This document shows, in pieces, positions 1 through 64,000 of a stretch of DNA of 64,000 nt (position 1 is its first letter; each line of letters begins with the position of its first letter). Below the pieces are notes generated by a model that worked only from the letters and a program-made list of their open reading frames with translations, was not told the origin of the DNA and did no database searches. The position numbers were made by a program, and so were the translations under genes. The DNA comes from Candidatus Latescibacterota bacterium (GTDB lineage: Bacteria; Latescibacterota; UBA2968; UBA8231), in assembly GCA_965217585.1 (NCBI GenBank), contig OZ244561.1, forward strand, positions 4,064,001-4,128,000. The letters run 5' to 3'.

Positions 1-651
1 ATCGCCGAACCCCTGATAGGCAAAATCGACCAAGGGCAACAGGCCGCGCTCGACGACGACTTCAGCGATCTGCCGCCAAGTGTCCTGGGTGGGGTCGCAG
101 CCGGTGGGGTTGTGGCAACAGCCGTGCAGCAGCACCACGTGGCCGGAGGGGATTTTCCCGAGCGCGGCGAGCAAGGCGTCGGCGTCGATGCTATTGGCGC
201 AGGCGTCGAAATAGGGATAGGTCTCGACCTGTAGGCCGGCCGAGGCAAAGATCTTGGGGTGATTGGCCCAAGTCGGGTCGCTTATCCAAATGGACCGGTC
301 GCCTAGGTGCTGGGCGAGGAAATCGCCCGCTAGGCGCAAGGCTCCGGTGCCACCGGGGCTTTGCACGGTAATAGCGCGTTCGGCCGCCTCGTGCCCGGGG
401 CCCAAAATTAGCTCCCGCACGGCAGCCCCGTATTCCGAGCTGCCCTCAATGCTCAAATAGCTCTTGGTCTTTTCCGCGGCCAAGACGCGCTCTTGCGCCG
501 TTTGCACCGCAGCCAAAACCGGCGTCTGGCCGCTCGCATCCTGATAAACGCCAACGCTGAGATTGATTTTGTTTGGATTCTCGTTGCTCTTGAACGCCGC
601 GCTCAACCCCATGATGGGGTCGGCCGGCGCCATCGTTAATTGTTTGAACAT
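1..651 (-). CDS. aspC: Aspartate/aromatic amino acid aminotransferase (class I), runs off the window edge
   Basis: Not in the ORF track. Manual translation from ATG at 651 gives MFKQLTMAPADPIMGLSAAFKSNENPNKINLSVGVYQDASGQTPVL, later QSPGGTGALR and IWISDPTWANH, all typical of AspC/TyrB. Confidence 0.9.
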   Translation of the reverse strand, partial: MFKQLTMAPADPIMGLSAAFKSNENPNKINLSVGVYQDASGQTPVLAAVQTAQERVLAAEKTKSYLSIEGSSEYGAAVRELILGPGHEAAERAITVQSPGGTGALRLAGDFLAQHLGDRSIWISDPTWANHPKIFASAGLQVETYPYFDACANSIDADALLAALGKIPSGHVVLLHGCCHNPTGCDPTQDTWRQIAEVVVERGLLPLVDFAYQGFGD

Positions 652-659
652 GCGTTATA

Positions 660-1385
660 CTACCATCTGGCTTTTAGGTCTCCCCAACTAATGGGTGCCA
701 CGGCCGTGGGGCCGGGAACGCGGGTAAGCTCAAAGGTGTCGACAGAGCCGTCTGGATATGGAACGGAAAGATTGACGCTGTCGCTTGAGAAAGCAGCAGC
801 GATAGTCGATCCCCGTACAGGCGTACCGCCGAAGAGGGAAGTAATCTCTTCCACTAAATCGTCGGGAAGTTCGTCCGAGCCGAGTACCTCAGCAAAGAAA
901 TTGATAAAGAACTCGACAGCCTCAGTATCGCCCAAGTACAGGTCAACTTCGTTAAGATCCATCCGCAAGCTGCTGCCCTCGGTGCTATAGGTACCCATCC
1001 AAGCAAAAGTCATCGAATACCCATGCGGACTTGCAAGTGCATCAATAGCTCGCTGACGCCAAGTACCTAAGTCGATAGTCGAATCCACTGCGGTGGCGAC
1101 GTCCCACAAGCGAGTTTCGTCTGGTGCGAAGAACAATCCCGAGATGAATTCGGCGTCGTCGAAGCGCATCTTAATGTCAAATTGGCAAGAGTTATCTTCT
1201 GCAAAGATTGCCCGGACGATAGTTTCGCCCTCTAGCGTTTCGCGGAGGAAGGTGCCGTCTTCTTCGACGCTAGCCAACTCGACTCCTTCCTCAGTACCTT
1301 CCCAGGTACCCAGCAGGCCGTCCTGGCCAGCGGCGGGCAAAGCCCACAGGATTAGGACGTAAAAAAAAGAAAGGCTGCGTTGCAT
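660..1385 (-). CDS. Secreted acidic hypothetical protein with C-terminal TAVAPISWGDLKARW motif
   Basis: 241-aa ORF with SD (AAGGAGGAG), signal peptide ending ALPAAG and an acidic body. Confidence 0.75.
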   Translation of the reverse strand: MQRSLSFFYVLILWALPAAGQDGLLGTWEGTEEGVELASVEEDGTFLRETLEGETIVRAIFAEDNSCQFDIKMRFDDAEFISGLFFAPDETRLWDVATAVDSTIDLGTWRQRAIDALASPHGYSMTFAWMGTYSTEGSSLRMDLNEVDLYLGDTEAVEFFINFFAEVLGSDELPDDLVEEITSLFGGTPVRGSTIAAAFSSDSVNLSVPYPDGSVDTFELTRVPGPTAVAPISWGDLKARW

Positions 1386-1480
1386 GATAGTCTCCTCCTT
1401 TGATGAGGTAACTTAAAAAGGTGAATGTACACCGCCAATCCTCATAATCAAACCCCCAAAGACGGGTTTTATGCACCTCC

Positions 1481-1957
1481 TCAGCGGCGGCGATAAGTCG
1501 CAAATATCAGCTCGCCTTCGCTGCGCTTTTCCACCACCTCCCATTCGCCTTCTTCCCACGTCGGAAAATACGCGTCGCCCTCGACTTCGATGGGCAAGTG
1601 CGTCAGAATCATTTCGTCGGCCAAGGGCAGAGCCTGCTCATAGACTTGGGCACCCCCGAGCACGAAGAGTTTTTCGCTGCCGTGGGCGCGGGCGCGCTGC
1701 AAAACCTCGGCCAAGCTCGCGCAGACAACCACGCCCTTGGCAACCTCGTAAGCCGGATTGCGGGTGAGGACGAAGTTGCGACGCTGGGGCAAGGGGCGCG
1801 TCTGAAAGGTCTCGTAGGTTTTGCGACCAGCCACGACCGCGTGGCCCCGAGTGACGCGGCGGAAGTGCTTCATGTCGGCCGGATAGTGCCACGGGATGGC
1901 GTTGTCGCGGCCAATGACCCTGTTCTCGCTCAGGGCGGCGATGATGATGGTTTTCAT
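1481..1957 (-). CDS. folA: Dihydrofolate reductase
   Basis: IIAALSENRVIG, IPWHYPADMKHF, GRKTYE, RPLPQRRNFVLT, LGGAQVY, EGDAYFP. Confidence 0.95.
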   Translation of the reverse strand: MKTIIIAALSENRVIGRDNAIPWHYPADMKHFRRVTRGHAVVAGRKTYETFQTRPLPQRRNFVLTRNPAYEVAKGVVVCASLAEVLQRARAHGSEKLFVLGGAQVYEQALPLADEMILTHLPIEVEGDAYFPTWEEGEWEVVEKRSEGELIFATYRRR

Positions 1958-2700
1958 TCGGACAAATCGGACGGATGAAAGAAAGAGCGGACGACCGGGC
2001 GCTCCGAGTGCTTGGCCTCGGCGACCGTGCCGGTGAATGCCACTTGGCCTTGGTCCAGCATGATGAGACGGCCATCGAGTCGCTCGATGCTAAGTAACTC
2101 GTGGGTGATAATGGCGATGGTGATGCCCAATTCGCGGTTGAGCGTGAGGAGCAGCGCGTCGATTTCGGCGGCGGTGACCGGGTCAAGGCCCGCGCCCGGC
2201 TCGTCGCAGAAGAGAATCTCCGGGTCCATGACCATGGCCCGCGCGAGAGCGGCGCGTTTGCGCATCCCGCCCGATAGCTCGCCTGGATAGCGGTCGCAGG
2301 CGTGCCCCAAGCCCACCGAAGCGAGGCGGGTGCGGGCGATATCCCCAATCAGAGCTGGCTCTAGGGCCGCGTGCATTTCCAAGGGCAGGGCGACGTTTTG
2401 CTCAATCGTCAACGAGTTGAGCAGCGCGCCGTATTGGAACATCACGCCCAGCCGCTTGCGCAGGGCCGCCAACTCCTCCTCGCCGAGGGCCGTCGCGTCT
2501 TGGCCGAGGATTTCAACGCGGCCCGAGGCGGGTTGCACCAAGCCGATAATCGCCTTGAGCAAGGTGCTCTTGCCGCAGCCGCTACCGCCGAGCACGACGG
2601 CGATTTCCCCCTCGTCCACATGCGCATCAATCCCGCGCAGGACGACCGTCTCGCCGTAGGACACGCAGAGATTTTGGATATCGATGGCGCGAGTCACCAT
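1954..2700 (-). CDS. MlaF/Ttg2A-like ABC transporter ATPase
   Basis: Walker A GGSGCGKS, MFQYGALLNSL, signature LSGGMRKR, DEPGAGLDP. Start reassigned to the ATG at 2700 (MVTRAIDI), overlapping the upstream permease. Confidence 0.9.
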   Translation of the reverse strand: MVTRAIDIQNLCVSYGETVVLRGIDAHVDEGEIAVVLGGSGCGKSTLLKAIIGLVQPASGRVEILGQDATALGEEELAALRKRLGVMFQYGALLNSLTIEQNVALPLEMHAALEPALIGDIARTRLASVGLGHACDRYPGELSGGMRKRAALARAMVMDPEILFCDEPGAGLDPVTAAEIDALLLTLNRELGITIAIITHELLSIERLDGRLIMLDQGQVAFTGTVAEAKHSERPVVRSFFHPSDLSE

Positions 2701-3788
2701 TTGAAATAAAAGACAATGCCCCAGAAGGCGTCGAGGACGATGATGCCAAACAGCGACGACACGACCGCCGAAGTCGTCGCTCGGCCGACGCCCTCGGCCC
2801 CGCCGCTGAAATTGAGGCCGTGGTAAACCGAGATGATCGTGATAAGCCACGCAAAGGACGCGCTTTTGACCAGCCCGGTGAGCAAATCCTTGAGAAAGAG
2901 TGCCGAGAAGACTTGGTTGAGAAACACAGTAGCTGGGATGTCCAGCGACACCATGCCAATGAAGGTGCCGCCGAGGATGCCAACGAAGTTGGCCATGATC
3001 GTCAAAAGCGGCATGCAGATGATCATCGCCCACAGCTTGGGCACGGCCACAAAGCGCAGCGGGTCGATTCCCATAGTCTGCAGGGCGTCCAATTCCTCGG
3101 TGAACTTCATGGTGGCGATCTCGGCGGCAATGGCCGACCCAGAGCGGCCAGACACCATGATCGCGGTCATCAGCGGCCCCAACTCGCGGGTCAGGCCAAT
3201 GCCCAGCAGGTTGGCGACGAAAATATCGGCCCCGAACTGGCGGAGCTGGGCCGCGGACTGCAGGGCCGAAACCGCGCCGACGAGAAAGAGAATCAGCCCG
3301 ACGATCTGCAGGGCCTGCGCGCCAATCGCGTACGCTTGCTCACCAAAGCTGCCCCGGCGAATCTGATCGCGGCGGAACAGGGATATCACCGAGAACACGC
3401 TCAGGTCGGCCATCAGATAGAGAAAATCGGCCGCGCGGACGCCACGAGCGTGGACCCAAGCGCCAAGGCGTTCAAGAGCGGCGGGGGGGGGCGCGGGGGG
3501 CGCGGGGGGCGGCGCGGGCGTGGCAAAGTCGAAAAAGGGCTGCAAGTGAGCGGGCAGCCCATCGAGGCGGAGTTCCTTGTCCAAGGAGCGGGCGAGGGCG
3601 GGCAAGCCGCGCAGGAAGACGGCTCCCGCAGTGTCGAGGTGTTCGACTTGGCGCAAGTCAGCGCGGAGCGCGGAGCGCGGGTGTTCGGAGATGAGTGCAC
3701 GGGCTTGGGGAGCGAGCGCGCCGATGGTGTGTAGCGAAAGCACGCCCCCGAGCGCGATTCCCTGTTCGTCGCTCCGCACCCAAGTCAT
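2694..3788 (-). CDS. MlaE-family permease with N-terminal STAS-like domain
   Basis: HLDTAGA STAS motif, Pro-rich linker, RELGPLMTAIMVSGRSGSAIAAEIATMK, EELDAL, GVGRATTSAVV. Confidence 0.92.
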   Translation of the reverse strand: MTWVRSDEQGIALGGVLSLHTIGALAPQARALISEHPRSALRADLRQVEHLDTAGAVFLRGLPALARSLDKELRLDGLPAHLQPFFDFATPAPPPAPPAPPPAALERLGAWVHARGVRAADFLYLMADLSVFSVISLFRRDQIRRGSFGEQAYAIGAQALQIVGLILFLVGAVSALQSAAQLRQFGADIFVANLLGIGLTRELGPLMTAIMVSGRSGSAIAAEIATMKFTEELDALQTMGIDPLRFVAVPKLWAMIICMPLLTIMANFVGILGGTFIGMVSLDIPATVFLNQVFSALFLKDLLTGLVKSASFAWLITIISVYHGLNFSGGAEGVGRATTSAVVSSLFGIIVLDAFWGIVFYFKW

Positions 3789-5293
3789 AGCAAATAGTTG
3801 AGGCGCAGCAGGACATGCTGCTCGGATTGCAGCCGCTGGACCGGCGGCTTACGCTCGAAGTCGAAGACGACGACCATGTTGACGAAGCGACTAAGCGGCA
3901 AGCGCAAGCGGTTTTCCCAAGTGAACTCCCAAGTGTCGGTGGCCGTCTTCGGGATAAGGAGGTCAAACTCCGAATCCAAGCTGGGGAAGCGCGAAAAACG
4001 CGACCGGAGGAGCAGCACGGCCTCCAAGCCGGTGGTGGCCGTGTCATGCAACTTGCGGGCAATAGTGCGGGAGGAGTTTAGGTCAAAGGTATCGGTAACA
4101 TAGCTTTGACGCGCCCCAAAACCAACGCGCATGTCGAGGTTCAGGGGAAAGCTACTGATGACCTGGGAGTTGATGCCGATGCCCTGGCGCAACACGAGGG
4201 GGCTGAAGGGCGGAGAGAGGGTAAATTCGCTAATGCCCGTCCTGCCTTCGATCTGGTCGCCGTCGCGGATCAGAAGGTTGCGCGGCTGGTCGAAGCGGTC
4301 CTCAGTGGCGAATAGCCTGGTGTTGAACACCCCGCGCAGATAGGGGCCGATCCGCTTGGAAAGCCGGTAGATATACGTAGCGCGGACCTCGAACTTGTCG
4401 TCGCTGGTCTTGCGGAAGTCGTCGCCCTCCTCACGGGTGAAGCCCTCTTCAAAGTCCAGCCGCAAATTGGCGTAGTGGCGGTCCGTGTTATAGACACTGC
4501 TGCCGATGACTTCAGCGGAAAGCGAGAGGACCGAGCGATCTGCGCCGATGGTATTCTGCGAGGTGGACAGCCGAGGCGAGCCGCTTAGCTGCAAGGAGGT
4601 CTTCCAGCGCGAGTCAGTTACTTGGGCGAGGAGGCCATATTGAGCCGGGGGGTAGAAGCCGATGAAGGTATCGTCGCTGGTGTCTACTACTAGATTGCGC
4701 TGGACCAACTCGCCTGGCTCTAAGCGGACGCTGAACTTGCGGGTGGTTGATACGTTGTCGCCGACTCCCACTACTGAGTAAACGCCTGGGGGCAGGAGCC
4801 ACGTTTTGACCGCCTCGCCTCGCTCCTCCTCGATACCGAAGCCGAGGCCGTAGTTTTCCTGCGAGGACTCCCGATATAGTTCATAGGATTCGTTGATCGA
4901 TGCGCGGTTCTCGGACATGACGTTGATGACTAGTCCGGCCCAGAAGGGCTTTATCAGGGTCGTCATGCCCTCTTGGATCGGCACGGTGCGGCTCATCATC
5001 TGGAGGTCCGAGCCCGAGCCGACCAGTAATTTGTAGCTGCCGGGCGCGAGCAACTCGCCAGTGCCGGGGGAGGCTTCGCGGATGGGTTTGTTCCCCTGTA
5101 AGACGAGGAAACTGGGCTCGTTGAGGGAGCCGGACATCGTCGGCACGAAGAGAAAGCCCTTGCCCTTGGGAATCAGCGTTGGATCCTGTTCGAGTTGGCC
5201 GCGCTCGGGTGGGGCGATCCACGTATAGCTGTTGCCCGCGGCGGGACCGACAAGCAACGGCAGGGCGATCAGGATGTAGAGTAGCTTGTACAT
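3785..5293 (-). CDS. Secreted protein, probable outer-membrane beta-barrel with N-terminal beta-sandwich domains
   Basis: Start reassigned to the ATG at 5293 (MYKLLYILIALPLLVGPAAG signal peptide). The C-terminal half has alternating amphipathic strands and ends VLLRLNYLL. It sits inside the MCE operon. Confidence 0.65.
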   Translation of the reverse strand: MYKLLYILIALPLLVGPAAGNSYTWIAPPERGQLEQDPTLIPKGKGFLFVPTMSGSLNEPSFLVLQGNKPIREASPGTGELLAPGSYKLLVGSGSDLQMMSRTVPIQEGMTTLIKPFWAGLVINVMSENRASINESYELYRESSQENYGLGFGIEEERGEAVKTWLLPPGVYSVVGVGDNVSTTRKFSVRLEPGELVQRNLVVDTSDDTFIGFYPPAQYGLLAQVTDSRWKTSLQLSGSPRLSTSQNTIGADRSVLSLSAEVIGSSVYNTDRHYANLRLDFEEGFTREEGDDFRKTSDDKFEVRATYIYRLSKRIGPYLRGVFNTRLFATEDRFDQPRNLLIRDGDQIEGRTGISEFTLSPPFSPLVLRQGIGINSQVISSFPLNLDMRVGFGARQSYVTDTFDLNSSRTIARKLHDTATTGLEAVLLLRSRFSRFPSLDSEFDLLIPKTATDTWEFTWENRLRLPLSRFVNMVVVFDFERKPPVQRLQSEQHVLLRLNYLL

Positions 5294-5301
5294 GCCAAGT
5301 C

Positions 5302-6060
5302 CTAGGGGGCCAGCTTCCCCGGTATGAGTTCGTAGTGATCGGCTTCGGTTTGCAGCACCGTATCTCGGGCCGCTAGGGCGGTTTCCTCGTCGGGCGTGAC
5401 GAGCGCGGGTCGTTGCTTGTTGCGGAACTTGAAGTCGATCTCCTCGATCGCCTTTTGCATTTGTTTGCCCAAAATGTCGCTCAAAACGGCCACCGTGTAT
5501 CTCATGGCTGGGAAGAACACCTGTTCCTCCTCGTCGAAATCGGTCTGCCATATAACTTTGCCGTCGGCCTGTCTCACTAGTTCCATCGTCATAACGAGAT
5601 GGGCCGCCCACAGGTCGCCGCTGTCGAAGCGCTCAATGGCTTTGACCGAGCCGCTGAACACGTAATCCGGGCGGTGCTCAAAAAAATCGCGATCCCCGCC
5701 CACATAGGTAAAGAGGTCAGCTTGGCGCAAGTACTGCTTGACTGCATCGGTAATCATGCCGCTGGGGCGCTCCATCCAGTAGTGGAGGTTGTCGCGCTGC
5801 AGTTCGTACTGATCGCGGCGGCGGATGATGTTGGTGCGATCATACGCTCGGGGCACCTCAAAGCCTTTGACCTGCAAGCGGAAAGGGTACGGGCGCTCGG
5901 AACCTTCCACGCTACCGCGCAAGGGTTCGATATGCAACTTGAAATAGCGCCGTTGCGGCAACTTGGTGTCGCCGCCCAGCAACTGGGCGCAGCCAGATAG
6001 AGCTATGGCCAAGACGAAAGCCTGGCTGCAGCGGCGCGCTCGGCTATTCGGTCGCACCAC
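5302..6060 (-). CDS. PqiC-like ABC-transport auxiliary lipoprotein
   Basis: Likely GTG start near 6060. Lipobox LSGC, YDRTNIIRR, HYWMERPSGMI, GSVKAIE. Follows the MCE gene. Confidence 0.8.
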   Translation of the reverse strand: MVRPNSRARRCSQAFVLAIALSGCAQLLGGDTKLPQRRYFKLHIEPLRGSVEGSERPYPFRLQVKGFEVPRAYDRTNIIRRRDQYELQRDNLHYWMERPSGMITDAVKQYLRQADLFTYVGGDRDFFEHRPDYVFSGSVKAIERFDSGDLWAAHLVMTMELVRQADGKVIWQTDFDEEEQVFFPAMRYTVAVLSDILGKQMQKAIEEIDFKFRNKQRPALVTPDEETALAARDTVLQTEADHYELIPGKLAP

Positions 6061-7021
6061 TGCGACCTCGGATGAGCACCGCGGGATTCTCGCGGATGAG
6101 TTCAGTGGTTTCGCGGATATTCTGCAAAGTTTCCTCCAGTTCCTGTATGGCGCGCAGAAGATTCTGTCGGCTGGCCCCCACGGTTTGGTCGATGCCCACA
6201 AAGGTCTGGTCGATATGGCTTATCACGGTGTCCATCCGCGCGATGAGCAGGGGAACCGGGCCGTCCATTTGCTGGCGCAACTTGTGCATCGTCACTTGCA
6301 GGTCGTCAACCGTCTGTTGCAGCTTCGCGCCCACGAGCAAGGCGTGCAGGGAATCGACTGTCACCGCCAACGTCGCGCTGGCTTTGGCGAGCGAGCGACT
6401 GGTGGCAACCATATTGGCCGCGGTCTCGTCGAATGCGGAGCGGTTGTTCTCGACCAGCGCGTTGGCCGTGGCCAGCAGATTGCCCGCGTTGCTCAGCAGC
6501 TCGGTGAAGACGCGCTGGTTTTCGCTGCTGAGCAGTGCGCTTAGGTTGTCGATGGTTTGTTCAACCTTGATGCTGAGCACTTCGGCGCGCTCTTGCATGC
6601 TGCTAAAAAAGGTCTCGTCCGCGACAATTGTGGACCCCGGAGGGAGGACTGGGGAGTCGTCACTGCCGCCGAAAAGCTCGATGAACTTCAGGCCGGTGAT
6701 CCCCAACGAGGCCATGCGCGCTTGCGTGTCGGTGCGGATGGCGTTTGCGGCCCGCCGCCTCTCGACCGAAATCTCGATTACCAAAGTAGAGAGATGATCC
6801 TGCGCGATCGCAATGTCCTCGACTCGGCCAATACTGAAACCCAAGTACTTGACATCCGCGCCTTTGTTGAGGCCGCTGACGGGCGAGTTGGACTCGATGT
6901 AATAGGTATCGCGCTGACGCAGGAGATGGCTGCCGGCGACGACGATGAAGAAAAGCGCGAGGACAGAGAGAGAAACTAAGAAGAAGATGCCCAGGCGTAT
7001 TTGCTGTGCTCGGGTAGCCAT
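6044..7021 (-). CDS. MlaD/MCE-domain protein with long helical C-terminus
   Basis: N-terminal TM helix, VSGLNKGADVKYLGFSIGRVEDI, SLGITGLKFIEL, coiled coil, C-terminal NPAVLIRG. Confidence 0.92.
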   Translation of the reverse strand: MATRAQQIRLGIFFLVSLSVLALFFIVVAGSHLLRQRDTYYIESNSPVSGLNKGADVKYLGFSIGRVEDIAIAQDHLSTLVIEISVERRRAANAIRTDTQARMASLGITGLKFIELFGGSDDSPVLPPGSTIVADETFFSSMQERAEVLSIKVEQTIDNLSALLSSENQRVFTELLSNAGNLLATANALVENNRSAFDETAANMVATSRSLAKASATLAVTVDSLHALLVGAKLQQTVDDLQVTMHKLRQQMDGPVPLLIARMDTVISHIDQTFVGIDQTVGASRQNLLRAIQELEETLQNIRETTELIRENPAVLIRGRSGATE

Positions 7022-7072
7022 AAAGACGCTGTGGAATAAGTCGTAATTGAAATGCCGCCCCTTGGGGCAATA

Positions 7073-7978
7073 TCAGCAACGCACCCCTTGCGAGCAAGAA
7101 CTCGGCACCACCACCCGCAGAGCCGCCGGGCTAATTTCCAGCACCAGTGGCGTCTGGTCTAGATAGTCGCCGTCCACATATACGCTGTGCGGCGCGTCAG
7201 TGTGCAGCGCTAGGCGGGCTGTGCGCTCGATGCGCACGGCTGGATGGCGGACATGTCCTTGCCAAAAGAGGCGGATCATCAGCGGTAGAATCGCCCACCG
7301 TGGCACCGCATTGACGACGACCACGTCGAAGAGGCCATCGCCGCAATCGGCATCTGGGGCAACGCACAAATTGCCTCCATAGTTCCGCGTATTAGCGGTA
7401 GATACTTGCAGCACCTCTTGCTCAATCTCCCCGAAATCGCCGCAGAGGCGGACCTGGGCCGGTTGGTAGCGAGCGACGTGCCGCAACGCTTCCAAGATAT
7501 AGCGGGCCCGCCCGGACAGAGGCCCTTGGGCGCTTTCCATGCGGCGATTGACTTCGGCGTCAAAGCCAAAGGCGGCGATTGTGGCGAAGAAGCGGTCGCC
7601 GGCCCGGCCCAAGTCTATGGTGCGCACCTCGCCGCGGAGCAGGTTGCCTATGGCCGCTTCCACTCGGAGCGGCACTTCGAGGGCGCGGGCCAAGTCGTTG
7701 CACGTGCCGCAGGGCAGCAGCCCCAAGGTCGTGTGCGAGCCGGCGAGGGGCGCGAGTGTCTCGTTGATGGTGCCATCGCCGCCGCAGACCACGAGCCGCT
7801 CAGCACCCTCGGCCACGGCCTGCTGCGCCAGCTCGGCTCCGTGGCCCTTGGCCCGCGTGTAGCGCAATTCGACCGCTTGACCGGCAGCTTGCATAGCCAA
7901 GGCGGCTTGCTCGGCGAAGCTGCGCGCGCGGGCGTTGCCCGCCGTTGGATTGGCTATCAAGACCCAGTGTTTGGACAT
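7073..7978 (-). CDS. Diacylglycerol/lipid kinase family protein (YegS/DagK)
   Basis: NPTAG, CGGDGTINE, LPCGTCNDLARAL, GFDAEV, NYGGN, DGLFDV, VDGD. Confidence 0.92.
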   Translation of the reverse strand: MSKHWVLIANPTAGNARARSFAEQAALAMQAAGQAVELRYTRAKGHGAELAQQAVAEGAERLVVCGGDGTINETLAPLAGSHTTLGLLPCGTCNDLARALEVPLRVEAAIGNLLRGEVRTIDLGRAGDRFFATIAAFGFDAEVNRRMESAQGPLSGRARYILEALRHVARYQPAQVRLCGDFGEIEQEVLQVSTANTRNYGGNLCVAPDADCGDGLFDVVVVNAVPRWAILPLMIRLFWQGHVRHPAVRIERTARLALHTDAPHSVYVDGDYLDQTPLVLEISPAALRVVVPSSCSQGVRC

Positions 7979-8042
7979 AGCTTGGGTTGTCCCGTCCCGT
8001 CCTGCGCATAGATTAACCTTGATAAAAAGATAACATCAAAAC

Positions 8043-8189
8043 ATGGCCAAGCGAAAACGAGACATCGAGTGGGCTGACCAGCGCCGCGAGCTGGAAAAAC
8101 AGGTCAAGCACCCCTATATCACCAAGCAAGGGCTAGACCGGAATCGGCGCGACGGCAAGGGTCGCGATCCTAAGCGTCCCGAGCAGTGA
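8043..8189 (+). CDS. Small highly charged protein, 48 aa
   Basis: Manual translation MAKRKRDIEWADQRRELEKQVKHPYITKQGLDRNRRDGKGRDPKRPEQ*. Below the ORF-track cutoff; GC-rich third positions; fills the intergenic gap. Confidence 0.55.
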   Translation: MAKRKRDIEWADQRRELEKQVKHPYITKQGLDRNRRDGKGRDPKRPEQ

Positions 8190-8195
8190 GCCTCC

Positions 8196-8224
8196 TTGTG
8201 GCGGGGCGTCCCGCCTTCTATATT
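8196..8224 (+). promoter_or_regulatory. Putative sigma70 promoter for the ElbD-like operon
   Basis: TTGTGG-N17-TATATT about 85 bp upstream of the ATG at 8309. Confidence 0.4.
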
Positions 8225-8308
8225 ACAGCGCTTCAAGCCCTGTCCTGACGGGCCTCTCGCGGCACGGGATGGGGCTTTTGTCCGTCTCCGCTATGATCCG
8301 TTTCCGCT

Positions 8309-11300
8309 ATGATCAGAGAATTCTATCAGGACCGCACCGTGTTGCTGACCGGCGGCACCGGGTTTTACGGGCAAGGGCTGACGGCCAAGATCCTGCGCTA
8401 TTTGCCCGCCGTGCGGCGCTTGTACCTCGTTTTGCGGCCCGGTCGGGGTCCTGATGGAGCCGCGCTGCCGGTAGAGGAGCGGCTGGACGAGCTTTTCAAG
8501 CTAGTCGTCTTCGACCGCTTTCGCCGCGAGGAGCCAGCCGCTTTTGCTGCGGCGCGACAGAAGGTGCGCGCCCTCGCCTGCGACATGCAGCAGCCGGGCC
8601 TCGGGCTAGACGAAGCATCGCGCGACGAGTTGCTCGCGGAAGTTGACCTCATCATCGGCAACGCGGCCAGCGTCACCTTCGACGAACCGCTCGACTCGGC
8701 GATCCAATTCAACACCTTGGCACCTCAGGAGCTTTTGCGGCTGGCCCGCGGAGGCCGCAAAAAGCCCGTCTTAGTACACGTATCAACCGCATACGTCAAC
8801 GGCCGCCTCGCCGGTGCCGTCCCCGAGCGAGTACTGCCGGTCGATCGCACGATTCAACACCTAATCGACGGCAGCACGCCTCCACAGCCTTTCGTCCCCG
8901 AAGAAGAGATCGCCCAAGCGCAAGCCCGCTGCCGTGCAATCCGTGCCCAAGCGCAAAGCGCCGAGCAACAGCAAGCATTCCGCCGCGAGATCGTCGAGCA
9001 GAGCCATAGCCGCAAGCTTTCTGACAGCCGCTTGCAAAAGCTGATTGACGACCGCTGTCGCCGCTGGATCGAGCGCGAGTTGGTCGAGGAAGGGATGCGC
9101 CGAGCGCGGCAGCATGGCTGGAATGACGTGTACACTTTTACCAAAGCCATGGGCGAACAGCTACTCGTCAAGCACCGCGACCAAGTGCCGCTGGCCATCG
9201 TGCGGCCCAGCGTCACCGAAGGCGCGCTCGAAGATCCACATCCAGGCTGGATCCACGGCCTCAAAGTAACCGATCCACTAATCGTGGCCTACGGGCGGGG
9301 GCTTGTCCCGGACTTCCCGGCCGCAGTCGGCGCGCCCATGGACTTGGTGCCCGTGGACATCGTCGTCAATACCGTGCTGGCCGCGGCCACGCAGGCCACG
9401 GCCTCCACAGTGGAGGTCTTCCACGCGGCAACCAGCGAAGAAAACCCGCTGCCCAACACCCGGATGTTCAAGTACGTAAAAGGCTACTTTGAGGAACACC
9501 CCCTCCTCAACAAAGACGGCTCGCGGCCCGAGCTAGTGGATTGGACCTTCCCGACGGTGACCCGCTTCCAGCGCGCCTTCAACTGGAAGTACCTCTATCC
9601 TCTGGAGATAAAGCAAAAGCTCTACGAGTACCTGCCCGAGCGCTGGGCACCGGCCCAGAAGAAACGCCGCTTGGCCGCACTCAAGACGCGACTCAAGCGC
9701 GTCCAGTACTTCACCGACCTGTTCAGCCCGTACACGACCCTCGATTGCCGCTATGAAACTAAGCGCATGTTGGCTCTCTACGAGTCGCTGTCCCCCGAAG
9801 AGCAGCGAATCTTCAACATGGACGTGCGGCGGATCGACTGGTATCAATACTATCAAAAGACCCACCTGCCCGGCCTGCGGCGTCACGAGCTAGGCGGGGC
9901 CGACGACGAGCAAGAGCCGTTGAGCGCGGCACCGGGCGAAGTGGGAGGCGAGGAACAGCGCTGGCGCATCGAGGAAAGCATCCGCACGATCCCGGACCTG
10001 TTGCGCTGGGCCTGCGGTCGCTACGCCGCCAGAACGGCCTTGCAAATCGAGCGCCGAGCCGGCTGGACGCGGATCAGCTACGACGAGTTGCTCGCCCGCG
10101 CCGAGCGCGTGGCGCGCAGTTGGCAAGCGCAGGGCGCGTCGGCCGGTGCGCGGGTCCTGCTGTGCGGGGACAACGGGCCGGAGTGGGTCGTCGCCTATAT
10201 GGCGGCCAGCCTGCTCGGGCTAGCGGTCGTGCCCATCGACCCGCAGACGCGCGAGGAAGACATCTGGAGGCTGTGCGACTTTGTCCAAGCGCGGGCACTG
10301 ATTGCGGCGGAAAAGCGCTTTTCTCAGCTCTCGCCCGAGGGCGTGGCAGCCCACAAGGAGATGGCCTTTTTCAATGTAGATCACGACGGTCTGCCGTTCG
10401 GGCACGCTCCCGAACCAGCCGCGGCCGCTGAAGAAGGCCGTTGGAAGCCACCACGGATCGGGCCAGACGCCACGGCGTCAATCATCTTTACCTCGGTCCT
10501 CGAGCCGCGCGGAGTGGTGTTGAGCCATCGCAACCTCATCTCCAATGTCCTCGCCCAAGGCGAGGTGCTGCGCATCTACGAATCCGACCGCATGCTCTCG
10601 ACCCTGCCCCTGCACCAAGTCCTCGAATTCACGGGCGGCTTGCTGCTGCCGCTGCTCAGCGGGGCCACCATCACGTATTTAGAGGCCGTCAACAGCCGCG
10701 AGATGCTCCGCGCCCTGCACGATACGGGTACGACCGTGCTGTTGACCGCGCCGCGCCTGTTGCGCGTCTTGGCCGACCGCGTCGAGCGCCTCGGGGCCGA
10801 GGCCACGGCTGCGCTAGTCGCTCTGAGGCGGGTCGTCAGCGTCGGCGCAACCCTGTCCGACGACCTCATCGGCGCTTACGAGCGTCTCGGCGCGGCGATT
10901 TGCCAAGGCTATGGCCTGAGCGAAGCGGCCTCGGTCGTGGCGGTCAACGAGCCTAAGCAGGGCAAAGCCCGGTCGGTGGGGCAGGTGCTGCCTGGGCAGC
11001 AAGTGCAGATCGCCGAGCCAGACGAGCGCGGCGTCGGCGAGGTGTTGGTGCGGGGTGCCAACGTCATGGAGGGGTACCTCTCCCAAGAAGAGCTGACCCA
11101 AGCGGTGTTGCGCGACGGGTGGCTACACACCGGCGATCTCGGCCGACTAGACCAAGAAGGCTATCTCTTCGTCGAGGGGCGGAGCAAAGACCTGATCGTC
11201 AACGGAGCTGGCCACAACGTCTATCCACGCGAAATCGAATCGCTCTACCACGGCTTGCCGCACGTGGCCGAGCTGAGCGTGGTCGGCGTGCCCTCGGCTC

Positions 11301-12505
11301 GCACCGGGGGTGAAGAAGTGCGCGGCGTGGCCGTACTCAACCGCGAGGCCGAGGAGGCCGAGGACCTGCGCGAGGCTATCCAAGCGCGCTCATACGAGAT
11401 TTCTCGCACCTTGCCCAGCCATCACCGGATCCAGCGCCTGCACTTTTGGACCCAACCGCTGCCGAGGCTGGACGACGGGGCCGTGGACCGCCGTGCCCTG
11501 TTGTCCGCAATCGAGCGCGAAGACTGCCCAGACACGGCCCTGCCGGAATGGGAGCGGGCGATCCAGCGCCAAATCGGCCTGCTCGCTGGTCTGAGCGCCG
11601 GAGAGGTAGCAGCTCATATAGACGCACCGCTCGACACCTTGTTGGATTCGCTGATGGCAGTGGAGTTCGCCGCGTGGATCGGCCAGCGGCTGGGGAACCA
11701 AGTCGATGGGCTTTGGTGCCCACAGGACACGCTCCGCAGCGTCTTGGCGCGGTTAGAGGCCCACTTGCGCGACGGGGTGGACTGGGAGGTGGAGCAGTCA
11801 CCCGCGTACTGGTCGGGCATCTTGCACGCCGAGCTGAGCGCCGAGCCAGAGAACGAGGCCGGCAAAAAGATGCTGCAAGAATTCCTGTGGGAGACCGGCG
11901 GCCCCTTGTTCCGCCGCTTTTTCGACCTCCGGGCTGGCGGCCTAGAGTACTTGCCGCAAGATCGGCCATACCTAATTGCCGCCAACCACGCCAGCCACCT
12001 CGACGGTGCTTGCGTGTACTCAGCCGTGCGCTCTCATGTAGATCACCTCAATATCTCAATGGACGAGCATCACCTTGCCGACTCCGAGTTGCGCTGGTTT
12101 TTGTACACCTTTGCCAACGCCGTCCCCTTCGACGGCCACGGCGATTTTGCCGCCGGCTTGGTGCGGGCGCGGCAATTGGTGGGGGTGCGCCGCCCGCTGC
12201 TGGTCTTTCCCGAAGGCACGCGCTCAGTCAACGATCAGCTACAGCCGTTTAAGGCGGGCGTGGGGCTTTTGGCCTACGAGCTGGACGCGCCCGTAGTGCC
12301 CCTGCACATTGCCGGCACCCGCGAAGCCCTGCCCAAGGGGACGCGCACACCATCGCGCCACCCTTTGCGCCTGCTCTTTGGCCCCCCCCTAGAAACGACC
12401 TCTTTCAAAGGGCGCGCCGAGGCGTTGAGCCCCTATGAGATCTACTACGAGATCGCCGCGGCACTTAAGCGACACATCGAGGCGCTGGGCCGCAAGAACA
12501 TTTAA
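8309..12505 (+). CDS. ElbD-like multidomain lipid enzyme: fatty acyl reductase (NAD_binding_4 + Sterile), AMP-binding domain, carrier domain, PlsC-type acyltransferase
   Basis: TGGTGFYG, HVSTAYV, YTFTKAMGE, DVRRIDW; QGYGLSE, WLHTGDLG, GRSKDLIV..NVYPREIE; LDSLMAVE carrier Ser; ANHASHLD and FPEGTRS. Confidence 0.88.
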   Translation: MIREFYQDRTVLLTGGTGFYGQGLTAKILRYLPAVRRLYLVLRPGRGPDGAALPVEERLDELFKLVVFDRFRREEPAAFAAARQKVRALACDMQQPGLGLDEASRDELLAEVDLIIGNAASVTFDEPLDSAIQFNTLAPQELLRLARGGRKKPVLVHVSTAYVNGRLAGAVPERVLPVDRTIQHLIDGSTPPQPFVPEEEIAQAQARCRAIRAQAQSAEQQQAFRREIVEQSHSRKLSDSRLQKLIDDRCRRWIERELVEEGMRRARQHGWNDVYTFTKAMGEQLLVKHRDQVPLAIVRPSVTEGALEDPHPGWIHGLKVTDPLIVAYGRGLVPDFPAAVGAPMDLVPVDIVVNTVLAAATQATASTVEVFHAATSEENPLPNTRMFKYVKGYFEEHPLLNKDGSRPELVDWTFPTVTRFQRAFNWKYLYPLEIKQKLYEYLPERWAPAQKKRRLAALKTRLKRVQYFTDLFSPYTTLDCRYETKRMLALYESLSPEEQRIFNMDVRRIDWYQYYQKTHLPGLRRHELGGADDEQEPLSAAPGEVGGEEQRWRIEESIRTIPDLLRWACGRYAARTALQIERRAGWTRISYDELLARAERVARSWQAQGASAGARVLLCGDNGPEWVVAYMAASLLGLAVVPIDPQTREEDIWRLCDFVQARALIAAEKRFSQLSPEGVAAHKEMAFFNVDHDGLPFGHAPEPAAAAEEGRWKPPRIGPDATASIIFTSVLEPRGVVLSHRNLISNVLAQGEVLRIYESDRMLSTLPLHQVLEFTGGLLLPLLSGATITYLEAVNSREMLRALHDTGTTVLLTAPRLLRVLADRVERLGAEATAALVALRRVVSVGATLSDDLIGAYERLGAAICQGYGLSEAASVVAVNEPKQGKARSVGQVLPGQQVQIAEPDERGVGEVLVRGANVMEGYLSQEELTQAVLRDGWLHTGDLGRLDQEGYLFVEGRSKDLIVNGAGHNVYPREIESLYHGLPHVAELSVVGVPSARTGGEEVRGVAVLNREAEEAEDLREAIQARSYEISRTLPSHHRIQRLHFWTQPLPRLDDGAVDRRALLSAIEREDCPDTALPEWERAIQRQIGLLAGLSAGEVAAHIDAPLDTLLDSLMAVEFAAWIGQRLGNQVDGLWCPQDTLRSVLARLEAHLRDGVDWEVEQSPAYWSGILHAELSAEPENEAGKKMLQEFLWETGGPLFRRFFDLRAGGLEYLPQDRPYLIAANHASHLDGACVYSAVRSHVDHLNISMDEHHLADSELRWFLYTFANAVPFDGHGDFAAGLVRARQLVGVRRPLLVFPEGTRSVNDQLQPFKAGVGLLAYELDAPVVPLHIAGTREALPKGTRTPSRHPLRLLFGPPLETTSFKGRAEALSPYEIYYEIAAALKRHIEALGRKNI

Positions 12506-12507
12506 TT

Positions 12508-13260
12508 ATGTATCCCTACCTATTCGAGATCGGCCCCATTACTATTAGCACGTTTGGCCTCATGGTAGCCCTCGGTTTCCTAGCGTCCCTGCGTGTGCTC
12601 AATCGCGAGTTCAAGCGCCAGGGGCTACACGAAGAGTTGGGATCGACGATTGTCACCACCTGCATGGTCGGCGGGATAGTCGGGGCCAAGCTCTACTTTG
12701 TGCTATTTGAAACCTCGCCTGAGACCTGGGACGAGGTGTTCGACCTGCTGTTTTCCGGCTACGGCTTGACTTGGTACGGGGGGTTTGTCCTTGCTGCCGC
12801 CGGCGTGCTTTGGCAAATTCGCCGACTCAGTGCGCCGCTGGGCCAAGTCGCCGACTCGTTGGGCATTGCCGCTGCCGTGGGCTACGGGATCGGGCGGATC
12901 GGCTGCCAGCTCGCCGGCGATGGCGACTACGGGGTGCCGACTGATCTTCCCTGGGGCATGGCCTATCCCAACGGAGTGGTGCCGACCCTTGAAAAGGTCC
13001 ATCCCGCGCCAGTGTACGAAACTCTCGCCCACCTGGGGATCGCTGTCTTCCTGTGGAAGACGCGGACCCGCTTCGCGACCCCAGGTCTGTCGTTCAGCTT
13101 CTATCTCATCCTCGCCGGGCTAGCGCGGTTCTTGGTGGAGTTCATTCGGATCAACCCGCGCGTGCTGTGGGGCCTGAGCCAAGCCCAGCTCCTCAGCATC
13201 GCCATGATCGCCTTCGGCTTGGGGCTGATGCTGTATCTGCAACGCCGGGAGGCCTCCTGA
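12508..13260 (+). CDS. lgt: Prolipoprotein diacylglyceryl transferase family protein (divergent paralog type)
   Basis: [56 protein letters not shown]. Confidence 0.85.
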
Positions 13261-14729
13261 TGGCCAAGACGCGCTATCCGCGCATCTCCAGCTTTAAGCG
13301 GGCAGCGGACTTCCGCGCCCATCTGGCCCATTTGGGTGCGGAATTGCCCTGCGATGACCAGATCGAAACCGCTCCCACTTCCCCGCTGGCCCAACCAGCC
13401 CACAGCGGCGGCAACCGCATCGGCAACCGCTTTGCCATTCAGCCGATGGAAGGGTGGGACGGGACTGAGGACGGTCAGCCGAGCGATTTGACGCGCCGCC
13501 GCTGGCGGAATTTCGGGCGCAGCGAGGCCAAGCTCATCTGGGGTGGCGAGGCGTTTGCCGTAGTGCCCGAGGGCCGCGCCAACCCGAACCAGCTTATGGC
13601 ACGCGAGGAAAATCGCACCGGCATGGCCGAGCTGCGCGACATCCTCCTGTCGGCGCACCACGAGCGGTTCGGCACCACCGACGACCTGCTCCTCGGCCTG
13701 CAACTGACGCATTCGGGGCGATTCTGCCGGCCCTGGCGTAAAGACCAATCCGCGCCAGCCATTCTCTATCACCACCCGATCCTGGATCGCAAATTCGGCC
13801 TTGACGCGGACTATCCGCTCCTGACGGACGCCTATATCGAGGAGCTGATCGACCGCTATGTTGCCGGCGCGCAAATCGCCCACGAGTTGGGCTACCACTT
13901 CGTGGACATCAAGCATTGCCACGGCTATCTAGGGCACGAATTCCTCAGCGCGTTCACGCGGCCCGGTCCTTTTGGCGGCTCCTTTGCCAATCGCACGCGC
14001 TTTGTCCGCTCCATCATCGAGGGGATCCGCACCCAAGCACCCGGCCTCGGCATTGGCGTGCGGCTGAGTGCCTTCGACTTGGTGCCCTTCCGGCCCGATC
14101 CAGACGCGAGTACCGACGGCAAGCCGGGGCATGGAGTGCCCGAACCGTACCAAAACTGCCTGCCCTACGAGTACGGCTTTGGAGTCGATCAGGGCGACCC
14201 GCGGCAAATGGACTTAGGCGAGGCCGAGCAGTTCATCGCCTTGTTGGAGAGCTTGGGCGTGGAGCTGATCAACTTGTCCTGCGGCAGCCCTTATTACAAT
14301 CCGCATATCCAGCGACCGGCGCTCTTTCCCCCTTCCGATGGGTACCTGCCGCCGGAAGACCCGCTGTGCGGGGTGGCGCGGCAAGTGGCGATGGTCGCCC
14401 AGCTCAAAGCGCGCTTCCCGCGCAGTCTGTTCGTCGGGTCGGGATATTCCTACTTGCAGGAATATCTGCCACACGTGGGGCAAGCCCTCGTGCGGGCGGG
14501 CATGGTGGATTTCATTGGTTTGGGGCGGATGGTTCTGTCCTATCCCGACCTGCCCTGCGACGTGCTGCAAACGGGCCAACTGCAACGCCGCGTCATCTGC
14601 CGCACGTTTTCCGATTGCACGACCGCGCCGCGCAACGGCATGATTTCGGGCTGCTTTCCCCTCGACTCGTTTTACAAGCAGCGCGAGGAAGCCCAGCGCT
14701 TGCAGGCACTCAAAAAGGGAGCGGAATAA
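13260..14729 (+). CDS. NADH:flavin oxidoreductase (Old Yellow Enzyme family)
   Basis: Start ATG at 13260 overlaps the lgt stop (TGATG). [45 protein letters not shown]. Confidence 0.9.
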
Positions 14730-15460
14730 TGCGGCAATTCGTCGATAAAGTTGTTGTTGTAACCGGCGCGGGCACTGGGATCGGCGCGGCCATAGCACGC
14801 GGTTTTGCTGACGCAGGGGCGCGGGTGGCGTTCGTCGGGCGACGTCCTGAACCGCTCGCCGCTGCGGCCGCTGGCCTCAATGCCGCCCGGATTCTGCTCC
14901 ACGCCTGCGACGTATCCGACCGCTGCGCTGTCGCTGACCTAGCGTCCGCTGTCGAGGCCGAGTGGGGTGTCGTCGATGTGCTAGTCAACAACGCCGGCAT
15001 CAACACCAATCCGCGCGCAGTCGGTGACGTGGCACCCGAGGACTGGGACCAGACCATTGCCATCAATCTCACTGGGGTGTACAACATGATGCGGGTGGTG
15101 TTGCCGGGGATGCGGCAACAAAACGACGGCCTCATCATCACGATTTCGTCCATCGCCGGCCTGCGGGCCAGCAAGCTGGCCGGTGCCGCGTACTCGGCCT
15201 CCAAGCACGGGGCGGTAGCTCTGACAAACTCTATCAACGAGGAGGAAGTCGAGTTCGGCATCCGCGCCTGCGCGATTTGTCCCGGCGAGGTGGAGACGCC
15301 GATTTTGGCCCAGCGGCCCGAACCCGTCAGCGCCGAACGCCGGGCCGCCATGCTGCAACCCGAAGAACTGGCCCAAGCCGCGCTCTTCGTCGCCTCGCTG
15401 CCGCCCCGCGCCTGCGTGCCCCTCTTGGTGATCAAGCCGACGGTGCAACTATTTCAGTAG
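14729..15460 (+). CDS. Short-chain dehydrogenase/reductase
   Basis: Start ATG at 14729 (TAATG overlap). TGAGTGIG, NNAG, YSASK, ICPGEVETP. Confidence 0.9.
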   Translation: MRQFVDKVVVVTGAGTGIGAAIARGFADAGARVAFVGRRPEPLAAAAAGLNAARILLHACDVSDRCAVADLASAVEAEWGVVDVLVNNAGINTNPRAVGDVAPEDWDQTIAINLTGVYNMMRVVLPGMRQQNDGLIITISSIAGLRASKLAGAAYSASKHGAVALTNSINEEEVEFGIRACAICPGEVETPILAQRPEPVSAERRAAMLQPEELAQAALFVASLPPRACVPLLVIKPTVQLFQ

Positions 15461-15518
15461 GGCGTTACTAAACGCTATCTCATAGTTCGCTACTCAGGTG
15501 ATCGAAAGGGCGAGGATA

Positions 15519-15770
15519 ATGACAACGCGGAAAATCGTGATTGATATTCCAGAGAACGTACTGCTGGCCGCGAAGACCGACGAACGCGCTTTTGCACGTG
15601 AACTCCGCATGCTGGCCGCGGTCAAGCTCTACGAGCTTGGCCGTCTTTCGTCTGGCCGGGCTGCGGAGCTCGCCGGGATGGAGCGCGTGGAATTTCTATT
15701 GACGCTTGACCGCTACAAGGTCTTTCCACTTGAGACGGAGTTGAATGACCTAGAACGCGAGCATGTCTGA
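15519..15770 (+). CDS. UPF0175 family protein (putative antitoxin)
   Basis: AVKLYELGRLSSGRAAELAGMERVEFL HTH motif. Confidence 0.85.
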   Translation: MTTRKIVIDIPENVLLAAKTDERAFARELRMLAAVKLYELGRLSSGRAAELAGMERVEFLLTLDRYKVFPLETELNDLEREHV

Positions 15771-15812
15771 GTTCATCAGCAACACTCTGCGCTGCTGTAC
15801 CTTTATCGCAAA
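15763..15812 (+). pseudogene. 5' remnant of a DUF3368/PIN toxin gene
   Basis: ATG overlaps the antitoxin end and reads MSEFISNT, then after a frameshift LLYLYR. This matches the 'ISNTSPLLYL' N-terminus of DUF3368; the rest is absent. Confidence 0.55.
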
Positions 15813-15858
15813 TCCATCGTCATGCGTCTTTCGTGGAATGAAATAATTGGAGAATACC

Positions 15859-17367
15859 ATGAGCGAACAACAGAAGCCGCAGAAAAAACACCCATTTAAG
15901 TTACTTGCCTTGATCTTAGGCATGGTTGCTCTTTTGGGCGTTGGGGGCAAAATGTATGTCGATCACGCCGAGAAGCAACGTCAGGAGGAGGTATTTGTCG
16001 CAGAGGTGGGGCGTATGCCACATCCGAAGGGTGAGAACAAGGGAGAGCCCGACCTACATATTGCAGTGAGACTGAACTTGCCCGTGTTGACAGTATCCCT
16101 GCTTAATCAGGGGGCCGATGTCCATGCTAAAACTAACGACGGCTGGACATCGCTACACTGGGCGGCGCGTAATGATGCTTCTTCGACGGCTGCGGTGTTA
16201 CTTGAGTCGGGGGCCGATGTCCATGCCAAAAACAACGACGGCTGGACGGCGCTATACATAGCGGCGCGTAATGATGCTTCTTCGGTAGCGGGGTTGTTGC
16301 TCAAAGCAGGGGCCGATGTTCACGCCAAAGACAACGAAGGCAAAATGCCACTACACGCTGCGGCGGCGCATAATGCTGCTGCTGTTGCTGCGGTATTGCT
16401 CAAGGCAGGAGCCGATGTTCACGCCAAAGCCGGCTTCTATGGCACGCCACTGCACGCTGCGGCGGCGCATAATGCTGCTGCTGTTGCTGCGGTATTACTT
16501 GAGTCGGGGGCCGATATCCATGCCGAAAACAACGACGGCGAAACACCACTGCATAACATTTTTGGCTATGACATGGACGCAGCAAGAGTTGCTAGAGCAG
16601 GCAGATTTTCTAGGACGGCCGCTGCTTTTCTCGAAAAAAGACGGAGGGTGACACCAACTGACGCTGTCAATACACCGCTGCACCATCTGACGACATCTGA
16701 GGATGCAGATGCTTCTGCTGTTGCTGGTATGTTGCTTAAGGCAGGGGCCGACGCCAACGCCAAAAACAATGATGGTTCTACGGTTTTGCACTGGGCAGCG
16801 GCGCATAATGCTGCGGCTGTTGCTGCGGTATTACTTGAGTGGGAGGCCAACGTCAACGCCAAAGACAACTTTAACGACATGGGCTGGACACCACTGCACT
16901 GGGCGGTGAGTGAGGATGCTTCTGGTCTTACCGGTATGTTGCTTGAGTGGGGAGCCAACGTCAATGCCAAAGATAGCGATAAGGGCTGGACACCGCTGCA
17001 CGTTGCGGCGCAGCATAATGCTTCTGATACCGCCAAGATCTTGCTCAAGGCAGGAGCCGATGTCCACGCCAAAGCTGACTTTTTGGGCTTTACGCCACTA
17101 CATGTTGCGGCGCAGTATAATGCTTCTGCTGTTGCTGCGGTATTGCTCAAGGCAGGGGCCGACGCCAATGCCAAGGGAGTCTATGGTACTACACCGTTAC
17201 ACTGGGCGGCGCAGCATAATGCTTCTAATACCGCCGAGATATTGCTCAAGGCAGGAGCCAATGTCCACGCCCAAACAGACAACGGCAGGACGCCGCTGAG
17301 ATGCGCGATAGAGGAGGAGGATTTAGAGACAGCCGCGGTTTTGCGTCGTTATGGTGCCCGTAGGTGA
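15859..17367 (+). CDS. Membrane-anchored ankyrin-repeat protein
   Basis: N-terminal TM (LLALILGMVALLGVGG) followed by about 12 repeats of GxTPLHxAAxxNAxxxAxxLLxxGADV[HN]AK. Confidence 0.93.
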   Translation: MSEQQKPQKKHPFKLLALILGMVALLGVGGKMYVDHAEKQRQEEVFVAEVGRMPHPKGENKGEPDLHIAVRLNLPVLTVSLLNQGADVHAKTNDGWTSLHWAARNDASSTAAVLLESGADVHAKNNDGWTALYIAARNDASSVAGLLLKAGADVHAKDNEGKMPLHAAAAHNAAAVAAVLLKAGADVHAKAGFYGTPLHAAAAHNAAAVAAVLLESGADIHAENNDGETPLHNIFGYDMDAARVARAGRFSRTAAAFLEKRRRVTPTDAVNTPLHHLTTSEDADASAVAGMLLKAGADANAKNNDGSTVLHWAAAHNAAAVAAVLLEWEANVNAKDNFNDMGWTPLHWAVSEDASGLTGMLLEWGANVNAKDSDKGWTPLHVAAQHNASDTAKILLKAGADVHAKADFLGFTPLHVAAQYNASAVAAVLLKAGADANAKGVYGTTPLHWAAQHNASNTAEILLKAGANVHAQTDNGRTPLRCAIEEEDLETAAVLRRYGARR

Positions 17368-17407
17368 AATAAGCTGATTCTATCTCTAAGCGAGTCGGGG
17401 GCGGATG

Positions 17408-17615
17408 TCCACACTCGCCGATCCCTACGACCCAGACGCAATGCCACCCGACCTGCGCCAAGCGCACTCAGCCCTCGACCGCGTAGTAGATAGACTCTAT
17501 CGCCACGCCCGTTTCAATTCGGAGCGCGACCACATGGAGCATCTCTTTGAGCTTTACGGGCAAATGCAAGTGCCGCTGGCGGCGAAAGCGGCGGGGAAGT
17601 GGAGACGAGGTGAAG
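17408..17615 (+). pseudogene. C-terminal fragment of an MmeI-like (type IIL) restriction-modification enzyme
   Basis: STLADPYDPDAMPPDLRQAHSALDRVVDRLY..F.SERDHMEHLFELY matches the MmeI-family C-terminus. No MTase body lies upstream. Confidence 0.75.
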
Positions 17616-17634
17616 AAGCGTTGAGCTCGCTGCG

Positions 17635-20600
17635 CTACCGGGAGTCCCATAGCCGCTTCAATTCGAGAAATTTTTCGTTAGTTCTAAGGGTAGGATCGAC
17701 TTTGACTATCGACGCTAGTATATCTTCAATATCATAGGGCCAAGATAGGACATTATCTGATAGCACTGCATATAAGAGATCTAGCTTCTGACACGAGTGT
17801 TTTTTGAAGGCATCCTCAGACAACTTATGCAGCGGCGCATAATGGAGATGGAAATCTATCTTCGCAAGAAGTGGAAGAATTATTTGTACCAATTCTGGAA
17901 ATAGCTTTTCGCTGTAGAGTACCAAGTAGCATAAAGAAGAGGACACTGCTGGTGAGTTCGCCTTTCTCTGACGAGGCCATACATCTCTCAAGAACTCTGG
18001 CAACAATGATGTCCATTTGCCTCTGGTCTCCTCTTCTTCATTATTCCACAACTGCCTCATCTTATGCAACACATGGGATCGAAATTCATCATCTGCCTGC
18101 ACTAGAACAGCTCTGAACTCCTCATTGGAAATACAACGATCGCTCGTCCCCTCAATAACGCTCCCCCACCCAGATAAAATAATGCTTGAAAGCCCTTGGC
18201 TGTGCTCGCAGCGCGTCTTACCATCCTCTCTCGCGAGCTGAAATAAGTGCGGTTTTAAGCGCATAAACAACTCTTGGTTTACTGTCTTGTAACAGAAAAA
18301 CCCTCCCCAAAAAGCCTCTTTATCGTCAAGGTTGCTGGAATCGAGGGCCGAAAGTAGATTCGCTTCTGACCATTCGCGATTATTCACATAAAACCAGCTC
18401 ATCCTCTGTGCGAAGATCGCTACTGCCTGTCGGCTCAGATCGCCAGGCAAAGCAAGCAATTCATCTGCATACTCTAGAAAATCTGTTTGCTGAGCGCGAC
18501 ATAGAACTGATTGTGCAACTTTCCCGGCCGGTGCGTTAAGTGCCGTCGTCATCCAGTCCCGGACTCCGTCGATCTGCCAGACCCCCGAATCACTACTTTC
18601 CGGTTCTTTCGCTAGAATCCGGATTAGCGCACTCGTCACTCGGTGAAAACTTGTTGGATATTGGTCGGCAAGATGGTCACTCACGTTCAAAAGCCAGCTT
18701 GCTGCCGGTCTGATGAGTTCCGTATTCCCTTTATCTAGATAACGGGCTAATCGCTCGGCGATCAACGCCACAAATCTGGGTTTGTCGGTCTTTCGCTTCT
18801 CCGCATTCAGAAAGTCGCTCCACGCCCAATCTGGAAAATCCCCTTCCTTGGCTGCCATCCTGAGAGCGGTGAATGCTCTGACAGGGTGGTCATCGAGAGG
18901 TATATCCAATAATGCTGAATGCTCAGTTTCAGTGTTCATTGTCTCGATTCTAGTTCCCCGATATGCTACTATTTCATCGGCATATTCCGGCTTCCAATCT
19001 GGTACGAATCTCCGAAGCTTATCGGTCTCTTCTTCAAGATTGAGACTCAGTTTGCATCCTTTTTTCGACAACCAAGTTATCCGAGCTAGTATTGACAGAG
19101 CACGCCATTTTTTGAATTTCTCTTCGTCGTCTTCTTTCCGACGCACACGCCCTTTCAGGATCCGTTTTTCGATCTCGACACAAGTATCGTCATTCAGTCC
19201 ATCCCACCGAACCAATAGCGTATGCATCAAATCCCACTCATGGCTACGGTCCCAAAAGGCGTTATCACTCACATCGGCAAGCATAGAACCAAACTGATCA
19301 TCCGACACCAAGTCAGATTTGCCTGCGGCCCATATCCGCAGCCTTGTAAATATCGCGTCGTCTTCAATAGGCCATTTTGAAAACTCTCGTCTCGCCGCTT
19401 TAAGGTCGATCTGCATGAGACGCTCAAAAACAGATGTAAATTCAATGACGGCTCCGGATAGTCTGCGTTTGTGATCGCTGTCTGAACTCTGGTCTGGAAT
19501 AATAGAGCTTATACGACCAAGACCACCTCTGTCGGTTTCGGTCTCAAGCTCTATTGCAGTTTCGAGGTTCTTACGCAATACTATGACAACAGGAGTAACC
19601 CATTCATCTGGGATGTCGATATTTTCACTGTTATCTGCTGGATACACGACATCCAAATCAATAAGATCACTAAGACGAGGTGGCTCTACCTTCAAGTAGG
19701 GACGAGAACATGTAGCATAGGCACGAACAACGCTTCTGCTCCAACCGTCCTTTGAAATTCGTCTTTCCAATTCGTACCAAGCGTCCGAATCGGCATTACT
19801 ACCTCTACCTTGTTCCCAGTATTCGAGCAGATAGTACCAAGCCTCACGAATAGCGGGAGATATGGGCTGTTGTGAATCCGTAAGGGCCAAACGTATTTCG
19901 CGCCGAATATCGGGATGCAGAGGGGTTTTTCGCACCGCCCACCAAACCGCCGCAGGCTGGCCAGCAACATCCTTTATCCACTCACCCATTTGGCGAAGCC
20001 GCGAAGGAAGGGGCGGCACATTGTACGCCCAACGACCTGTTATCGAAGGAAAATTGTCATCGCTTAAGTTGGTTTTATCGAGGTGGTTCAGATCAAAGGC
20101 ATCCCAAGTATCGGTTGGCACCTTACTTTCAGAGAAATGACCTGTAGGATTAGCTTTGTCTGGTGGCACATCCGAGTCGATGCGGTAAAGATCAAAAGGA
20201 TCGACGTATGGTCCCTCCTGCAAAAAGCCACCTAACTTTCCCGGTTCACCATAGCGTCTGTACGAATCGAAAACACACAGCCACTCTGCCGGAGGAGGTT
20301 CTTCTCCCTCCGAAAATTTTCTGACCCCCTCAACCGTCGAAACGATGTGAGCAACTTGCCCACGCTCATGCGGCGAAAGGCTTTGAGGCCCCTGCTTCGA
20401 TTTATTGATGACCCCCGAATACCATTTATCGGGATCTCGTGCTCTCTGCGCCCATGCCTCCAACGTGTGCCAAAGCTCAGTATGGTCGGAATCTTCCGCA
20501 TAGGGAATGGCCTTAACCCCTCTGTGCCCCCATTTAGCGGTCGCTTCGTCCGCCTCACCCGGTTGAAAAGCATAGACCTGGCGTTCATTAATCTGTCTGT

Positions 20601-21312
20601 TTAGTCCTTCTAACAAATAATGAACAGGAGGATCGTCCGCCGCGTAGCCGACGAAGACAACGACGTATCTGTCAATGATTTCTCGAAAGAAGGAAGTAGC
20701 CCAACCCTCCGAAAGATACGCCTGTCCAAATTGGGAACTGGACAGAACAAATCCAGCGTCTTTAGCCTTTTTATAATCAGGTGTAACTTTGCCGTGAAGA
20801 TAGACAATGCCGTCCATATCTTTTGGCCGCGACGGATCAGGCAAACGAGACCGTTGCCACGATGAAAGGCCGCGACCACAATCATCAAATAGACGATCAA
20901 AGTTGGTCGTTACGACATGAACTAAATTTTCCCTAGTGGTTGCGAGGTCGAGGATTATGCGATGAGCCGTCAAATCCGGTTCATCACCCGGTCGTAGCGC
21001 GGAAGCCACCGCCTCTTCTATAGAGTTCAAGGGAAAGTCTTGCTCAAGCAGACCGAATATCCGATCCGCCGGGATTACACCGACCACACCGGTTTTGGTC
21101 TCCAAGTTACGCGCTTCCTCAAGTAGTTTCCGGGCTGGACTATCAACTAAAACCCCAAGAGTTTCCATGACTTTTTCTGCCAAACCAAAGAAGCCCGGCA
21201 GCCCTGCCTTGGCCTGTGAGACCCCAGCACCACAGAAGAAAACTACTCGGCCCTCATCACGGGCGTGGAGAAGCTCATCCGGAATCGCCGGACCATTTTC
21301 AAAAAACCGCAT
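17635..21312 (-). CDS. SIR2-domain anti-phage protein, Dsr1-like defence-associated sirtuin
   Basis: MRFFENGPAIPDELL..RVVFFCGAGVS, TTNFD, YLHG, FGQAYLSEGWA, FVGYAADDP, then a long helical C-terminus. 1225 aa, lower GC than its flanks. Confidence 0.85.
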   Translation of the reverse strand: MRFFENGPAIPDELLHARDEGRVVFFCGAGVSQAKAGLPGFFGLAEKVMETLGVLVDSPARKLLEEARNLETKTGVVGVIPADRIFGLLEQDFPLNSIEEAVASALRPGDEPDLTAHRIILDLATTRENLVHVVTTNFDRLFDDCGRGLSSWQRSRLPDPSRPKDMDGIVYLHGKVTPDYKKAKDAGFVLSSSQFGQAYLSEGWATSFFREIIDRYVVVFVGYAADDPPVHYLLEGLNRQINERQVYAFQPGEADEATAKWGHRGVKAIPYAEDSDHTELWHTLEAWAQRARDPDKWYSGVINKSKQGPQSLSPHERGQVAHIVSTVEGVRKFSEGEEPPPAEWLCVFDSYRRYGEPGKLGGFLQEGPYVDPFDLYRIDSDVPPDKANPTGHFSESKVPTDTWDAFDLNHLDKTNLSDDNFPSITGRWAYNVPPLPSRLRQMGEWIKDVAGQPAAVWWAVRKTPLHPDIRREIRLALTDSQQPISPAIREAWYYLLEYWEQGRGSNADSDAWYELERRISKDGWSRSVVRAYATCSRPYLKVEPPRLSDLIDLDVVYPADNSENIDIPDEWVTPVVIVLRKNLETAIELETETDRGGLGRISSIIPDQSSDSDHKRRLSGAVIEFTSVFERLMQIDLKAARREFSKWPIEDDAIFTRLRIWAAGKSDLVSDDQFGSMLADVSDNAFWDRSHEWDLMHTLLVRWDGLNDDTCVEIEKRILKGRVRRKEDDEEKFKKWRALSILARITWLSKKGCKLSLNLEEETDKLRRFVPDWKPEYADEIVAYRGTRIETMNTETEHSALLDIPLDDHPVRAFTALRMAAKEGDFPDWAWSDFLNAEKRKTDKPRFVALIAERLARYLDKGNTELIRPAASWLLNVSDHLADQYPTSFHRVTSALIRILAKEPESSDSGVWQIDGVRDWMTTALNAPAGKVAQSVLCRAQQTDFLEYADELLALPGDLSRQAVAIFAQRMSWFYVNNREWSEANLLSALDSSNLDDKEAFWGGFFCYKTVNQELFMRLKPHLFQLAREDGKTRCEHSQGLSSIILSGWGSVIEGTSDRCISNEEFRAVLVQADDEFRSHVLHKMRQLWNNEEEETRGKWTSLLPEFLRDVWPRQRKANSPAVSSSLCYLVLYSEKLFPELVQIILPLLAKIDFHLHYAPLHKLSEDAFKKHSCQKLDLLYAVLSDNVLSWPYDIEDILASIVKVDPTLRTNEKFLELKRLWDSR

Positions 21313-21340
21313 TACTTCGCCTTGTCTATTAACTGGCTAA

Positions 21341-21661
21341 CTACTGGTCCGGACTTCCGTGGATGGTTCCCAAGTCGCGCTGGAGCTCTTCGAGGTCGTA
21401 TTGGGCAGGCACCTTTCTGGCACGGGCATAATCCATCATCTCCCACAAGGAGACTCCAGCATCGCGCGCAGCTCGCGCCAGCGTGAGCTTTCCATCTCCA
21501 TACAGCCGGACGTAGTGCTCGAGCTTCCATTGCTGGATCGCTTTCGAGAGTAGCCGGCGCACAGTGGTCGAGCGATCGGACTGCTCAACCTCCTCGATAA
21601 ACGCCAATTCGCGGACCAACTCCGAGGGGAGCCTAGTGCCGACCATCTGTTCCTTCTTCAT
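21341..21661 (-). CDS. UPF0175/RHH-type putative antitoxin (orphan)
   Basis: VGTRLP..DRSTTVRRLL RHH-like region plus YGDGKLTLARAARDAGVSLWEM HTH. SD GGAGG. Confidence 0.8.
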   Translation of the reverse strand: MKKEQMVGTRLPSELVRELAFIEEVEQSDRSTTVRRLLSKAIQQWKLEHYVRLYGDGKLTLARAARDAGVSLWEMMDYARARKVPAQYDLEELQRDLGTIHGSPDQ

Positions 21662-21872
21662 CTGTTTCCCTCCCGTGCAAGTCTCAATAGGTCAAGCACG
21701 CCGGACACCGCTGTCATTTTTCTTGTCAAAATTGCTGACATTTTTTATGCTTTTTTATCATACTAATTTATATTAGTTATTTGAAAACAATTACTTATAA
21801 GTGGGAAAAACGAGACAAGTAAGCGGTCATACAAAGCGGCACATTCTTGGATCGTGTTTGCTCTTGACCACT

Positions 21873-21928
21873 CTGGATTTCCGCCCCGTGTCGGGGCACG
21901 GGGTGACGTTCTTCCACGGGAATGACGG
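21873..21928. repeat. REP-like palindromic element
   Basis: CTGGATTTCCGCC...CACGGGAATGACG ends with an internal CCCCGTG/CACGGGG inverted repeat; intergenic. Confidence 0.5.
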
Positions 21929-22010
21929 TACTTGCTGTCTCCGGTCACTGGCGATGCGACCGGTCCTGTCAGCGCCGTTCTTCTCGCCAACCGATCTACC
22001 CTGGCGCAAC

Positions 22011-23306
22011 CTAAGCGGCTGAAAGCGACCGGCGCAGCGCCTGCCGCGTCCCAGCCAAGTCGAAACAGGCCTCTTGGTTGCCGCGCATGAAGCGAGTCGC
22101 CAGCTCTATGGCTTCGGCCTCGGTCAGCAGGCCGTCGTCTATCTCGCCTTGGAGGGCGCGGGTGAGCCAGCGCCGCGCCTGAATCGCGTAGGCCACCGAG
22201 CTAGTCGGCCAGCCGGTGTCGCCGCCAAAGGCGAAGAGCTTGGACGCGGGAGCCGCGTGGATAAAGCGGCGCACGAAGTCGCACGAGCTGTACGGGTCAA
22301 TGGACCACGCCCAGCAGAGGTCGGCGTACACGTTGCGGTAGTGCTTGGCTAGCGCGACCAATTCGTTGGAATAGGGATAGGCGATGTGCATCAGCACAAA
22401 GCGGCAATCGAGGTAGCGGGCCAGCAAGGGACAGAGATTGCCGCTTTTGATGCGGTCAACGGGCATGCGGTCGTTGCCAGCGTAGTAGCCGGTGTGGATC
22501 TTGAACGGCAACTCGTATTCGATCGCCAATTCGGTGCCCCGCGCCCAGCACCAGTCGCCCAATAGCAACCGGCTCGGCTCGTCGAGCTCGGTGCCCTGGA
22601 GCAGGTGTTGGAGTACGCGCTCGGCGTCGGCGTCGGCGCGCTCTTCCCAGCGCAGCGTGCGATTGTACGCGTGCTGGGCTTTGACCGCAATGGCATGGGG
22701 GCCGTGCTGGTCAAAGATGGCTTCCATGCCCTGCTTGAGACTAGCCAAGTCGGTGACAGCCACGCCAGTTTCTCGCTCAATGGCCTCGGCGTCGATTTGG
22801 CCGTTGCAAAAGGTGGCCCACGACAAGTCGTAGAGGAAGAAGTCCACGCCGGACTCGTCGGGCGAGCAGGGCCAAGAGAAGTCGTCGGTCTGCACGTGGT
22901 CCAACCGGCCTATTTGGCTGAGCAGCTCGTGCCGCCCGCCGGGTTGACGCCAAGCGCTGAGCTTTTCTTGCGCCTTGTCCAGTTCGTCGCCGCTAAAATC
23001 GGCCATGCCATAAACTTCGTGCGCGAGAATGCGCACAGCCTCGCCGTAGCCGGTGAAGCGGATGGCCGCAAAGGCCGCGCGGATACAATCAAAGCGCGCG
23101 CCAAAGTCCGGGTCGGAAGCGTCGTTGAGCTGGTGCAAGTCTTCGCGGGTAGCGCCGGCGGCTATCAGGTCGGCGGGCACGTAGTTGCCAAAAAGGTCTT
23201 GCAAAATGTCCGGGCCATTCTCGACCCAGTCGCGCTCCTTGCGCAGGTGCTCGTGCGTGTCGATTAGCAGCGTGTCTTCGATGTGTTGACGCAGGTCCGT
23301 GGCCAT
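22011..23306 (-). CDS. Amidohydrolase-family metal-dependent hydrolase
   Basis: IDTHEH, FKIHTG, LMHIAYPY, YADLCW, FGGD. Confidence 0.85.
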   Translation of the reverse strand: MATDLRQHIEDTLLIDTHEHLRKERDWVENGPDILQDLFGNYVPADLIAAGATREDLHQLNDASDPDFGARFDCIRAAFAAIRFTGYGEAVRILAHEVYGMADFSGDELDKAQEKLSAWRQPGGRHELLSQIGRLDHVQTDDFSWPCSPDESGVDFFLYDLSWATFCNGQIDAEAIERETGVAVTDLASLKQGMEAIFDQHGPHAIAVKAQHAYNRTLRWEERADADAERVLQHLLQGTELDEPSRLLLGDWCWARGTELAIEYELPFKIHTGYYAGNDRMPVDRIKSGNLCPLLARYLDCRFVLMHIAYPYSNELVALAKHYRNVYADLCWAWSIDPYSSCDFVRRFIHAAPASKLFAFGGDTGWPTSSVAYAIQARRWLTRALQGEIDDGLLTEAEAIELATRFMRGNQEACFDLAGTRQALRRSLSAA

Positions 23307-23342
23307 GAGGTATTGCTCCGGTTTGAGGTGTCGCGTTCCCAG

Positions 23343-23375
23343 GCTTCATTAACAATCCCAAGCTTCATTAACAAT
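23343..23375. promoter_or_regulatory. 14-bp direct repeat in a divergent intergenic region
   Basis: GCTTCATTAACAAT at 23343-23356 and 23362-23375. Confidence 0.45.
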
Positions 23376-23386
23376 AACAATACAAT

Positions 23387-23815
23387 ATGGATTGGCATCC
23401 CTTCATCGTCCACTACCCTATCGCGCTCTTGTCGCTGAGTCCGCTGTGCGATCTAGGCGCACTGTGGCTAGGTCGCCGCGCCGGGCACCACCTAGCGTAC
23501 GGCTTGCTGGTGTTGGGCGTACTAGCGGCGACAGCCGCCGTGCTCAGCGGCAACGCGGCCGCGACCAATGCTTGGGAGGGACCGGCCGCCGCGCCGTTAG
23601 CCACGCACGAATCCCTCGCTACTTGGACCTTGCTGTTGGGATTGGGGACCGTTCTCGGGCGCTTGCCTTTGCACCTCAAGGGGCGGCTTGCAGGATGGCC
23701 GCTCTATGCGTGGATCGCCCTCGGCGTCCTGATCGGCGGCTTGGTCTTGTGGACGGGCTACTGCGGCAGCGAATTGGTCTATGTACACGGCTTGGGCGTG
23801 CGGGCCGATGGCTGA
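23387..23815 (+). CDS. DUF2231-like membrane protein
   Basis: WHPFIVHYPIALL, 4 TM helices, conserved His, TGYCGSELVYVHGLG. Confidence 0.8.
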   Translation: MDWHPFIVHYPIALLSLSPLCDLGALWLGRRAGHHLAYGLLVLGVLAATAAVLSGNAAATNAWEGPAAAPLATHESLATWTLLLGLGTVLGRLPLHLKGRLAGWPLYAWIALGVLIGGLVLWTGYCGSELVYVHGLGVRADG

Positions 23816-23891
23816 GCCGCCGGCTGGTTGGCGGAATCTGTTTGGCTTATCTTCGCCGCAACTTTTCACGCCTGCAAACTAGGAGCAACCC

Positions 23892-25301
23892 GTGAATCGC
23901 CCCAACATACTACTCATTATGACGGACGAACACGCGCCCATGTACAGCGGCCCCTACGGACATCCGCTCGTGCAGACGCCCTTTATGGATCAATTGGCCG
24001 CCGAGGGCGCGACCTTTGACAACGCCTATTGCAACTCGCCGCTCTGCCTGCCGTCGCGGATGTCGTTTATGACCGGCCGCTACATCAGCCAGATCGGGGC
24101 CTTTGACAATGCCAGCCCCCTGCCGTCGGATGCGGTCACTTGGGCCCATCGGCTGCGCGCCGTCGGCTACGACGTGGTACTCTCGGGCAAACAGCACTTT
24201 TGCGGCCCCGATCAGCTACACGGCTTCCACGCCCAACTAGCGCGCGATTTGCACGCCGAGTTGTGGACCAAAGATGGCGTCCTGCGCGGCACGCCCGACT
24301 GGAGCAAGGGCACGCCCCCAGCCGACAAGCCCTGGGGTGGGGTCGCCGAGGCCGGGCCGGGGACGACCTTGGAAATCGAAGTCGATGATCTGGTGGAGCA
24401 GCAGGCGTTGGCCTACCTGCGCGACCCGGCCCGCAAGGAGCAGCCCTGGGCACTAAATGTCTCATTTATTGCGCCGCATTTTCCGCTCGTAGTGCCCGAG
24501 CGGTTTTTCAATCTCTATCCCCTCGACCAAATCGACATGCCGGAAATTCCCCCCGGCCACCTCGAAAGCCAGCACCCCGTACACCAGCGGATGCGGGCGA
24601 TGTTCGGGGCGGTCGATTTCCCCGCAGAACAGGTGCGCCGCGCACGCGCTGGCTACTACGGGCTGATTACCTATCTGGACGAGAAGATCGGCCACCTGCT
24701 CGCCGCCCTAGAAGAAACCGGGCAGCGCGACAATACGCTCATCGTGCATTTCAGCGATCACGGGGAAATGAACGGCGAGCACGGCATGTGGCGGAAGTCG
24801 AGCATGTACGAGGCGTCCGCCAAGGTGCCGCTGCAAATGGTCTATCCTGGGCAGATTCCCGCCGGGCAGCACATCGGCGAGGTAGTCTCGCTAGTGGATC
24901 TGGTGGCGACCATTGTCGATATGGCCGACGCGCCCAGCGCGGGGCCGCTGGACGGCGATAGTCTGTTGGGATTGCTACAAGGGCAAGACGCAAACTGGAA
25001 GGACGAAGCATTTTCCGAATACCTCGCCCACGGCGTGAAGCGGCCAACAGCCATGTTGCGGTGCGGCCGCTACAAGCTCCACTACAGCTTGGGAGATCCG
25101 CCCCAGCTATACGACGTGGAGGCCGATCCCAACGAGTTCGACGACCTAGCGAACCATCCAGCCCACGCGGTCACCTTAGCCGTCCTCCAAAAGCGGCTAC
25201 TGTCCGAGTGGGACCCGGTCGCCTTAGAAGCGCAGGTGCGGCAAAGCCAGCAAGATCGGCTCTTGATCGAACAAGCCGCACAGCGACCTCCCAACCAATA
25301 G
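23892..25301 (+). CDS. Sulfatase, choline-sulfatase (BetC)-like
   Basis: PNILLIMTD, NAYCNSPLCLPSR (CxPSR), LSGKQHFCGPDQLHGF, SDHGEMNGEHGMWRK. Confidence 0.9.
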   Translation: MNRPNILLIMTDEHAPMYSGPYGHPLVQTPFMDQLAAEGATFDNAYCNSPLCLPSRMSFMTGRYISQIGAFDNASPLPSDAVTWAHRLRAVGYDVVLSGKQHFCGPDQLHGFHAQLARDLHAELWTKDGVLRGTPDWSKGTPPADKPWGGVAEAGPGTTLEIEVDDLVEQQALAYLRDPARKEQPWALNVSFIAPHFPLVVPERFFNLYPLDQIDMPEIPPGHLESQHPVHQRMRAMFGAVDFPAEQVRRARAGYYGLITYLDEKIGHLLAALEETGQRDNTLIVHFSDHGEMNGEHGMWRKSSMYEASAKVPLQMVYPGQIPAGQHIGEVVSLVDLVATIVDMADAPSAGPLDGDSLLGLLQGQDANWKDEAFSEYLAHGVKRPTAMLRCGRYKLHYSLGDPPQLYDVEADPNEFDDLANHPAHAVTLAVLQKRLLSEWDPVALEAQVRQSQQDRLLIEQAAQRPPNQ

Positions 25302-25310
25302 GAACAAGTC

Positions 25311-26579
25311 ATGCACGTCGATCTGCAACAATTCCGCCGCGAAGGCTATCTGATCTTGCGCAACGTCGTGCCGCCCGAGCGGTTGGGTGCGATGCGGCTC
25401 GCCATCGAGCAGATGGTGGATCAGGAAAAGGCGCGCTCGGCGGCCGCACGCCAACCCGGCGACCCGCTCGGCGGTGCTTGGTACGAAAGCGCCCAACCGC
25501 GACTGACCATGAATTCGATTGATGCCGAGACCGCCGATGTCATCGACTTTTGCCTCGGCGAGACGACCTTGGGCGTCAGCGCCCAACTCATGCAGGCTCC
25601 GGTGACGGCCCTTACCGCCTTTGGTGCGCTGTGCAGCGGGCTGATCGATTATGGATACACGGATTGGCACCGCGACGCGAGCTCGGCTGAGCAGGCACCA
25701 CTCAGCGGCATGCAAGCGGATCTCATGGCCAATTCCCCGGGATATGTGCAGTGGAACATCGCGCTCTACGAAGACGACGTATTCTGGATCCTGCGAGAAA
25801 GCCACAAACAGCCCACCAACGAAGGGCAGCGGCGGCAGCTCATGCTGGATCCCAGAGTACCGCTGGAAGGCGGGATCTCCGTCGAGCTACAGCCCGGCGA
25901 CGGCATCGTCTATCCCAATCTGATGATGCACTGGGGCAGCCAGTACACCAGTCGGCTGCGTCGCACCATCCACCTCGGCTTTCGCTCCTTCGGCAGCCAG
26001 ATTTTCTCGTATCACCACCATCTCGACTGGTATCACGCCGATGGCTTCCTGCAACACCTCTCGCCCGAGACCAAGGCCCACTTTGCCCACTGGGCCAAGT
26101 GCTACGATCGGGAGCAGGACCAGATTGAGGCGACCTTCCGCGCGCTGATTGCCCGCGACGAGCAAAAATTCCGCACCTGCTTGGCCGAGCTACACCCAGG
26201 CGAGTTCGGCCGCATGGTGAGCGTGGTACTGTTGTGCCGGATCGCCAACAAGGTCGTCTTCCTGCACCGGCCGGAAATCGCCCAGATGTCCGTGCAAGAG
26301 CGCAAGCCGTTGATCGATGGCTCACCGCCCGCATCCTACGCCGAGGATATGGCGCAGCGCTTCACCGCCGCCGAAGCCGAGGTCCTGCAAAGCCGCCTTG
26401 CCGCGCTCAACGAGCGGTTGCAGCAAGACGAGGCCCGCGTCCACCAGCATTACAGCGATATATACGCTGACCTCCGGCCCGCAGCCGATCCGCCGAACTT
26501 CGAATCGCGGTCGCTGCGCACCTTCAACAGCGAGATGCCCGAGGGCTTTGGCGTGGACGAATTTGTAGGTACTTGGTAA
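25311..26579 (+). CDS. Phytanoyl-CoA dioxygenase (PhyH)-like protein with C-terminal extension
   Basis: FRREGYLILRNVV, WHRD, LQPGDG, MHWG, RRTIH. Confidence 0.75.
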   Translation: MHVDLQQFRREGYLILRNVVPPERLGAMRLAIEQMVDQEKARSAAARQPGDPLGGAWYESAQPRLTMNSIDAETADVIDFCLGETTLGVSAQLMQAPVTALTAFGALCSGLIDYGYTDWHRDASSAEQAPLSGMQADLMANSPGYVQWNIALYEDDVFWILRESHKQPTNEGQRRQLMLDPRVPLEGGISVELQPGDGIVYPNLMMHWGSQYTSRLRRTIHLGFRSFGSQIFSYHHHLDWYHADGFLQHLSPETKAHFAHWAKCYDREQDQIEATFRALIARDEQKFRTCLAELHPGEFGRMVSVVLLCRIANKVVFLHRPEIAQMSVQERKPLIDGSPPASYAEDMAQRFTAAEAEVLQSRLAALNERLQQDEARVHQHYSDIYADLRPAADPPNFESRSLRTFNSEMPEGFGVDEFVGTW

Positions 26580-26593
26580 GGAGGAATAAATAC

Positions 26594-27595
26594 ATGTTGA
26601 AGTTTGCATTCCTAGGCGCTTGGCACAGTCACGCGGCCATGCACGTGCGAGAGGCGGCGGCAAGGCCGGGCGAGGTGGAGCTGGTGGGGATGTACGATGC
26701 CGATCCCGCAGTGATTCAGCAGAATCTGGAGCGGTGGGCGGAATACGGGCTGGACATTCCAGTCTTTGCATCCATAGAGGACGTGTTGCATAGCCAAGCA
26801 GAGGCCGTAGTCGTGGAAGGGCACGTGTATCAGAACCTCGACTATGCCGAGCGGGCGCTCGCCGCCGGTAAGCACGTGTTGTTGGAGAAGCCAGCCGGAG
26901 TCGATCTGGCCCAATTGGAGCGGCTGCACAAGCTCGCCGAGGACGAGGGCTTGATGCTGCAAATGGCCTATATGTGGCGCTACAATCCGGCAGTGGCCGA
27001 GATGCTGCGCTTGGTGCGGGAAGGCTGCCTGGGGCAGGTGTTTATGTATCGCGGGCACATTCCCAAGCCGATTGGCTGGCACAAGCAGCTATACGGGGAG
27101 TTTACCGCTTATTACGGCGGCGTTTACTTCGAGATGGCCGGGCACTTGGTGGATTTAATGGTGGCGATGATGGGCGAGCCAGTGGCTGTCCACGGCGTAT
27201 TGGGCAAGCACTACGGGGAGCGGGCTGAAATCGATAACGCGGTGGTCGTCCACGAGTGTCGGGATGGGATCGGCATCGTGGATACGACCGCCATGCAGAT
27301 CGGCATGGACCGGCGGATCGAGGTCCACGGAACCCAAGGGACCCTGCTGCACGAGCCGATTGGCTCGAACAAGCTGCGCGTCTTCTTGGCTCAGGAGACC
27401 GAGGGATATCAGGCCGGCGAGTGGCAGGACATGGAAATCGATCCAGGGCCGGCCCCGCCGAGCTTGTTGCGGGAGCTAGCCGCGTGCATCCGCGGCGAAA
27501 AGACGCCGGATTTCGCGCTCGCGCACGATCGCGCCGTGCAGCGGACCTTGTTCAAAGGCTGCGGCATAACCGACGGCCATGCCCTGAGGACCTAA
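26594..27595 (+). CDS. Gfo/Idh/MocA oxidoreductase
   Basis: AGKHVLLEKP, YMWRYNP, MAGHLVD. Confidence 0.88.
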   Translation: MLKFAFLGAWHSHAAMHVREAAARPGEVELVGMYDADPAVIQQNLERWAEYGLDIPVFASIEDVLHSQAEAVVVEGHVYQNLDYAERALAAGKHVLLEKPAGVDLAQLERLHKLAEDEGLMLQMAYMWRYNPAVAEMLRLVREGCLGQVFMYRGHIPKPIGWHKQLYGEFTAYYGGVYFEMAGHLVDLMVAMMGEPVAVHGVLGKHYGERAEIDNAVVVHECRDGIGIVDTTAMQIGMDRRIEVHGTQGTLLHEPIGSNKLRVFLAQETEGYQAGEWQDMEIDPGPAPPSLLRELAACIRGEKTPDFALAHDRAVQRTLFKGCGITDGHALRT

Positions 27596-28674
27596 GCGTC
27601 CGCCTCGTACTTCGGCTGCCGCGGCGCGCGATCCCGCTCCAGCCGGTAGGCGCTCCCGTCAAGCGGCAAGTCTACGCGAGCACCGCCGCGCTGGTGCGAC
27701 TCGACAAACGCGAAAATTAGCTCGGTATTAGCCCGCGCCAGTTCCGCGCCGCCGCGCGGAGGCTCGCCCGTATCGAGTGAGTGGACCAAATCCTCGACCA
27801 AGCAAAGCGTCGAAGCCCGGTGCTCGAAAGAGGGAAATTCCACCAAGCCCAATTTATCGCGGCCCCGATGATCCTGTGTTACCGGTGCCCGCAACTGCCA
27901 CTCCCTATCATTGCCCAGCGCCGTCACCACGCCTTTTTCGCAGACGGCCTCCACTTCCAAGCCCCGACCCGAATTGAGCGCGTACGCAGTGACCCCGTTG
28001 GCGAACTGGATGATGCCGTGCCCGACCGGGTCCTCGCGCAGGATATCGCCGTCGATGATCTCGTCGCCATTGGGCAAATGCGCTTGCACCCAAGCGGCAG
28101 GGGCGTCGGAGTTGAGACGCTGGAGCAGATCAAAGCTGTGGCTTGCACCGTTGAAGAGCGCACTGGTCTGGTGGATGATGAGGGTTTGCAACGCGCCGAT
28201 TTCCCCGGAGTCGATGACGGCCTTCATTTGGTCGTAGCCGGGATGGAAGCGGCGATTGGTGCCCATGTTGAGTGCGACATTGTGGCGCTGGCAGGCTTCG
28301 ACCATGCGGTCGGCTTCGGCCAGCGAGGCCGAGAACGCCTTTTCCGCGTAGATCGCACGGGCACCCGCTTCGGTTGCCGCGATGACAATCTCGGCGCGGT
28401 GCTCGGGCTGGGTGGCCACGCTGACGATATCCGGCTTTTCGCGATCGAGCATTTCGCGGTAGTCGGTGTACTGCTTGTCCGGGGGAATGCCGTAGCGCTT
28501 ACCGACCCTTTCCATCACATCGGCGCGCAGGTCCGAACAGGCGACGAGGTCCGTGCGCTCACAAGCCTCGTACCCAGCGGCGTGGGAGTACGGGCGCATC
28601 TCGGCCGGGACTTCGTTGTCGATGAAAGCCCCCATGCGGCTGCAGCCGATGAGAACGGCTTTGTATTGGTCCAT
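27592..28674 (-). CDS. Gfo/Idh/MocA oxidoreductase
   Basis: IGCSRMG, YTDYREMLDREKPDIVSVAT, AIYAEK, SHSFD. Confidence 0.88.
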   Translation of the reverse strand: MDQYKAVLIGCSRMGAFIDNEVPAEMRPYSHAAGYEACERTDLVACSDLRADVMERVGKRYGIPPDKQYTDYREMLDREKPDIVSVATQPEHRAEIVIAATEAGARAIYAEKAFSASLAEADRMVEACQRHNVALNMGTNRRFHPGYDQMKAVIDSGEIGALQTLIIHQTSALFNGASHSFDLLQRLNSDAPAAWVQAHLPNGDEIIDGDILREDPVGHGIIQFANGVTAYALNSGRGLEVEAVCEKGVVTALGNDREWQLRAPVTQDHRGRDKLGLVEFPSFEHRASTLCLVEDLVHSLDTGEPPRGGAELARANTELIFAFVESHQRGGARVDLPLDGSAYRLERDRAPRQPKYEADA

Positions 28675-28685
28675 TTGCTCCTCCT

Positions 28686-30323
28686 TTACCAAAATTTGGC
28701 GACGTTTTCTTCCGCCTTGGTCATCACCTCCAACAGGGCGGCTCGACCTTCGAGATTGGCCGCGAGTGCGCGTTGGATGGCCGGTGCCAAGTCCGGGGGC
28801 GTTTCAACGCGCTCGGAGTGGGCACCGAGGGCCTCGGCTACCTGCGCGTAGTGTCCGCCGAGCTGGTTGCTCTGCCAGTGCTCGCTGGCGTAGGGCATGT
28901 GCTGGTCGTAGTGGGTCATCACGCCGTTGTTGAGCACCACCGTGAGAATGGGAATTTCTGCGCGCACTGCGGTCTCAATGTCGAGGCCCGCCATGCCAAA
29001 AGCCGCATCGCCCATGACGTTGATGACCTGCTTGTCCGGCGCGGCTAACTTGGCCCCCAAGGCCAAGCCCAAACCATAGCCAAGCTGGGTCGATTTTCCC
29101 CAGCCGATGTACCCTCTGGGGACTTGGGGCCGCCAGAACGGCACGAGCTGATCGCGGGGATAGCCCGAGTCGTGGGTGATGATGGTGTTGGGCACATCCA
29201 CGGCGCGGGCGAGTTCGGCGAAGACCCGGTAGGGGTTTATCGGCACCTCGTCCGAGCGGAATCTCGGTGCCCATGCGGCGTTGAACTCAGCGCGGATGGC
29301 CGCGATCTCATCCGCAGTCTCGCGCCCGTCTCCCCGCCCGTCGGCCCCGAGCTGCCGGCGGACTTCCTCAATAATCTGCTCCAGCACGATCCGCGCATCG
29401 CCGATGGCCCCTAAGTCGATCCGGTAGTCCTTATTGAGATCCTCCGCGCAGTTGGTCACCTGCGCCAAGACAGCGCGATCGGGCATGGGGGCGTTGAAGA
29501 CCGATATGGTAAAGCTGGTGCCCACGCCCAAGACGAAGTCGGTCTTTTGCAGGAAGCGATCGACCATCAGCGTGCCGGTGTGGCCGCCGGTGCCCAGCGC
29601 GAGCGGATGGTTTTCGGGAAACGCGCTCTTGCCAGCCAAGGTGGTCATAACGGGCACATTGAGCAGCTCGGCGAGGGCCACGAGCTGATCCGTGGCTTCG
29701 GCCCACAGCACGCCGTGCCCGGCGTTGATGACCGGACATTCGGCCTTGACGAGTGCGGCAACCAAGTCGCGCACCGCATCTGGGTCAGCCCCCGACTTGT
29801 AGGCTTTGACCGGTCGGTAGTCGAGATCACCGGGAAATTCGGCAGTACCTAAATCGGTGGGTATTTCCACCAGCACCGGCCCGGGGCGGCCGTGGGCGAG
29901 CTGGCTAAAGGCTCGGCGTATCAGCTCGGGAATGCGCTCGACTTGGTTGATATTGGCAGCCCATTTGGTGATGCCGCGATAGTTATCCACCGCGTCGAAG
30001 TTGGGCGGCACTTGCGTGCGGGCCGTGGGCGCGCCGCCGGGCAAGAGCAGCAGGGGAATGGAATCAGCGTAGGCCTGGGCCGCGCCACCAAGGGCGTTTT
30101 CAGCCCCCGGCCCGGTCTGCATGGTAAAGACGCCAAAGGGGCGGCCATTGGTCGTGCGGCTAAAGCCGTCGGCCATGTTGACGCCCGTCCGCTCCTGGCG
30201 GCAGATAATGGGCCGGATACCAGCGCGGGCCGCCTCGTCAATCAGCGGCTGGGCGGGAAAAGCCGACAGCCACGCGACGCCTTCGGCCTTGAGGATGTGG
30301 GCAATGGCTTGGTTGCCGTTCAT
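28686..30323 (-). CDS. Thiamine pyrophosphate-requiring enzyme (acetolactate synthase-like superfamily)
   Basis: RQERTGVNMADG, GPGAEN, GRPGPVLVEIP, GDAAFGM...NN TPP motif. Confidence 0.9.
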   Translation of the reverse strand: MNGNQAIAHILKAEGVAWLSAFPAQPLIDEAARAGIRPIICRQERTGVNMADGFSRTTNGRPFGVFTMQTGPGAENALGGAAQAYADSIPLLLLPGGAPTARTQVPPNFDAVDNYRGITKWAANINQVERIPELIRRAFSQLAHGRPGPVLVEIPTDLGTAEFPGDLDYRPVKAYKSGADPDAVRDLVAALVKAECPVINAGHGVLWAEATDQLVALAELLNVPVMTTLAGKSAFPENHPLALGTGGHTGTLMVDRFLQKTDFVLGVGTSFTISVFNAPMPDRAVLAQVTNCAEDLNKDYRIDLGAIGDARIVLEQIIEEVRRQLGADGRGDGRETADEIAAIRAEFNAAWAPRFRSDEVPINPYRVFAELARAVDVPNTIITHDSGYPRDQLVPFWRPQVPRGYIGWGKSTQLGYGLGLALGAKLAAPDKQVINVMGDAAFGMAGLDIETAVRAEIPILTVVLNNGVMTHYDQHMPYASEHWQSNQLGGHYAQVAEALGAHSERVETPPDLAPAIQRALAANLEGRAALLEVMTKAEENVAKFW

Positions 30324-30363
30324 GGATGGCGTCCCTTTCCGGGTTGTGTGGTTGGATCAGGAA

Positions 30364-30453
30364 TTTGGTAAGGGCAGGACTACAGAGATTTGGTAAGGAC
30401 AACCCCTGTGGTTGCCTATCGGGGTTTGGTAGGGGCAACCCTCGTGGTTGCCC
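30364..30453. repeat. GTAG-family REP cluster
   Basis: Three TTTGGTA[A/G]GG heads, including GTAAGGACAACCCCTGTGGTTGCC and GTAGGGGCAACCCTCGTGGTTGCCC hairpins. Confidence 0.65.
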
Positions 30454-30497
30454 ACCCGCAAAATCTGCATAGAACGTTGGACAGAGACCTAGCTGCG

Positions 30498-31775
30498 TCA
30501 AGAGGCTCGCCGCCCGCGCCCGATACTCCACCAGACGACCAAGGCCTCCACGGTGTGACCGCTGATCAAGGCACCCACGGCCTGGGTTGCACCGTGGAGC
30601 TCGAAATTGGCAAGCAGGGCTAACATCAGCAAGACGGTCGCTACGCGCGACGGAGCACTCGGCGCCATGGCTTGGGTGCGGTGCTGGAGCAGGCCAATGC
30701 CGTGGAAGTAGCTGCGCAGGCTGACGACAAAGGGAAAGCCCGTAAAGAGCAGCAAGGGCACCTTGCAGTCGGCGATCAGCTCGGGGCCAATGCCGATCCA
30801 AGCGCCGAGTATGTAATTGACAGCCGGCGTCCAAAACAGCAGCACCATCCATGCACAGGAAAACAGGCAACAGCCCCAGCAGAAGCGGCGGATCTTGGCC
30901 AAATCTCCTTCTTGACGGAAGGCCGTCGGCAGGTTGCGCAGTTCGTTGAGCCAGCCATAGGGGATGTGGCCGAGCGCATAGACGATGGTCAGCACGGCCA
31001 GCGCTTCGGTGCCGTCGGCACTGCGAGCGACGAACACGTTGATCAGCGGCCGAGTGCCGGCTTGCACGGCCATGATCAGCGCCAAGGGCCAGAAGAACCG
31101 CAGGACATAGAAATAGGTCAGAGCCGGCGCGTTGGCTGGCGCAGGCCAGCGCACCAAGCGCCAGCGGCCCCACGCGACCACGCCAAGCTCGGTGAGAGCA
31201 CCCGTGTACGTGGCGAGGACCGGCAGTAAAATGGGGGTCTGGCGGACGAAGCCGAGCGGCAGCAGCGCAAAGACCGCGAGGATGCTGAGGGCGATTCCAG
31301 TAGTGGTGGCGTACGCGGGGATGTCGGTGCGGCGGACGCGGATGAGTTCGCCGCTGTAAAAGCGCGTCATCCCGTGCAGGACGGGGAAGGGAACGAGCCA
31401 CAACAGGGCCAAGCGCACTGCCTCCCCGAGTGCGGGATCGACCCCGTGCAGGTCGTTGATAATCCAAGCCCCCAAAGGCGTCAGCGCCAAGCTCGCTAAG
31501 ATGCCGGCCAATAGCAGCCCGGCGGCGAGCACGAAGCGGAAGCAGACTCGGTAGCCTTGGGTGTGCTCGACGAGGACCAAGCCGAGCTGCCGCACTTGAG
31601 ACAGGGTGCCGGCGAGGAATAGAGCCAAGCCAAAGGCCAAGCCAAAGGCGGCCAGCGTTTCGACCGCCCGCGGCATGCGCGCCATGCCGCCGTTGAGGAA
31701 CTGGCCGCTGAGCTCTTGCACCAGCGCCGTCACCACCAAGGGCAACATGAAGCGGGTTAGCTGGGCATAGCTCAT
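30498..31775 (-). CDS. ANKH-like (MOP/MATE-fold) membrane transporter
   Basis: About 10-12 TM helices. AVETLAAFGLA, FFWPLALIMAVQAGTRPLINVFVAR and TEALAVLTIVYALGHIPYGWLNELR resemble animal ANKH. Confidence 0.75.
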   Translation of the reverse strand: MSYAQLTRFMLPLVVTALVQELSGQFLNGGMARMPRAVETLAAFGLAFGLALFLAGTLSQVRQLGLVLVEHTQGYRVCFRFVLAAGLLLAGILASLALTPLGAWIINDLHGVDPALGEAVRLALLWLVPFPVLHGMTRFYSGELIRVRRTDIPAYATTTGIALSILAVFALLPLGFVRQTPILLPVLATYTGALTELGVVAWGRWRLVRWPAPANAPALTYFYVLRFFWPLALIMAVQAGTRPLINVFVARSADGTEALAVLTIVYALGHIPYGWLNELRNLPTAFRQEGDLAKIRRFCWGCCLFSCAWMVLLFWTPAVNYILGAWIGIGPELIADCKVPLLLFTGFPFVVSLRSYFHGIGLLQHRTQAMAPSAPSRVATVLLMLALLANFELHGATQAVGALISGHTVEALVVWWSIGRGRRAS

Positions 31776-33376
31776 GCCCGGACGATCTGTCCGGCGCGGC
31801 TGTCGGCTATTTCTCCTTGTTCAACGGCGATCCGCCCATTGACGATTACGCAGTCGATGCCCTGCGGATAGCGGTAGGGGTCGGCAAAGTCGGCGCACTC
31901 GCCGATGGCTGCTGGATCGAAGACCACGAGGTCGGCCCAGTAGCCTTCGCGCAAGAGGCCGCGCGCGCCCAAGCGGAAGCGGGCGGCGGGGTGGCCGGTG
32001 AGCTTGTGGATGGCCTCTTCCCAACGCAGCGCACCCTGCTCGCGGACGAAGCGGCGCAAAAAGTAGGGGAAGGCCCCATAGGAGCGGGGATGGTGCTTAC
32101 CCTCGGCCAAGGTGCCTTCGGGCACCAGCGAGAAGCCATCGGAGATGACGCCGCCAGTGGGGTGGCGAGCGATGTTGAGGAAGTCCTCCTCAGACACGTC
32201 CTCGGCCAGCATCCACGGCCGCGCGCGCTCTTCAACGAGGATGTCGCAGACCGCGTCGTGAGGCTTCTGGCCGCGCCGCCGACCGATCTCGGCAAAGCTC
32301 AGGCCGACAAAGGAGGCGTTTTGCTCGGCGCTGCCCAGCCAGATCTTGTCCCATTGCCCATTCCGCGCCAAGTTGCGCTTGCGGCTGCCGCCGCTCTCGG
32401 CTCCGTGCTGCACGGTGTCCTGCTCGATCTTGGCGCGGGTCTCCGGGTCTTGTAACCTCCTCAACAGGGCTTCGTCGCCACCGGCCAAGGCCCAGGGGGG
32501 CAATAGCGACTTGAGAGTGGTGCTGCCGACCGTATAGGGAATGGCGTCGCAGCTAATGTCGCAGCCCTCGCGGCGCTTCTGGTCAATGGTGGCGAGCAGG
32601 TCGCGGGTTGCGCCGATCATCGGTGCACCAGGCTGCATGTGCGAGACGTGGGCTGCAACCGCGGCTTGCTCGCCAACGGCAATGACCTCGCCGACGGCTT
32701 GAGCAATCGACTCGGTCTGGTTGCGGATGTGCGAGGTGTAGATGCCGCCGTACTCAGAGACGACCTTGCCCAACTCGACGAGTTCCTCCAGCGCCGCATA
32801 CGGGCCGGGCGCGTACGCCAAGCCCGACGACAACCCCATCGCGCCGTCTGCCATCGCGCGGGCGACGAGCGCCTTCATCTGCTCCATTTCAGCCGCAGTC
32901 GGCGGGCGGTCGTCGTAGCCCATGGCGGCGACGCGCACGTTGCCGTGGCCGACCAAGGTCGCGGTATTCGTGCCCAATCCATTGGCTTCGAGCCGCTGGA
33001 AATAGTCGCCGAAATGGGTCCAATCGCACGCCAAACCACGGGTCATCGCCGGGTCGAGCGGGCCGTAGTACGGCTCGTAGTCGCGGGTGGGCGCGGCCGA
33101 GACGCCGCAGTTGCCCATGACTTGGGTCGTAATGCCCTGCGTGAGGGAACTGAGCGCGCGGCCGTCGAGGGCGATGGTCAGGTCCGAATGCGTGTGGATG
33201 TCGATAAATCCAGGGCAGGCGATGCGGCCCTCGGCGTCGATGGTGTGCCGGGCAGTGGCCGCAGCAAGATCGCCGATGGCCACGATGCGGCCCTGCTCAA
33301 CGGCGATGTCGCCGCGGAAAGCCGGCTGGCCGCTGCCGTCGAGAAGCTGGGCGTTGCGGATTAACAGGTCGTACAT
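31772..33376 (-). CDS. N-acyl-D-amino-acid deacylase family amidohydrolase
   Basis: YDLLIRNA..DGSG, PGFIDIHTHSD, GNCGVS, YTSHIRN, HPRSYGAFP, ADLVVFDP. Confidence 0.92.
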   Translation of the reverse strand: MYDLLIRNAQLLDGSGQPAFRGDIAVEQGRIVAIGDLAAATARHTIDAEGRIACPGFIDIHTHSDLTIALDGRALSSLTQGITTQVMGNCGVSAAPTRDYEPYYGPLDPAMTRGLACDWTHFGDYFQRLEANGLGTNTATLVGHGNVRVAAMGYDDRPPTAAEMEQMKALVARAMADGAMGLSSGLAYAPGPYAALEELVELGKVVSEYGGIYTSHIRNQTESIAQAVGEVIAVGEQAAVAAHVSHMQPGAPMIGATRDLLATIDQKRREGCDISCDAIPYTVGSTTLKSLLPPWALAGGDEALLRRLQDPETRAKIEQDTVQHGAESGGSRKRNLARNGQWDKIWLGSAEQNASFVGLSFAEIGRRRGQKPHDAVCDILVEERARPWMLAEDVSEEDFLNIARHPTGGVISDGFSLVPEGTLAEGKHHPRSYGAFPYFLRRFVREQGALRWEEAIHKLTGHPAARFRLGARGLLREGYWADLVVFDPAAIGECADFADPYRYPQGIDCVIVNGRIAVEQGEIADSRAGQIVRA

Positions 33377-33609
33377 GTTTTACCTCGCGTTTTGGATTGA
33401 AGTGGCGTTTTGTATAAATAAGCAAAAATAAACCAAACCGCACTGAGCCGAGCACTGAGATGAACTGACAAATGTGCTATCTAATCGTAGGCGTCGCCAT
33501 CGCATTGCGCATTGCTAGTGCTAGTGATCGATATCTGTAGGGACGTAGCGTGAGTCCGCGCCTCGTGGCATGGTTGCTTGCTCATCAGTTATTTCCAATG
33601 TTACGTATA

Positions 33610-34748
33610 TATAGCAATCCTGAATGAGTTGAGAGCATCATTTAATTTTTCTATGTTATCCTGCGTTTGGTATGGCCCCCCTTTTTTAGGAGCTTATCTA
33701 TGCCTTCGGATACTTCTCTTACGGCGTTTATCGCCAGCAATCCCGATGCACGGGAATTGAAACGGGCGTTAGCGGTTCACATGACGCAGTTGGGCTTCAA
33801 ACAACGGGTGATCCAATCCATTCTCGGCGTACCGTCGAGCTTCATTAGCACGTGGAAGAAACGCTATCAGGCCAAGGGCGTGGACGGTTTGCGCTTGGGT
33901 TATACCGGGTCGCAGCCTTTTTTGTCGGCCGATCAATGTGCACAAATCCACGCGTGGTTAGCCACCCAACCGCAGCCTTCGGTCGCCGGGTTAGCCGCCT
34001 ATATCCGAACCCAGTTTGGCGTGGTCTTTCGCTCATCGCAAAGCTATTACGACCTACTTTCGCAGGCTCGCTATAGCTGGAAAAAGACGCAAGCCCGTAT
34101 GCCGAAAGCCGATCCACAACAGACGATGGACCGGCGAGAAGCCATTAAAAAAAACTAGCCGATCATAAGGCCGACCTTGAAGCCGGCCACGTCAGTGCCT
34201 TTTTCGTTGATGAGTCGCACCTGCACTGGGACGAAGCCTGTGGCTATGCTTGGGGACGCCAAGACCAACGGCTTGAGGTTTCCATTGAAAATGGCCGTCA
34301 ACGACAAACCTATTATGGAGCCTTAGAGGTGGTCAAGGGCACCTTCCTCATGCAAAGCTACCCGAAGGCCAATTCACAGCATACCGTGGACTTTGTACGC
34401 TACCTACAACAGCGTCGTCCCGGGCAAAAGTTGTTGATCTTTTGGGACGGCGTTTCCTATCATCATCAACAGGCCATGCGTGATTTTCTGCAAGCGATCC
34501 AAGCCGATCAAGCACCCAACGAGTGGAAGATCGACTGTACGCGATTGGCCCCGTATGCACCGCAAGAAAATCCGGTCGAAGACCTCTGGTTAAAAGGCAA
34601 GACCTTTGTGCGCACCCATGCGTTATGGACCACCTGTTTTGAACAGATTAAAGACCTATTCGTCAAGGGAATTCGACAGAACAGATACTTCCATTTCCCC
34701 AAGTTGAAACAATATGCAATATCTCTTAAATGATTTAGGATTGCTATA
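33610..34748 (+). mobile_element. IS630-family insertion sequence
   Basis: Inverted ends TATAGCAATCCTGAATGAGTTGAGAG and CTCTTAAATGATTTAGGATTGCTATA (26 bp including flanking TA, 4 mismatches) around a DDE transposase. Confidence 0.92.
33700..34733 (+). CDS. IS630 transposase, two ORFs joined by a -1 programmed frameshift
   Basis: The HTH ORF ends at AAAAAAAAC (34147-34155). The -1 frame continues KKLADH..FFVDESH..WDGVSYH..PYAPQENPVEDLW. Confidence 0.88.
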
Positions 34749-35137
34749 GGATCACAACATCGCATGAGGTATCGAGCCTGACGAACGGGGTCAGCTACCA
34801 GTTCCAGGTGCGGGCGATGTATCGGGGGAAGGTAAAGGTTGTGTCGTTCATCCAGTCGGTGACGCCGCAGGGGCCGCCCACCTTTTCCCAGGACAGCGTA
34901 TCCTATTCGGTTCAGGCCGGTTCCACTTTCCATGAAACATTACCTTCGGCGGAAGGAGCCGATAGCTATGAGACCTCCGGTACCGTACCAGGGTATGTCG
35001 AGATCAACAAGACAACCCGTGCTATAACAATTCAGCCGGAGAACACGCATGTGGGTGATGACGACTTCATCTGGCGCGCCCGCAACACACACGGCACAGA
35101 CGACCTGACCGTCAATATAACGGTCGTCTCCACCTCC

Positions 35138-36105
35138 ACCGAGACGGAGTATGCCTACCAGATCAGTGCTTCTGGCAGCAATGCACCTTCGTTTGACGCC
35201 TCCTCCAGTGGGATACCCACCAACTGGTCGTCGTCTCGGCAGACGCCGGTCTCGGCAGCGCCCTACGAGTGGCAGATCAGCCGCACGCGGCTGGCGGGCG
35301 GCTCCTGGAGCAACTGGGGCGGGGCCACGGTGGTACGGACCTACGAGGCACCCCCTGAGAAGCCGTCTGAAAACCCCCTGTCGGGCTGTTTTTCGGGTGG
35401 TCAAGCGATCTAGGCGTCGAGCGTTTTTCATAGGGCGAGACGCCCTCGATCCCAGCGGCTTGGAGTCAAAGCAGAGATCGAAACCCTAGTTTTCAGACGG
35501 CTTCTGAGACGCAATATGCGTAACGACTAAACAATTCTTCTTCCAGCGCACCTTCGTTTAGCGCCTCGGCCAGTGGGCGACCCACCGGCTGGTCGTCGTC
35601 GCGGCAGACGCCCACATCAAGTAATCGCTATGAGTGGCGCATCAGCCGCACGCGGCCGACGGGCGGCTCGTGGAGCAATTGGGGCGGGGCTACGGTAGTA
35701 CGGACCTCCACCGAGACGCAATATGCCTACCAGATCAGTGCTTCTGGCAGCAATGCACCTTCGTTTAGCGCCTCCTCCAGTGGGATACCTTCCGGCTGGT
35801 CATCGTCTCGGCAGACGCCGGTTTCGGCAGCACCCTACGAGTGGCGCATCAGCCGCACGCGGCCGACGGGCGGCTCGTGGAGTAATTGGGGCGGGGCCAC
35901 GGTGGTACGGACCTACACCGCGAGACAGTCTGCCTACCGGTGGAACAACTCCAGCTCTAACCCACCGACGTTCAGTGCCACCACTCGTGGTGTGCCTTCC
36001 GGCTGGTCGTCGTCTCGGCAGACTCCTGTCTCGACGGTGCCCTACGAGTGGCGCGTCAGCCGCACGCGACCGACGGGCGGCTCCTGGTCCAACTGGGGTC
36101 GCGGC
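35138..36105 (+). repeat. Four tandem coding repeats of about 207 bp
   Basis: Unit TETQYAYQISASGSNAPSFSASSSGIPSGWSSSRQTPVSAAPYEWRISRTRPTGGSWSNWGGATVVRT, starting near 35138, 35506, 35710 and 35917. Confidence 0.9.
35360..35503. mobile_element. 144-bp MITE
   Basis: Perfect 15-bp TIR AAGCCGTCTGAAAAC/GTTTTCAGACGGCTT flanked by a CTGAG duplication. No transposase. Confidence 0.85.
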
Positions 36106-36118
36106 TAGTGCGTGAAGA

Positions 36119-36151
36119 GGCCGGCGGCGCAGACAACCCGCGCCGCCGGCC
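36119..36151. terminator. GC-rich hairpin (terminator or REP)
   Basis: GGCCGGCGGCGC-N9-GCGCCGCCGGCC, a perfect 12-bp stem right after the pseudogene stop. No clear U-tract. Confidence 0.45.
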
Positions 36152-36483
36152 AAGCATTATAGAGCCTCCTTTGGACACTGCCGTCCTGTTCACGCCCGAC
36201 AGCGCGGTGAATTTTGTCCCTGAGTGCGGGTCGTCCTATCTTTCTGACAGAGTGCAAGGAACCCGCCACCCCTAGGGACGTCTGATCCCTGATGGACGAG
36301 TCGTTGCAGGTCAGACTCCCGACCTGCTGATACCACCCGAACCCTCAGCCGAAATCTTCCCGTCAACAGTTCGAATGGGCGCGCACATCCTTTTGTCTTC
36401 TTATCTTATTTGGTTCCTATTACGCCCGGCGAAGTTGCCGACGTGCAGAAAATTTCTGCGCTAAACCAAAGAAAGGCACGCCA

Positions 36484-38199
36484 ATGAAATCTTTTTTTAG
36501 GCTTTCATGCCTTTGCCTCGTCTGCGCCGCGTTCACCGCGGCCAGCGTTCGGGCCGAGACCTCTTCCCCGCTGCTGCAGGCCATGCAGGAGGAATTGACC
36601 CGCTCCTTCAGTCTGCTCAAGGAGCAGCCGATCCCGCCCTACTACCTCAGCTACGAAATCACCGAGACGCAGGGGGTCCGCGTCGGAGCCTCCTTCGGCG
36701 TACTGACCTACAGCGACGAATCGCGCCGCCGCCAGCTCGACATCGATCTGCGCGTGGGGGACTACGCCTTCGACAATACGCATCAGGTGCGCGGCAGTCC
36801 TACCAATTGGTCCGACCGCTATTCGATGATCGAAATTCCCATTGAGGATGATCCGGACGCCATCCGCAGCGTGCTCTGGTACCACACCGACAAAAAATAC
36901 AAGCGCGCCATTGAACAACTGACCACGGTCAAGACCAACGTCCAGGTCAAGGTGGAAGAGGAAGACCAGTCGGACGATTTCTCCACAGAACCAGTCGAAC
37001 GCTATGTGGAAGCCCCCGCCTCCTTCGTCATCTCCCGCGACGAATGGGAGGCCAAGCTGAAGAAGTACACGGCCCCCTTCGCCCAATACGGCGATATCTA
37101 CGAAGCCAACGCCAGCCTCTCGGCCAATATCTCGACCCGCCAATACGTCAACAGCGAGGGCGGCGAGATCCAGACTTCGCAGGTGCTCTACCGCCTGTTC
37201 GTCTACGCCTTCACCAAAGCCGACGACGGCATGGAGTTGCCGCGCTACGAATCCTTCTCCGCCTTTGCCCCGGAGGGCCTGCCCGGCGACGACGAGGTCC
37301 TCGTCTTGGTCGATCGCATGATTGACGACTTGCACGCCCTGCGCGACGCCCCGGTGGTGGCTCCCTACACCGGTCCGGCGATTCTCTCGGGCCGCGCCAG
37401 TGGCGTCCTCTTCCACGAAATCTTCGGCCATCGCATTGAGGGCCACCGCCAGAAGCGCGAGGACGAGGGCCAGACCTTTAAGAAGAAAGTGGGGGAGAAA
37501 GTCCTGCCCGAGACCTTCTCGGTTTACTTCGATCCCACCCAGACAAGCAGCGCCGGCAAGGATCTGGTGGGGGCCTATGCGTATGACAATCAGGGCGTCA
37601 AGGGGCGTCGGGTGGCCGTCGTCGAGAACGGGATTTTTCGCCGCTTCCTCATGTCGCGCTCGCCGATCGAGAATTTCTCCCATTCCAATGGCCACGGACG
37701 CAAGCAGCCGGGCTATACCCCTGTGGCGCGCCAGTCCAACCTCATCGTCGAGACCTCGGAGCCGCTGACCCGGAATCAGCTCAAGGAAATGCTCATCGAA
37801 CAGTGCCGCATGGAGAACAAGGAGTTCGGTCTCTACTTCGAGGACATCCAGGGGGGATTCACCATCACCGGCCGCTCCATAGCCAACTCCTTCAACGTGC
37901 TTCCCATTCTGGTTTACCGCATTTACGCCGACGGGCGCGAAGAACTAGTGCGCGGAGTTGACCTGATCGGTACGCCGCTCACTGCCTTCAGTCAGATTGC
38001 CGCGGCTGACGATCAGATCGGCGTGTTCAATGGCATCTGCGGCGCTGAGTCGGGAGGCGTGCCCGTGGCTGCGGTTTCTCCTGGCATTTTCATCTCGCAG
38101 ATTGAAGTGCAGAAGAAGGATAAGTCCCAAGAGCGCCGACCCATCCTCGAAGTGCCTTTCTCTGAGTCCCCTGAAGAAGAAGCCGACGATCTCCTTTGA
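36484..38199 (+). CDS. TldD-family metallopeptidase with signal peptide
   Basis: Signal peptide ending ASVRA, LFHEIFGHRIEGHR (HExxxH), YDNQGV, SNGHGR, VRGVDLIG, CGAESG. Confidence 0.88.
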   Translation: MKSFFRLSCLCLVCAAFTAASVRAETSSPLLQAMQEELTRSFSLLKEQPIPPYYLSYEITETQGVRVGASFGVLTYSDESRRRQLDIDLRVGDYAFDNTHQVRGSPTNWSDRYSMIEIPIEDDPDAIRSVLWYHTDKKYKRAIEQLTTVKTNVQVKVEEEDQSDDFSTEPVERYVEAPASFVISRDEWEAKLKKYTAPFAQYGDIYEANASLSANISTRQYVNSEGGEIQTSQVLYRLFVYAFTKADDGMELPRYESFSAFAPEGLPGDDEVLVLVDRMIDDLHALRDAPVVAPYTGPAILSGRASGVLFHEIFGHRIEGHRQKREDEGQTFKKKVGEKVLPETFSVYFDPTQTSSAGKDLVGAYAYDNQGVKGRRVAVVENGIFRRFLMSRSPIENFSHSNGHGRKQPGYTPVARQSNLIVETSEPLTRNQLKEMLIEQCRMENKEFGLYFEDIQGGFTITGRSIANSFNVLPILVYRIYADGREELVRGVDLIGTPLTAFSQIAAADDQIGVFNGICGAESGGVPVAAVSPGIFISQIEVQKKDKSQERRPILEVPFSESPEEEADDLL

Positions 38200-38228
38200 T
38201 CCCGTTCCCATCCGGCAGGAGCCATCCC

Positions 38229-40001
38229 ATGCGCAAAAGGACCTTTATCCACGTTCTAACGACCGCTACCTTCTTGGCGTTTTCCGCCGTCCACGCCGAA
38301 GAAGACATTCTGCAGCGCGCCCTGCGCGACGAATTGGCGCGCTCGATGCAGCAACTCCAGCTCGAAGACCTAGAGCAGCCCTACTTCATTTCCTACCTCG
38401 TGCGCGAAGTAAAGTCCAAGAGCAGCTCGGCGACCTTCGGCAGTCTGCTGAACAGCGGCGAGGGGCACTCGCGAGCGCTCAGCGTCGAAGTGCGGGTCGG
38501 GGACTACGCCCTCGACAACACCAACTTCCGCTCGTTCTCCTTCGGCGGTACGGGAGTGGTGCGCATGTACGGCGGCAGCATGCAATTGCCCCTTGAGGAC
38601 GACTACGACGAGTTGCGACGCAAGATCTGGCTGGCCACCGACGGTGCCTACAAGAAGGCGCTCGAAGATCTGGCCAAGAAGCGCGCCACCTTGCAGAACA
38701 AAACCCGCACCGAGGAAATTCCCGATTTCAGCAAAGAAGAGCCCGCTACCGCAGCACACGAAATGGCACCCGCCGTCTTGGATCTCGACGCGCTGGAGCA
38801 GCGAGTGAGCCAGCTTTCGGGCCTGTTCCGCGAGATGCCCGACATCTACACTTCGCGGGTCCGTTTCAATGGCTCCAATACCTCGGCCCACTACCTCAAC
38901 AGCGAAGGCTCTTCCTTCTCCCGCACGAGCTCGTCGCTGGCCTTTACCGCGGTCGCCGCTACTCAAGCTTCCGACGGCATGCCGCTGGAGGACTTCGTCG
39001 CCGTGTACGCCCGTTCACCGGAAGACCTTCCCAGCGACGACGATCTAGCCGCGCAGATCGGTGCCATGGGCGAGCGTCTGAAGCAGCTTCGTCAGGCACC
39101 GCTGGTCGGGCGCTATACCGGCCCCGTGATCTTCTCGGGCCAGGCGGCCACGGAGCTGTTCAACCAGGGGTTTGTGCCCTATCTGCTATCGACGCGCCGG
39201 GCGCTGACCGACAATCCGCAATACGAGCGCTTCTACCCCCAGAAGAAGGAAAACCCTTTCCTCGACAAGATCGGCGTGCGCGTCCTGCCCGAATTCTTAG
39301 GAGTGCGCGCCGAGCCGCTCATGGGTGCCTATAAGAAGCAGCCCTTGTTCGGCGGCTACGAGGTGGACGACGAAGGCGTGCCGGCGCGTCCGATCCGCTT
39401 GGTGCGGAAGGGCGTGTTGGAGACCCTGTTGACGACGCGCACGCCCGTGCGCGGCATCGACCAGAGCACCGGCAGTCGCCGCGGTCCGGGCGTCGCCCCC
39501 AGCAATATTCTGGTCGAGGCGGAGAAGGGCCTGAGCGAAAAGCAGATCCGCAAGGAGTTTTTCAAGCTGATCAAAAGGCAGAAAAAACAGTACGGCTACA
39601 TCGTCACCCACATCGCCAACTCGTCGTACAACGTAGAACCTCAGGTTATCTACTATTCCTCCGGTTCCTCCGACGACGAGGACAAGCTGGCAAACGCGAT
39701 CTTCGTCTATAAAGTCTATCTCGACGACCGCGAGGAACTAGTGCGCAACGCGGAATTTGCGGGTATCGGCCTCTATACCTTCAAGGACATCGTGAAGGTG
39801 TCCAAGACGCTCGCGGTCAACACCGTTCCCTTTAGCTCGCAGAGCAACGATGCCTCTCCCTTTTCCGGCGGGCGGGGTGAGTCAGTCCTAGTGAGTATTG
39901 TCACCCCTCGTATGATCCTGTTCGAGGACATCACGCTCAAGCCGCCGAGCGGCGAGATTCCCAAAGCGCCCGTATCCACGCATCCCTTCTTCGACAAGTG
40001 A
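38229..40001 (+). CDS. TldE/PmbA-like partner with signal peptide
   Basis: Signal peptide ending AVHA. Paralogous to the upstream gene (PYFISY, RVGDYALDN, YTGPVIFSG, VDDEGVP) but lacks HExxxH. Confidence 0.85.
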   Translation: MRKRTFIHVLTTATFLAFSAVHAEEDILQRALRDELARSMQQLQLEDLEQPYFISYLVREVKSKSSSATFGSLLNSGEGHSRALSVEVRVGDYALDNTNFRSFSFGGTGVVRMYGGSMQLPLEDDYDELRRKIWLATDGAYKKALEDLAKKRATLQNKTRTEEIPDFSKEEPATAAHEMAPAVLDLDALEQRVSQLSGLFREMPDIYTSRVRFNGSNTSAHYLNSEGSSFSRTSSSLAFTAVAATQASDGMPLEDFVAVYARSPEDLPSDDDLAAQIGAMGERLKQLRQAPLVGRYTGPVIFSGQAATELFNQGFVPYLLSTRRALTDNPQYERFYPQKKENPFLDKIGVRVLPEFLGVRAEPLMGAYKKQPLFGGYEVDDEGVPARPIRLVRKGVLETLLTTRTPVRGIDQSTGSRRGPGVAPSNILVEAEKGLSEKQIRKEFFKLIKRQKKQYGYIVTHIANSSYNVEPQVIYYSSGSSDDEDKLANAIFVYKVYLDDREELVRNAEFAGIGLYTFKDIVKVSKTLAVNTVPFSSQSNDASPFSGGRGESVLVSIVTPRMILFEDITLKPPSGEIPKAPVSTHPFFDK

Positions 40002-40020
40002 AGGGTCGCCGAGACGCCGA

Positions 40021-41025
40021 TTAGACTCCGGTGAAGGCTTTGGCCTTGTCCTCTGTCTTGGGTGGCCGCGTCGGGCGGGCGGCGCGTAGCTCGCCCCAAA
40101 GGGCGATGGCGATGCCCACGAGGATGATGCCGCCGCCGATGAGCTGGGCTCGCATGGGCACCTCGCCTAGGATGAGACCGGCGAAGAGTACACCGGCCAC
40201 CGGCGAAAAGGACGAGGCCGTAGCAATATCGGCGGGGCGCACGCGCTTGATGCCGGCAAACCACGCCAACTGACCACAAGCCACCACGATCCCTCCGTAC
40301 AGCAGCATCCAGCCCCATAGCAGCGGGGAGAAGATGTCGGCGAAGTGGTCAAGGCCAAAAACGTATAGGCCAATTCCGAGGAAGAAGAGCGCGCCGACTA
40401 TATTGCGGAAGACGCTGAAGATGCCCAAGGGGATGGTCTGGAGTTGTTTGCGGCCGATCTCGGCACCGCAGACGAGGAGCACCGTAGCGGCGGCGGCAAA
40501 GAATTCACCATGGCCCACTCCGCCTTGCATCCGCGCTGCGGCCATGCTCTCTGGCGACGCGTCCATCTGCAAGACGAGGGTCGTGGCCACGCCGCCGAGG
40601 GCGCACAACGCCCCCAGTACTGCACTCCAGCTCGACTTTTCTCGATAGAGCAGCCAAGCCAACAACAGGCCGAGGGGAATTTCTATCGTCTCAATTAGGA
40701 CGATGTTGGTGACGGAGGTATGGGCGATGGCCGTAAACATCATGGCCGGGGCTATTGCGCCGGAGGTAAGGGCCAAGGCCGTCTGCACCAGCCATTGCCG
40801 ACGCGATAGGGTGCGCAGGCGGGTGGGGTGCCATTCCCGGTGATAGAGGGCGAACAGGGTTAGTGCCGCGACGAGATTGCCGGCGAAAAGCAGGTTGCAA
40901 AAGGAAATGGGATTGCTGCCGTCTATCAGGTTTGCCTCGCCGATTTCGACGAGGCGGGCCACCACCGAAGCGGCGGCGGCGAAGATCAGTATGGCGATCC
41001 ACAGGTATGTTCGTCCCCAGGTCAT
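40021..41025 (-). CDS. EamA/DMT family transporter
   Basis: About 10 TM helices in two repeats; SFSPVAGVLFAGLILGE, QLIGGGIILVG. Confidence 0.88.
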   Translation of the reverse strand: MTWGRTYLWIAILIFAAAASVVARLVEIGEANLIDGSNPISFCNLLFAGNLVAALTLFALYHREWHPTRLRTLSRRQWLVQTALALTSGAIAPAMMFTAIAHTSVTNIVLIETIEIPLGLLLAWLLYREKSSWSAVLGALCALGGVATTLVLQMDASPESMAAARMQGGVGHGEFFAAAATVLLVCGAEIGRKQLQTIPLGIFSVFRNIVGALFFLGIGLYVFGLDHFADIFSPLLWGWMLLYGGIVVACGQLAWFAGIKRVRPADIATASSFSPVAGVLFAGLILGEVPMRAQLIGGGIILVGIAIALWGELRAARPTRPPKTEDKAKAFTGV

Positions 41026-41035
41026 TAGTAGTGGT

Positions 41036-43132
41036 TCAACGCGCTTCTGCCGCTGTCAGCACCATCTGCCCAACCTCGTCCACACGCACTTGGTACTGAG
41101 GATGGACGACGGTGGTTGAATCAATCTCCTCGACGATGGCCGGCCCTTGTACCATCGCACCAGCCCCCAACGCATAGCGGTCGTACACCGGGCAATCGAC
41201 GAATCCCTCGCTCTCGGCGAAATACACCGGGCGCTGTCCTTTGGCCGTCACTTCTCCGGTTGCCTGTGCCAGCGGTGCCAGCGCGGGTTTGGCGATCTGG
41301 CCGATGGCCGAGAGCCGCACACTGACTAGCTCGACGTCCTCACCCGGAGCGCTAAAGCCATAGGCGCGATCGTGCGTGCGGTGGAACTGTTCCAATAGCT
41401 GCGTTAGCTGCGCTGAACCCAAGGCTTCGGTTGTCAACGGCAGCGTCAGCTCGTGGCTTTGCCCAACGTAGCGCAGATCCGCTTGGCGTCTGAAGTCCAT
41501 CGCCGCTTCCGCCATCCCTTCGCGCCCAAGCGTTTCTCGCCCTTGTGCCTCTAACTCGCGAAAGGTCTGCTCCAAGGCTTGGGGAGCTACTTGGTCCAGT
41601 CGCTGGATGAGGGTGGTCGCGTAATCGTGTTTTAAGTCCGTCACCAACAGTCCTAGGGCCGAGGCCGTGCCCGGACTTTGGGGAATGATCGCCACGGGAA
41701 TCTCGGTCAGAGCGGCGAGGCGATTGGCGTGAGCCGGCCCTGCGCCACCAAAGGCCACCAGCGCGAAGTCGCGCGGGTCGTAGCCGCGCTGCACGGAAAC
41801 CAGCCGCAGCGCGTTGACCATGGCGGTGTTGGCGATCTCGACGATGCCGTGGGCAGCCTCTACCAAGTCCATGCCCAGCGGCTGCGCGCAGTGTTGTTCG
41901 ATGGCGCGTTGTGCCGCCGTTGGGTCTAGGGCGATCTCGCCGCCAAGGAAATAGCTCGGGTTGAGCCGCCCCAATACGAGGTTGGCGTCGGTGACCGTGG
42001 GTTGCGTCCCGCCTTGGCCATAGCAAGCCGGCCCAGGATCGGCCCCGGCGCTTTGGGGCCCGACCCGCAGGATGCCGCCCGGATCCACCCAGGCGATGGA
42101 CCCACCTCCCGCGCCGATTTCCACGAGGTCGATTACTGGTGTGCGGATTGGATAGCCGGCCCCCCGAGTCGCTCCGACGCCCGTTTGCGCTGTCGTCCCG
42201 ACCTCGTAGTCCTTGGTCACGCTGGGCGTGCCGCCTTGGATCAGCCCGGCTTTGGCGGTCGTCCCGCCCATATCGAAGGAAATCACTTGATCGTAGCCCC
42301 GCGCCTGCCCCAGATGCGCCGCCGCAATTACCCCGGCAGCCGGACCGGACTCAACCATGTACACCGGCTTTTGCCGCGCCGCCGCAAAGGTGTACACCCC
42401 GCCGCTACTCTGCATAACCAGCAGCTCGGCGGCGATACCGGCCTGTGCCAACCGATCTTCGATCCGCTGCAAATAGCGCGCAACCACCGGGCGGATGCAG
42501 CTATTGATCACGGTCGTGCTGGCCCGCAAGTACTCGCGGAACTCGGGCGCAACTTCCGCCGACAGCGAGACGACGGCCTCGGGAAAGACCTCGGCGATAA
42601 TCTCCCCGGCCCGCCGCTCGTGGGCCGGATTGGCGTAGGCGTGCAGAAAGCAGACGGCGATGGACTCGACGCCCTCGTCGCGCAGCTTGTTGGCTACTTG
42701 GCGCAGGGCGTCTTCGTCAAGTGGAGCAAGTACTTGGCCTTGTGCGTCTAGGCGCTCGGGTACGCCAAAACAGCGGTGGCGCGGCACGAGCGGACGCGGC
42801 TTTTCAAACTGCAAGTCGTAGAGGGTGGGGCGGATCTGGCGGGCGATTTCCAGCATATCGCGGAAGCCCTCGGTGGTGATAAAGCCGGTCGGCGCGACCT
42901 TGCCTTCGATGATGGCGTTGGTGGCTACCGTGGTGCCGTGGACGATGTAGGCCACGTCTTGGGCGGCGACCTGCTGCTTGGCGAGCAGTCGCTGCACAGC
43001 TTCCATAAACCCGCCGGATGGGTCTTGGGGGGTCGAGGAGACCTTGCCGGTATAGATTTGCCCAGTCGCTTCGTCAATGAGCGCAATGTCGGTAAAGGTG
43101 CCGCCGATATCGACGCCGAGTCTATAGGCCAT
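41036..43132 (-). CDS. Hydantoinase/oxoprolinase A subunit
   Basis: Start ATG at 43132. LGVDIGGTFTD, HGTTVATN, ESGPAAG, DMGGTT, GAGGGSIA, FGGAG. Confidence 0.95.
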   Translation of the reverse strand: MAYRLGVDIGGTFTDIALIDEATGQIYTGKVSSTPQDPSGGFMEAVQRLLAKQQVAAQDVAYIVHGTTVATNAIIEGKVAPTGFITTEGFRDMLEIARQIRPTLYDLQFEKPRPLVPRHRCFGVPERLDAQGQVLAPLDEDALRQVANKLRDEGVESIAVCFLHAYANPAHERRAGEIIAEVFPEAVVSLSAEVAPEFREYLRASTTVINSCIRPVVARYLQRIEDRLAQAGIAAELLVMQSSGGVYTFAAARQKPVYMVESGPAAGVIAAAHLGQARGYDQVISFDMGGTTAKAGLIQGGTPSVTKDYEVGTTAQTGVGATRGAGYPIRTPVIDLVEIGAGGGSIAWVDPGGILRVGPQSAGADPGPACYGQGGTQPTVTDANLVLGRLNPSYFLGGEIALDPTAAQRAIEQHCAQPLGMDLVEAAHGIVEIANTAMVNALRLVSVQRGYDPRDFALVAFGGAGPAHANRLAALTEIPVAIIPQSPGTASALGLLVTDLKHDYATTLIQRLDQVAPQALEQTFRELEAQGRETLGREGMAEAAMDFRRQADLRYVGQSHELTLPLTTEALGSAQLTQLLEQFHRTHDRAYGFSAPGEDVELVSVRLSAIGQIAKPALAPLAQATGEVTAKGQRPVYFAESEGFVDCPVYDRYALGAGAMVQGPAIVEEIDSTTVVHPQYQVRVDEVGQMVLTAAEAR

Positions 43133-44858
43133 CGCTTGCCATTTCCCGCCGCTGGGCCTCGGTCGCCGCTTGATCGACTTGCCCAGTGGCGCTGTCGATG
43201 ACCACGCCATACGCGGCCCGCGCCCGCTCCGCGCTCACCTTGCCCTCGCGCACATCCTCGGCCACCGCTTGGGGGTCGCGCTGATGGGGTGGACCATAGC
43301 CGCCGCCGCCGCAAGTGCGATAGCTGAATACCGTATCGGCCGCCAGCGCGATTGTCGTCTTGGACCCCAATTCGACGTGCTGGCCTTCGGGGTCGAGGAT
43401 ATACCGAGCCTTGCCCCCGGCTTGTCCCCCGGCCAGCCCTTCCGGCCCCCAGCGGTCCCGATCCGACAAAACGGTAAAGGACACTTCGTGATCGATAAAT
43501 CGGTAGTCGCGCCGCAGTCCCAAGCCGCCGCGATACTGCCCAGCCCCCTCCGAGTCTTCTATCAGCTCATAGCGGTCAATCCGCAGCGGGTAGTTGATTT
43601 CGATCTCCTCAATCGGCGCGTTCTCCGTGTTTTGACCGTGGCACTGCACGGCGTCTGGCCCGTCTTTGGTACTGCGCCCCCCATAGCCGCCGGCCATCGT
43701 CTCGTAGTAGGAATAAAGCTGCCCAGTGCGTGGGTCCGTGCCACCAAAGCCCACTTGGCACATCGTCCCCTTGGTCGCGGCCGGAATCTTATCGGGCAGC
43801 GCCGGATGCAGTGCCTTGAGAATGACATCGGTGAGCCGGACCTGGGTCTCCCAACCTCCAACCACTGGCGAGGGGGCCGTGCAGTTGACGACCGTCCCCT
43901 CGGGAGCCACGAGCCTCACCTGCGCGTAAAATCCGGCGTTGACCGGCACGTCTTGGTCGATCAGGCACTTGAGCACATAAGCGCAGGCCGCAAAGGTCTG
44001 GGAGTAGGTAGAATTGACCGGTGCTCGGCGCTGAGGATCGCACCCGGTTAGGTCGAAGAGCACCCCCTCGTCGTCGATGACGATGCGGACTTGGAGCCGC
44101 ACCGGCTCGTCGGTAAAGCCGTCGTTATCGACGACGCCTGCGGCAGTGAACTCCCCCTTGGGCAACTTGGCCAGCTCGGATAACGTCCGCTCCTTGGTGT
44201 AGTCGATGAGCCGATCCATGTAGAAAGACGCCTGCGCCAACCCCACCTGCTCGACGAGGGAGTTGAGCCGGCGAATCCCCGAATTATTGGCCGCCACTTG
44301 GGCGCGAAAATCGCCGCGCGTCTCCCGCTTGGAGCGGATCTGGGCGATGACGAGTTCAAAGACATCGGCCGCAATCTCTCCCCGGCGCACCAGCTTTACC
44401 GGAGGAATGATGATGCCCTCCTGATACACCTGCTGGAAGGCACCGATGCTGGCCGGCGCGCCGCCCCCGACATCGACGTGATGGGCCAGATTGGCCACAT
44501 AGCCGAAGAGTTCCTCGCCGCAATAGACGGGCGAAATCAGTGTGATGTCGTTGAGATGGACTCCGCCGCGATAGGGGTCGTTGACGAGGATTGCGTCCCC
44601 GGCCTGCAAGTTCTCTGGACCGTATTCGGCGACCGCGCGGGGCGTGAGGATTGTTAGCGAGCCGAGGTGTACTGGTTGGGTAAAGGCTTGGGCGATGGGT
44701 CGCAACTGGCGGTCGAAAAAGGCGCAGGAGAAATCGGCGCGGGTTTTGATGTTGGTCGAATACGCGCTGCGCCGGAGGGCAATGGCCATCTCCTCGGTGG
44801 CTTCGAGCAAGGCGTTGCGAATGACCTCGAATTGGATGGGGTCGATCTGGTCGGGCAT
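43122..44858 (-). CDS. Hydantoinase B/oxoprolinase subunit
   Basis: DPIQFEV, RRSAYSTNIK, NDPYRGGVHLND, HHVDVGG, DSEGAGQYRGGLG, GGGGYG. Confidence 0.95.
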   Translation of the reverse strand: MPDQIDPIQFEVIRNALLEATEEMAIALRRSAYSTNIKTRADFSCAFFDRQLRPIAQAFTQPVHLGSLTILTPRAVAEYGPENLQAGDAILVNDPYRGGVHLNDITLISPVYCGEELFGYVANLAHHVDVGGGAPASIGAFQQVYQEGIIIPPVKLVRRGEIAADVFELVIAQIRSKRETRGDFRAQVAANNSGIRRLNSLVEQVGLAQASFYMDRLIDYTKERTLSELAKLPKGEFTAAGVVDNDGFTDEPVRLQVRIVIDDEGVLFDLTGCDPQRRAPVNSTYSQTFAACAYVLKCLIDQDVPVNAGFYAQVRLVAPEGTVVNCTAPSPVVGGWETQVRLTDVILKALHPALPDKIPAATKGTMCQVGFGGTDPRTGQLYSYYETMAGGYGGRSTKDGPDAVQCHGQNTENAPIEEIEINYPLRIDRYELIEDSEGAGQYRGGLGLRRDYRFIDHEVSFTVLSDRDRWGPEGLAGGQAGGKARYILDPEGQHVELGSKTTIALAADTVFSYRTCGGGGYGPPHQRDPQAVAEDVREGKVSAERARAAYGVVIDSATGQVDQAATEAQRREMASDGL

Positions 44859-44931
44859 GGTTTCTCGTGGTTTAAATGGGTTGGGTAATATATGACAGAC
44901 GCCGCTCGGGGTCAGCGGCGGGCGTGTCTGT

Positions 44932-45855
44932 TTAGACTGCGATTCGAGCCAGGTAAATACTGGTTTTTCCTTCGTGCGACGAATAGTAACTCATCCACAG
45001 CAGGCCCTCGTGTTCGACCATGCCGGGGTAGCTACAGTCGCCGCCGCTGGGTAGCCACAGCACCGGCTCATAACTGGTCAGAGTCATCCGCGCTAGGACC
45101 ATGGCTGCGCCACCTTCGGGATGCCGCCCGCGAGCACCGGCCCACAGCGCACCATCGGACCAGCGGATAAAATTAGGCCCTCCCATCCCCTCGTTGATCT
45201 GGGTCCACTGCCAGTCCGTGTACGGAGACTGGCTGGTCCCGATCCAGTCGGGCCGCACTAGGGCAATCATGGTACCGTCGGGCATAAAGCGCAGTGTGGT
45301 CTCGCTGGCCGTCCAAGTGTCATTGGGCAGGAAGAACTCGGTGATCCACTGCCAGTCGAGGCCGTCGGTGCTGGAGTAGAGAAACCCCCGGCGCGGATAG
45401 GACCCCTCGCCCAGCTTCGATACGCTGTAGGCGGTTTCCTCGTGCCAGGTGACGCGCCACAGCCAGTGGTCTTCCGCCAGCACTTTCTGCGGCGTAGTCC
45501 AGGTGTAGCCGTCGTCCGAAAAGGCAATGCGCGGTGCGCGGGTGCGGTACTCGGTGCCCGCGTACAGGCTGCCGCCGGCCACCAGCATCAGGCGTCCGTC
45601 GCTGGTGATCGACAGCTTGGGATCGCGCAGGTCCACCTCCTGTTCTACCAGGACTGCTGCCGACTTCCATACGCGGCCATCGTCTGAGCAAATGACGCGC
45701 ACGGTGCCGATACTCGGCCCGTGGTCTTGGGCCTCGCGGAAGGTAGACCACCACTGATCGGCGAAGCGCATCAGATCGGTGAAGGCGTTGTGCGGGCCGC
45801 GGTCCCAAATCTTCTCGACCGAGAGGATTTGCGGGGTTGTAGGGTGCGTATTCAT
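44932..45855 (-). CDS. BNR/Asp-box beta-propeller (sialidase-like) protein
   Basis: HNAFTDL, SDDGRVW, DLRDP, SDDGYTW, STDGLDW, GDCSYPG, YYSSHEGK. Confidence 0.8.
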   Translation of the reverse strand: MNTHPTTPQILSVEKIWDRGPHNAFTDLMRFADQWWSTFREAQDHGPSIGTVRVICSDDGRVWKSAAVLVEQEVDLRDPKLSITSDGRLMLVAGGSLYAGTEYRTRAPRIAFSDDGYTWTTPQKVLAEDHWLWRVTWHEETAYSVSKLGEGSYPRRGFLYSSTDGLDWQWITEFFLPNDTWTASETTLRFMPDGTMIALVRPDWIGTSQSPYTDWQWTQINEGMGGPNFIRWSDGALWAGARGRHPEGGAAMVLARMTLTSYEPVLWLPSGGDCSYPGMVEHEGLLWMSYYSSHEGKTSIYLARIAV

Positions 45856-46021
45856 CGTTCGTCTCCTCGTTAGACTTGGCGCGAAAGCTGTTTCACGTCC
45901 CCTTCTACGTCAAGTGTTACTCTACCGTTGATGTGACGGCTCGTTGACATATCGGGTATGCAAGTTTGATTATGATGCACTACACGCAAGTTGCACTGGC
46001 TCCAGAACGAAAATTGAGATC

Positions 46022-47527
46022 ATGCTTGGGCAAACCACAATTTTTGCCGACTCTGGCCTCCCGCCTGCTCTCGTCGATAATTTGCGGCGTTTCAATCCGT
46101 GGTGGGAAGGCGAAGCGATGCCGCTGCAGCCGACGACGAGGCGGCATTTGGTGGCGCAGATGCGCCGGCGTTTGGATGCCAATATCGCGCCGATTGTCGT
46201 CGTTCGAGGTCCGCGCCAGATCGGCAAGACCACGGCGCAATTTCAAATCATTCAAGACTTGCTCGACGAGGGCGTGGATCCGAAACGGATTCTTCGCGTC
46301 CAGTTCGACGATCTTGGGACCTTGACCAAGTTGCCGGAACCGATCTTGCGCATTTCGGATTGGTTCGAGCGGCGCATTACCCCAAAGCGGTTCAATGCGT
46401 TAGCTCAAGCCGGCGCAACGGCCTACTTGTTTTTTGACGAAATTCAAAACCTCGATGGTTGGGATGTGCAACTCAAGTCGTTGGTTGATAACGCTTCCGT
46501 CAAAGTGGTCGTCACCGGCAGTTCGGCCCTGCGCATCGAATTGGGGCGGGACAGTCTCGCTGGCCGGATCAATACGATCGAAGCAGGCGTCCTTTCGCTC
46601 ACTGAGATTGGTGCGCTGCGCGGCTTTGAGACGCCGGAACCCTTTCTCGGAGATAATAGTCTGGCGAATCTGTTAGACAAGGAGTTTTGGCGTGGTTTGC
46701 GCGAATACGGGATTGAACATGGAGCATTTCGCGCAGAGGCATTCGTTCATTTTTCGGAGCGCGGCGGCTATCCCATCGTCCATCGCGAGAAAGAGGCAGA
46801 ATTTTCTCAACTGGCCGATCACCTCAACGAGACGGTCATCAAAAGGGTCATTCAGCACGATCTGAGAATCGGCGAGCGGGGACGCAAGCGAGATGAGAAT
46901 CTCTTGGAAGAATTGTTCCGGCTGGTTTGCCGCTATGCCGGTCAGACCCCGAGGACATCCACCTTAGCGGAAGAAGCGCGGATCTCGCTGGATGCGAACA
47001 TTGGCTCCCAGCGCGTTACCTCCTATCTGAAGTTCCTTGGGGATACGCTCTTATTGCGCCTTATTCCACCGCTGGAGATTCGTCTCAAGCGCAGGCGAGG
47101 CAGTCCGAAACTCTGCCTAGTGGACCATGGGCTCAGAGCTAGTTGGCTGCAAGAACACATTCCCCTTGTACCGGATCAACTAGCGCAGCGCCCTGAACTC
47201 ACGACGTTGGCTGGTCATTTGGCTGAGAGTATTTTTGGCTCGGTTGCGTCAACGATTCACGGCTTAGACATTGCTCATTTCCCCGAAAGAGGTACGGACC
47301 AGGAAGTTGACTTTGTATTGACGGTCGGCAGCGTGCGCATCCCGGTAGAGATCAAATATCAGAGACGCATAGATCCATTCCGCGATACGTTGGGTTTGCG
47401 CTCGTTTTTGGAAAAATCCGTAAATAATGCGCCGTTCGGAATTCTGGTGACGCAAGATAATTCCGGCACGGTGGACGATCCGCGAATCGTCAGTTTGCCA
47501 TTATCAACCTTCATGATGCTCCGCTGA
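46022..47527 (+). CDS. ATP-binding protein (AAA_14 + DUF4143-type, C-terminal PD-(D/E)XK-like)
   Basis: NPWW, GPRQIGKT, FFDEIQ, TGSS, GGYP, EVDFV..PVEIK. Confidence 0.85.
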   Translation: MLGQTTIFADSGLPPALVDNLRRFNPWWEGEAMPLQPTTRRHLVAQMRRRLDANIAPIVVVRGPRQIGKTTAQFQIIQDLLDEGVDPKRILRVQFDDLGTLTKLPEPILRISDWFERRITPKRFNALAQAGATAYLFFDEIQNLDGWDVQLKSLVDNASVKVVVTGSSALRIELGRDSLAGRINTIEAGVLSLTEIGALRGFETPEPFLGDNSLANLLDKEFWRGLREYGIEHGAFRAEAFVHFSERGGYPIVHREKEAEFSQLADHLNETVIKRVIQHDLRIGERGRKRDENLLEELFRLVCRYAGQTPRTSTLAEEARISLDANIGSQRVTSYLKFLGDTLLLRLIPPLEIRLKRRRGSPKLCLVDHGLRASWLQEHIPLVPDQLAQRPELTTLAGHLAESIFGSVASTIHGLDIAHFPERGTDQEVDFVLTVGSVRIPVEIKYQRRIDPFRDTLGLRSFLEKSVNNAPFGILVTQDNSGTVDDPRIVSLPLSTFMMLR

Positions 47528-47695
47528 ATGGCTTAGCTTCTCCTCTCGACCTTCATCGGTTAGTAATCGGCGACGGACCCGTCCCAGTGCCGATTGTCCG
47601 GCCATTTGAACGTCTATATTGGTCTGGATTTCCAGCCATTTTTTATTATGTTTCTTAAACATAATGTTTGAGAAGCATAATAGGGAAGCTATGCC

Positions 47696-49069
47696 ATGCG
47701 CCTCGAGTTTTTGGACAGAACGCGGGAAGTTGATCGACTGACCAAGGCCCTCGCTGCCCAAGATCCCGGTTTTATCGTGGTCTTCGGCCGGCGTCGATGC
47801 GGCAAGTCAACTCTTTTACAGCAGGTGATTCGCCCAGGCGATATCTACTACGCGGCCGACCAGCGCGCAGCCCCTCTGCAACGCCGCACTCTAGCCGGGG
47901 AAGTGGCTCGGCGCATTCTGGGCTTTGCCGCGGTCGAATACCCGTCTTGGCTGGCCCTGCTCCAGACTTTGGACGCCCGCGCCGAGATAGGCACTTGTTT
48001 GGTCTTGGACGAGTTTCCCTATCTAGTGCAGATCTCACCCGAATTGCCCAGCCTAGTGCAAAAATTCCTCGACGACCCCGCCCGCCGTATCCATCTGGCC
48101 ATCTGCGGTTCGTCCCAAGGGATGATGCAGGGCCTAATCCTCAACGCCGCCGCGCCCTTGTACGGCCGGGCGAGCCAAGTGCTGGCGATCCGTCCTCTGG
48201 CTCCCTTTTGGATACAGCAAGCCCTCGAGGTCCACGGTACTGAAGCCATTGAACAGTATGCGGTTTGGGGCGGCGTGCCGCGCTACTGGGAACTCGCTCG
48301 GGATTGCACCGGCCTGCAAGCCGCCATCGAGGAACTGGTGCTCGACAAATACGGCGTCCTCCACAGCGAACCCGAGCGCCTGTTGCTCGACGACATGCGC
48401 AGCTCCGTGCAGGCTAATTCCCTGCTGTCGCTTATCGCCAATGGCTGCCATCGACTCACCGAAATCGGTGCGCGGCTGGGCAAACCCGCAGGTCATTTGG
48501 CCCGCCCCCTCGCCCAGTTGATCGAACTGGGCTATATCCGGCGGGAAGTGCCCTTTGGCGAGACCACCAAATCGACTAGGCGCTCTCTATACAAACTGAA
48601 CGACCCGTTTCTGATCTTCTGGTACCGCTATGTCCAGCCCAACCGGTCGCTGTTGGAACGCGATTTAATCGACGATGTATCCCGCGCTATTAGGCCAACT
48701 TTTGCGCAGCACGTCGCCGATATATGGGAGGATCTAGCCCGATTGTCCACAGCCGCCCTGCCCGTTGGCAATATCCGGTGGAAACCAGCCCAGCGGTGGT
48801 GGGGGCGCGGCTTGGACGGGCAGCCAATGGAGATCGACTTGGTCGCTGAGTCCCTCGATGGCGAGGCCCTGTTGCTGGGCGAAGTCAAATGGCGGGAGCG
48901 GCCGAATCAGGGCGCTGTTTTCGACCGTTTGCGCTACTGCGCGGCAAACTTTCCCCAAGCCCGAGGAAGGGAGACGATCCTAGGGGCTTGGCTCAAGCGG
49001 GGGACCGCTAAAACCCAACCAAGAGAATTCGTCGTCCATCCAGCAGGAACGCTGGCGGTGCTGCGCTGA
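47696..49069 (+). CDS. Archaeal-type ATPase with wHTH and DUF234 (PD-(D/E)XK-like) domain
   Basis: FLDRTRE, GRRRCGKS, LDEFPYL, CGSS, GGVPRY, DPFLIFWYRY, EIDLVA..GEVKW. Confidence 0.88.
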   Translation: MRLEFLDRTREVDRLTKALAAQDPGFIVVFGRRRCGKSTLLQQVIRPGDIYYAADQRAAPLQRRTLAGEVARRILGFAAVEYPSWLALLQTLDARAEIGTCLVLDEFPYLVQISPELPSLVQKFLDDPARRIHLAICGSSQGMMQGLILNAAAPLYGRASQVLAIRPLAPFWIQQALEVHGTEAIEQYAVWGGVPRYWELARDCTGLQAAIEELVLDKYGVLHSEPERLLLDDMRSSVQANSLLSLIANGCHRLTEIGARLGKPAGHLARPLAQLIELGYIRREVPFGETTKSTRRSLYKLNDPFLIFWYRYVQPNRSLLERDLIDDVSRAIRPTFAQHVADIWEDLARLSTAALPVGNIRWKPAQRWWGRGLDGQPMEIDLVAESLDGEALLLGEVKWRERPNQGAVFDRLRYCAANFPQARGRETILGAWLKRGTAKTQPREFVVHPAGTLAVLR

Positions 49070-49202
49070 GTGAGTCGCGCGAACAGCTTCATCCGGGCGA
49101 GACAGGATTTTCGCAAGCATTGACGGCTTGATGGCCCCGTCTATCTTTCGAGTCGAGTCGTTTTCGCCGGATGGCCACATCCCGACAAAGAAGGACCGAA
49201 CC

Positions 49203-50681
<1,479 letters not shown>

Positions 50682-50712
50682 GGAGGTCGTGGGCGAGACC
50701 CAGGAGGTAGCA

Positions 50713-52119
50713 ATGGAAGACAGAATCGAAGAAGCGATCGTCGCCGAGATCGAGGCGCGGTCCGAGGCTTGGGAAAACCTGCTCGTGCTGGCCGACGACA
50801 TCGGCGTGCGCGTAGCCGGCAGCGAGGGGGAGGTCCGGGCCCGGGACTTCCTGCTGCAGACCTTGCAGCGCTATGGACTCGACCGCGTCCACTTGGAGCC
50901 TTTCGAGTACCGCGCTTGGCGGCCGCAGCGCGAAGAGTTGACCGTGGTGGTGCCGGAGGCCGGACGCTCGATTCTGTGTCGATGCGGAGGGTTGTCGCCT
51001 TCGACCCCGGAGCAGGGAGTGGAAGGAGAGGTCGTGTTCCTCGAACGCTGCGATGCCGAGGAGCTGGCGCAGCGGGCCGACGAGGTGCGCGGCCGCATCG
51101 CGGTGGCACCCTACTACCCCTTTGCCCGCCAGCTAAAGACGCCCTTGGCAGCGCGCTTCGGCGCGGTGGCACTTCTCGAGCACCGCAACTACGCCGGTGC
51201 TCTGCAGCCGGCCCGCACCTGCTGCTTCCAGCGGGTCGGCGACCTGCCGGTGGCCTCGATCAGTCTCGAAGACGCCGAGTACCTCAAGCGTCTGCAGCAG
51301 CGGCGCGGACCGGTGCGTCTGCGGTTGGTCCTCGACAGCCGCATCGAGCCCAAGGAGTCGTGGAACGTGGTCGGCGAGTTGATCGGGGCCGAGCATCCGC
51401 AGCAGATCCTGGTCTGCGGCGGCCACTACGACACTTGGCACGTGGGCCCTGGCGCTATTGACAACGCCGCGGGCGTGGTCGCCGTGGTCGAGGCGGCGCG
51501 AGCCCTCGCCGTGCACCGCGAGCACCTGCGGCGCACGGTGCGGTTCGTCGCCTTCGGGGTCGAGGAGTCGGGACTGGTCGGGTCCTGGGCGTACACGCAG
51601 CGCCACGCTGGCGAACTCGACGACACTTGGCTGATGATCAATAACGACGGCGGCGGCCGGCCCTCGGGGCTGGGAATCGCCGGGGCCGAGGATCTGCTGC
51701 CGGTCCTGGAGGCGGTGGCGAGTCGCGTGCGAGTGGATGGGCTCGAAAAGCCCTTCGGCGCGTCCTGCGGCACGACGAGTTGGGGTTCCGATCACTTCCC
51801 GTTCTTCGCCCACGGCGTGCCCACCGTGGGTCTGGGCACGGAGTCGGTATCGCCCGAGGATCGCTTCTATGGCCACAGCCGGGCCGACACCGCGGACAAG
51901 GTCTATCCCCGGGGCCTGAGCGAGTGCGCGGCGATCAACGCGCGGGTGCTGTTCGAGATGGCCAACCTCGACGAGCGTCCGGCGCGGCGGCGCACGCGGG
52001 AGGAGTTGGAGGCGTCCTTTGCCGGTGCGCCGCTGGCGGAGGCCCTCGAACTGCTCGACGTGTGGCCGCCGGAGCGGGCGCTGGCGAGGTATTTCGGTGG
52101 CCGGGAGGAGGAGGGATGA
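50713..52119 (+). CDS. M28-family peptidase with PA domain
   Basis: GGHYDTW, GAIDNAAG, FGVEESGLVGS, SDHFPF, HSRADTADK. Confidence 0.88.
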   Translation: MEDRIEEAIVAEIEARSEAWENLLVLADDIGVRVAGSEGEVRARDFLLQTLQRYGLDRVHLEPFEYRAWRPQREELTVVVPEAGRSILCRCGGLSPSTPEQGVEGEVVFLERCDAEELAQRADEVRGRIAVAPYYPFARQLKTPLAARFGAVALLEHRNYAGALQPARTCCFQRVGDLPVASISLEDAEYLKRLQQRRGPVRLRLVLDSRIEPKESWNVVGELIGAEHPQQILVCGGHYDTWHVGPGAIDNAAGVVAVVEAARALAVHREHLRRTVRFVAFGVEESGLVGSWAYTQRHAGELDDTWLMINNDGGGRPSGLGIAGAEDLLPVLEAVASRVRVDGLEKPFGASCGTTSWGSDHFPFFAHGVPTVGLGTESVSPEDRFYGHSRADTADKVYPRGLSECAAINARVLFEMANLDERPARRRTREELEASFAGAPLAEALELLDVWPPERALARYFGGREEEG

Positions 52120-52170
52120 GTTACTCGGAGACTCCTAGCTCCCTTCGGTGCGGGGTTTGCCGGCGGCTGC

Positions 52171-53247
52171 TCAGCCCAAGTCCAGATTGAAATCCGCGGG
52201 ATCGAGGCCACTGTCTTCGGCTAGCCCCCGCAGGCTGATCAAGACATCCTCGGGCATGACAATACCCTCGGCTAGGGCTTGCTCCCGCTTGTTCCACTCG
52301 ATCTCGCCCGGCAGGAAGATGGTCCCGCCTTTGGCTGTGGAAGCTCCCTTGATCTCTTTGCACATGACGTCCATGCGAGCGTGGAATTCCCCCAGCGGCA
52401 TCATCGCGCCGACGTCAATGGCGATAAAGGCATGACCTTGGTTTGAAGGCTCGTCCGTGTCGGCCACCCAACTCTGGACGCCGCTCATCATCGCCGCCCC
52501 GCTAAGGGTCGCCGTCAGCATCTCCACCAGCACGGCCAATCCGTACCCTTTGTGTCCGGCCATGGGCAACTGCGCCCCTTTTTCCGGGAACTCGGTGGGA
52601 TCGGTCGTTGGAATGCCGTCTTCGTCCACCAGCCAAGTGTCGGGAATGTCGCGCCCTTCGTTTTTGGCGGCGAATATTTTGGTGGCCGCAACCGCGCTGG
52701 TGGCAATGTCCAGCATGACGGTGCGGTCGGTGCCGGTCGGTGCGGCGTAGGCGATCGGGTTGGTCCCCAGAACCCTACTCTTGCCGCCGGGCACGGTCAT
52801 GCAGGGTTCCACATTGCACATGGAAAGGCCAATCATGTCGTTTTCGGCGATCATATTGGCGTAAAACCCAGCGGCGCCGTAATGGCTGCTACCCCGGATG
52901 CCGATGTAGCACATGCCGCTTTTGCGGGCTTTGGCAATGGCCAACTCAACGGCGCGGTAGGAGATGGCGGGCGGCATGCCGTCGCAGGCGTCAATAATGG
53001 CCCAGGACGGTCCCTCGGCGACGATTTTCTCTTGCGCGGTCGCGACCAGACGGCCGCGTCGCGCATTCTGCATCAAACCGCGGATCTGCCGGGTGCCGTG
53101 CGTAAAGGTGCCCCAAGTGTCGGTGGTGACGAAGACGTGGGCACTTAGTTCGGCGTCTTCTTGGCTGAGACCGGCTTTGACCATGGCGGCGGTGCAAAAG
53201 GCCTTCAGGTCATCCGGTTGGATGCTTTGGCGAGTAGATTCAGTCAA
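52171..53247 (-). CDS. Ldh_2-family oxidoreductase (malate/L-sulfolactate/ureidoglycolate dehydrogenase type)
   Basis: FTHG, SSHYGAAG, LGTNPIA, LDIATS, GHKGYGL, LPGEIE. Confidence 0.9.
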   Translation of the reverse strand: MTESTRQSIQPDDLKAFCTAAMVKAGLSQEDAELSAHVFVTTDTWGTFTHGTRQIRGLMQNARRGRLVATAQEKIVAEGPSWAIIDACDGMPPAISYRAVELAIAKARKSGMCYIGIRGSSHYGAAGFYANMIAENDMIGLSMCNVEPCMTVPGGKSRVLGTNPIAYAAPTGTDRTVMLDIATSAVAATKIFAAKNEGRDIPDTWLVDEDGIPTTDPTEFPEKGAQLPMAGHKGYGLAVLVEMLTATLSGAAMMSGVQSWVADTDEPSNQGHAFIAIDVGAMMPLGEFHARMDVMCKEIKGASTAKGGTIFLPGEIEWNKREQALAEGIVMPEDVLISLRGLAEDSGLDPADFNLDLG

Positions 53248-53443
53248 TGGATTGGCTCCTTTTTAGTTAGTGAGTGGTGTATGGATAAAGAAATTTTTCG
53301 CGGCCCGGTCAAGGATGGTGAAGCCGTCTATTGTCGCCGAGTCCCAACGGGACCGCTCCTTGACTAGCGTCCGAAAGGGCCTTTTAATGCCCTGCACATT
53401 AATCACTCACATCCTAAGTGATGAACGCTAGGAGACATAGCTT

Positions 53444-54229
53444 ATGAACGGAAGTACGGGACTTGAGCAGTACGTGACGATGGAAGAATACCTCAAGGGT
53501 CGGCGCTGCATTATCACCGGCTCCAGTGGGACGATTGGCAAAATCTTTGCGACCTTTATCGCCTCGCGCGGCGGGATCCCCATTCTGGTAGATGTTGTGC
53601 CGCAAGACGACACCGTGGAGGCTGTTGCGTCCTACGGTGGCGAATACAGCGCCCATCGCGTGGATCTCAGCGATGTTGCCCAGATCAAATCCTTTTACGC
53701 GGAAGTGGCCAAACAGTACGACGGCGTCGATCTGCTCATCAATAACGCCGGGCTCCTCAGCGAGGTAACGTTACTCGACATGACCGAGGACAATTGGGAC
53801 CGCGTCCTCAATGTAAATGCAAAAGGCGCGGCCTTTATGAGCCAAGGCGCGGTCGGCCTGATGCAGCATGGCAGCGACGACCGGCAAATCATCAACATCG
53901 TGTCGCTGGCGGCACTGGTGGGCGGGTTGTACGTGGGGGCACCCTATGTTTGCAGCAAGGCGGCTCTGCTCGGTCTCAGCCGCAATTATGCGGTGCAGGC
54001 AGGTAAGGAATTCGGGATCCGCGTCAATTCGATCAGCCCGGTCATTGTCAGTGGCCAGATGATTTCCAACACGCCGCGCGAAGCCATTGACGGGGTCAAA
54101 AACCTAATGAAGGTGTGGAAGCAGGAAGTCCCCCCTGTGCATCTGCTCTACGTTTTTGAAATGCTGTGTAGAACCCCATCGATGACGGGTAAAAACATCG
54201 TCCTCGATGGCGGCATTCTGCTGGAGTAG
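53444..54229 (+). CDS. Short-chain dehydrogenase/reductase
   Basis: TGSSGTIG, NNAG, YVCSK, IRVNSISP, TGKNIVLDGG. Confidence 0.88.
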   Translation: MNGSTGLEQYVTMEEYLKGRRCIITGSSGTIGKIFATFIASRGGIPILVDVVPQDDTVEAVASYGGEYSAHRVDLSDVAQIKSFYAEVAKQYDGVDLLINNAGLLSEVTLLDMTEDNWDRVLNVNAKGAAFMSQGAVGLMQHGSDDRQIINIVSLAALVGGLYVGAPYVCSKAALLGLSRNYAVQAGKEFGIRVNSISPVIVSGQMISNTPREAIDGVKNLMKVWKQEVPPVHLLYVFEMLCRTPSMTGKNIVLDGGILLE

Positions 54230-54338
54230 GCATCTCCCAACCGCGCCCCGACTCCGTCGTCGCGCCAATTTCGAGGCGGCCTAACTGCTTGTGGCGGCGC
54301 GGCAAATGGCGTTACATTGGGATTAGGTGGACTTACCC

Positions 54339-54986
54339 ATGCACAGTTCAAAACTCGGCGACAGCGATTTTGAGATGATTGCCCGCGGCCACCCGGTCGC
54401 GCTGGCGGAGTACTTTCGCGGCTTTACCAGTACCAAAAGGCTGGGGCTGCTAGCGCCCAATGGCCTTGAGGGCGTTGGGGCCGTCAGTTTGATCATGGCC
54501 CACGTAACTGCCTTTTACAATACCTACCGCGCCACGGGCGAGGATTTCTTCGCGTACCCCGATTACTTCACCTTCCAATCGCGCACACCCAAAGCGGCCT
54601 ACGGGATGTTCGACATCTGGCCGGAACACAAGGACGTGTTGGTCGGCACTGATGCCGCCGAGCGGCTCGACGCGATCACCGACCGCGGCGTCAACATCCT
54701 GCTCGTGCCCGACGGCCCTCCGGCCCCGCGCGAGTACCAGCGGCAGCAGGTAGCCGCGGCCGAGCGGCTCATCGAAACCTGCTATGCGTATTCGGCCACA
54801 GGTGCGGTCGCCGATCCCGACTTGGTCATCCGCGGTCCGGTAGATCCGCTCGCCACTTGGTGCCAAAGCGTCTTCAAGTCCGTGCCCGACGGCGGGAGCG
54901 GGGAGGGCTGGCATGACCAAGGTCCCGTCCTCGAACAATCCTTCCGCCGCATCAGCCGGCAAGACGCGCTCGCTCGCCTCGCTTAA
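54339..54986 (+). CDS. Conserved-looking hypothetical protein
   Basis: Clean ORF with native codon usage (VTAFYNTYR, YPDYFTFQ, FDIWPEHK), directly upstream of a PhyH gene. Confidence 0.65.
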   Translation: MHSSKLGDSDFEMIARGHPVALAEYFRGFTSTKRLGLLAPNGLEGVGAVSLIMAHVTAFYNTYRATGEDFFAYPDYFTFQSRTPKAAYGMFDIWPEHKDVLVGTDAAERLDAITDRGVNILLVPDGPPAPREYQRQQVAAAERLIETCYAYSATGAVADPDLVIRGPVDPLATWCQSVFKSVPDGGSGEGWHDQGPVLEQSFRRISRQDALARLA

Positions 54987-55003
54987 GACCAAAGGAGTTT
55001 GCC

Positions 55004-55792
55004 ATGACCGTTCTCCACGCCCCCGCGCTAAGTGCCGCCGAACTAGACCAGTTTCACCAGCAGGGCTACGTGCGCTTCGGCCACGTTGCTTCCCGCGAGG
55101 AAATCGATGCCCTCTGCCAGCGCATTGACCAGATCATGCTCGGCGAAGTGCGCTACGACGACATGCTCATGCAGCTATGCCCTTCGGCTGGCAACCCCGA
55201 TCTTTCGCGGCAGACCAAGGAGTTTAAGGGCTCCACGCTCAAGTACCGCAAAATTCAGGATCTGGAGCAGGATCCGCTGTTCTTGGGCTATTTGCAAAAG
55301 CCGCTCTTCCGCGATCTAACCGCCAAGATCGTCGGCGCGGAGGTCTCGATCTTTCGCGCGATGTTTTTCAACAAGCCCGCCGAGCAGGGTGTCATGATCA
55401 ACTGGCACCAGGACGGCGCTGGCGGCTGGCAACTGAGCATTCCCCCCCAAGTCACGGTGTGGACCGCGCTCGACGACACGTGCGTTGCCAACGGCTGCCT
55501 GCAAATCATCCCCAGCTCGCACCACACCATGATCCCCGAAACGGGCGATCAGCTCTCGGCGGACGAGCGCGCGCTGCACGCACCGGATGAGAAGCGGCTC
55601 TATTTGGAAATGGAAAAAGGCGAGGTGGTGCTTTTGCACAACTGGACCTTGCACCGCTCGGAGACGAATAGTACCAACCGCCCGCGCCGCGCGTTCAGTG
55701 TCTGCTACATTGACGCGGTTACCCGCCAAAAGACCTCGGGCCGCGCCTTTCCCCGCGTCTTCCCGACCTACCAGCCTATTAGTGGTAATTGA
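55004..55792 (+). CDS. Phytanoyl-CoA dioxygenase family protein
   Basis: FHQQGY, FFNKP, WHQD, VWTALDD..NGCL.IIPSSH, LHRSETN, RRAFS. Confidence 0.92.
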   Translation: MTVLHAPALSAAELDQFHQQGYVRFGHVASREEIDALCQRIDQIMLGEVRYDDMLMQLCPSAGNPDLSRQTKEFKGSTLKYRKIQDLEQDPLFLGYLQKPLFRDLTAKIVGAEVSIFRAMFFNKPAEQGVMINWHQDGAGGWQLSIPPQVTVWTALDDTCVANGCLQIIPSSHHTMIPETGDQLSADERALHAPDEKRLYLEMEKGEVVLLHNWTLHRSETNSTNRPRRAFSVCYIDAVTRQKTSGRAFPRVFPTYQPISGN

Positions 55793-57227
55793 TAAAGGCG
55801 ACCTTGTGCTCGGTGAAAAACTCGATCCCGGTGTCGCCCGATTCCGGGATTCCGTGCCCGGAAGCCTTGACCCCGCCGAATGAGAGCTGGGGCTCGCGGT
55901 AGGCCGTCATCATATTGACGTGCGTCAGCCCCACGTCGGTCTTGTCCAAAAACTGGAAAGCTCGCCCAATGTCGCGCGTGAAAATAGACGACGCCAGCCC
56001 AAACTCCACGCCATTGGCGATCGCTAGGGCCTCGGAGAAATCCTCTGCAACTATTAGACACAACACCGGGCCGAAGATCTCCTCCTGCGCGATGCGCATC
56101 TGCGGCTGAACATTGGTAAAAACCGTCGGCGCAATAAAACACCCTTTGTCTAGCCCGTTGGCGGTCAGGCGCTCGCCCCCATGCGCGATGCGGCCCCCTT
56201 CCGCTTTGCCGATCTCGATGTAACCCTCGATGGTTGCGAGTTGGTCCGTGCCGCACACCGGCCCCATATCCACCCCATCCTCCGTCCCATTGCCCACGCG
56301 AATTCGCTTGACGCGCTCTAGTACCTTGTCGGTGAAGGCCGCGGCGACCTCGCGCGCGACGATTGCCCGGCTCGTCGAAGTACACCACTGCCCGGCGCAG
56401 GCGTAGGCCGCCTTGACGACCGCATCCGCCGCCATGTCGAGGTCGGCGTCTGCCAAGATAACCGCGGGATTTTTGCCGCCCATTTCTAGCTGTGTGCGGA
56501 TTAGCCCTTGGGCGGCGCGCTGCTGAATGCCCCTGCCTACTTGGGTCGAGCCGGTGAAGGAAATCGACTGCACCAACGGATGCGTGATCATGGTTTCCCC
56601 GACTGTACTGCCCCCGCCGCAGACGAAGTTCAGCACGCCCGCGGGCAGCCCAGCCTCGGCAAAAATATCGACAAAAGCCCGCCCGGCTCCAGGCGTCAGA
56701 CTCGCCGGCTTGAAGACTATGGTGTTGCCGCTGATCAGCGCTGGCGTACACTTGCGCCCCGGCACGTTGAACGGAAAGTTCCACGGGCTGATGATCGACG
56801 CCACCCCGAGGGGCCGCCGCACGCTGTAGGCAAATACCCCAGCTTGCGCCGAGGGCGCGGTCTGGCCGCACATGGAGATCCCCTGGGCGATCTGGAACTC
56901 CATCTCGCGCACCGCCGACCCCACCTCGGTGCGCGCTTCGTCGAGTGTCTTGCCGTTTTCTGCGGTAAGGATCGCGGCGATTTCTTCGGCCCGACCCTTG
57001 AGCACTGCGACCGCCCGCGACAAGTACTCTGCCCGCTGGTACACGCCCATGTCGGCCCACGCTGGAAATGCCGCGTGCGCTGCTTCAATGGCATGCTCGG
57101 CATCGGCGCGGGTGCCTTGGGGCCACTCCCCGGTTACTTGTTCTAGGTCGGCTGGATTGCGCTGGGCAAAGGTCTGGCCGTCCGAGGCCCCAACCCATTG
57201 GCCGTCGATGTAGTTTTGAGATTTCAT
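55779..57227 (-). CDS. Aldehyde dehydrogenase (alpha-ketoglutaric semialdehyde DH-like)
   Basis: Start ATG at 57227. PWNFP, KPAS, SFTGS, LEMGGKNP, GQWCTS, QEEIFGPV, FGGVKASG. Confidence 0.92.
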   Translation of the reverse strand: MKSQNYIDGQWVGASDGQTFAQRNPADLEQVTGEWPQGTRADAEHAIEAAHAAFPAWADMGVYQRAEYLSRAVAVLKGRAEEIAAILTAENGKTLDEARTEVGSAVREMEFQIAQGISMCGQTAPSAQAGVFAYSVRRPLGVASIISPWNFPFNVPGRKCTPALISGNTIVFKPASLTPGAGRAFVDIFAEAGLPAGVLNFVCGGGSTVGETMITHPLVQSISFTGSTQVGRGIQQRAAQGLIRTQLEMGGKNPAVILADADLDMAADAVVKAAYACAGQWCTSTSRAIVAREVAAAFTDKVLERVKRIRVGNGTEDGVDMGPVCGTDQLATIEGYIEIGKAEGGRIAHGGERLTANGLDKGCFIAPTVFTNVQPQMRIAQEEIFGPVLCLIVAEDFSEALAIANGVEFGLASSIFTRDIGRAFQFLDKTDVGLTHVNMMTAYREPQLSFGGVKASGHGIPESGDTGIEFFTEHKVAFINYH

Positions 57228-57251
57228 AATTAGTGCTCCTATATAGTAATC

Positions 57252-57277
57252 CGCAGATGGACGCAGATGGACGCAGA
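57252..57277. repeat. Short tandem repeat (CGCAGATGGA) x about 2.6
   Basis: CCGCAGATGGACGCAGATGGACGCAGA just upstream of the ALDH gene. Confidence 0.6.
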
Positions 57278-57344
57278 ATAGTATTACAAGACGATCTGAA
57301 TCTCGAATCTTCCGAGTCATTCAGGATGGCTATATCTCCAGTGA

Positions 57345-58248
57345 GGTACATCTCGGCTAACTCGGCGATGCGGCGGATTTCAATGGCCCCGCCGCTGTGG
57401 GGAATGTCTGGCTCCAGCAGGTCACATGCCTGTTGTTCCATCAGCTCGCGGAACTTCTTGGCTCCGTAAAAAATCTCGCCGGTGCAGATCGGCGTCTCGG
57501 TCTGTTGGCAGATCTTGGCCAATGCGGCGACATTGCCCCATTCCCAGCAAATGGGATCCTCCAACCAAAGCAGGTCGAGGTGCTCCACGTCTTTGCAGAT
57601 GCGCAGGGCGTCGGCTAGGTTGAAGGAACCGTGCAAGTCGATAGATAAGTCGATGTAAGGGCCGATCGCTTGGCGCAGGCTTTCGATGGTGGAGACGATG
57701 TGATGGTGTTGCCGGCGGCTGATGGAGCGGTCGTAGGTGTCGAGCTTATAGGGGTTGGGCACATCGAGATCGAACTTGATCGCGGTGTATCCTTCGGCCA
57801 CTACCTCTTTGGCCATGGACACGTAGGCGCTGGTTTCGTACACCGGATCCAATTGCCCGCTGGCCCGAGTTTCCTGCCAGCGCCGCTCGTAGTCTTCCCG
57901 CGTCCAATGCGCGCCCGAGTGGCAGTCGCAGTACACGCGAATGCGGTCGCGCAGTTTGCCGCCTAGCAGCTCGTGCATGGGCGCGTTTAGCTGCTTGCCG
58001 CGGATGTCCCACAGGGCGATTTCCACGCCAGCGCCGCGGCCCTGCATCTGCCACAGGTGATCGTAGTGCAGCCGATTGATGTTGGTTGGATCTTGGCCGA
58101 TGAGCATCCGTTTGAGCAGCTCGATGGAGGCCTCAGCGGCCCACTCGTCGAGACCAACAATGCCTTCGTCGGTGAAGACTTTCAGCAAGGACCAGTGGCG
58201 ATGTTCCGCGCCGAGCGAGGGCGTAACCTTAATGTCGGTGATCTTCAT
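57345..58248 (-). pseudogene. Mandelate racemase/galactonate dehydratase-family enolase, 3'-truncated
   Basis: MKITDIK, EIALWDIRGK, LLGGKLRDRI, KFD, DLHG, WLEDP, TGE. Similarity stops at RIAELAEMY and the frame runs on into the ALDH gene. Confidence 0.75.
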
Positions 58249-58330
58249 CGAAAGCCTCTTTAGGAGACGGCCGTCATGCCGCGCGTATGAGTAACGTCGT
58301 CGAGAGTCATCGTAATGTTTAATCCGCTGC

Positions 58331-59818
58331 CTACCGCGTCTCCAAACCGGCTAAGACTTCGCGGAAGCTGTTGAGACCTGCCTCTAGGTTCTCGATGATC
58401 TCTTCGGCGAGCTCGTCGGGTTCGGGCAGGTTGTCTAGGTCTGTCAGGCTTTCGTCCTTGAGCCAGAAGATGTCGAGACTGGTTTTGTCGCGGGCGCTGA
58501 TTTCTTCGTAGCTGTAGCTGCGCCAACGGCCTTCCGGTGCGTCGTTTTCGTCCCAAGTCGCCTTGCGCTGATGTCGGTTCTGCGGGTTGTAGCAGTTGAT
58601 GAAGTCCGACAGATTATCGAAGCGCATTGGGTTTTTCTTCAGCGTATGGTGAATATTGGTGCGGTAGTCGTAGTACCAGACCTGCTTGGTCCAAGGGTTC
58701 GGGCTGGCTTCGTGGTTGTCGAAGAAGATCACATTGGCCTTGACGCCTTGCGCGTAGAACACGCCGGTCGGCAAGCGCAGGATGGTGTGCAGGTCGGTGT
58801 TGTCCAGCAGCTTCTTGCGGATCGTCTCACCGGCCCCGCCTTCAAACAGCACGTTGTCGGGAACGACGACGGCAGCACGGCCAGTGGTCTTGAGCATCGT
58901 GCGAATGTGTTGCACGAAATTGAGTTGTTTGTTCGAGGTCGTCGCCCAGAAGTCTTGGCGGTTGTAGGTGAGGTCGTCTTTCTCTTGTTCGCCCTCCTCG
59001 TTCGTGAAGCTCATGGAACTCTTCTTGCCGAAGGGCGGATTAGCGAGGACATAATCAAAGCGCCTTCCGTCATCGGCCACCAGCGAGTCATTGGGCGATA
59101 TGGGTACGCCGCTGTCGATCTCGCCGATGTTGTGCAGGAACATGTTCATCAGGCATAGACGGCGTGTATTGGCGACGATCTCGTTGCCGTGAAAAGCCTT
59201 GTACTTTAGGAACGCCTTCTGGTTCCTGTCTAGGTTGAAGTTGGCTGGGTTGGTAATGAAGTCGTAGGCGGCGAGAAAGAAACCGCCTGTACCGCAGGCC
59301 GGGTCGGCGATGAGCGTGCCCGGTTCGGGGCGAACGCATTCGACCATGGCGCGGATGAGGGCACGAGGCGTGAAATACTGGCCTGCGCCTGACTTGGTAT
59401 CTTCGGCGTTCCTCTCTAGGAGTCCTTCGTAAATATCTCCTTTTACGTCGGCACCCATGGTCACCCATTCGGTGTCGTCCACCATGGCGATGAGGCGGAA
59501 CAGCTTCGCCGGGTCTTGGATTTTGTTTTGGGCCTTGGTAAAGATCTGGCCTAGCATGTCCGTCTTGGTACCAAGCGCGCGAAGCAAGGCTACGTAGTGG
59601 TTTTCGAGTTCCGCACCGTTCTTCGATTTTAGGCTCTGCCAGTTGAATTCGGCGGGGATGCCAACATCGCGGTTGTACGGTGGTTTGGCGTACTCGTCGG
59701 CCATCTTGAGGAAGATCAGATAGGTGAGTTGCTCCAGGTAGTCGCCATAGCTTACCCCGTCATCGCGTAGGGTGGTGCAGAAGCTCCAGACTTTGGAGAC
59801 GATAGGAGCGGTATTCAT
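58331..59818 (-). CDS. hsdM: Type I restriction-modification methyltransferase
   Basis: YLEQLTYLIFLKM, GAGQYFTPR, DPACGTGGF, NPPF, VPDNVLF, LRLPTG. Confidence 0.96.
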   Translation of the reverse strand: MNTAPIVSKVWSFCTTLRDDGVSYGDYLEQLTYLIFLKMADEYAKPPYNRDVGIPAEFNWQSLKSKNGAELENHYVALLRALGTKTDMLGQIFTKAQNKIQDPAKLFRLIAMVDDTEWVTMGADVKGDIYEGLLERNAEDTKSGAGQYFTPRALIRAMVECVRPEPGTLIADPACGTGGFFLAAYDFITNPANFNLDRNQKAFLKYKAFHGNEIVANTRRLCLMNMFLHNIGEIDSGVPISPNDSLVADDGRRFDYVLANPPFGKKSSMSFTNEEGEQEKDDLTYNRQDFWATTSNKQLNFVQHIRTMLKTTGRAAVVVPDNVLFEGGAGETIRKKLLDNTDLHTILRLPTGVFYAQGVKANVIFFDNHEASPNPWTKQVWYYDYRTNIHHTLKKNPMRFDNLSDFINCYNPQNRHQRKATWDENDAPEGRWRSYSYEEISARDKTSLDIFWLKDESLTDLDNLPEPDELAEEIIENLEAGLNSFREVLAGLETR

Positions 59819-61410
59819 CTGGGGGCATTCTTTCGTTTGATTTGTTCGGCGAGCGCCTCGCCTTGAGCGGTTCGGCGATAGCGCTGGTTTTGGCTATTCG
59901 GCTTGTCGGGGAGGGTCATTTCAACCAGCTTGGCCTTGAGGGCGGGCTTTAGATAGGCGGTGGTGAAGTGGCGGCGGTGTCTCAATTGCAGCGCCATTTG
60001 CAATTCTGTCCGGCTCATCTCTCTGGTGAGCGCAATCACCAGTTGCTCAACTTGGTCGGTCACTTGGTCGGTCACTTGGTCGGTATGCCGCATATCGTCT
60101 TGTTTTATCAATGACTTATCTTGTTCGGTCTCATGTTCGGTCGCCGCAAGCGAGGCCCGTTCATGCACCGGTAGGTGCACTCGAAACCAAGTGCGGTCGT
60201 CGTCGCTCTCAAAAATTGGATCCGGGGAGCCGTTCTGCCGCATGGCCCGGAAGATTTTCGGCACGCCGGTTGAGCGCGCCTCGGCGAGGTCGAGTTCTTT
60301 CAGGAACTCACCAATACGCCGGTTCCGGTAGCGCCTGCTCACGGCCTGTCCCTTCTTGAAGTCATCCATACGGATGGAGCGGTCCGCACCGGGATAACTC
60401 AAGACCAGCAACTCTTCGCGGGTGATCCGAACTTCAACCGGCTCCCGCTCCTCGTATGAGCGATGGTAGATGGCGTTCACCAGCGCCTCTTCGATGGCAC
60501 CAATCGGAAAATTCCAGAATCGCTCGGCCTCCGGCTTGTGGGGATACTTGACGACGATTTCCTTCAGGTAGTTCCGCTCAATGTAACTGATCGCCTCGCT
60601 GAGAATGATGGACAACGGCCCGCGGAACTCCTTCTCCTCGAACTGATCGCCGCCCGGCCCATCGGGAAACCACACGACATCGATCTGGGTGGCCGGAAAA
60701 AACCTGTCTGGCCGCTCATTGAAGAACAGCAGACCGACATTCTTCGGAAACATCGTCTCGGGCGGGCCGCCGACGATATTCAGGCGCTTGCCCAAGTCCT
60801 CAACAGATAGGCCCTCTGCTTCCGCTGCCAGTTCGCTGCCGATTTCCCCGAGAAACTCACGGATCAGCCGATGGGACAGGTCATCAAGCGAAGCAGTCTG
60901 GCGATAGCGGTCGTCAAAAGGTACTGTGGCCGCCAGACTGAGCAGCTCACGCTCGTCCTGACCCTTGGCGCGAACCGTGCTGCTGTGTCTGCGAATGAAG
61001 TAGGCCCAATCGTTGCGCTCCGCACTCAGATTCACTTTGGCTTTGTAGGGACGGGTTTCGCCGCCGGGTACCCAGAGGACGAAGATGGTCTGGCCATCGA
61101 CGTTATAGGTAGCGGTGAGGGGATGGTAATGCGGCTGTATGGCGGCATGCCCCAGATTGAGTAGTTCCTTCTGTATCGCATCGATGGCATCGGGTCTGAT
61201 GCCCCTGGGCGGTAAAATTGGGCGGCCGTTTTGCTCCTCGACGCCCAATACCACGTAACCGCCGCCTAGATTGTGGAAGTCGTTGGCGAAGGCGCAGATG
61301 GCGCGCAGCACGCTCTGCGGATTCCAACCAGCTTTGTACTCGATGCGTTCGCCTTCGATGGCGCGCTGGCGCAGCAAGTGGTCGATGTTGATGGGAAGTT
61401 TGCCGGTCAT
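59815..61410 (-). CDS. AlbA_2/Schlafen-like domain + HATPase_c_4 + C-terminal HTH protein
   Basis: IEGERIEYK, ICAFAND..GGYVVLGV, EEALVNAIYHRSY, RNRRIGEFLKEL, STGVPKI, PDKPNSQNQRYR. Confidence 0.85.
   Translation of the reverse strand: MTGKLPINIDHLLRQRAIEGERIEYKAGWNPQSVLRAICAFANDFHNLGGGYVVLGVEEQNGRPILPPRGIRPDAIDAIQKELLNLGHAAIQPHYHPLTATYNVDGQTIFVLWVPGGETRPYKAKVNLSAERNDWAYFIRRHSSTVRAKGQDERELLSLAATVPFDDRYRQTASLDDLSHRLIREFLGEIGSELAAEAEGLSVEDLGKRLNIVGGPPETMFPKNVGLLFFNERPDRFFPATQIDVVWFPDGPGGDQFEEKEFRGPLSIILSEAISYIERNYLKEIVVKYPHKPEAERFWNFPIGAIEEALVNAIYHRSYEEREPVEVRITREELLVLSYPGADRSIRMDDFKKGQAVSRRYRNRRIGEFLKELDLAEARSTGVPKIFRAMRQNGSPDPIFESDDDRTWFRVHLPVHERASLAATEHETEQDKSLIKQDDMRHTDQVTDQVTDQVEQLVIALTREMSRTELQMALQLRHRRHFTTAYLKPALKAKLVEMTLPDKPNSQNQRYRRTAQGEALAEQIKRKNAPR
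60050..60084. repeat. 12-bp tandem repeat x3 encoding TDQV
   Basis: (ACTTGGTCGGTC) x about 3, in the linker before the HTH. Confidence 0.8.
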
Positions 61411-62975
61411 GCTGTTGCCGTTATGCTTCTGCGTTTTGCCCGCGTGTTGTTTTGAGATCGTACAGCTTTTTCGGCTTTGATGCGCTCAAGCAGGCTGGAT
61501 GCAGGCTCGTCATCCGGGTCTTGCGGGACGAGTTGGCCGGAGAAGGCTTTCTTCAAAACTGATTGGCGAAGCGCGTCGACTTTTAGTAGCTGATTGTCGA
61601 TGGCAACTCTCTGGTCGTCTATTACCGACAAAACTGCTTCAAGCTGATTGACAAGTACTCGTTGCTCTTCTAACGAACACAGGGGTACGACAAGACTCTC
61701 AAGTGTAGTCAGGTTGATGTTCTTTTGCGCTGTTGCCGGTGCGTACGCTTCAATCCGTGTGCGAACTGACTTGATGAATAGCTCTACGTATTCAGGCAAG
61801 ACTAGCGTCTTCGCAGCAGTGAATCCCACGATGCTATCAGGGAAGCACCCGTCAAATCCGAGAAAGGCGGTCTCGGCAATATTCGCGGCTATTGTGATAC
61901 ACAGCGTTCCTTCTGGCCAAAGCTTGCTTTGCTCAAGGCCAAGTTCGCTATAGGTCTGAGAGTATTCGCGGATGATACGACCAGCCTCTTTGACTTCCCC
62001 TGTCTGGATGAAGGGATACGGCCCTCCGAAGAGTTCTGGCGCATTGCGTGGTCTGTGTTTCGACTTGCCGCGTCCCAGTTCTCCTAGGTTAGCTAAATAG
62101 GTATAGGCGTAGCCCTCAGGCAACGGGGGGAGCTTTGTGAGGGCGTCGGAGTCCAACGGAAGCAGATTGGCTGCCTTCCTAGGTTTTGAAGGCCTCTTAC
62201 CGCGCTCGCCACGTTCTTTCCATCTTTTTATGGCGGCCTTCCACTCCTGGAGTTGCTGTTCGTAACGCGCTTCCCGCTCCTGTTTGATGCGAGCGAGTAA
62301 TTGTTCGGGCGTCTCAAGCTTGTCTTTGTTCTTTTCGCGCCACTGGGCCGTGAGCTTGCCTTCGAAGGCGTGCTTGAGCACGGCTTGGCGGTAGACATTG
62401 AGCTTCGCCCGCGCTGCCTTCAGGCTCTCGATGCCCTTGTCCAGTTCGGAAAATAGTTCATCGATCTTGGCGACGATCTTGTGTTGCATGGCTGTCGGAG
62501 CGAGAGGTATCGGAAGGTCGCCGAAGGCTCTACCAGATAGCTCTAAGAACGTCGTACCACTCGCGCGTTTGCGCGCGTAGTCTCGTGATGCCATCAAGTA
62601 GTAGTAGACGTACTCGTTGAAAATACCAGGCGCGGGAACGAGGCTTTTGAAACCTTGGTTTGTGGCTAGCGGCTCCGAGCTGATGACGATGTAGCCGATT
62701 GGCGCGCGTGTGGAAAAGTGTACGCTACCGGCTGGCATCACCTTCGCGGAGCTGTTCGCGAGACCGATCTTGGAAATGCTTTTTGTCCCTCTCTTGATGG
62801 TCTTTGCCGAGTACCCCGTCAAGTCGGCTGGTGAAATCCAATTGATCTCATCTGTCCAATATGTCGGTTCTTTGGTTGACGGCGTCCCACCTGCGATGAT
62901 GTCGCCGAGTGCTGATAGCTTGGTCCACACCCAGCTATTAGGTAGTGCCCATCGCGATTCTGGCTCACGACTCAT
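61407..62975 (-). CDS. hsdS: Type I R-M specificity subunit
   Basis: LPNSWVW, GGTPSTK, STRAPIG, TNQGF, RQAVLKHAFEGKL, second TRD, KAFSGQLVPQDPDDEPAS. Confidence 0.95.
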   Translation of the reverse strand: MSREPESRWALPNSWVWTKLSALGDIIAGGTPSTKEPTYWTDEINWISPADLTGYSAKTIKRGTKSISKIGLANSSAKVMPAGSVHFSTRAPIGYIVISSEPLATNQGFKSLVPAPGIFNEYVYYYLMASRDYARKRASGTTFLELSGRAFGDLPIPLAPTAMQHKIVAKIDELFSELDKGIESLKAARAKLNVYRQAVLKHAFEGKLTAQWREKNKDKLETPEQLLARIKQEREARYEQQLQEWKAAIKRWKERGERGKRPSKPRKAANLLPLDSDALTKLPPLPEGYAYTYLANLGELGRGKSKHRPRNAPELFGGPYPFIQTGEVKEAGRIIREYSQTYSELGLEQSKLWPEGTLCITIAANIAETAFLGFDGCFPDSIVGFTAAKTLVLPEYVELFIKSVRTRIEAYAPATAQKNINLTTLESLVVPLCSLEEQRVLVNQLEAVLSVIDDQRVAIDNQLLKVDALRQSVLKKAFSGQLVPQDPDDEPASSLLERIKAEKAVRSQNNTRAKRRSITATA

Positions 62976-64000
62976 GCAGCCAAAGCCTCATTCAATTCGT
63001 CAATCACTCTATCCATCCGGTCACCGAAGAGCTTATACATCTGTCCCATGCCGCCCTTGCCATCGAACGGAGCCATGTCCAGATCGTCGCGGCTCAGATG
63101 AAACGAGGTGACGATGTGGTCACGGATCATGCGTAACCAGTCCATCTGATCCTCGTTGAACTTCTCTCCGCTGCCGCTGTGGTGCGTCATGATCCAATTC
63201 TGAAAATTGCGGCGCACAGTTTCTGAATAGGGAGACAGCGTCGCGTCGATACCGCAGGCGCGGCGGATCAAAGCGACCAGTGCGGTCAGTTCACTGGCCG
63301 GTTGGCGGCCCTTGTATTCATCCAGCAAGGAGTATGCCTGCCAGACCCGTAAAGGGGCTAGTCGAGGCTGGTCGCTCTTGAGCTTGTCGGAAACCTCGCG
63401 GATCATCTCGAAGGTCAACTCTCTGCGCCTATGCGGTTGGGTGTAGAAGATGGTCAGGGCTTCGATCTTGTCTCGGTTCGCTTCCAAATACTGGCGGAAG
63501 TCCTGTGCCATGGCTTCGGCGTTCTCGTGCGCGTCGCCTTCCCATTCGGCGCGCTCCACGGTGTCTAGGCTGTCATGGTCAATGGTCTGTTCCTTGTCGC
63601 GGCGAATCGAGTCGATCAGTTCGATCAACTCGCCGTTGAACACGCTGGCCGCGTCACGGACTAGCTGCTCCTGAGCCTTTTCGCGTGCGGCCGGTGACGG
63701 CTCGGCCTCGTCGGGCACGCGCTCGGTCTCGCGGGCCTTTGCTTCGATTTGGTCTGGGTCGATGGCCTTCAGCAGATTGCCGACGATGTTGGTGAGTTCG
63801 ATGCCGCCAGCTTGCTCCTTGATCCGCTCCTGTTCAGTTGGGTCGAGTTGCCGGTTGAGCCTAGCGAGGCGTCCGGCAAGGGAGCTCACGGTGTCTTCGT
63901 TATACACGCCCATCATCACGCTCATGGCGAGATCCTTAAGTGGCACGGAGGGTTGGGTGATGAGCGGCTGGCTGGCAGTCTTGAGTGATTTTGTGACGCC
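62972..64000 (-). CDS. hsdR: Type I R-M restriction subunit, C-terminal part (EcoEI_R_C-type); N-terminus outside the window
   Basis: Open to the window end. FNEDQMDWLRMIRDHIVTS, APFDGKGG, ELNEALAA; overlaps the hsdS start. Confidence 0.9.
   Translation of the reverse strand, partial: GVTKSLKTASQPLITQPSVPLKDLAMSVMMGVYNEDTVSSLAGRLARLNRQLDPTEQERIKEQAGGIELTNIVGNLLKAIDPDQIEAKARETERVPDEAEPSPAAREKAQEQLVRDAASVFNGELIELIDSIRRDKEQTIDHDSLDTVERAEWEGDAHENAEAMAQDFRQYLEANRDKIEALTIFYTQPHRRRELTFEMIREVSDKLKSDQPRLAPLRVWQAYSLLDEYKGRQPASELTALVALIRRACGIDATLSPYSETVRRNFQNWIMTHHSGSGEKFNEDQMDWLRMIRDHIVTSFHLSRDDLDMAPFDGKGGMGQMYKLFGDRMDRVIDELNEALAA

Follow-up and report, generated by a model that had tools for sequence, protein, structure and literature searches.

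The divergent locus described here is probably a composite of three units, namely an ether-lipid unit, an MCE/Mla-type transporter and an Lgt-OYE-SDR group, rather than one new pathway. The locus lies in a 64,000-nucleotide stretch (contig OZ244561.1, positions 4,064,001 to 4,128,000; the window) of the single-contig, 7.3-Mb genome of an uncultured sponge-associated bacterium. An initial annotation had combined all these genes into one pathway that makes or imports alkylglycerol lipids, phosphorylates and transports them, and uses a specialised Lgt to attach alkyl-acyl-glyceryl anchors. The ElbD architecture, the ether-lipid capacity and the link with the lipid kinase were supported, and the block proved to be conserved in family f1, but the dedicated Lgt was not supported, and as a whole this one-pathway explanation is considered unlikely.

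According to the composite reading, the adenylation domain of the ElbD-like enzyme would activate a fatty acid and load it onto the enzyme's own carrier serine, the N-terminal reductase would convert the thioester to a fatty aldehyde or alcohol, and the C-terminal acyltransferase would acylate a glycerol-phosphate or DHAP acceptor. An AGPS-SDR pair elsewhere in the genome would form and then reduce alkyl-DHAP, and the divergent YegS-type kinase would re-phosphorylate diradylglycerols or alkylglycerols. The sole MCE/Mla-type ABC transporter, with its own PqiC-like lipoprotein and barrel, would move glycerolipids between the two membranes. The sole Lgt, the class-wide OYE flavoenzyme and an SDR would be packed in the ElbD transcription unit, biochemical coupling being no part of the proposal, and Lgt would lipidate all lipobox proteins, including the PqiC-like lipoprotein encoded within the locus itself, from whatever phosphatidylglycerol (PG) pool exists. 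What genes are present, their motifs and copy numbers, the phylogeny and the synteny patterns are observations; the enzymatic steps and their substrates are inferred.

Gene order and the transporter arm

Profile searches of the window confirmed all eleven genes named earlier, with their positions and order. The plus arm encodes the ElbD-like enzyme (8309-12505, 1398 aa), a short-head divergent subtype of the prolipoprotein diacylglyceryl transferase Lgt (12508-13260; PF01790, 162.6 bits), an OYE-family flavin oxidoreductase of 489 aa (13260-14729; PF00724, 66.1 bits over residues 45-275) and a classical, FabG-like short-chain dehydrogenase/reductase (SDR; 14729-15460; PF00106, 187.3 bits). The reported 2-bp gap and both stop/start overlaps are present in the sequence, as TAA, tt, ATG at the ElbD/lgt junction and as 1-bp overlaps at lgt/OYE (TGATG) and OYE/SDR (TAATG). 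This tight packing is a point for the one-pathway explanation. We infer that the four genes are co-transcribed; contigs from RNA libraries extend across lgt/OYE in runs X1 and X12 and across OYE/SDR in X1, which in itself proves neither transcription nor a single transcript.

The minus arm comprises genes for a soluble YegS/BmrU/DgkB-type lipid kinase (7073-7978; PF00781 and PF19279), a protein of the MlaD/MCE family with a single MCE domain and a long helical C-terminal part (6044-7021; PF02470, 45.2 bits), a PqiC-like auxiliary lipoprotein (ABC_trans_aux; 5302-6060; PF03886, 36.5 bits; lipobox LSGC), a 502-aa exported protein (3785-5293), a fusion permease of MlaB-like STAS and MlaE domains (2694-3788; PF13466, 31.5 bits, and PF02405, 253.5 bits), an MlaF-like ABC ATPase (1954-2700; PF00005, 109.7 bits) and, as the last gene, the dihydrofolate reductase FolA (1481-1957; PF00186, 169.7 bits). 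The ATPase gene has no certain start; we picked the ATG at 2700, with which it overlaps the end of the permease gene. For the lipoprotein, GTG start candidates are found at 6060 and 6057, and the codon of the lipobox cysteine starts at 5991 on the minus strand. The permease scores above the TIGR00056 cut-off (229.9 against 212.2 bits), and the ATPase below that of the MlaF model NF008809 (160.6 against 441 bits). MlaD and MlaE each have one match in the whole genome.

The 502-aa protein, predicted to consist of an N-terminal beta-sandwich and a C-terminal outer-membrane beta-barrel, resembles DUF3078 only weakly (PF11276, 25.8 bits with a cut-off of 25). Its AlphaFold model (mean pLDDT 69.9) contains a signal helix, a beta-sandwich and long antiparallel strands, and Foldseek returned 145 matches with E <= 0.001, all of the matches listed being outer-membrane beta-barrels, at low TM-scores of 0.2-0.5. 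The predicted strands and these matches support the earlier designation as a barrel. In five genomes of other families the protein had no match, in a search that was run without a positive control. The MlaF-like ATPase, the MlaE permease with its fused MlaB-like STAS domain, the MCE protein and the PqiC-like ABC_trans_aux lipoprotein are shared with MlaFEDB and PqiABC, whereas the one MCE domain with a long helical tail and the dedicated, DUF3078-like predicted outer-membrane barrel encoded inside the operon set the present system apart.

Actinobacterial MCE systems import lipids, and the kinase and MCE operon, the latter the only MCE system of the genome, lie on one strand head-to-head with ElbD; moreover, a run labelled as a sponge metagenome contains near-identical contigs (X2 records, 0 differences). 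All this would suit a unit for lipid scavenging and not for export or asymmetry: glycerolipids of the host sponge, for instance alkylglycerols, would enter through the MCE system and then be phosphorylated by the YegS kinase and re-acylated by the acyltransferase of ElbD. However, the kinase is missing from the block in five genera (g2, g5, g10, g11 and g16), and the MCE arm is not beside ElbD in genus g15. In family f4 the kinase is part of a FAR-AGPS cluster that lacks MCE genes, and sequence does not reveal the direction of transport. Such salvage is considered unlikely.

The ElbD-like enzyme and ether-lipid capacity

The order of reductase (FAR), adenylation, carrier and acyltransferase domains for which the protein had been likened to ElbD is borne out by Pfam domains (NAD_binding_4, Sterile, AMP-binding, AMP-binding_C and Acyltransferase) and by intact motifs. 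Residues T14/G15/G18/F19, Y275/K279, D1113/S1114, H1227..D1232 and P1301/E1302/G1303 are invariant or near-invariant in 19 homologues; we take them to represent the Rossmann, YxxxK, DSL, HX4D and PEGTR motifs. Full-length relatives occur in myxobacterial and acidobacterial MAGs, and the identity of 28-30% over full-length alignments (E 1e-137 to 1e-151) refers to proteins of Myxococcales/Polyangiaceae MAGs rather than to Myxococcus xanthus ElbD itself. The latter, encoded in the elbA-E cluster (MIBiG BGC0000871), has the same order of a FAR1-like reductase, an acyl-CoA-synthetase-like adenylation domain, an ACP and an AGPAT-like acyltransferase, and its role is described in sections of PMC9131029, as is the activity that its ACS and ACP domains show in vitro. 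In contrast to that cluster, the neighbours elbB (HAD) and elbA/elbE (NAD epimerase) are absent from the block, as had been remarked before, and lgt, OYE, SDR, kinase and the MCE system are found here. A further difference from M. xanthus ElbD is the loss of the adenylation-carrier-acyltransferase (A-ACP-AT) part in six genera of family f1, which keep the FAR part only; the ElbD-specific part of the model therefore fails for the family as a whole.

Elsewhere in the genome, 725 kb from the ElbD gene, lies an AGPS orthologue (E 3.6e-149 to PDB 4bby) that is directly followed by an SDR gene. This pair had previously been overlooked. AGPS followed by SDR is shared with the aerobic AGPS-type pathway (peroxisomal FAR1/GNPAT/AGPS/alkyl-DHAP reductase; M. 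xanthus MXAN_1676-1674). Because the genome encodes both an ElbD-type protein and an AGPS-SDR pair, its predicted ether-lipid capacity, which the one-pathway explanation also needs, is well supported. In sister families, FAR is located inside FAR-X-AGPS-SDR...YegS clusters, with about 2 kb or less between FAR and AGPS in genomes of f2, f3, f4 and f14, whereas in f1 FAR has left AGPS and is, in the present genome, fused to A-ACP-AT. FAR/ElbD is present in 72/75, 3/3, 20/22 and 30/31 genomes of families f1 to f4, respectively, and AGPS in 71/75, 1/3, 22/22 and 29/31; the f1 counts leave out genome G000, which is positive for both. A search for CarF/PEDS1 gave no match, its control likewise matching nowhere.

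Enzymes of the FAR family are also used to make wax esters (PMC11948995, in part), and the six f1 genera with only the FAR part would fit a reductase whose fatty alcohols end up in such esters or other neutral lipids instead of membrane ether lipids. Considering that AGPS co-occurs with FAR in f1-f4 and is its close neighbour in genomes of f2, f3, f4 and f14, this use is judged very unlikely.

A recent preprint on elb-like gene cluster families of sponge symbionts reports that sponge-associated Latescibacterota MAGs have standalone elbD hits as well as agps, and that in some clades elbD adjoins a DAG kinase gene (Loureiro et al. 2026, 10.64898/2026.06.23.733905). Its text contains none of the terms 'lgt', 'diacylglyceryl', 'old yellow', 'MCE' and 'Gemmatimonad', and its supplementary tables may list this locus.

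Conservation of the gene neighbourhood

The whole divergent block is conserved across family f1, and FAR-lgt-OYE adjacency, a further argument for the one-pathway explanation, is found in 18/20 f1 loci covering 15 of the 17 genera, even though ElbD identity falls to about 45%. The plus arm has FAR, lgt and OYE as its invariant core, while the A-ACP-AT part, the kinase and the SDR, which only genera g1 and g12 have at this position, vary. The synteny that had been proposed as a check thus holds within the family, but lgt, OYE and the MCE system are adjacent to FAR in none of 80 distant loci and in none of the sister-family loci. Furthermore, f1 synteny also takes in unrelated genes, namely those for an aminotransferase, a PALP enzyme, IlvD, an amidohydrolase and DHFR, the folA gene keeping its place in most f1 loci. 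Both observations speak against the one-pathway explanation, and this pattern in relatives indicates that housekeeping genes have here, for the most part, simply kept an inherited order.

The kinase (TIGR00147, 161.9 bits, above the cut-off of 118.65) stands out in that its homologues recur near ElbD/FAR elsewhere: in 3/11 full-length distant ElbD loci (L002, L003 and L006), in L012, and in G080, G037 and G031. Since several families and phyla are involved, the earlier suggestion of a YegS-type kinase associated with ElbD/FAR appears credible. The OYE has YqjM/chromate-reductase-type enzymes as its best PDB relatives. One match (E <= 1e-60) is found in 125/131 genomes of f1-f4, one fragmented genome showing two pieces, as well as in G000. 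Orthologues with 55-59% identity exist in two Acidobacteriota genomes, and across phyla and genomes they occur irrespective of FAR-lgt context.

A conserved small ORF of 48 aa (8043-8189, plus strand), which precedes ElbD in the same orientation, had been overlooked; it has no Pfam match. A single copy of its motif HPYITxQGL is found immediately before FAR in each of 17 f1 loci, and the motif is absent from all other loci scanned. It could be that the conserved f1 adjacency and this ORF reflect selection for a real functional link.

Lgt as a housekeeping enzyme

A search of the genome with PF01790 gave a single match, so the second canonical lgt that had been asked after is not there, and a dedicated, specialised Lgt finds no support; that this lgt should be the sole copy had been named beforehand among the outcomes that would refute the one-pathway explanation. 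Lsp has one match and Lnt_N two. The protein scores 90.8 against TIGR00544, below the NCBIfam equivalog cut-off of 118.9, and its predicted model (pLDDT 88.7) confirmed the fold, E. coli Lgt (5AZB) being the unique fold match (TM 0.82). The E. coli enzyme has 291 aa and the present one 250, with a head-domain segment of about 28 residues instead of the about 47 of E. coli (E151-P197) and a different 14-residue motif in place of the Lgt signature GRLGNFINGELWG. E. coli residues R143, R239, E243, R246, D129, H196, Y201 and E202 are kept. The replacements N146C, E151D and H103Y do not favour specialisation, as they belong to documented natural variation in distant Lgts, among which a subgroup carries N146C and E151C/D (PMC13251419, in part).

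The phylogeny indicates vertical inheritance of this Lgt clade, and several distributions speak against a role devoted to ether lipids: the same clade is the sole lgt, unlinked to FAR, in sister family f4 (genera g27, g28 and g31), a canonical N-type Lgt serves ether-lipid-capable genera of f3 and f4, and genus g16 retains ElbD and AGPS and has lost this lgt type and OYE. We regard lgt as a housekeeping gene, the link of which to ElbD is weak. A family-specific signal, in favour of the one-pathway explanation, is at the position of E. coli Y26, which is F in all 18 f1 sequences and Y in all 20 outside f1. In E. coli, Y26 hydrogen-bonds the sn-2 ester oxygen of PG and the Y26F mutant is inactive (PMC4728403, in part). 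For this reason the donor site may have been readjusted in just that lineage in which FAR and Lgt came to be neighbours.

The invariance of FAR, lgt and OYE in the f1 plus arm, and the fact that Lgt chemistry makes a (thio)ether at glycerol C3 (PMC4728403, in part), could also be taken to indicate a new ether-forming route, in which a fatty alcohol, in place of or besides the cysteine thiol, would accept the diacylglyceryl group from PG on its hydroxyl in the Lgt reaction, giving alkyl-diacylglycerol. Genus g15 would fit, with ElbD-lgt-OYE present and an AGPS match (E <= 1e-80, 47% identical) in only 1/5 genomes. Such a route is without precedent, though; Lgt, as the only copy, is needed for lipoprotein lipidation as well, no other family has the three genes linked, and the OYE is indifferent to context. 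We give the idea hardly any credence. Returning to the composite reading, ether-anchored lipoproteins may exist: since there is only one Lgt, any alkyl-acyl-PG in the membrane would be a potential donor, a consideration that also counts for the one-pathway explanation.

Ether-lipid genes within and outside the locus

The locus can credibly be read as an ether-lipid unit, made up of an ElbD-like protein and a lipid kinase with an AGPS–SDR gene pair elsewhere in the genome, which lies next to a single MCE transporter and a putative housekeeping lgt that is accompanied by a class-wide flavoenzyme. The comparative evidence does not support the dedicated route to ether-anchored lipoproteins that the initial annotation had proposed, in which ElbD, Lgt, kinase and transporter form one pathway.

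The first large gene of the plus arm (8309-12505, +) encodes a 1398-aa protein with Pfam matches to NAD_binding_4 (residues 13-355), Sterile (458-526), AMP-binding (566-924), AMP-binding_C (975-1052) and Acyltransferase (1210-1334). Together with a carrier region at D1113/S1114, this gives the domain order claimed earlier in a single polypeptide, which is the order described for Myxococcus xanthus ElbD: a FAR1-like reductase, an acyl-CoA-synthetase-like domain, an ACP and an AGPAT-like acyltransferase (PMC9131029). In an alignment of 19 homologues, with identity down to 34%, the sites T14/G15/G18/F19, Y275/K279, D1113/S1114, N1226/H1227..D1232 and P1301/E1302/G1303 are invariant or nearly so. 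Taking these sites as the functional motifs (nucleotide-binding glycines, carrier D1113/S1114, etc.), the catalytic motifs of all four domains are intact. Full-length tblastn matches of 28–30% identity (E 8e-137 to 1e-151) were found in three Myxococcales/Polyangiaceae MAG loci (L007, L010, L014). The M. xanthus cluster includes elbB (HAD) and elbE (NAD epimerase), whereas the ElbD-like gene here has no such neighbours; as noted earlier, Pfam profiles gave no HAD match among the ten neighbouring proteins and no epimerase match over the cut-off, the SDR scoring 20.1 bits against 20.9 with Epimerase.

The window's genome also encodes an orthologue of the alkyl-DHAP-forming enzyme AGPS, which matches guinea-pig AGPS 4bby at E 3.6e-149 (residues 37-601). 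An SDR gene follows immediately, and the pair (G000:C1:4800533-4803167, corresponding to L141 8001-10635) lies 725 kb from the window. Since an ElbD-like enzyme, AGPS and an SDR are all encoded, the genome has the components of the classical aerobic route to ether lipids. According to the available text of a recent preprint, standalone elbD and agps have already been reported in sponge Latescibacterota, and DAG kinases adjoin elbD in other clades (Loureiro et al. 2026, 10.64898/2026.06.23.733905). The present genome adds a clear genomic case of an uncultured lineage in which an ElbD-type enzyme is combined with an AGPS-type route to ether lipids.

Counted over 167 other genomes of the phylum (the window's own genome, which has both genes, being excluded), the fatty acyl reductase part of ElbD (FAR), alone or in full-length ElbD, occurs in 72/75 genomes of the window's family f1, 3/3 of f2, 20/22 of f3 and 30/31 of f4 and is rare in other families, and AGPS occurs in 71/75, 1/3, 22/22 and 29/31, respectively, and in 1 of 36 genomes of the other families. 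Six f1 genera lack the adenylation-carrier-acyltransferase part and have FAR alone, and nonetheless retain AGPS. In genus g15, full-length ElbD is found in four of the five genomes and a C-terminal fragment in the fifth, with an AGPS match in one of the five. The retention of AGPS in FAR-only genera and the occurrence of ElbD mostly without AGPS in g15 fit two alternative routes, as in M. xanthus.

FAR and AGPS genes lie about 2 kb apart in genomes of f2, f3, f4 and f14, as illustrated by an f4 cluster (G080, L124 2226-10590) that encodes FAR, a conserved 645-aa protein, AGPS, an SDR, a GH3 enzyme and a YegS kinase. The 645-aa protein has no Pfam or NCBIfam match, and an orthologue of 47% identity is encoded in the window's genome (2399969-2401870); it is a candidate for an unassigned ether-lipid gene. 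A search with PF10520 (CarF/PEDS1) gave 0 matches, which does not imply absence as the control was likewise silent in every genome.

The lipid kinase in the window (7073-7978, -) is of the YegS/BmrU type, with DAGK_cat and YegS_C domains above the curated cut-off (PF00781 109.3 bits, PF19279 115 bits; TIGR00147 161.9 vs 118.65). Kinases of this type were found near ElbD in 3/11 full-length distant ElbD loci listed (Acidobacteriota, Phycisphaerae, Pyrinomonadaceae), near FAR in one Dehalococcoidia FAR-AT locus, and near ElbD or FAR in families f2, f4 and f13 of the window's own phylum. The distant loci were those listed in a homologue scan with generic AMP-binding patterns, and close relatives were reached by separate searches of the phylum genomes. 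Through this recurrence across lineages, the kinase has the strongest comparative backing of any functional link at the locus, and the YegS type is supported as a recurring partner of ElbD and FAR.

Transporter arm, OYE-like protein and gene junctions

All genes named in the initial annotation were recovered by ORF listing and profile searches. In order of coordinates, the minus arm comprises folA for DHFR (1481-1957, -), an ABC ATPase (~1954-2700, -; PF00005 109.7 bits), which stays below the MlaF equivalog cut-off (160.6 vs 441), and a STAS-MlaE fusion (2694-3788, -; TIGR00056 229.9 bits vs 212.2, PF13466 31.5 vs 29.2). Further members are a 502-aa exported protein (3785-5293, -), a PqiC-like ABC_trans_aux lipoprotein with lipobox LSGC (5302-6060, -) and an MCE-domain protein (6044-7021, -; PF02470 45.2 bits vs 25.1). 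Permease, ATPase, MCE-domain protein and MlaB-like STAS domain are components shared with Mla systems, and the MlaD and MlaE matches are the only ones in the genome. Mla systems use the partners MlaC and MlaA, whereas this operon encodes the PqiC-like lipoprotein and an outer-membrane barrel. Assignment of the 502-aa protein as a barrel is based on a borderline DUF3078 match (25.8 bits vs cut-off 25), backed by an AlphaFold model (16 orthologues, pLDDT 69.9) with a predicted signal helix, a beta-sandwich and successive long strands in antiparallel arrangement, and by Foldseek matches of which every one listed is an outer-membrane barrel, at low TM-scores. The 0 matches to this protein in five genomes of other families do not imply absence, as a positive control was lacking.

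The plus arm continues after ElbD with lgt (12508-13260, +), a gene for a 489-aa OYE-family protein (13260-14729, +) and an SDR gene (14729-15460, +), and the junctions TAA-tt-ATG, TGATG and TAATG are exactly as had been claimed. A 48-aa ORF (8043-8189, +), absent from the earlier gene list and without Pfam match, encodes a hydrophilic peptide with the invariant core HPYITxQGL. This motif occurs once per locus in 17 f1 loci, just upstream of the reductase gene (100-400 bp, same strand), and was not found in the other loci scanned; the ORF could encode a leader peptide or small regulator of the plus arm. A sequence scan for promoter-like sites (1 seen vs 2.7 expected) and terminator-like sites (13 vs 12.8 expected) is uninformative, save for a 12-pair stem at 15618-15644, 3' of the SDR gene.

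RNA libraries (four runs from four studies) gave contigs for most of the locus, which bridge the lgt/OYE and OYE/SDR junctions; the ElbD/lgt junction is absent among the pieces listed. They are compatible with transcription and do not prove it, since they carry no information on transcript, strand or level and may reflect DNA carry-over. One run, labelled as sponge metagenome, has pieces with 0 differences from the window. The closest database proteins were labelled Gemmatimonadetes by their submitters, and more distant ones Latescibacterota.

The OYE-like protein matches Oxidored_FMN (66.1 bits vs cut-off 27) over profile positions 4-231 of 342, corresponding to residues 45-275 of 489, where its best PDB relatives align as well; the C-terminal 200 residues lie outside the assigned part. 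One match at E <= 1e-60 was found in 125 of the 131 f1-f4 genomes and in the window's genome, with two pieces in one fragmented genome. Two Acidobacteriota genomes have orthologues of 55–59% identity, unlinked to ElbD (G171:C14:228857-230311 and G168:C23:27764-29203), and Planctomycetota and Bacteroidota have look-alike clusters. The protein belongs to an uncharacterised family kept between phyla at this identity. The concentration of FAR, OYE-like and AGPS genes in f1-f4 was considered as evidence of a functional link and rejected, because it is a single clade-level pattern and the OYE-like protein has orthologues in other phyla.

Conservation of gene order

Within f1, the adjacency on which the single-pathway proposal relied is well conserved. 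In 20 loci from 17 genera, lgt directly follows FAR/ElbD 18 times and the OYE-like gene follows lgt 17 times, and the MCE arm is head-to-head with ElbD in 15 of the 16 loci with enough upstream sequence. By hand tally, FAR and lgt are adjacent in at least 54 of 73 FAR-positive f1 genomes and apart in two, the other 17 being undecidable due to, e.g., contig ends. Outside f1 the adjacency is absent: in f2, f3, f4 and f8 the FAR, lgt and OYE-like genes are widely separated, and in 80 distant loci no lgt, OYE or MCE genes were found within reach of FAR/ElbD, in a search where the same query detected an N-type lgt at 76.6 bits as positive control. The deciding control comes from unrelated flanking genes, which are likewise conserved across f1 genera: an aminotransferase gene lies by folA, and on the far side of the OYE-like gene are genes for a PALP enzyme, IlvD, an amidohydrolase and DUF2231. 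The family simply retains this chromosomal neighbourhood, so that adjacency alone is no proof of function, and the locus is a cautionary example that synteny across a whole family can mimic a functional gene cluster.

Sharp block boundaries, suggested by an ORF at 660-1385 and an ankyrin gene that lack matches in relatives, were rejected in view of the flanks being syntenic across genera; the window simply carries insertions within a conserved neighbourhood. The ORF (660-1385, -) lies between the aminotransferase gene and folA, and its product of 241 aa has a signal-peptide-like N-terminus, no Pfam match and no tblastn match of at least 50 bits in 20 related loci. On the other side, the SDR gene is separated from the amidohydrolase and DUF2231 genes (22014-23812) by two inserted genes, one for an ankyrin-repeat protein (15847-17367, +) and one for a 1225-aa protein with a SIR2-like domain (17635-21312, -). 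In the other genera, the amidohydrolase and DUF2231 genes lie within about 1-6 kb of the block's OYE/SDR end.

In genus g16 (L087/G154, G155), ElbD, the MCE arm and AGPS are retained, no OYE match was found, and the only lgt found is a canonical-scoring one on other contigs (genomes 86% and 90% complete). The window-type lgt and the OYE-like gene seem to have been lost together.

A sole and divergent Lgt

The lgt gene gives the only PF01790 match (162.6 bits, profile positions 1-240 of 240) in a single-contig genome of 7.32 Mb, so that the check for a second, canonical lgt proposed in the initial annotation found none. The genome also has one match for signal peptidase II (Lsp) and two for Lnt (Lnt_N). 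Since these downstream steps and a lipobox protein in the locus accompany a sole lgt, the encoded Lgt is predicted to be the housekeeping enzyme of the cell.

Nevertheless, the protein is divergent. Its model (pLDDT 88.7) has E. coli Lgt 5azb as unique fold match (TM 0.82), and it scores below the curated equivalog cut-offs (TIGR00544 90.8 vs 118.9 bits; NF000778 121.7 vs 334). The residues described as absolutely required in E. coli Lgt, i.e. Y26, H103, R143, N146, G154 and R239 (PMC13251419), are only partly kept. In E. coli numbering, D129, R143, H196, Y201, E202, R239, E243 and R246 are present, whereas Y26 is replaced by F, H103 by Y, N146 by C, E151 by D and Y235 by A; G154 aligns with Y141 of the window's Lgt, to which G142 is adjacent. 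The signature motif comprises 14 residues (not shown), and the head domain is shortened by about 20 residues. Inactivity in E. coli is described for Y26F, H103Y and most substitutions of Y235, and Y26 forms a hydrogen bond there to the sn-2 ester oxygen of PG (PMC4728403). Of the states concerned, H103Y/W/F, N146C and E151C/D are listed as natural in distant Lgts in a 2026 survey (PMC13251419). A natural sole-copy Lgt with substitutions that inactivate the E. coli enzyme is a useful test case for donor specificity.

A tree of 38 Lgt sequences, all from the window's phylum, separates a canonical N-type, a Cys-type (RxGCFLNGCCYG) and, as sister to the latter, the window type, which comprises all f1 copies linked to the block and the lgt that f4 genera g27, g28 and g31 have as their only copy. 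In these f4 genera the gene lies about 300 kb from FAR, which also argues against a dedicated Lgt. Since the window type occurs unlinked in f4, its variant features predate linkage or are independent of it, except for F at position 26, which is present in 18/18 f1 sequences vs 0/20 others.

We consider it conceivable but rather improbable that f1 bacteria, which are predicted to make 1-O-alkyl glycerolipids via FAR/ElbD and AGPS, install alkyl-acyl-glyceryl anchors on lipoproteins via this remodelled sole Lgt, with its F at the Y26 position, short head, signature motif and putative co-transcription with the fatty-alcohol-forming reductase. In a general sense, ether-linked anchors may well arise where ether phospholipids are combined with a single, remodelled Lgt. 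The accessible parts of the literature searched, which on Lgt and ether lipids include archaeal lipoprotein work and a paper on N-acetylation in Bacillus, gave no description of bacterial ether-linked Lgt anchors, so that such anchors, if real, would be a class without description in these sources. A functional link would join bacterial ether-lipid synthesis to lipoprotein anchoring, and the anchors would be lipase-resistant and could alter how innate receptors of the host respond, a point of relevance for a sponge symbiont.

A second lgt, of the canonical N-type, is present in some genomes of four genera (L112-L116; G137, G142, G105, G107, G164). In L112 it is located at 3965-4777, among CobW/COG0523 genes and genes for a DUF3299 protein and an ABC ATPase. 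Between genera with ElbD proteins of only 45–57% identity, the segment of about 4.8 kb that carries it has a DNA identity of 91–97%, as if it were an island exchanged in recent times. Given the metal-chaperone context, this second lgt might be a backup for the Cys-bearing resident Lgt.
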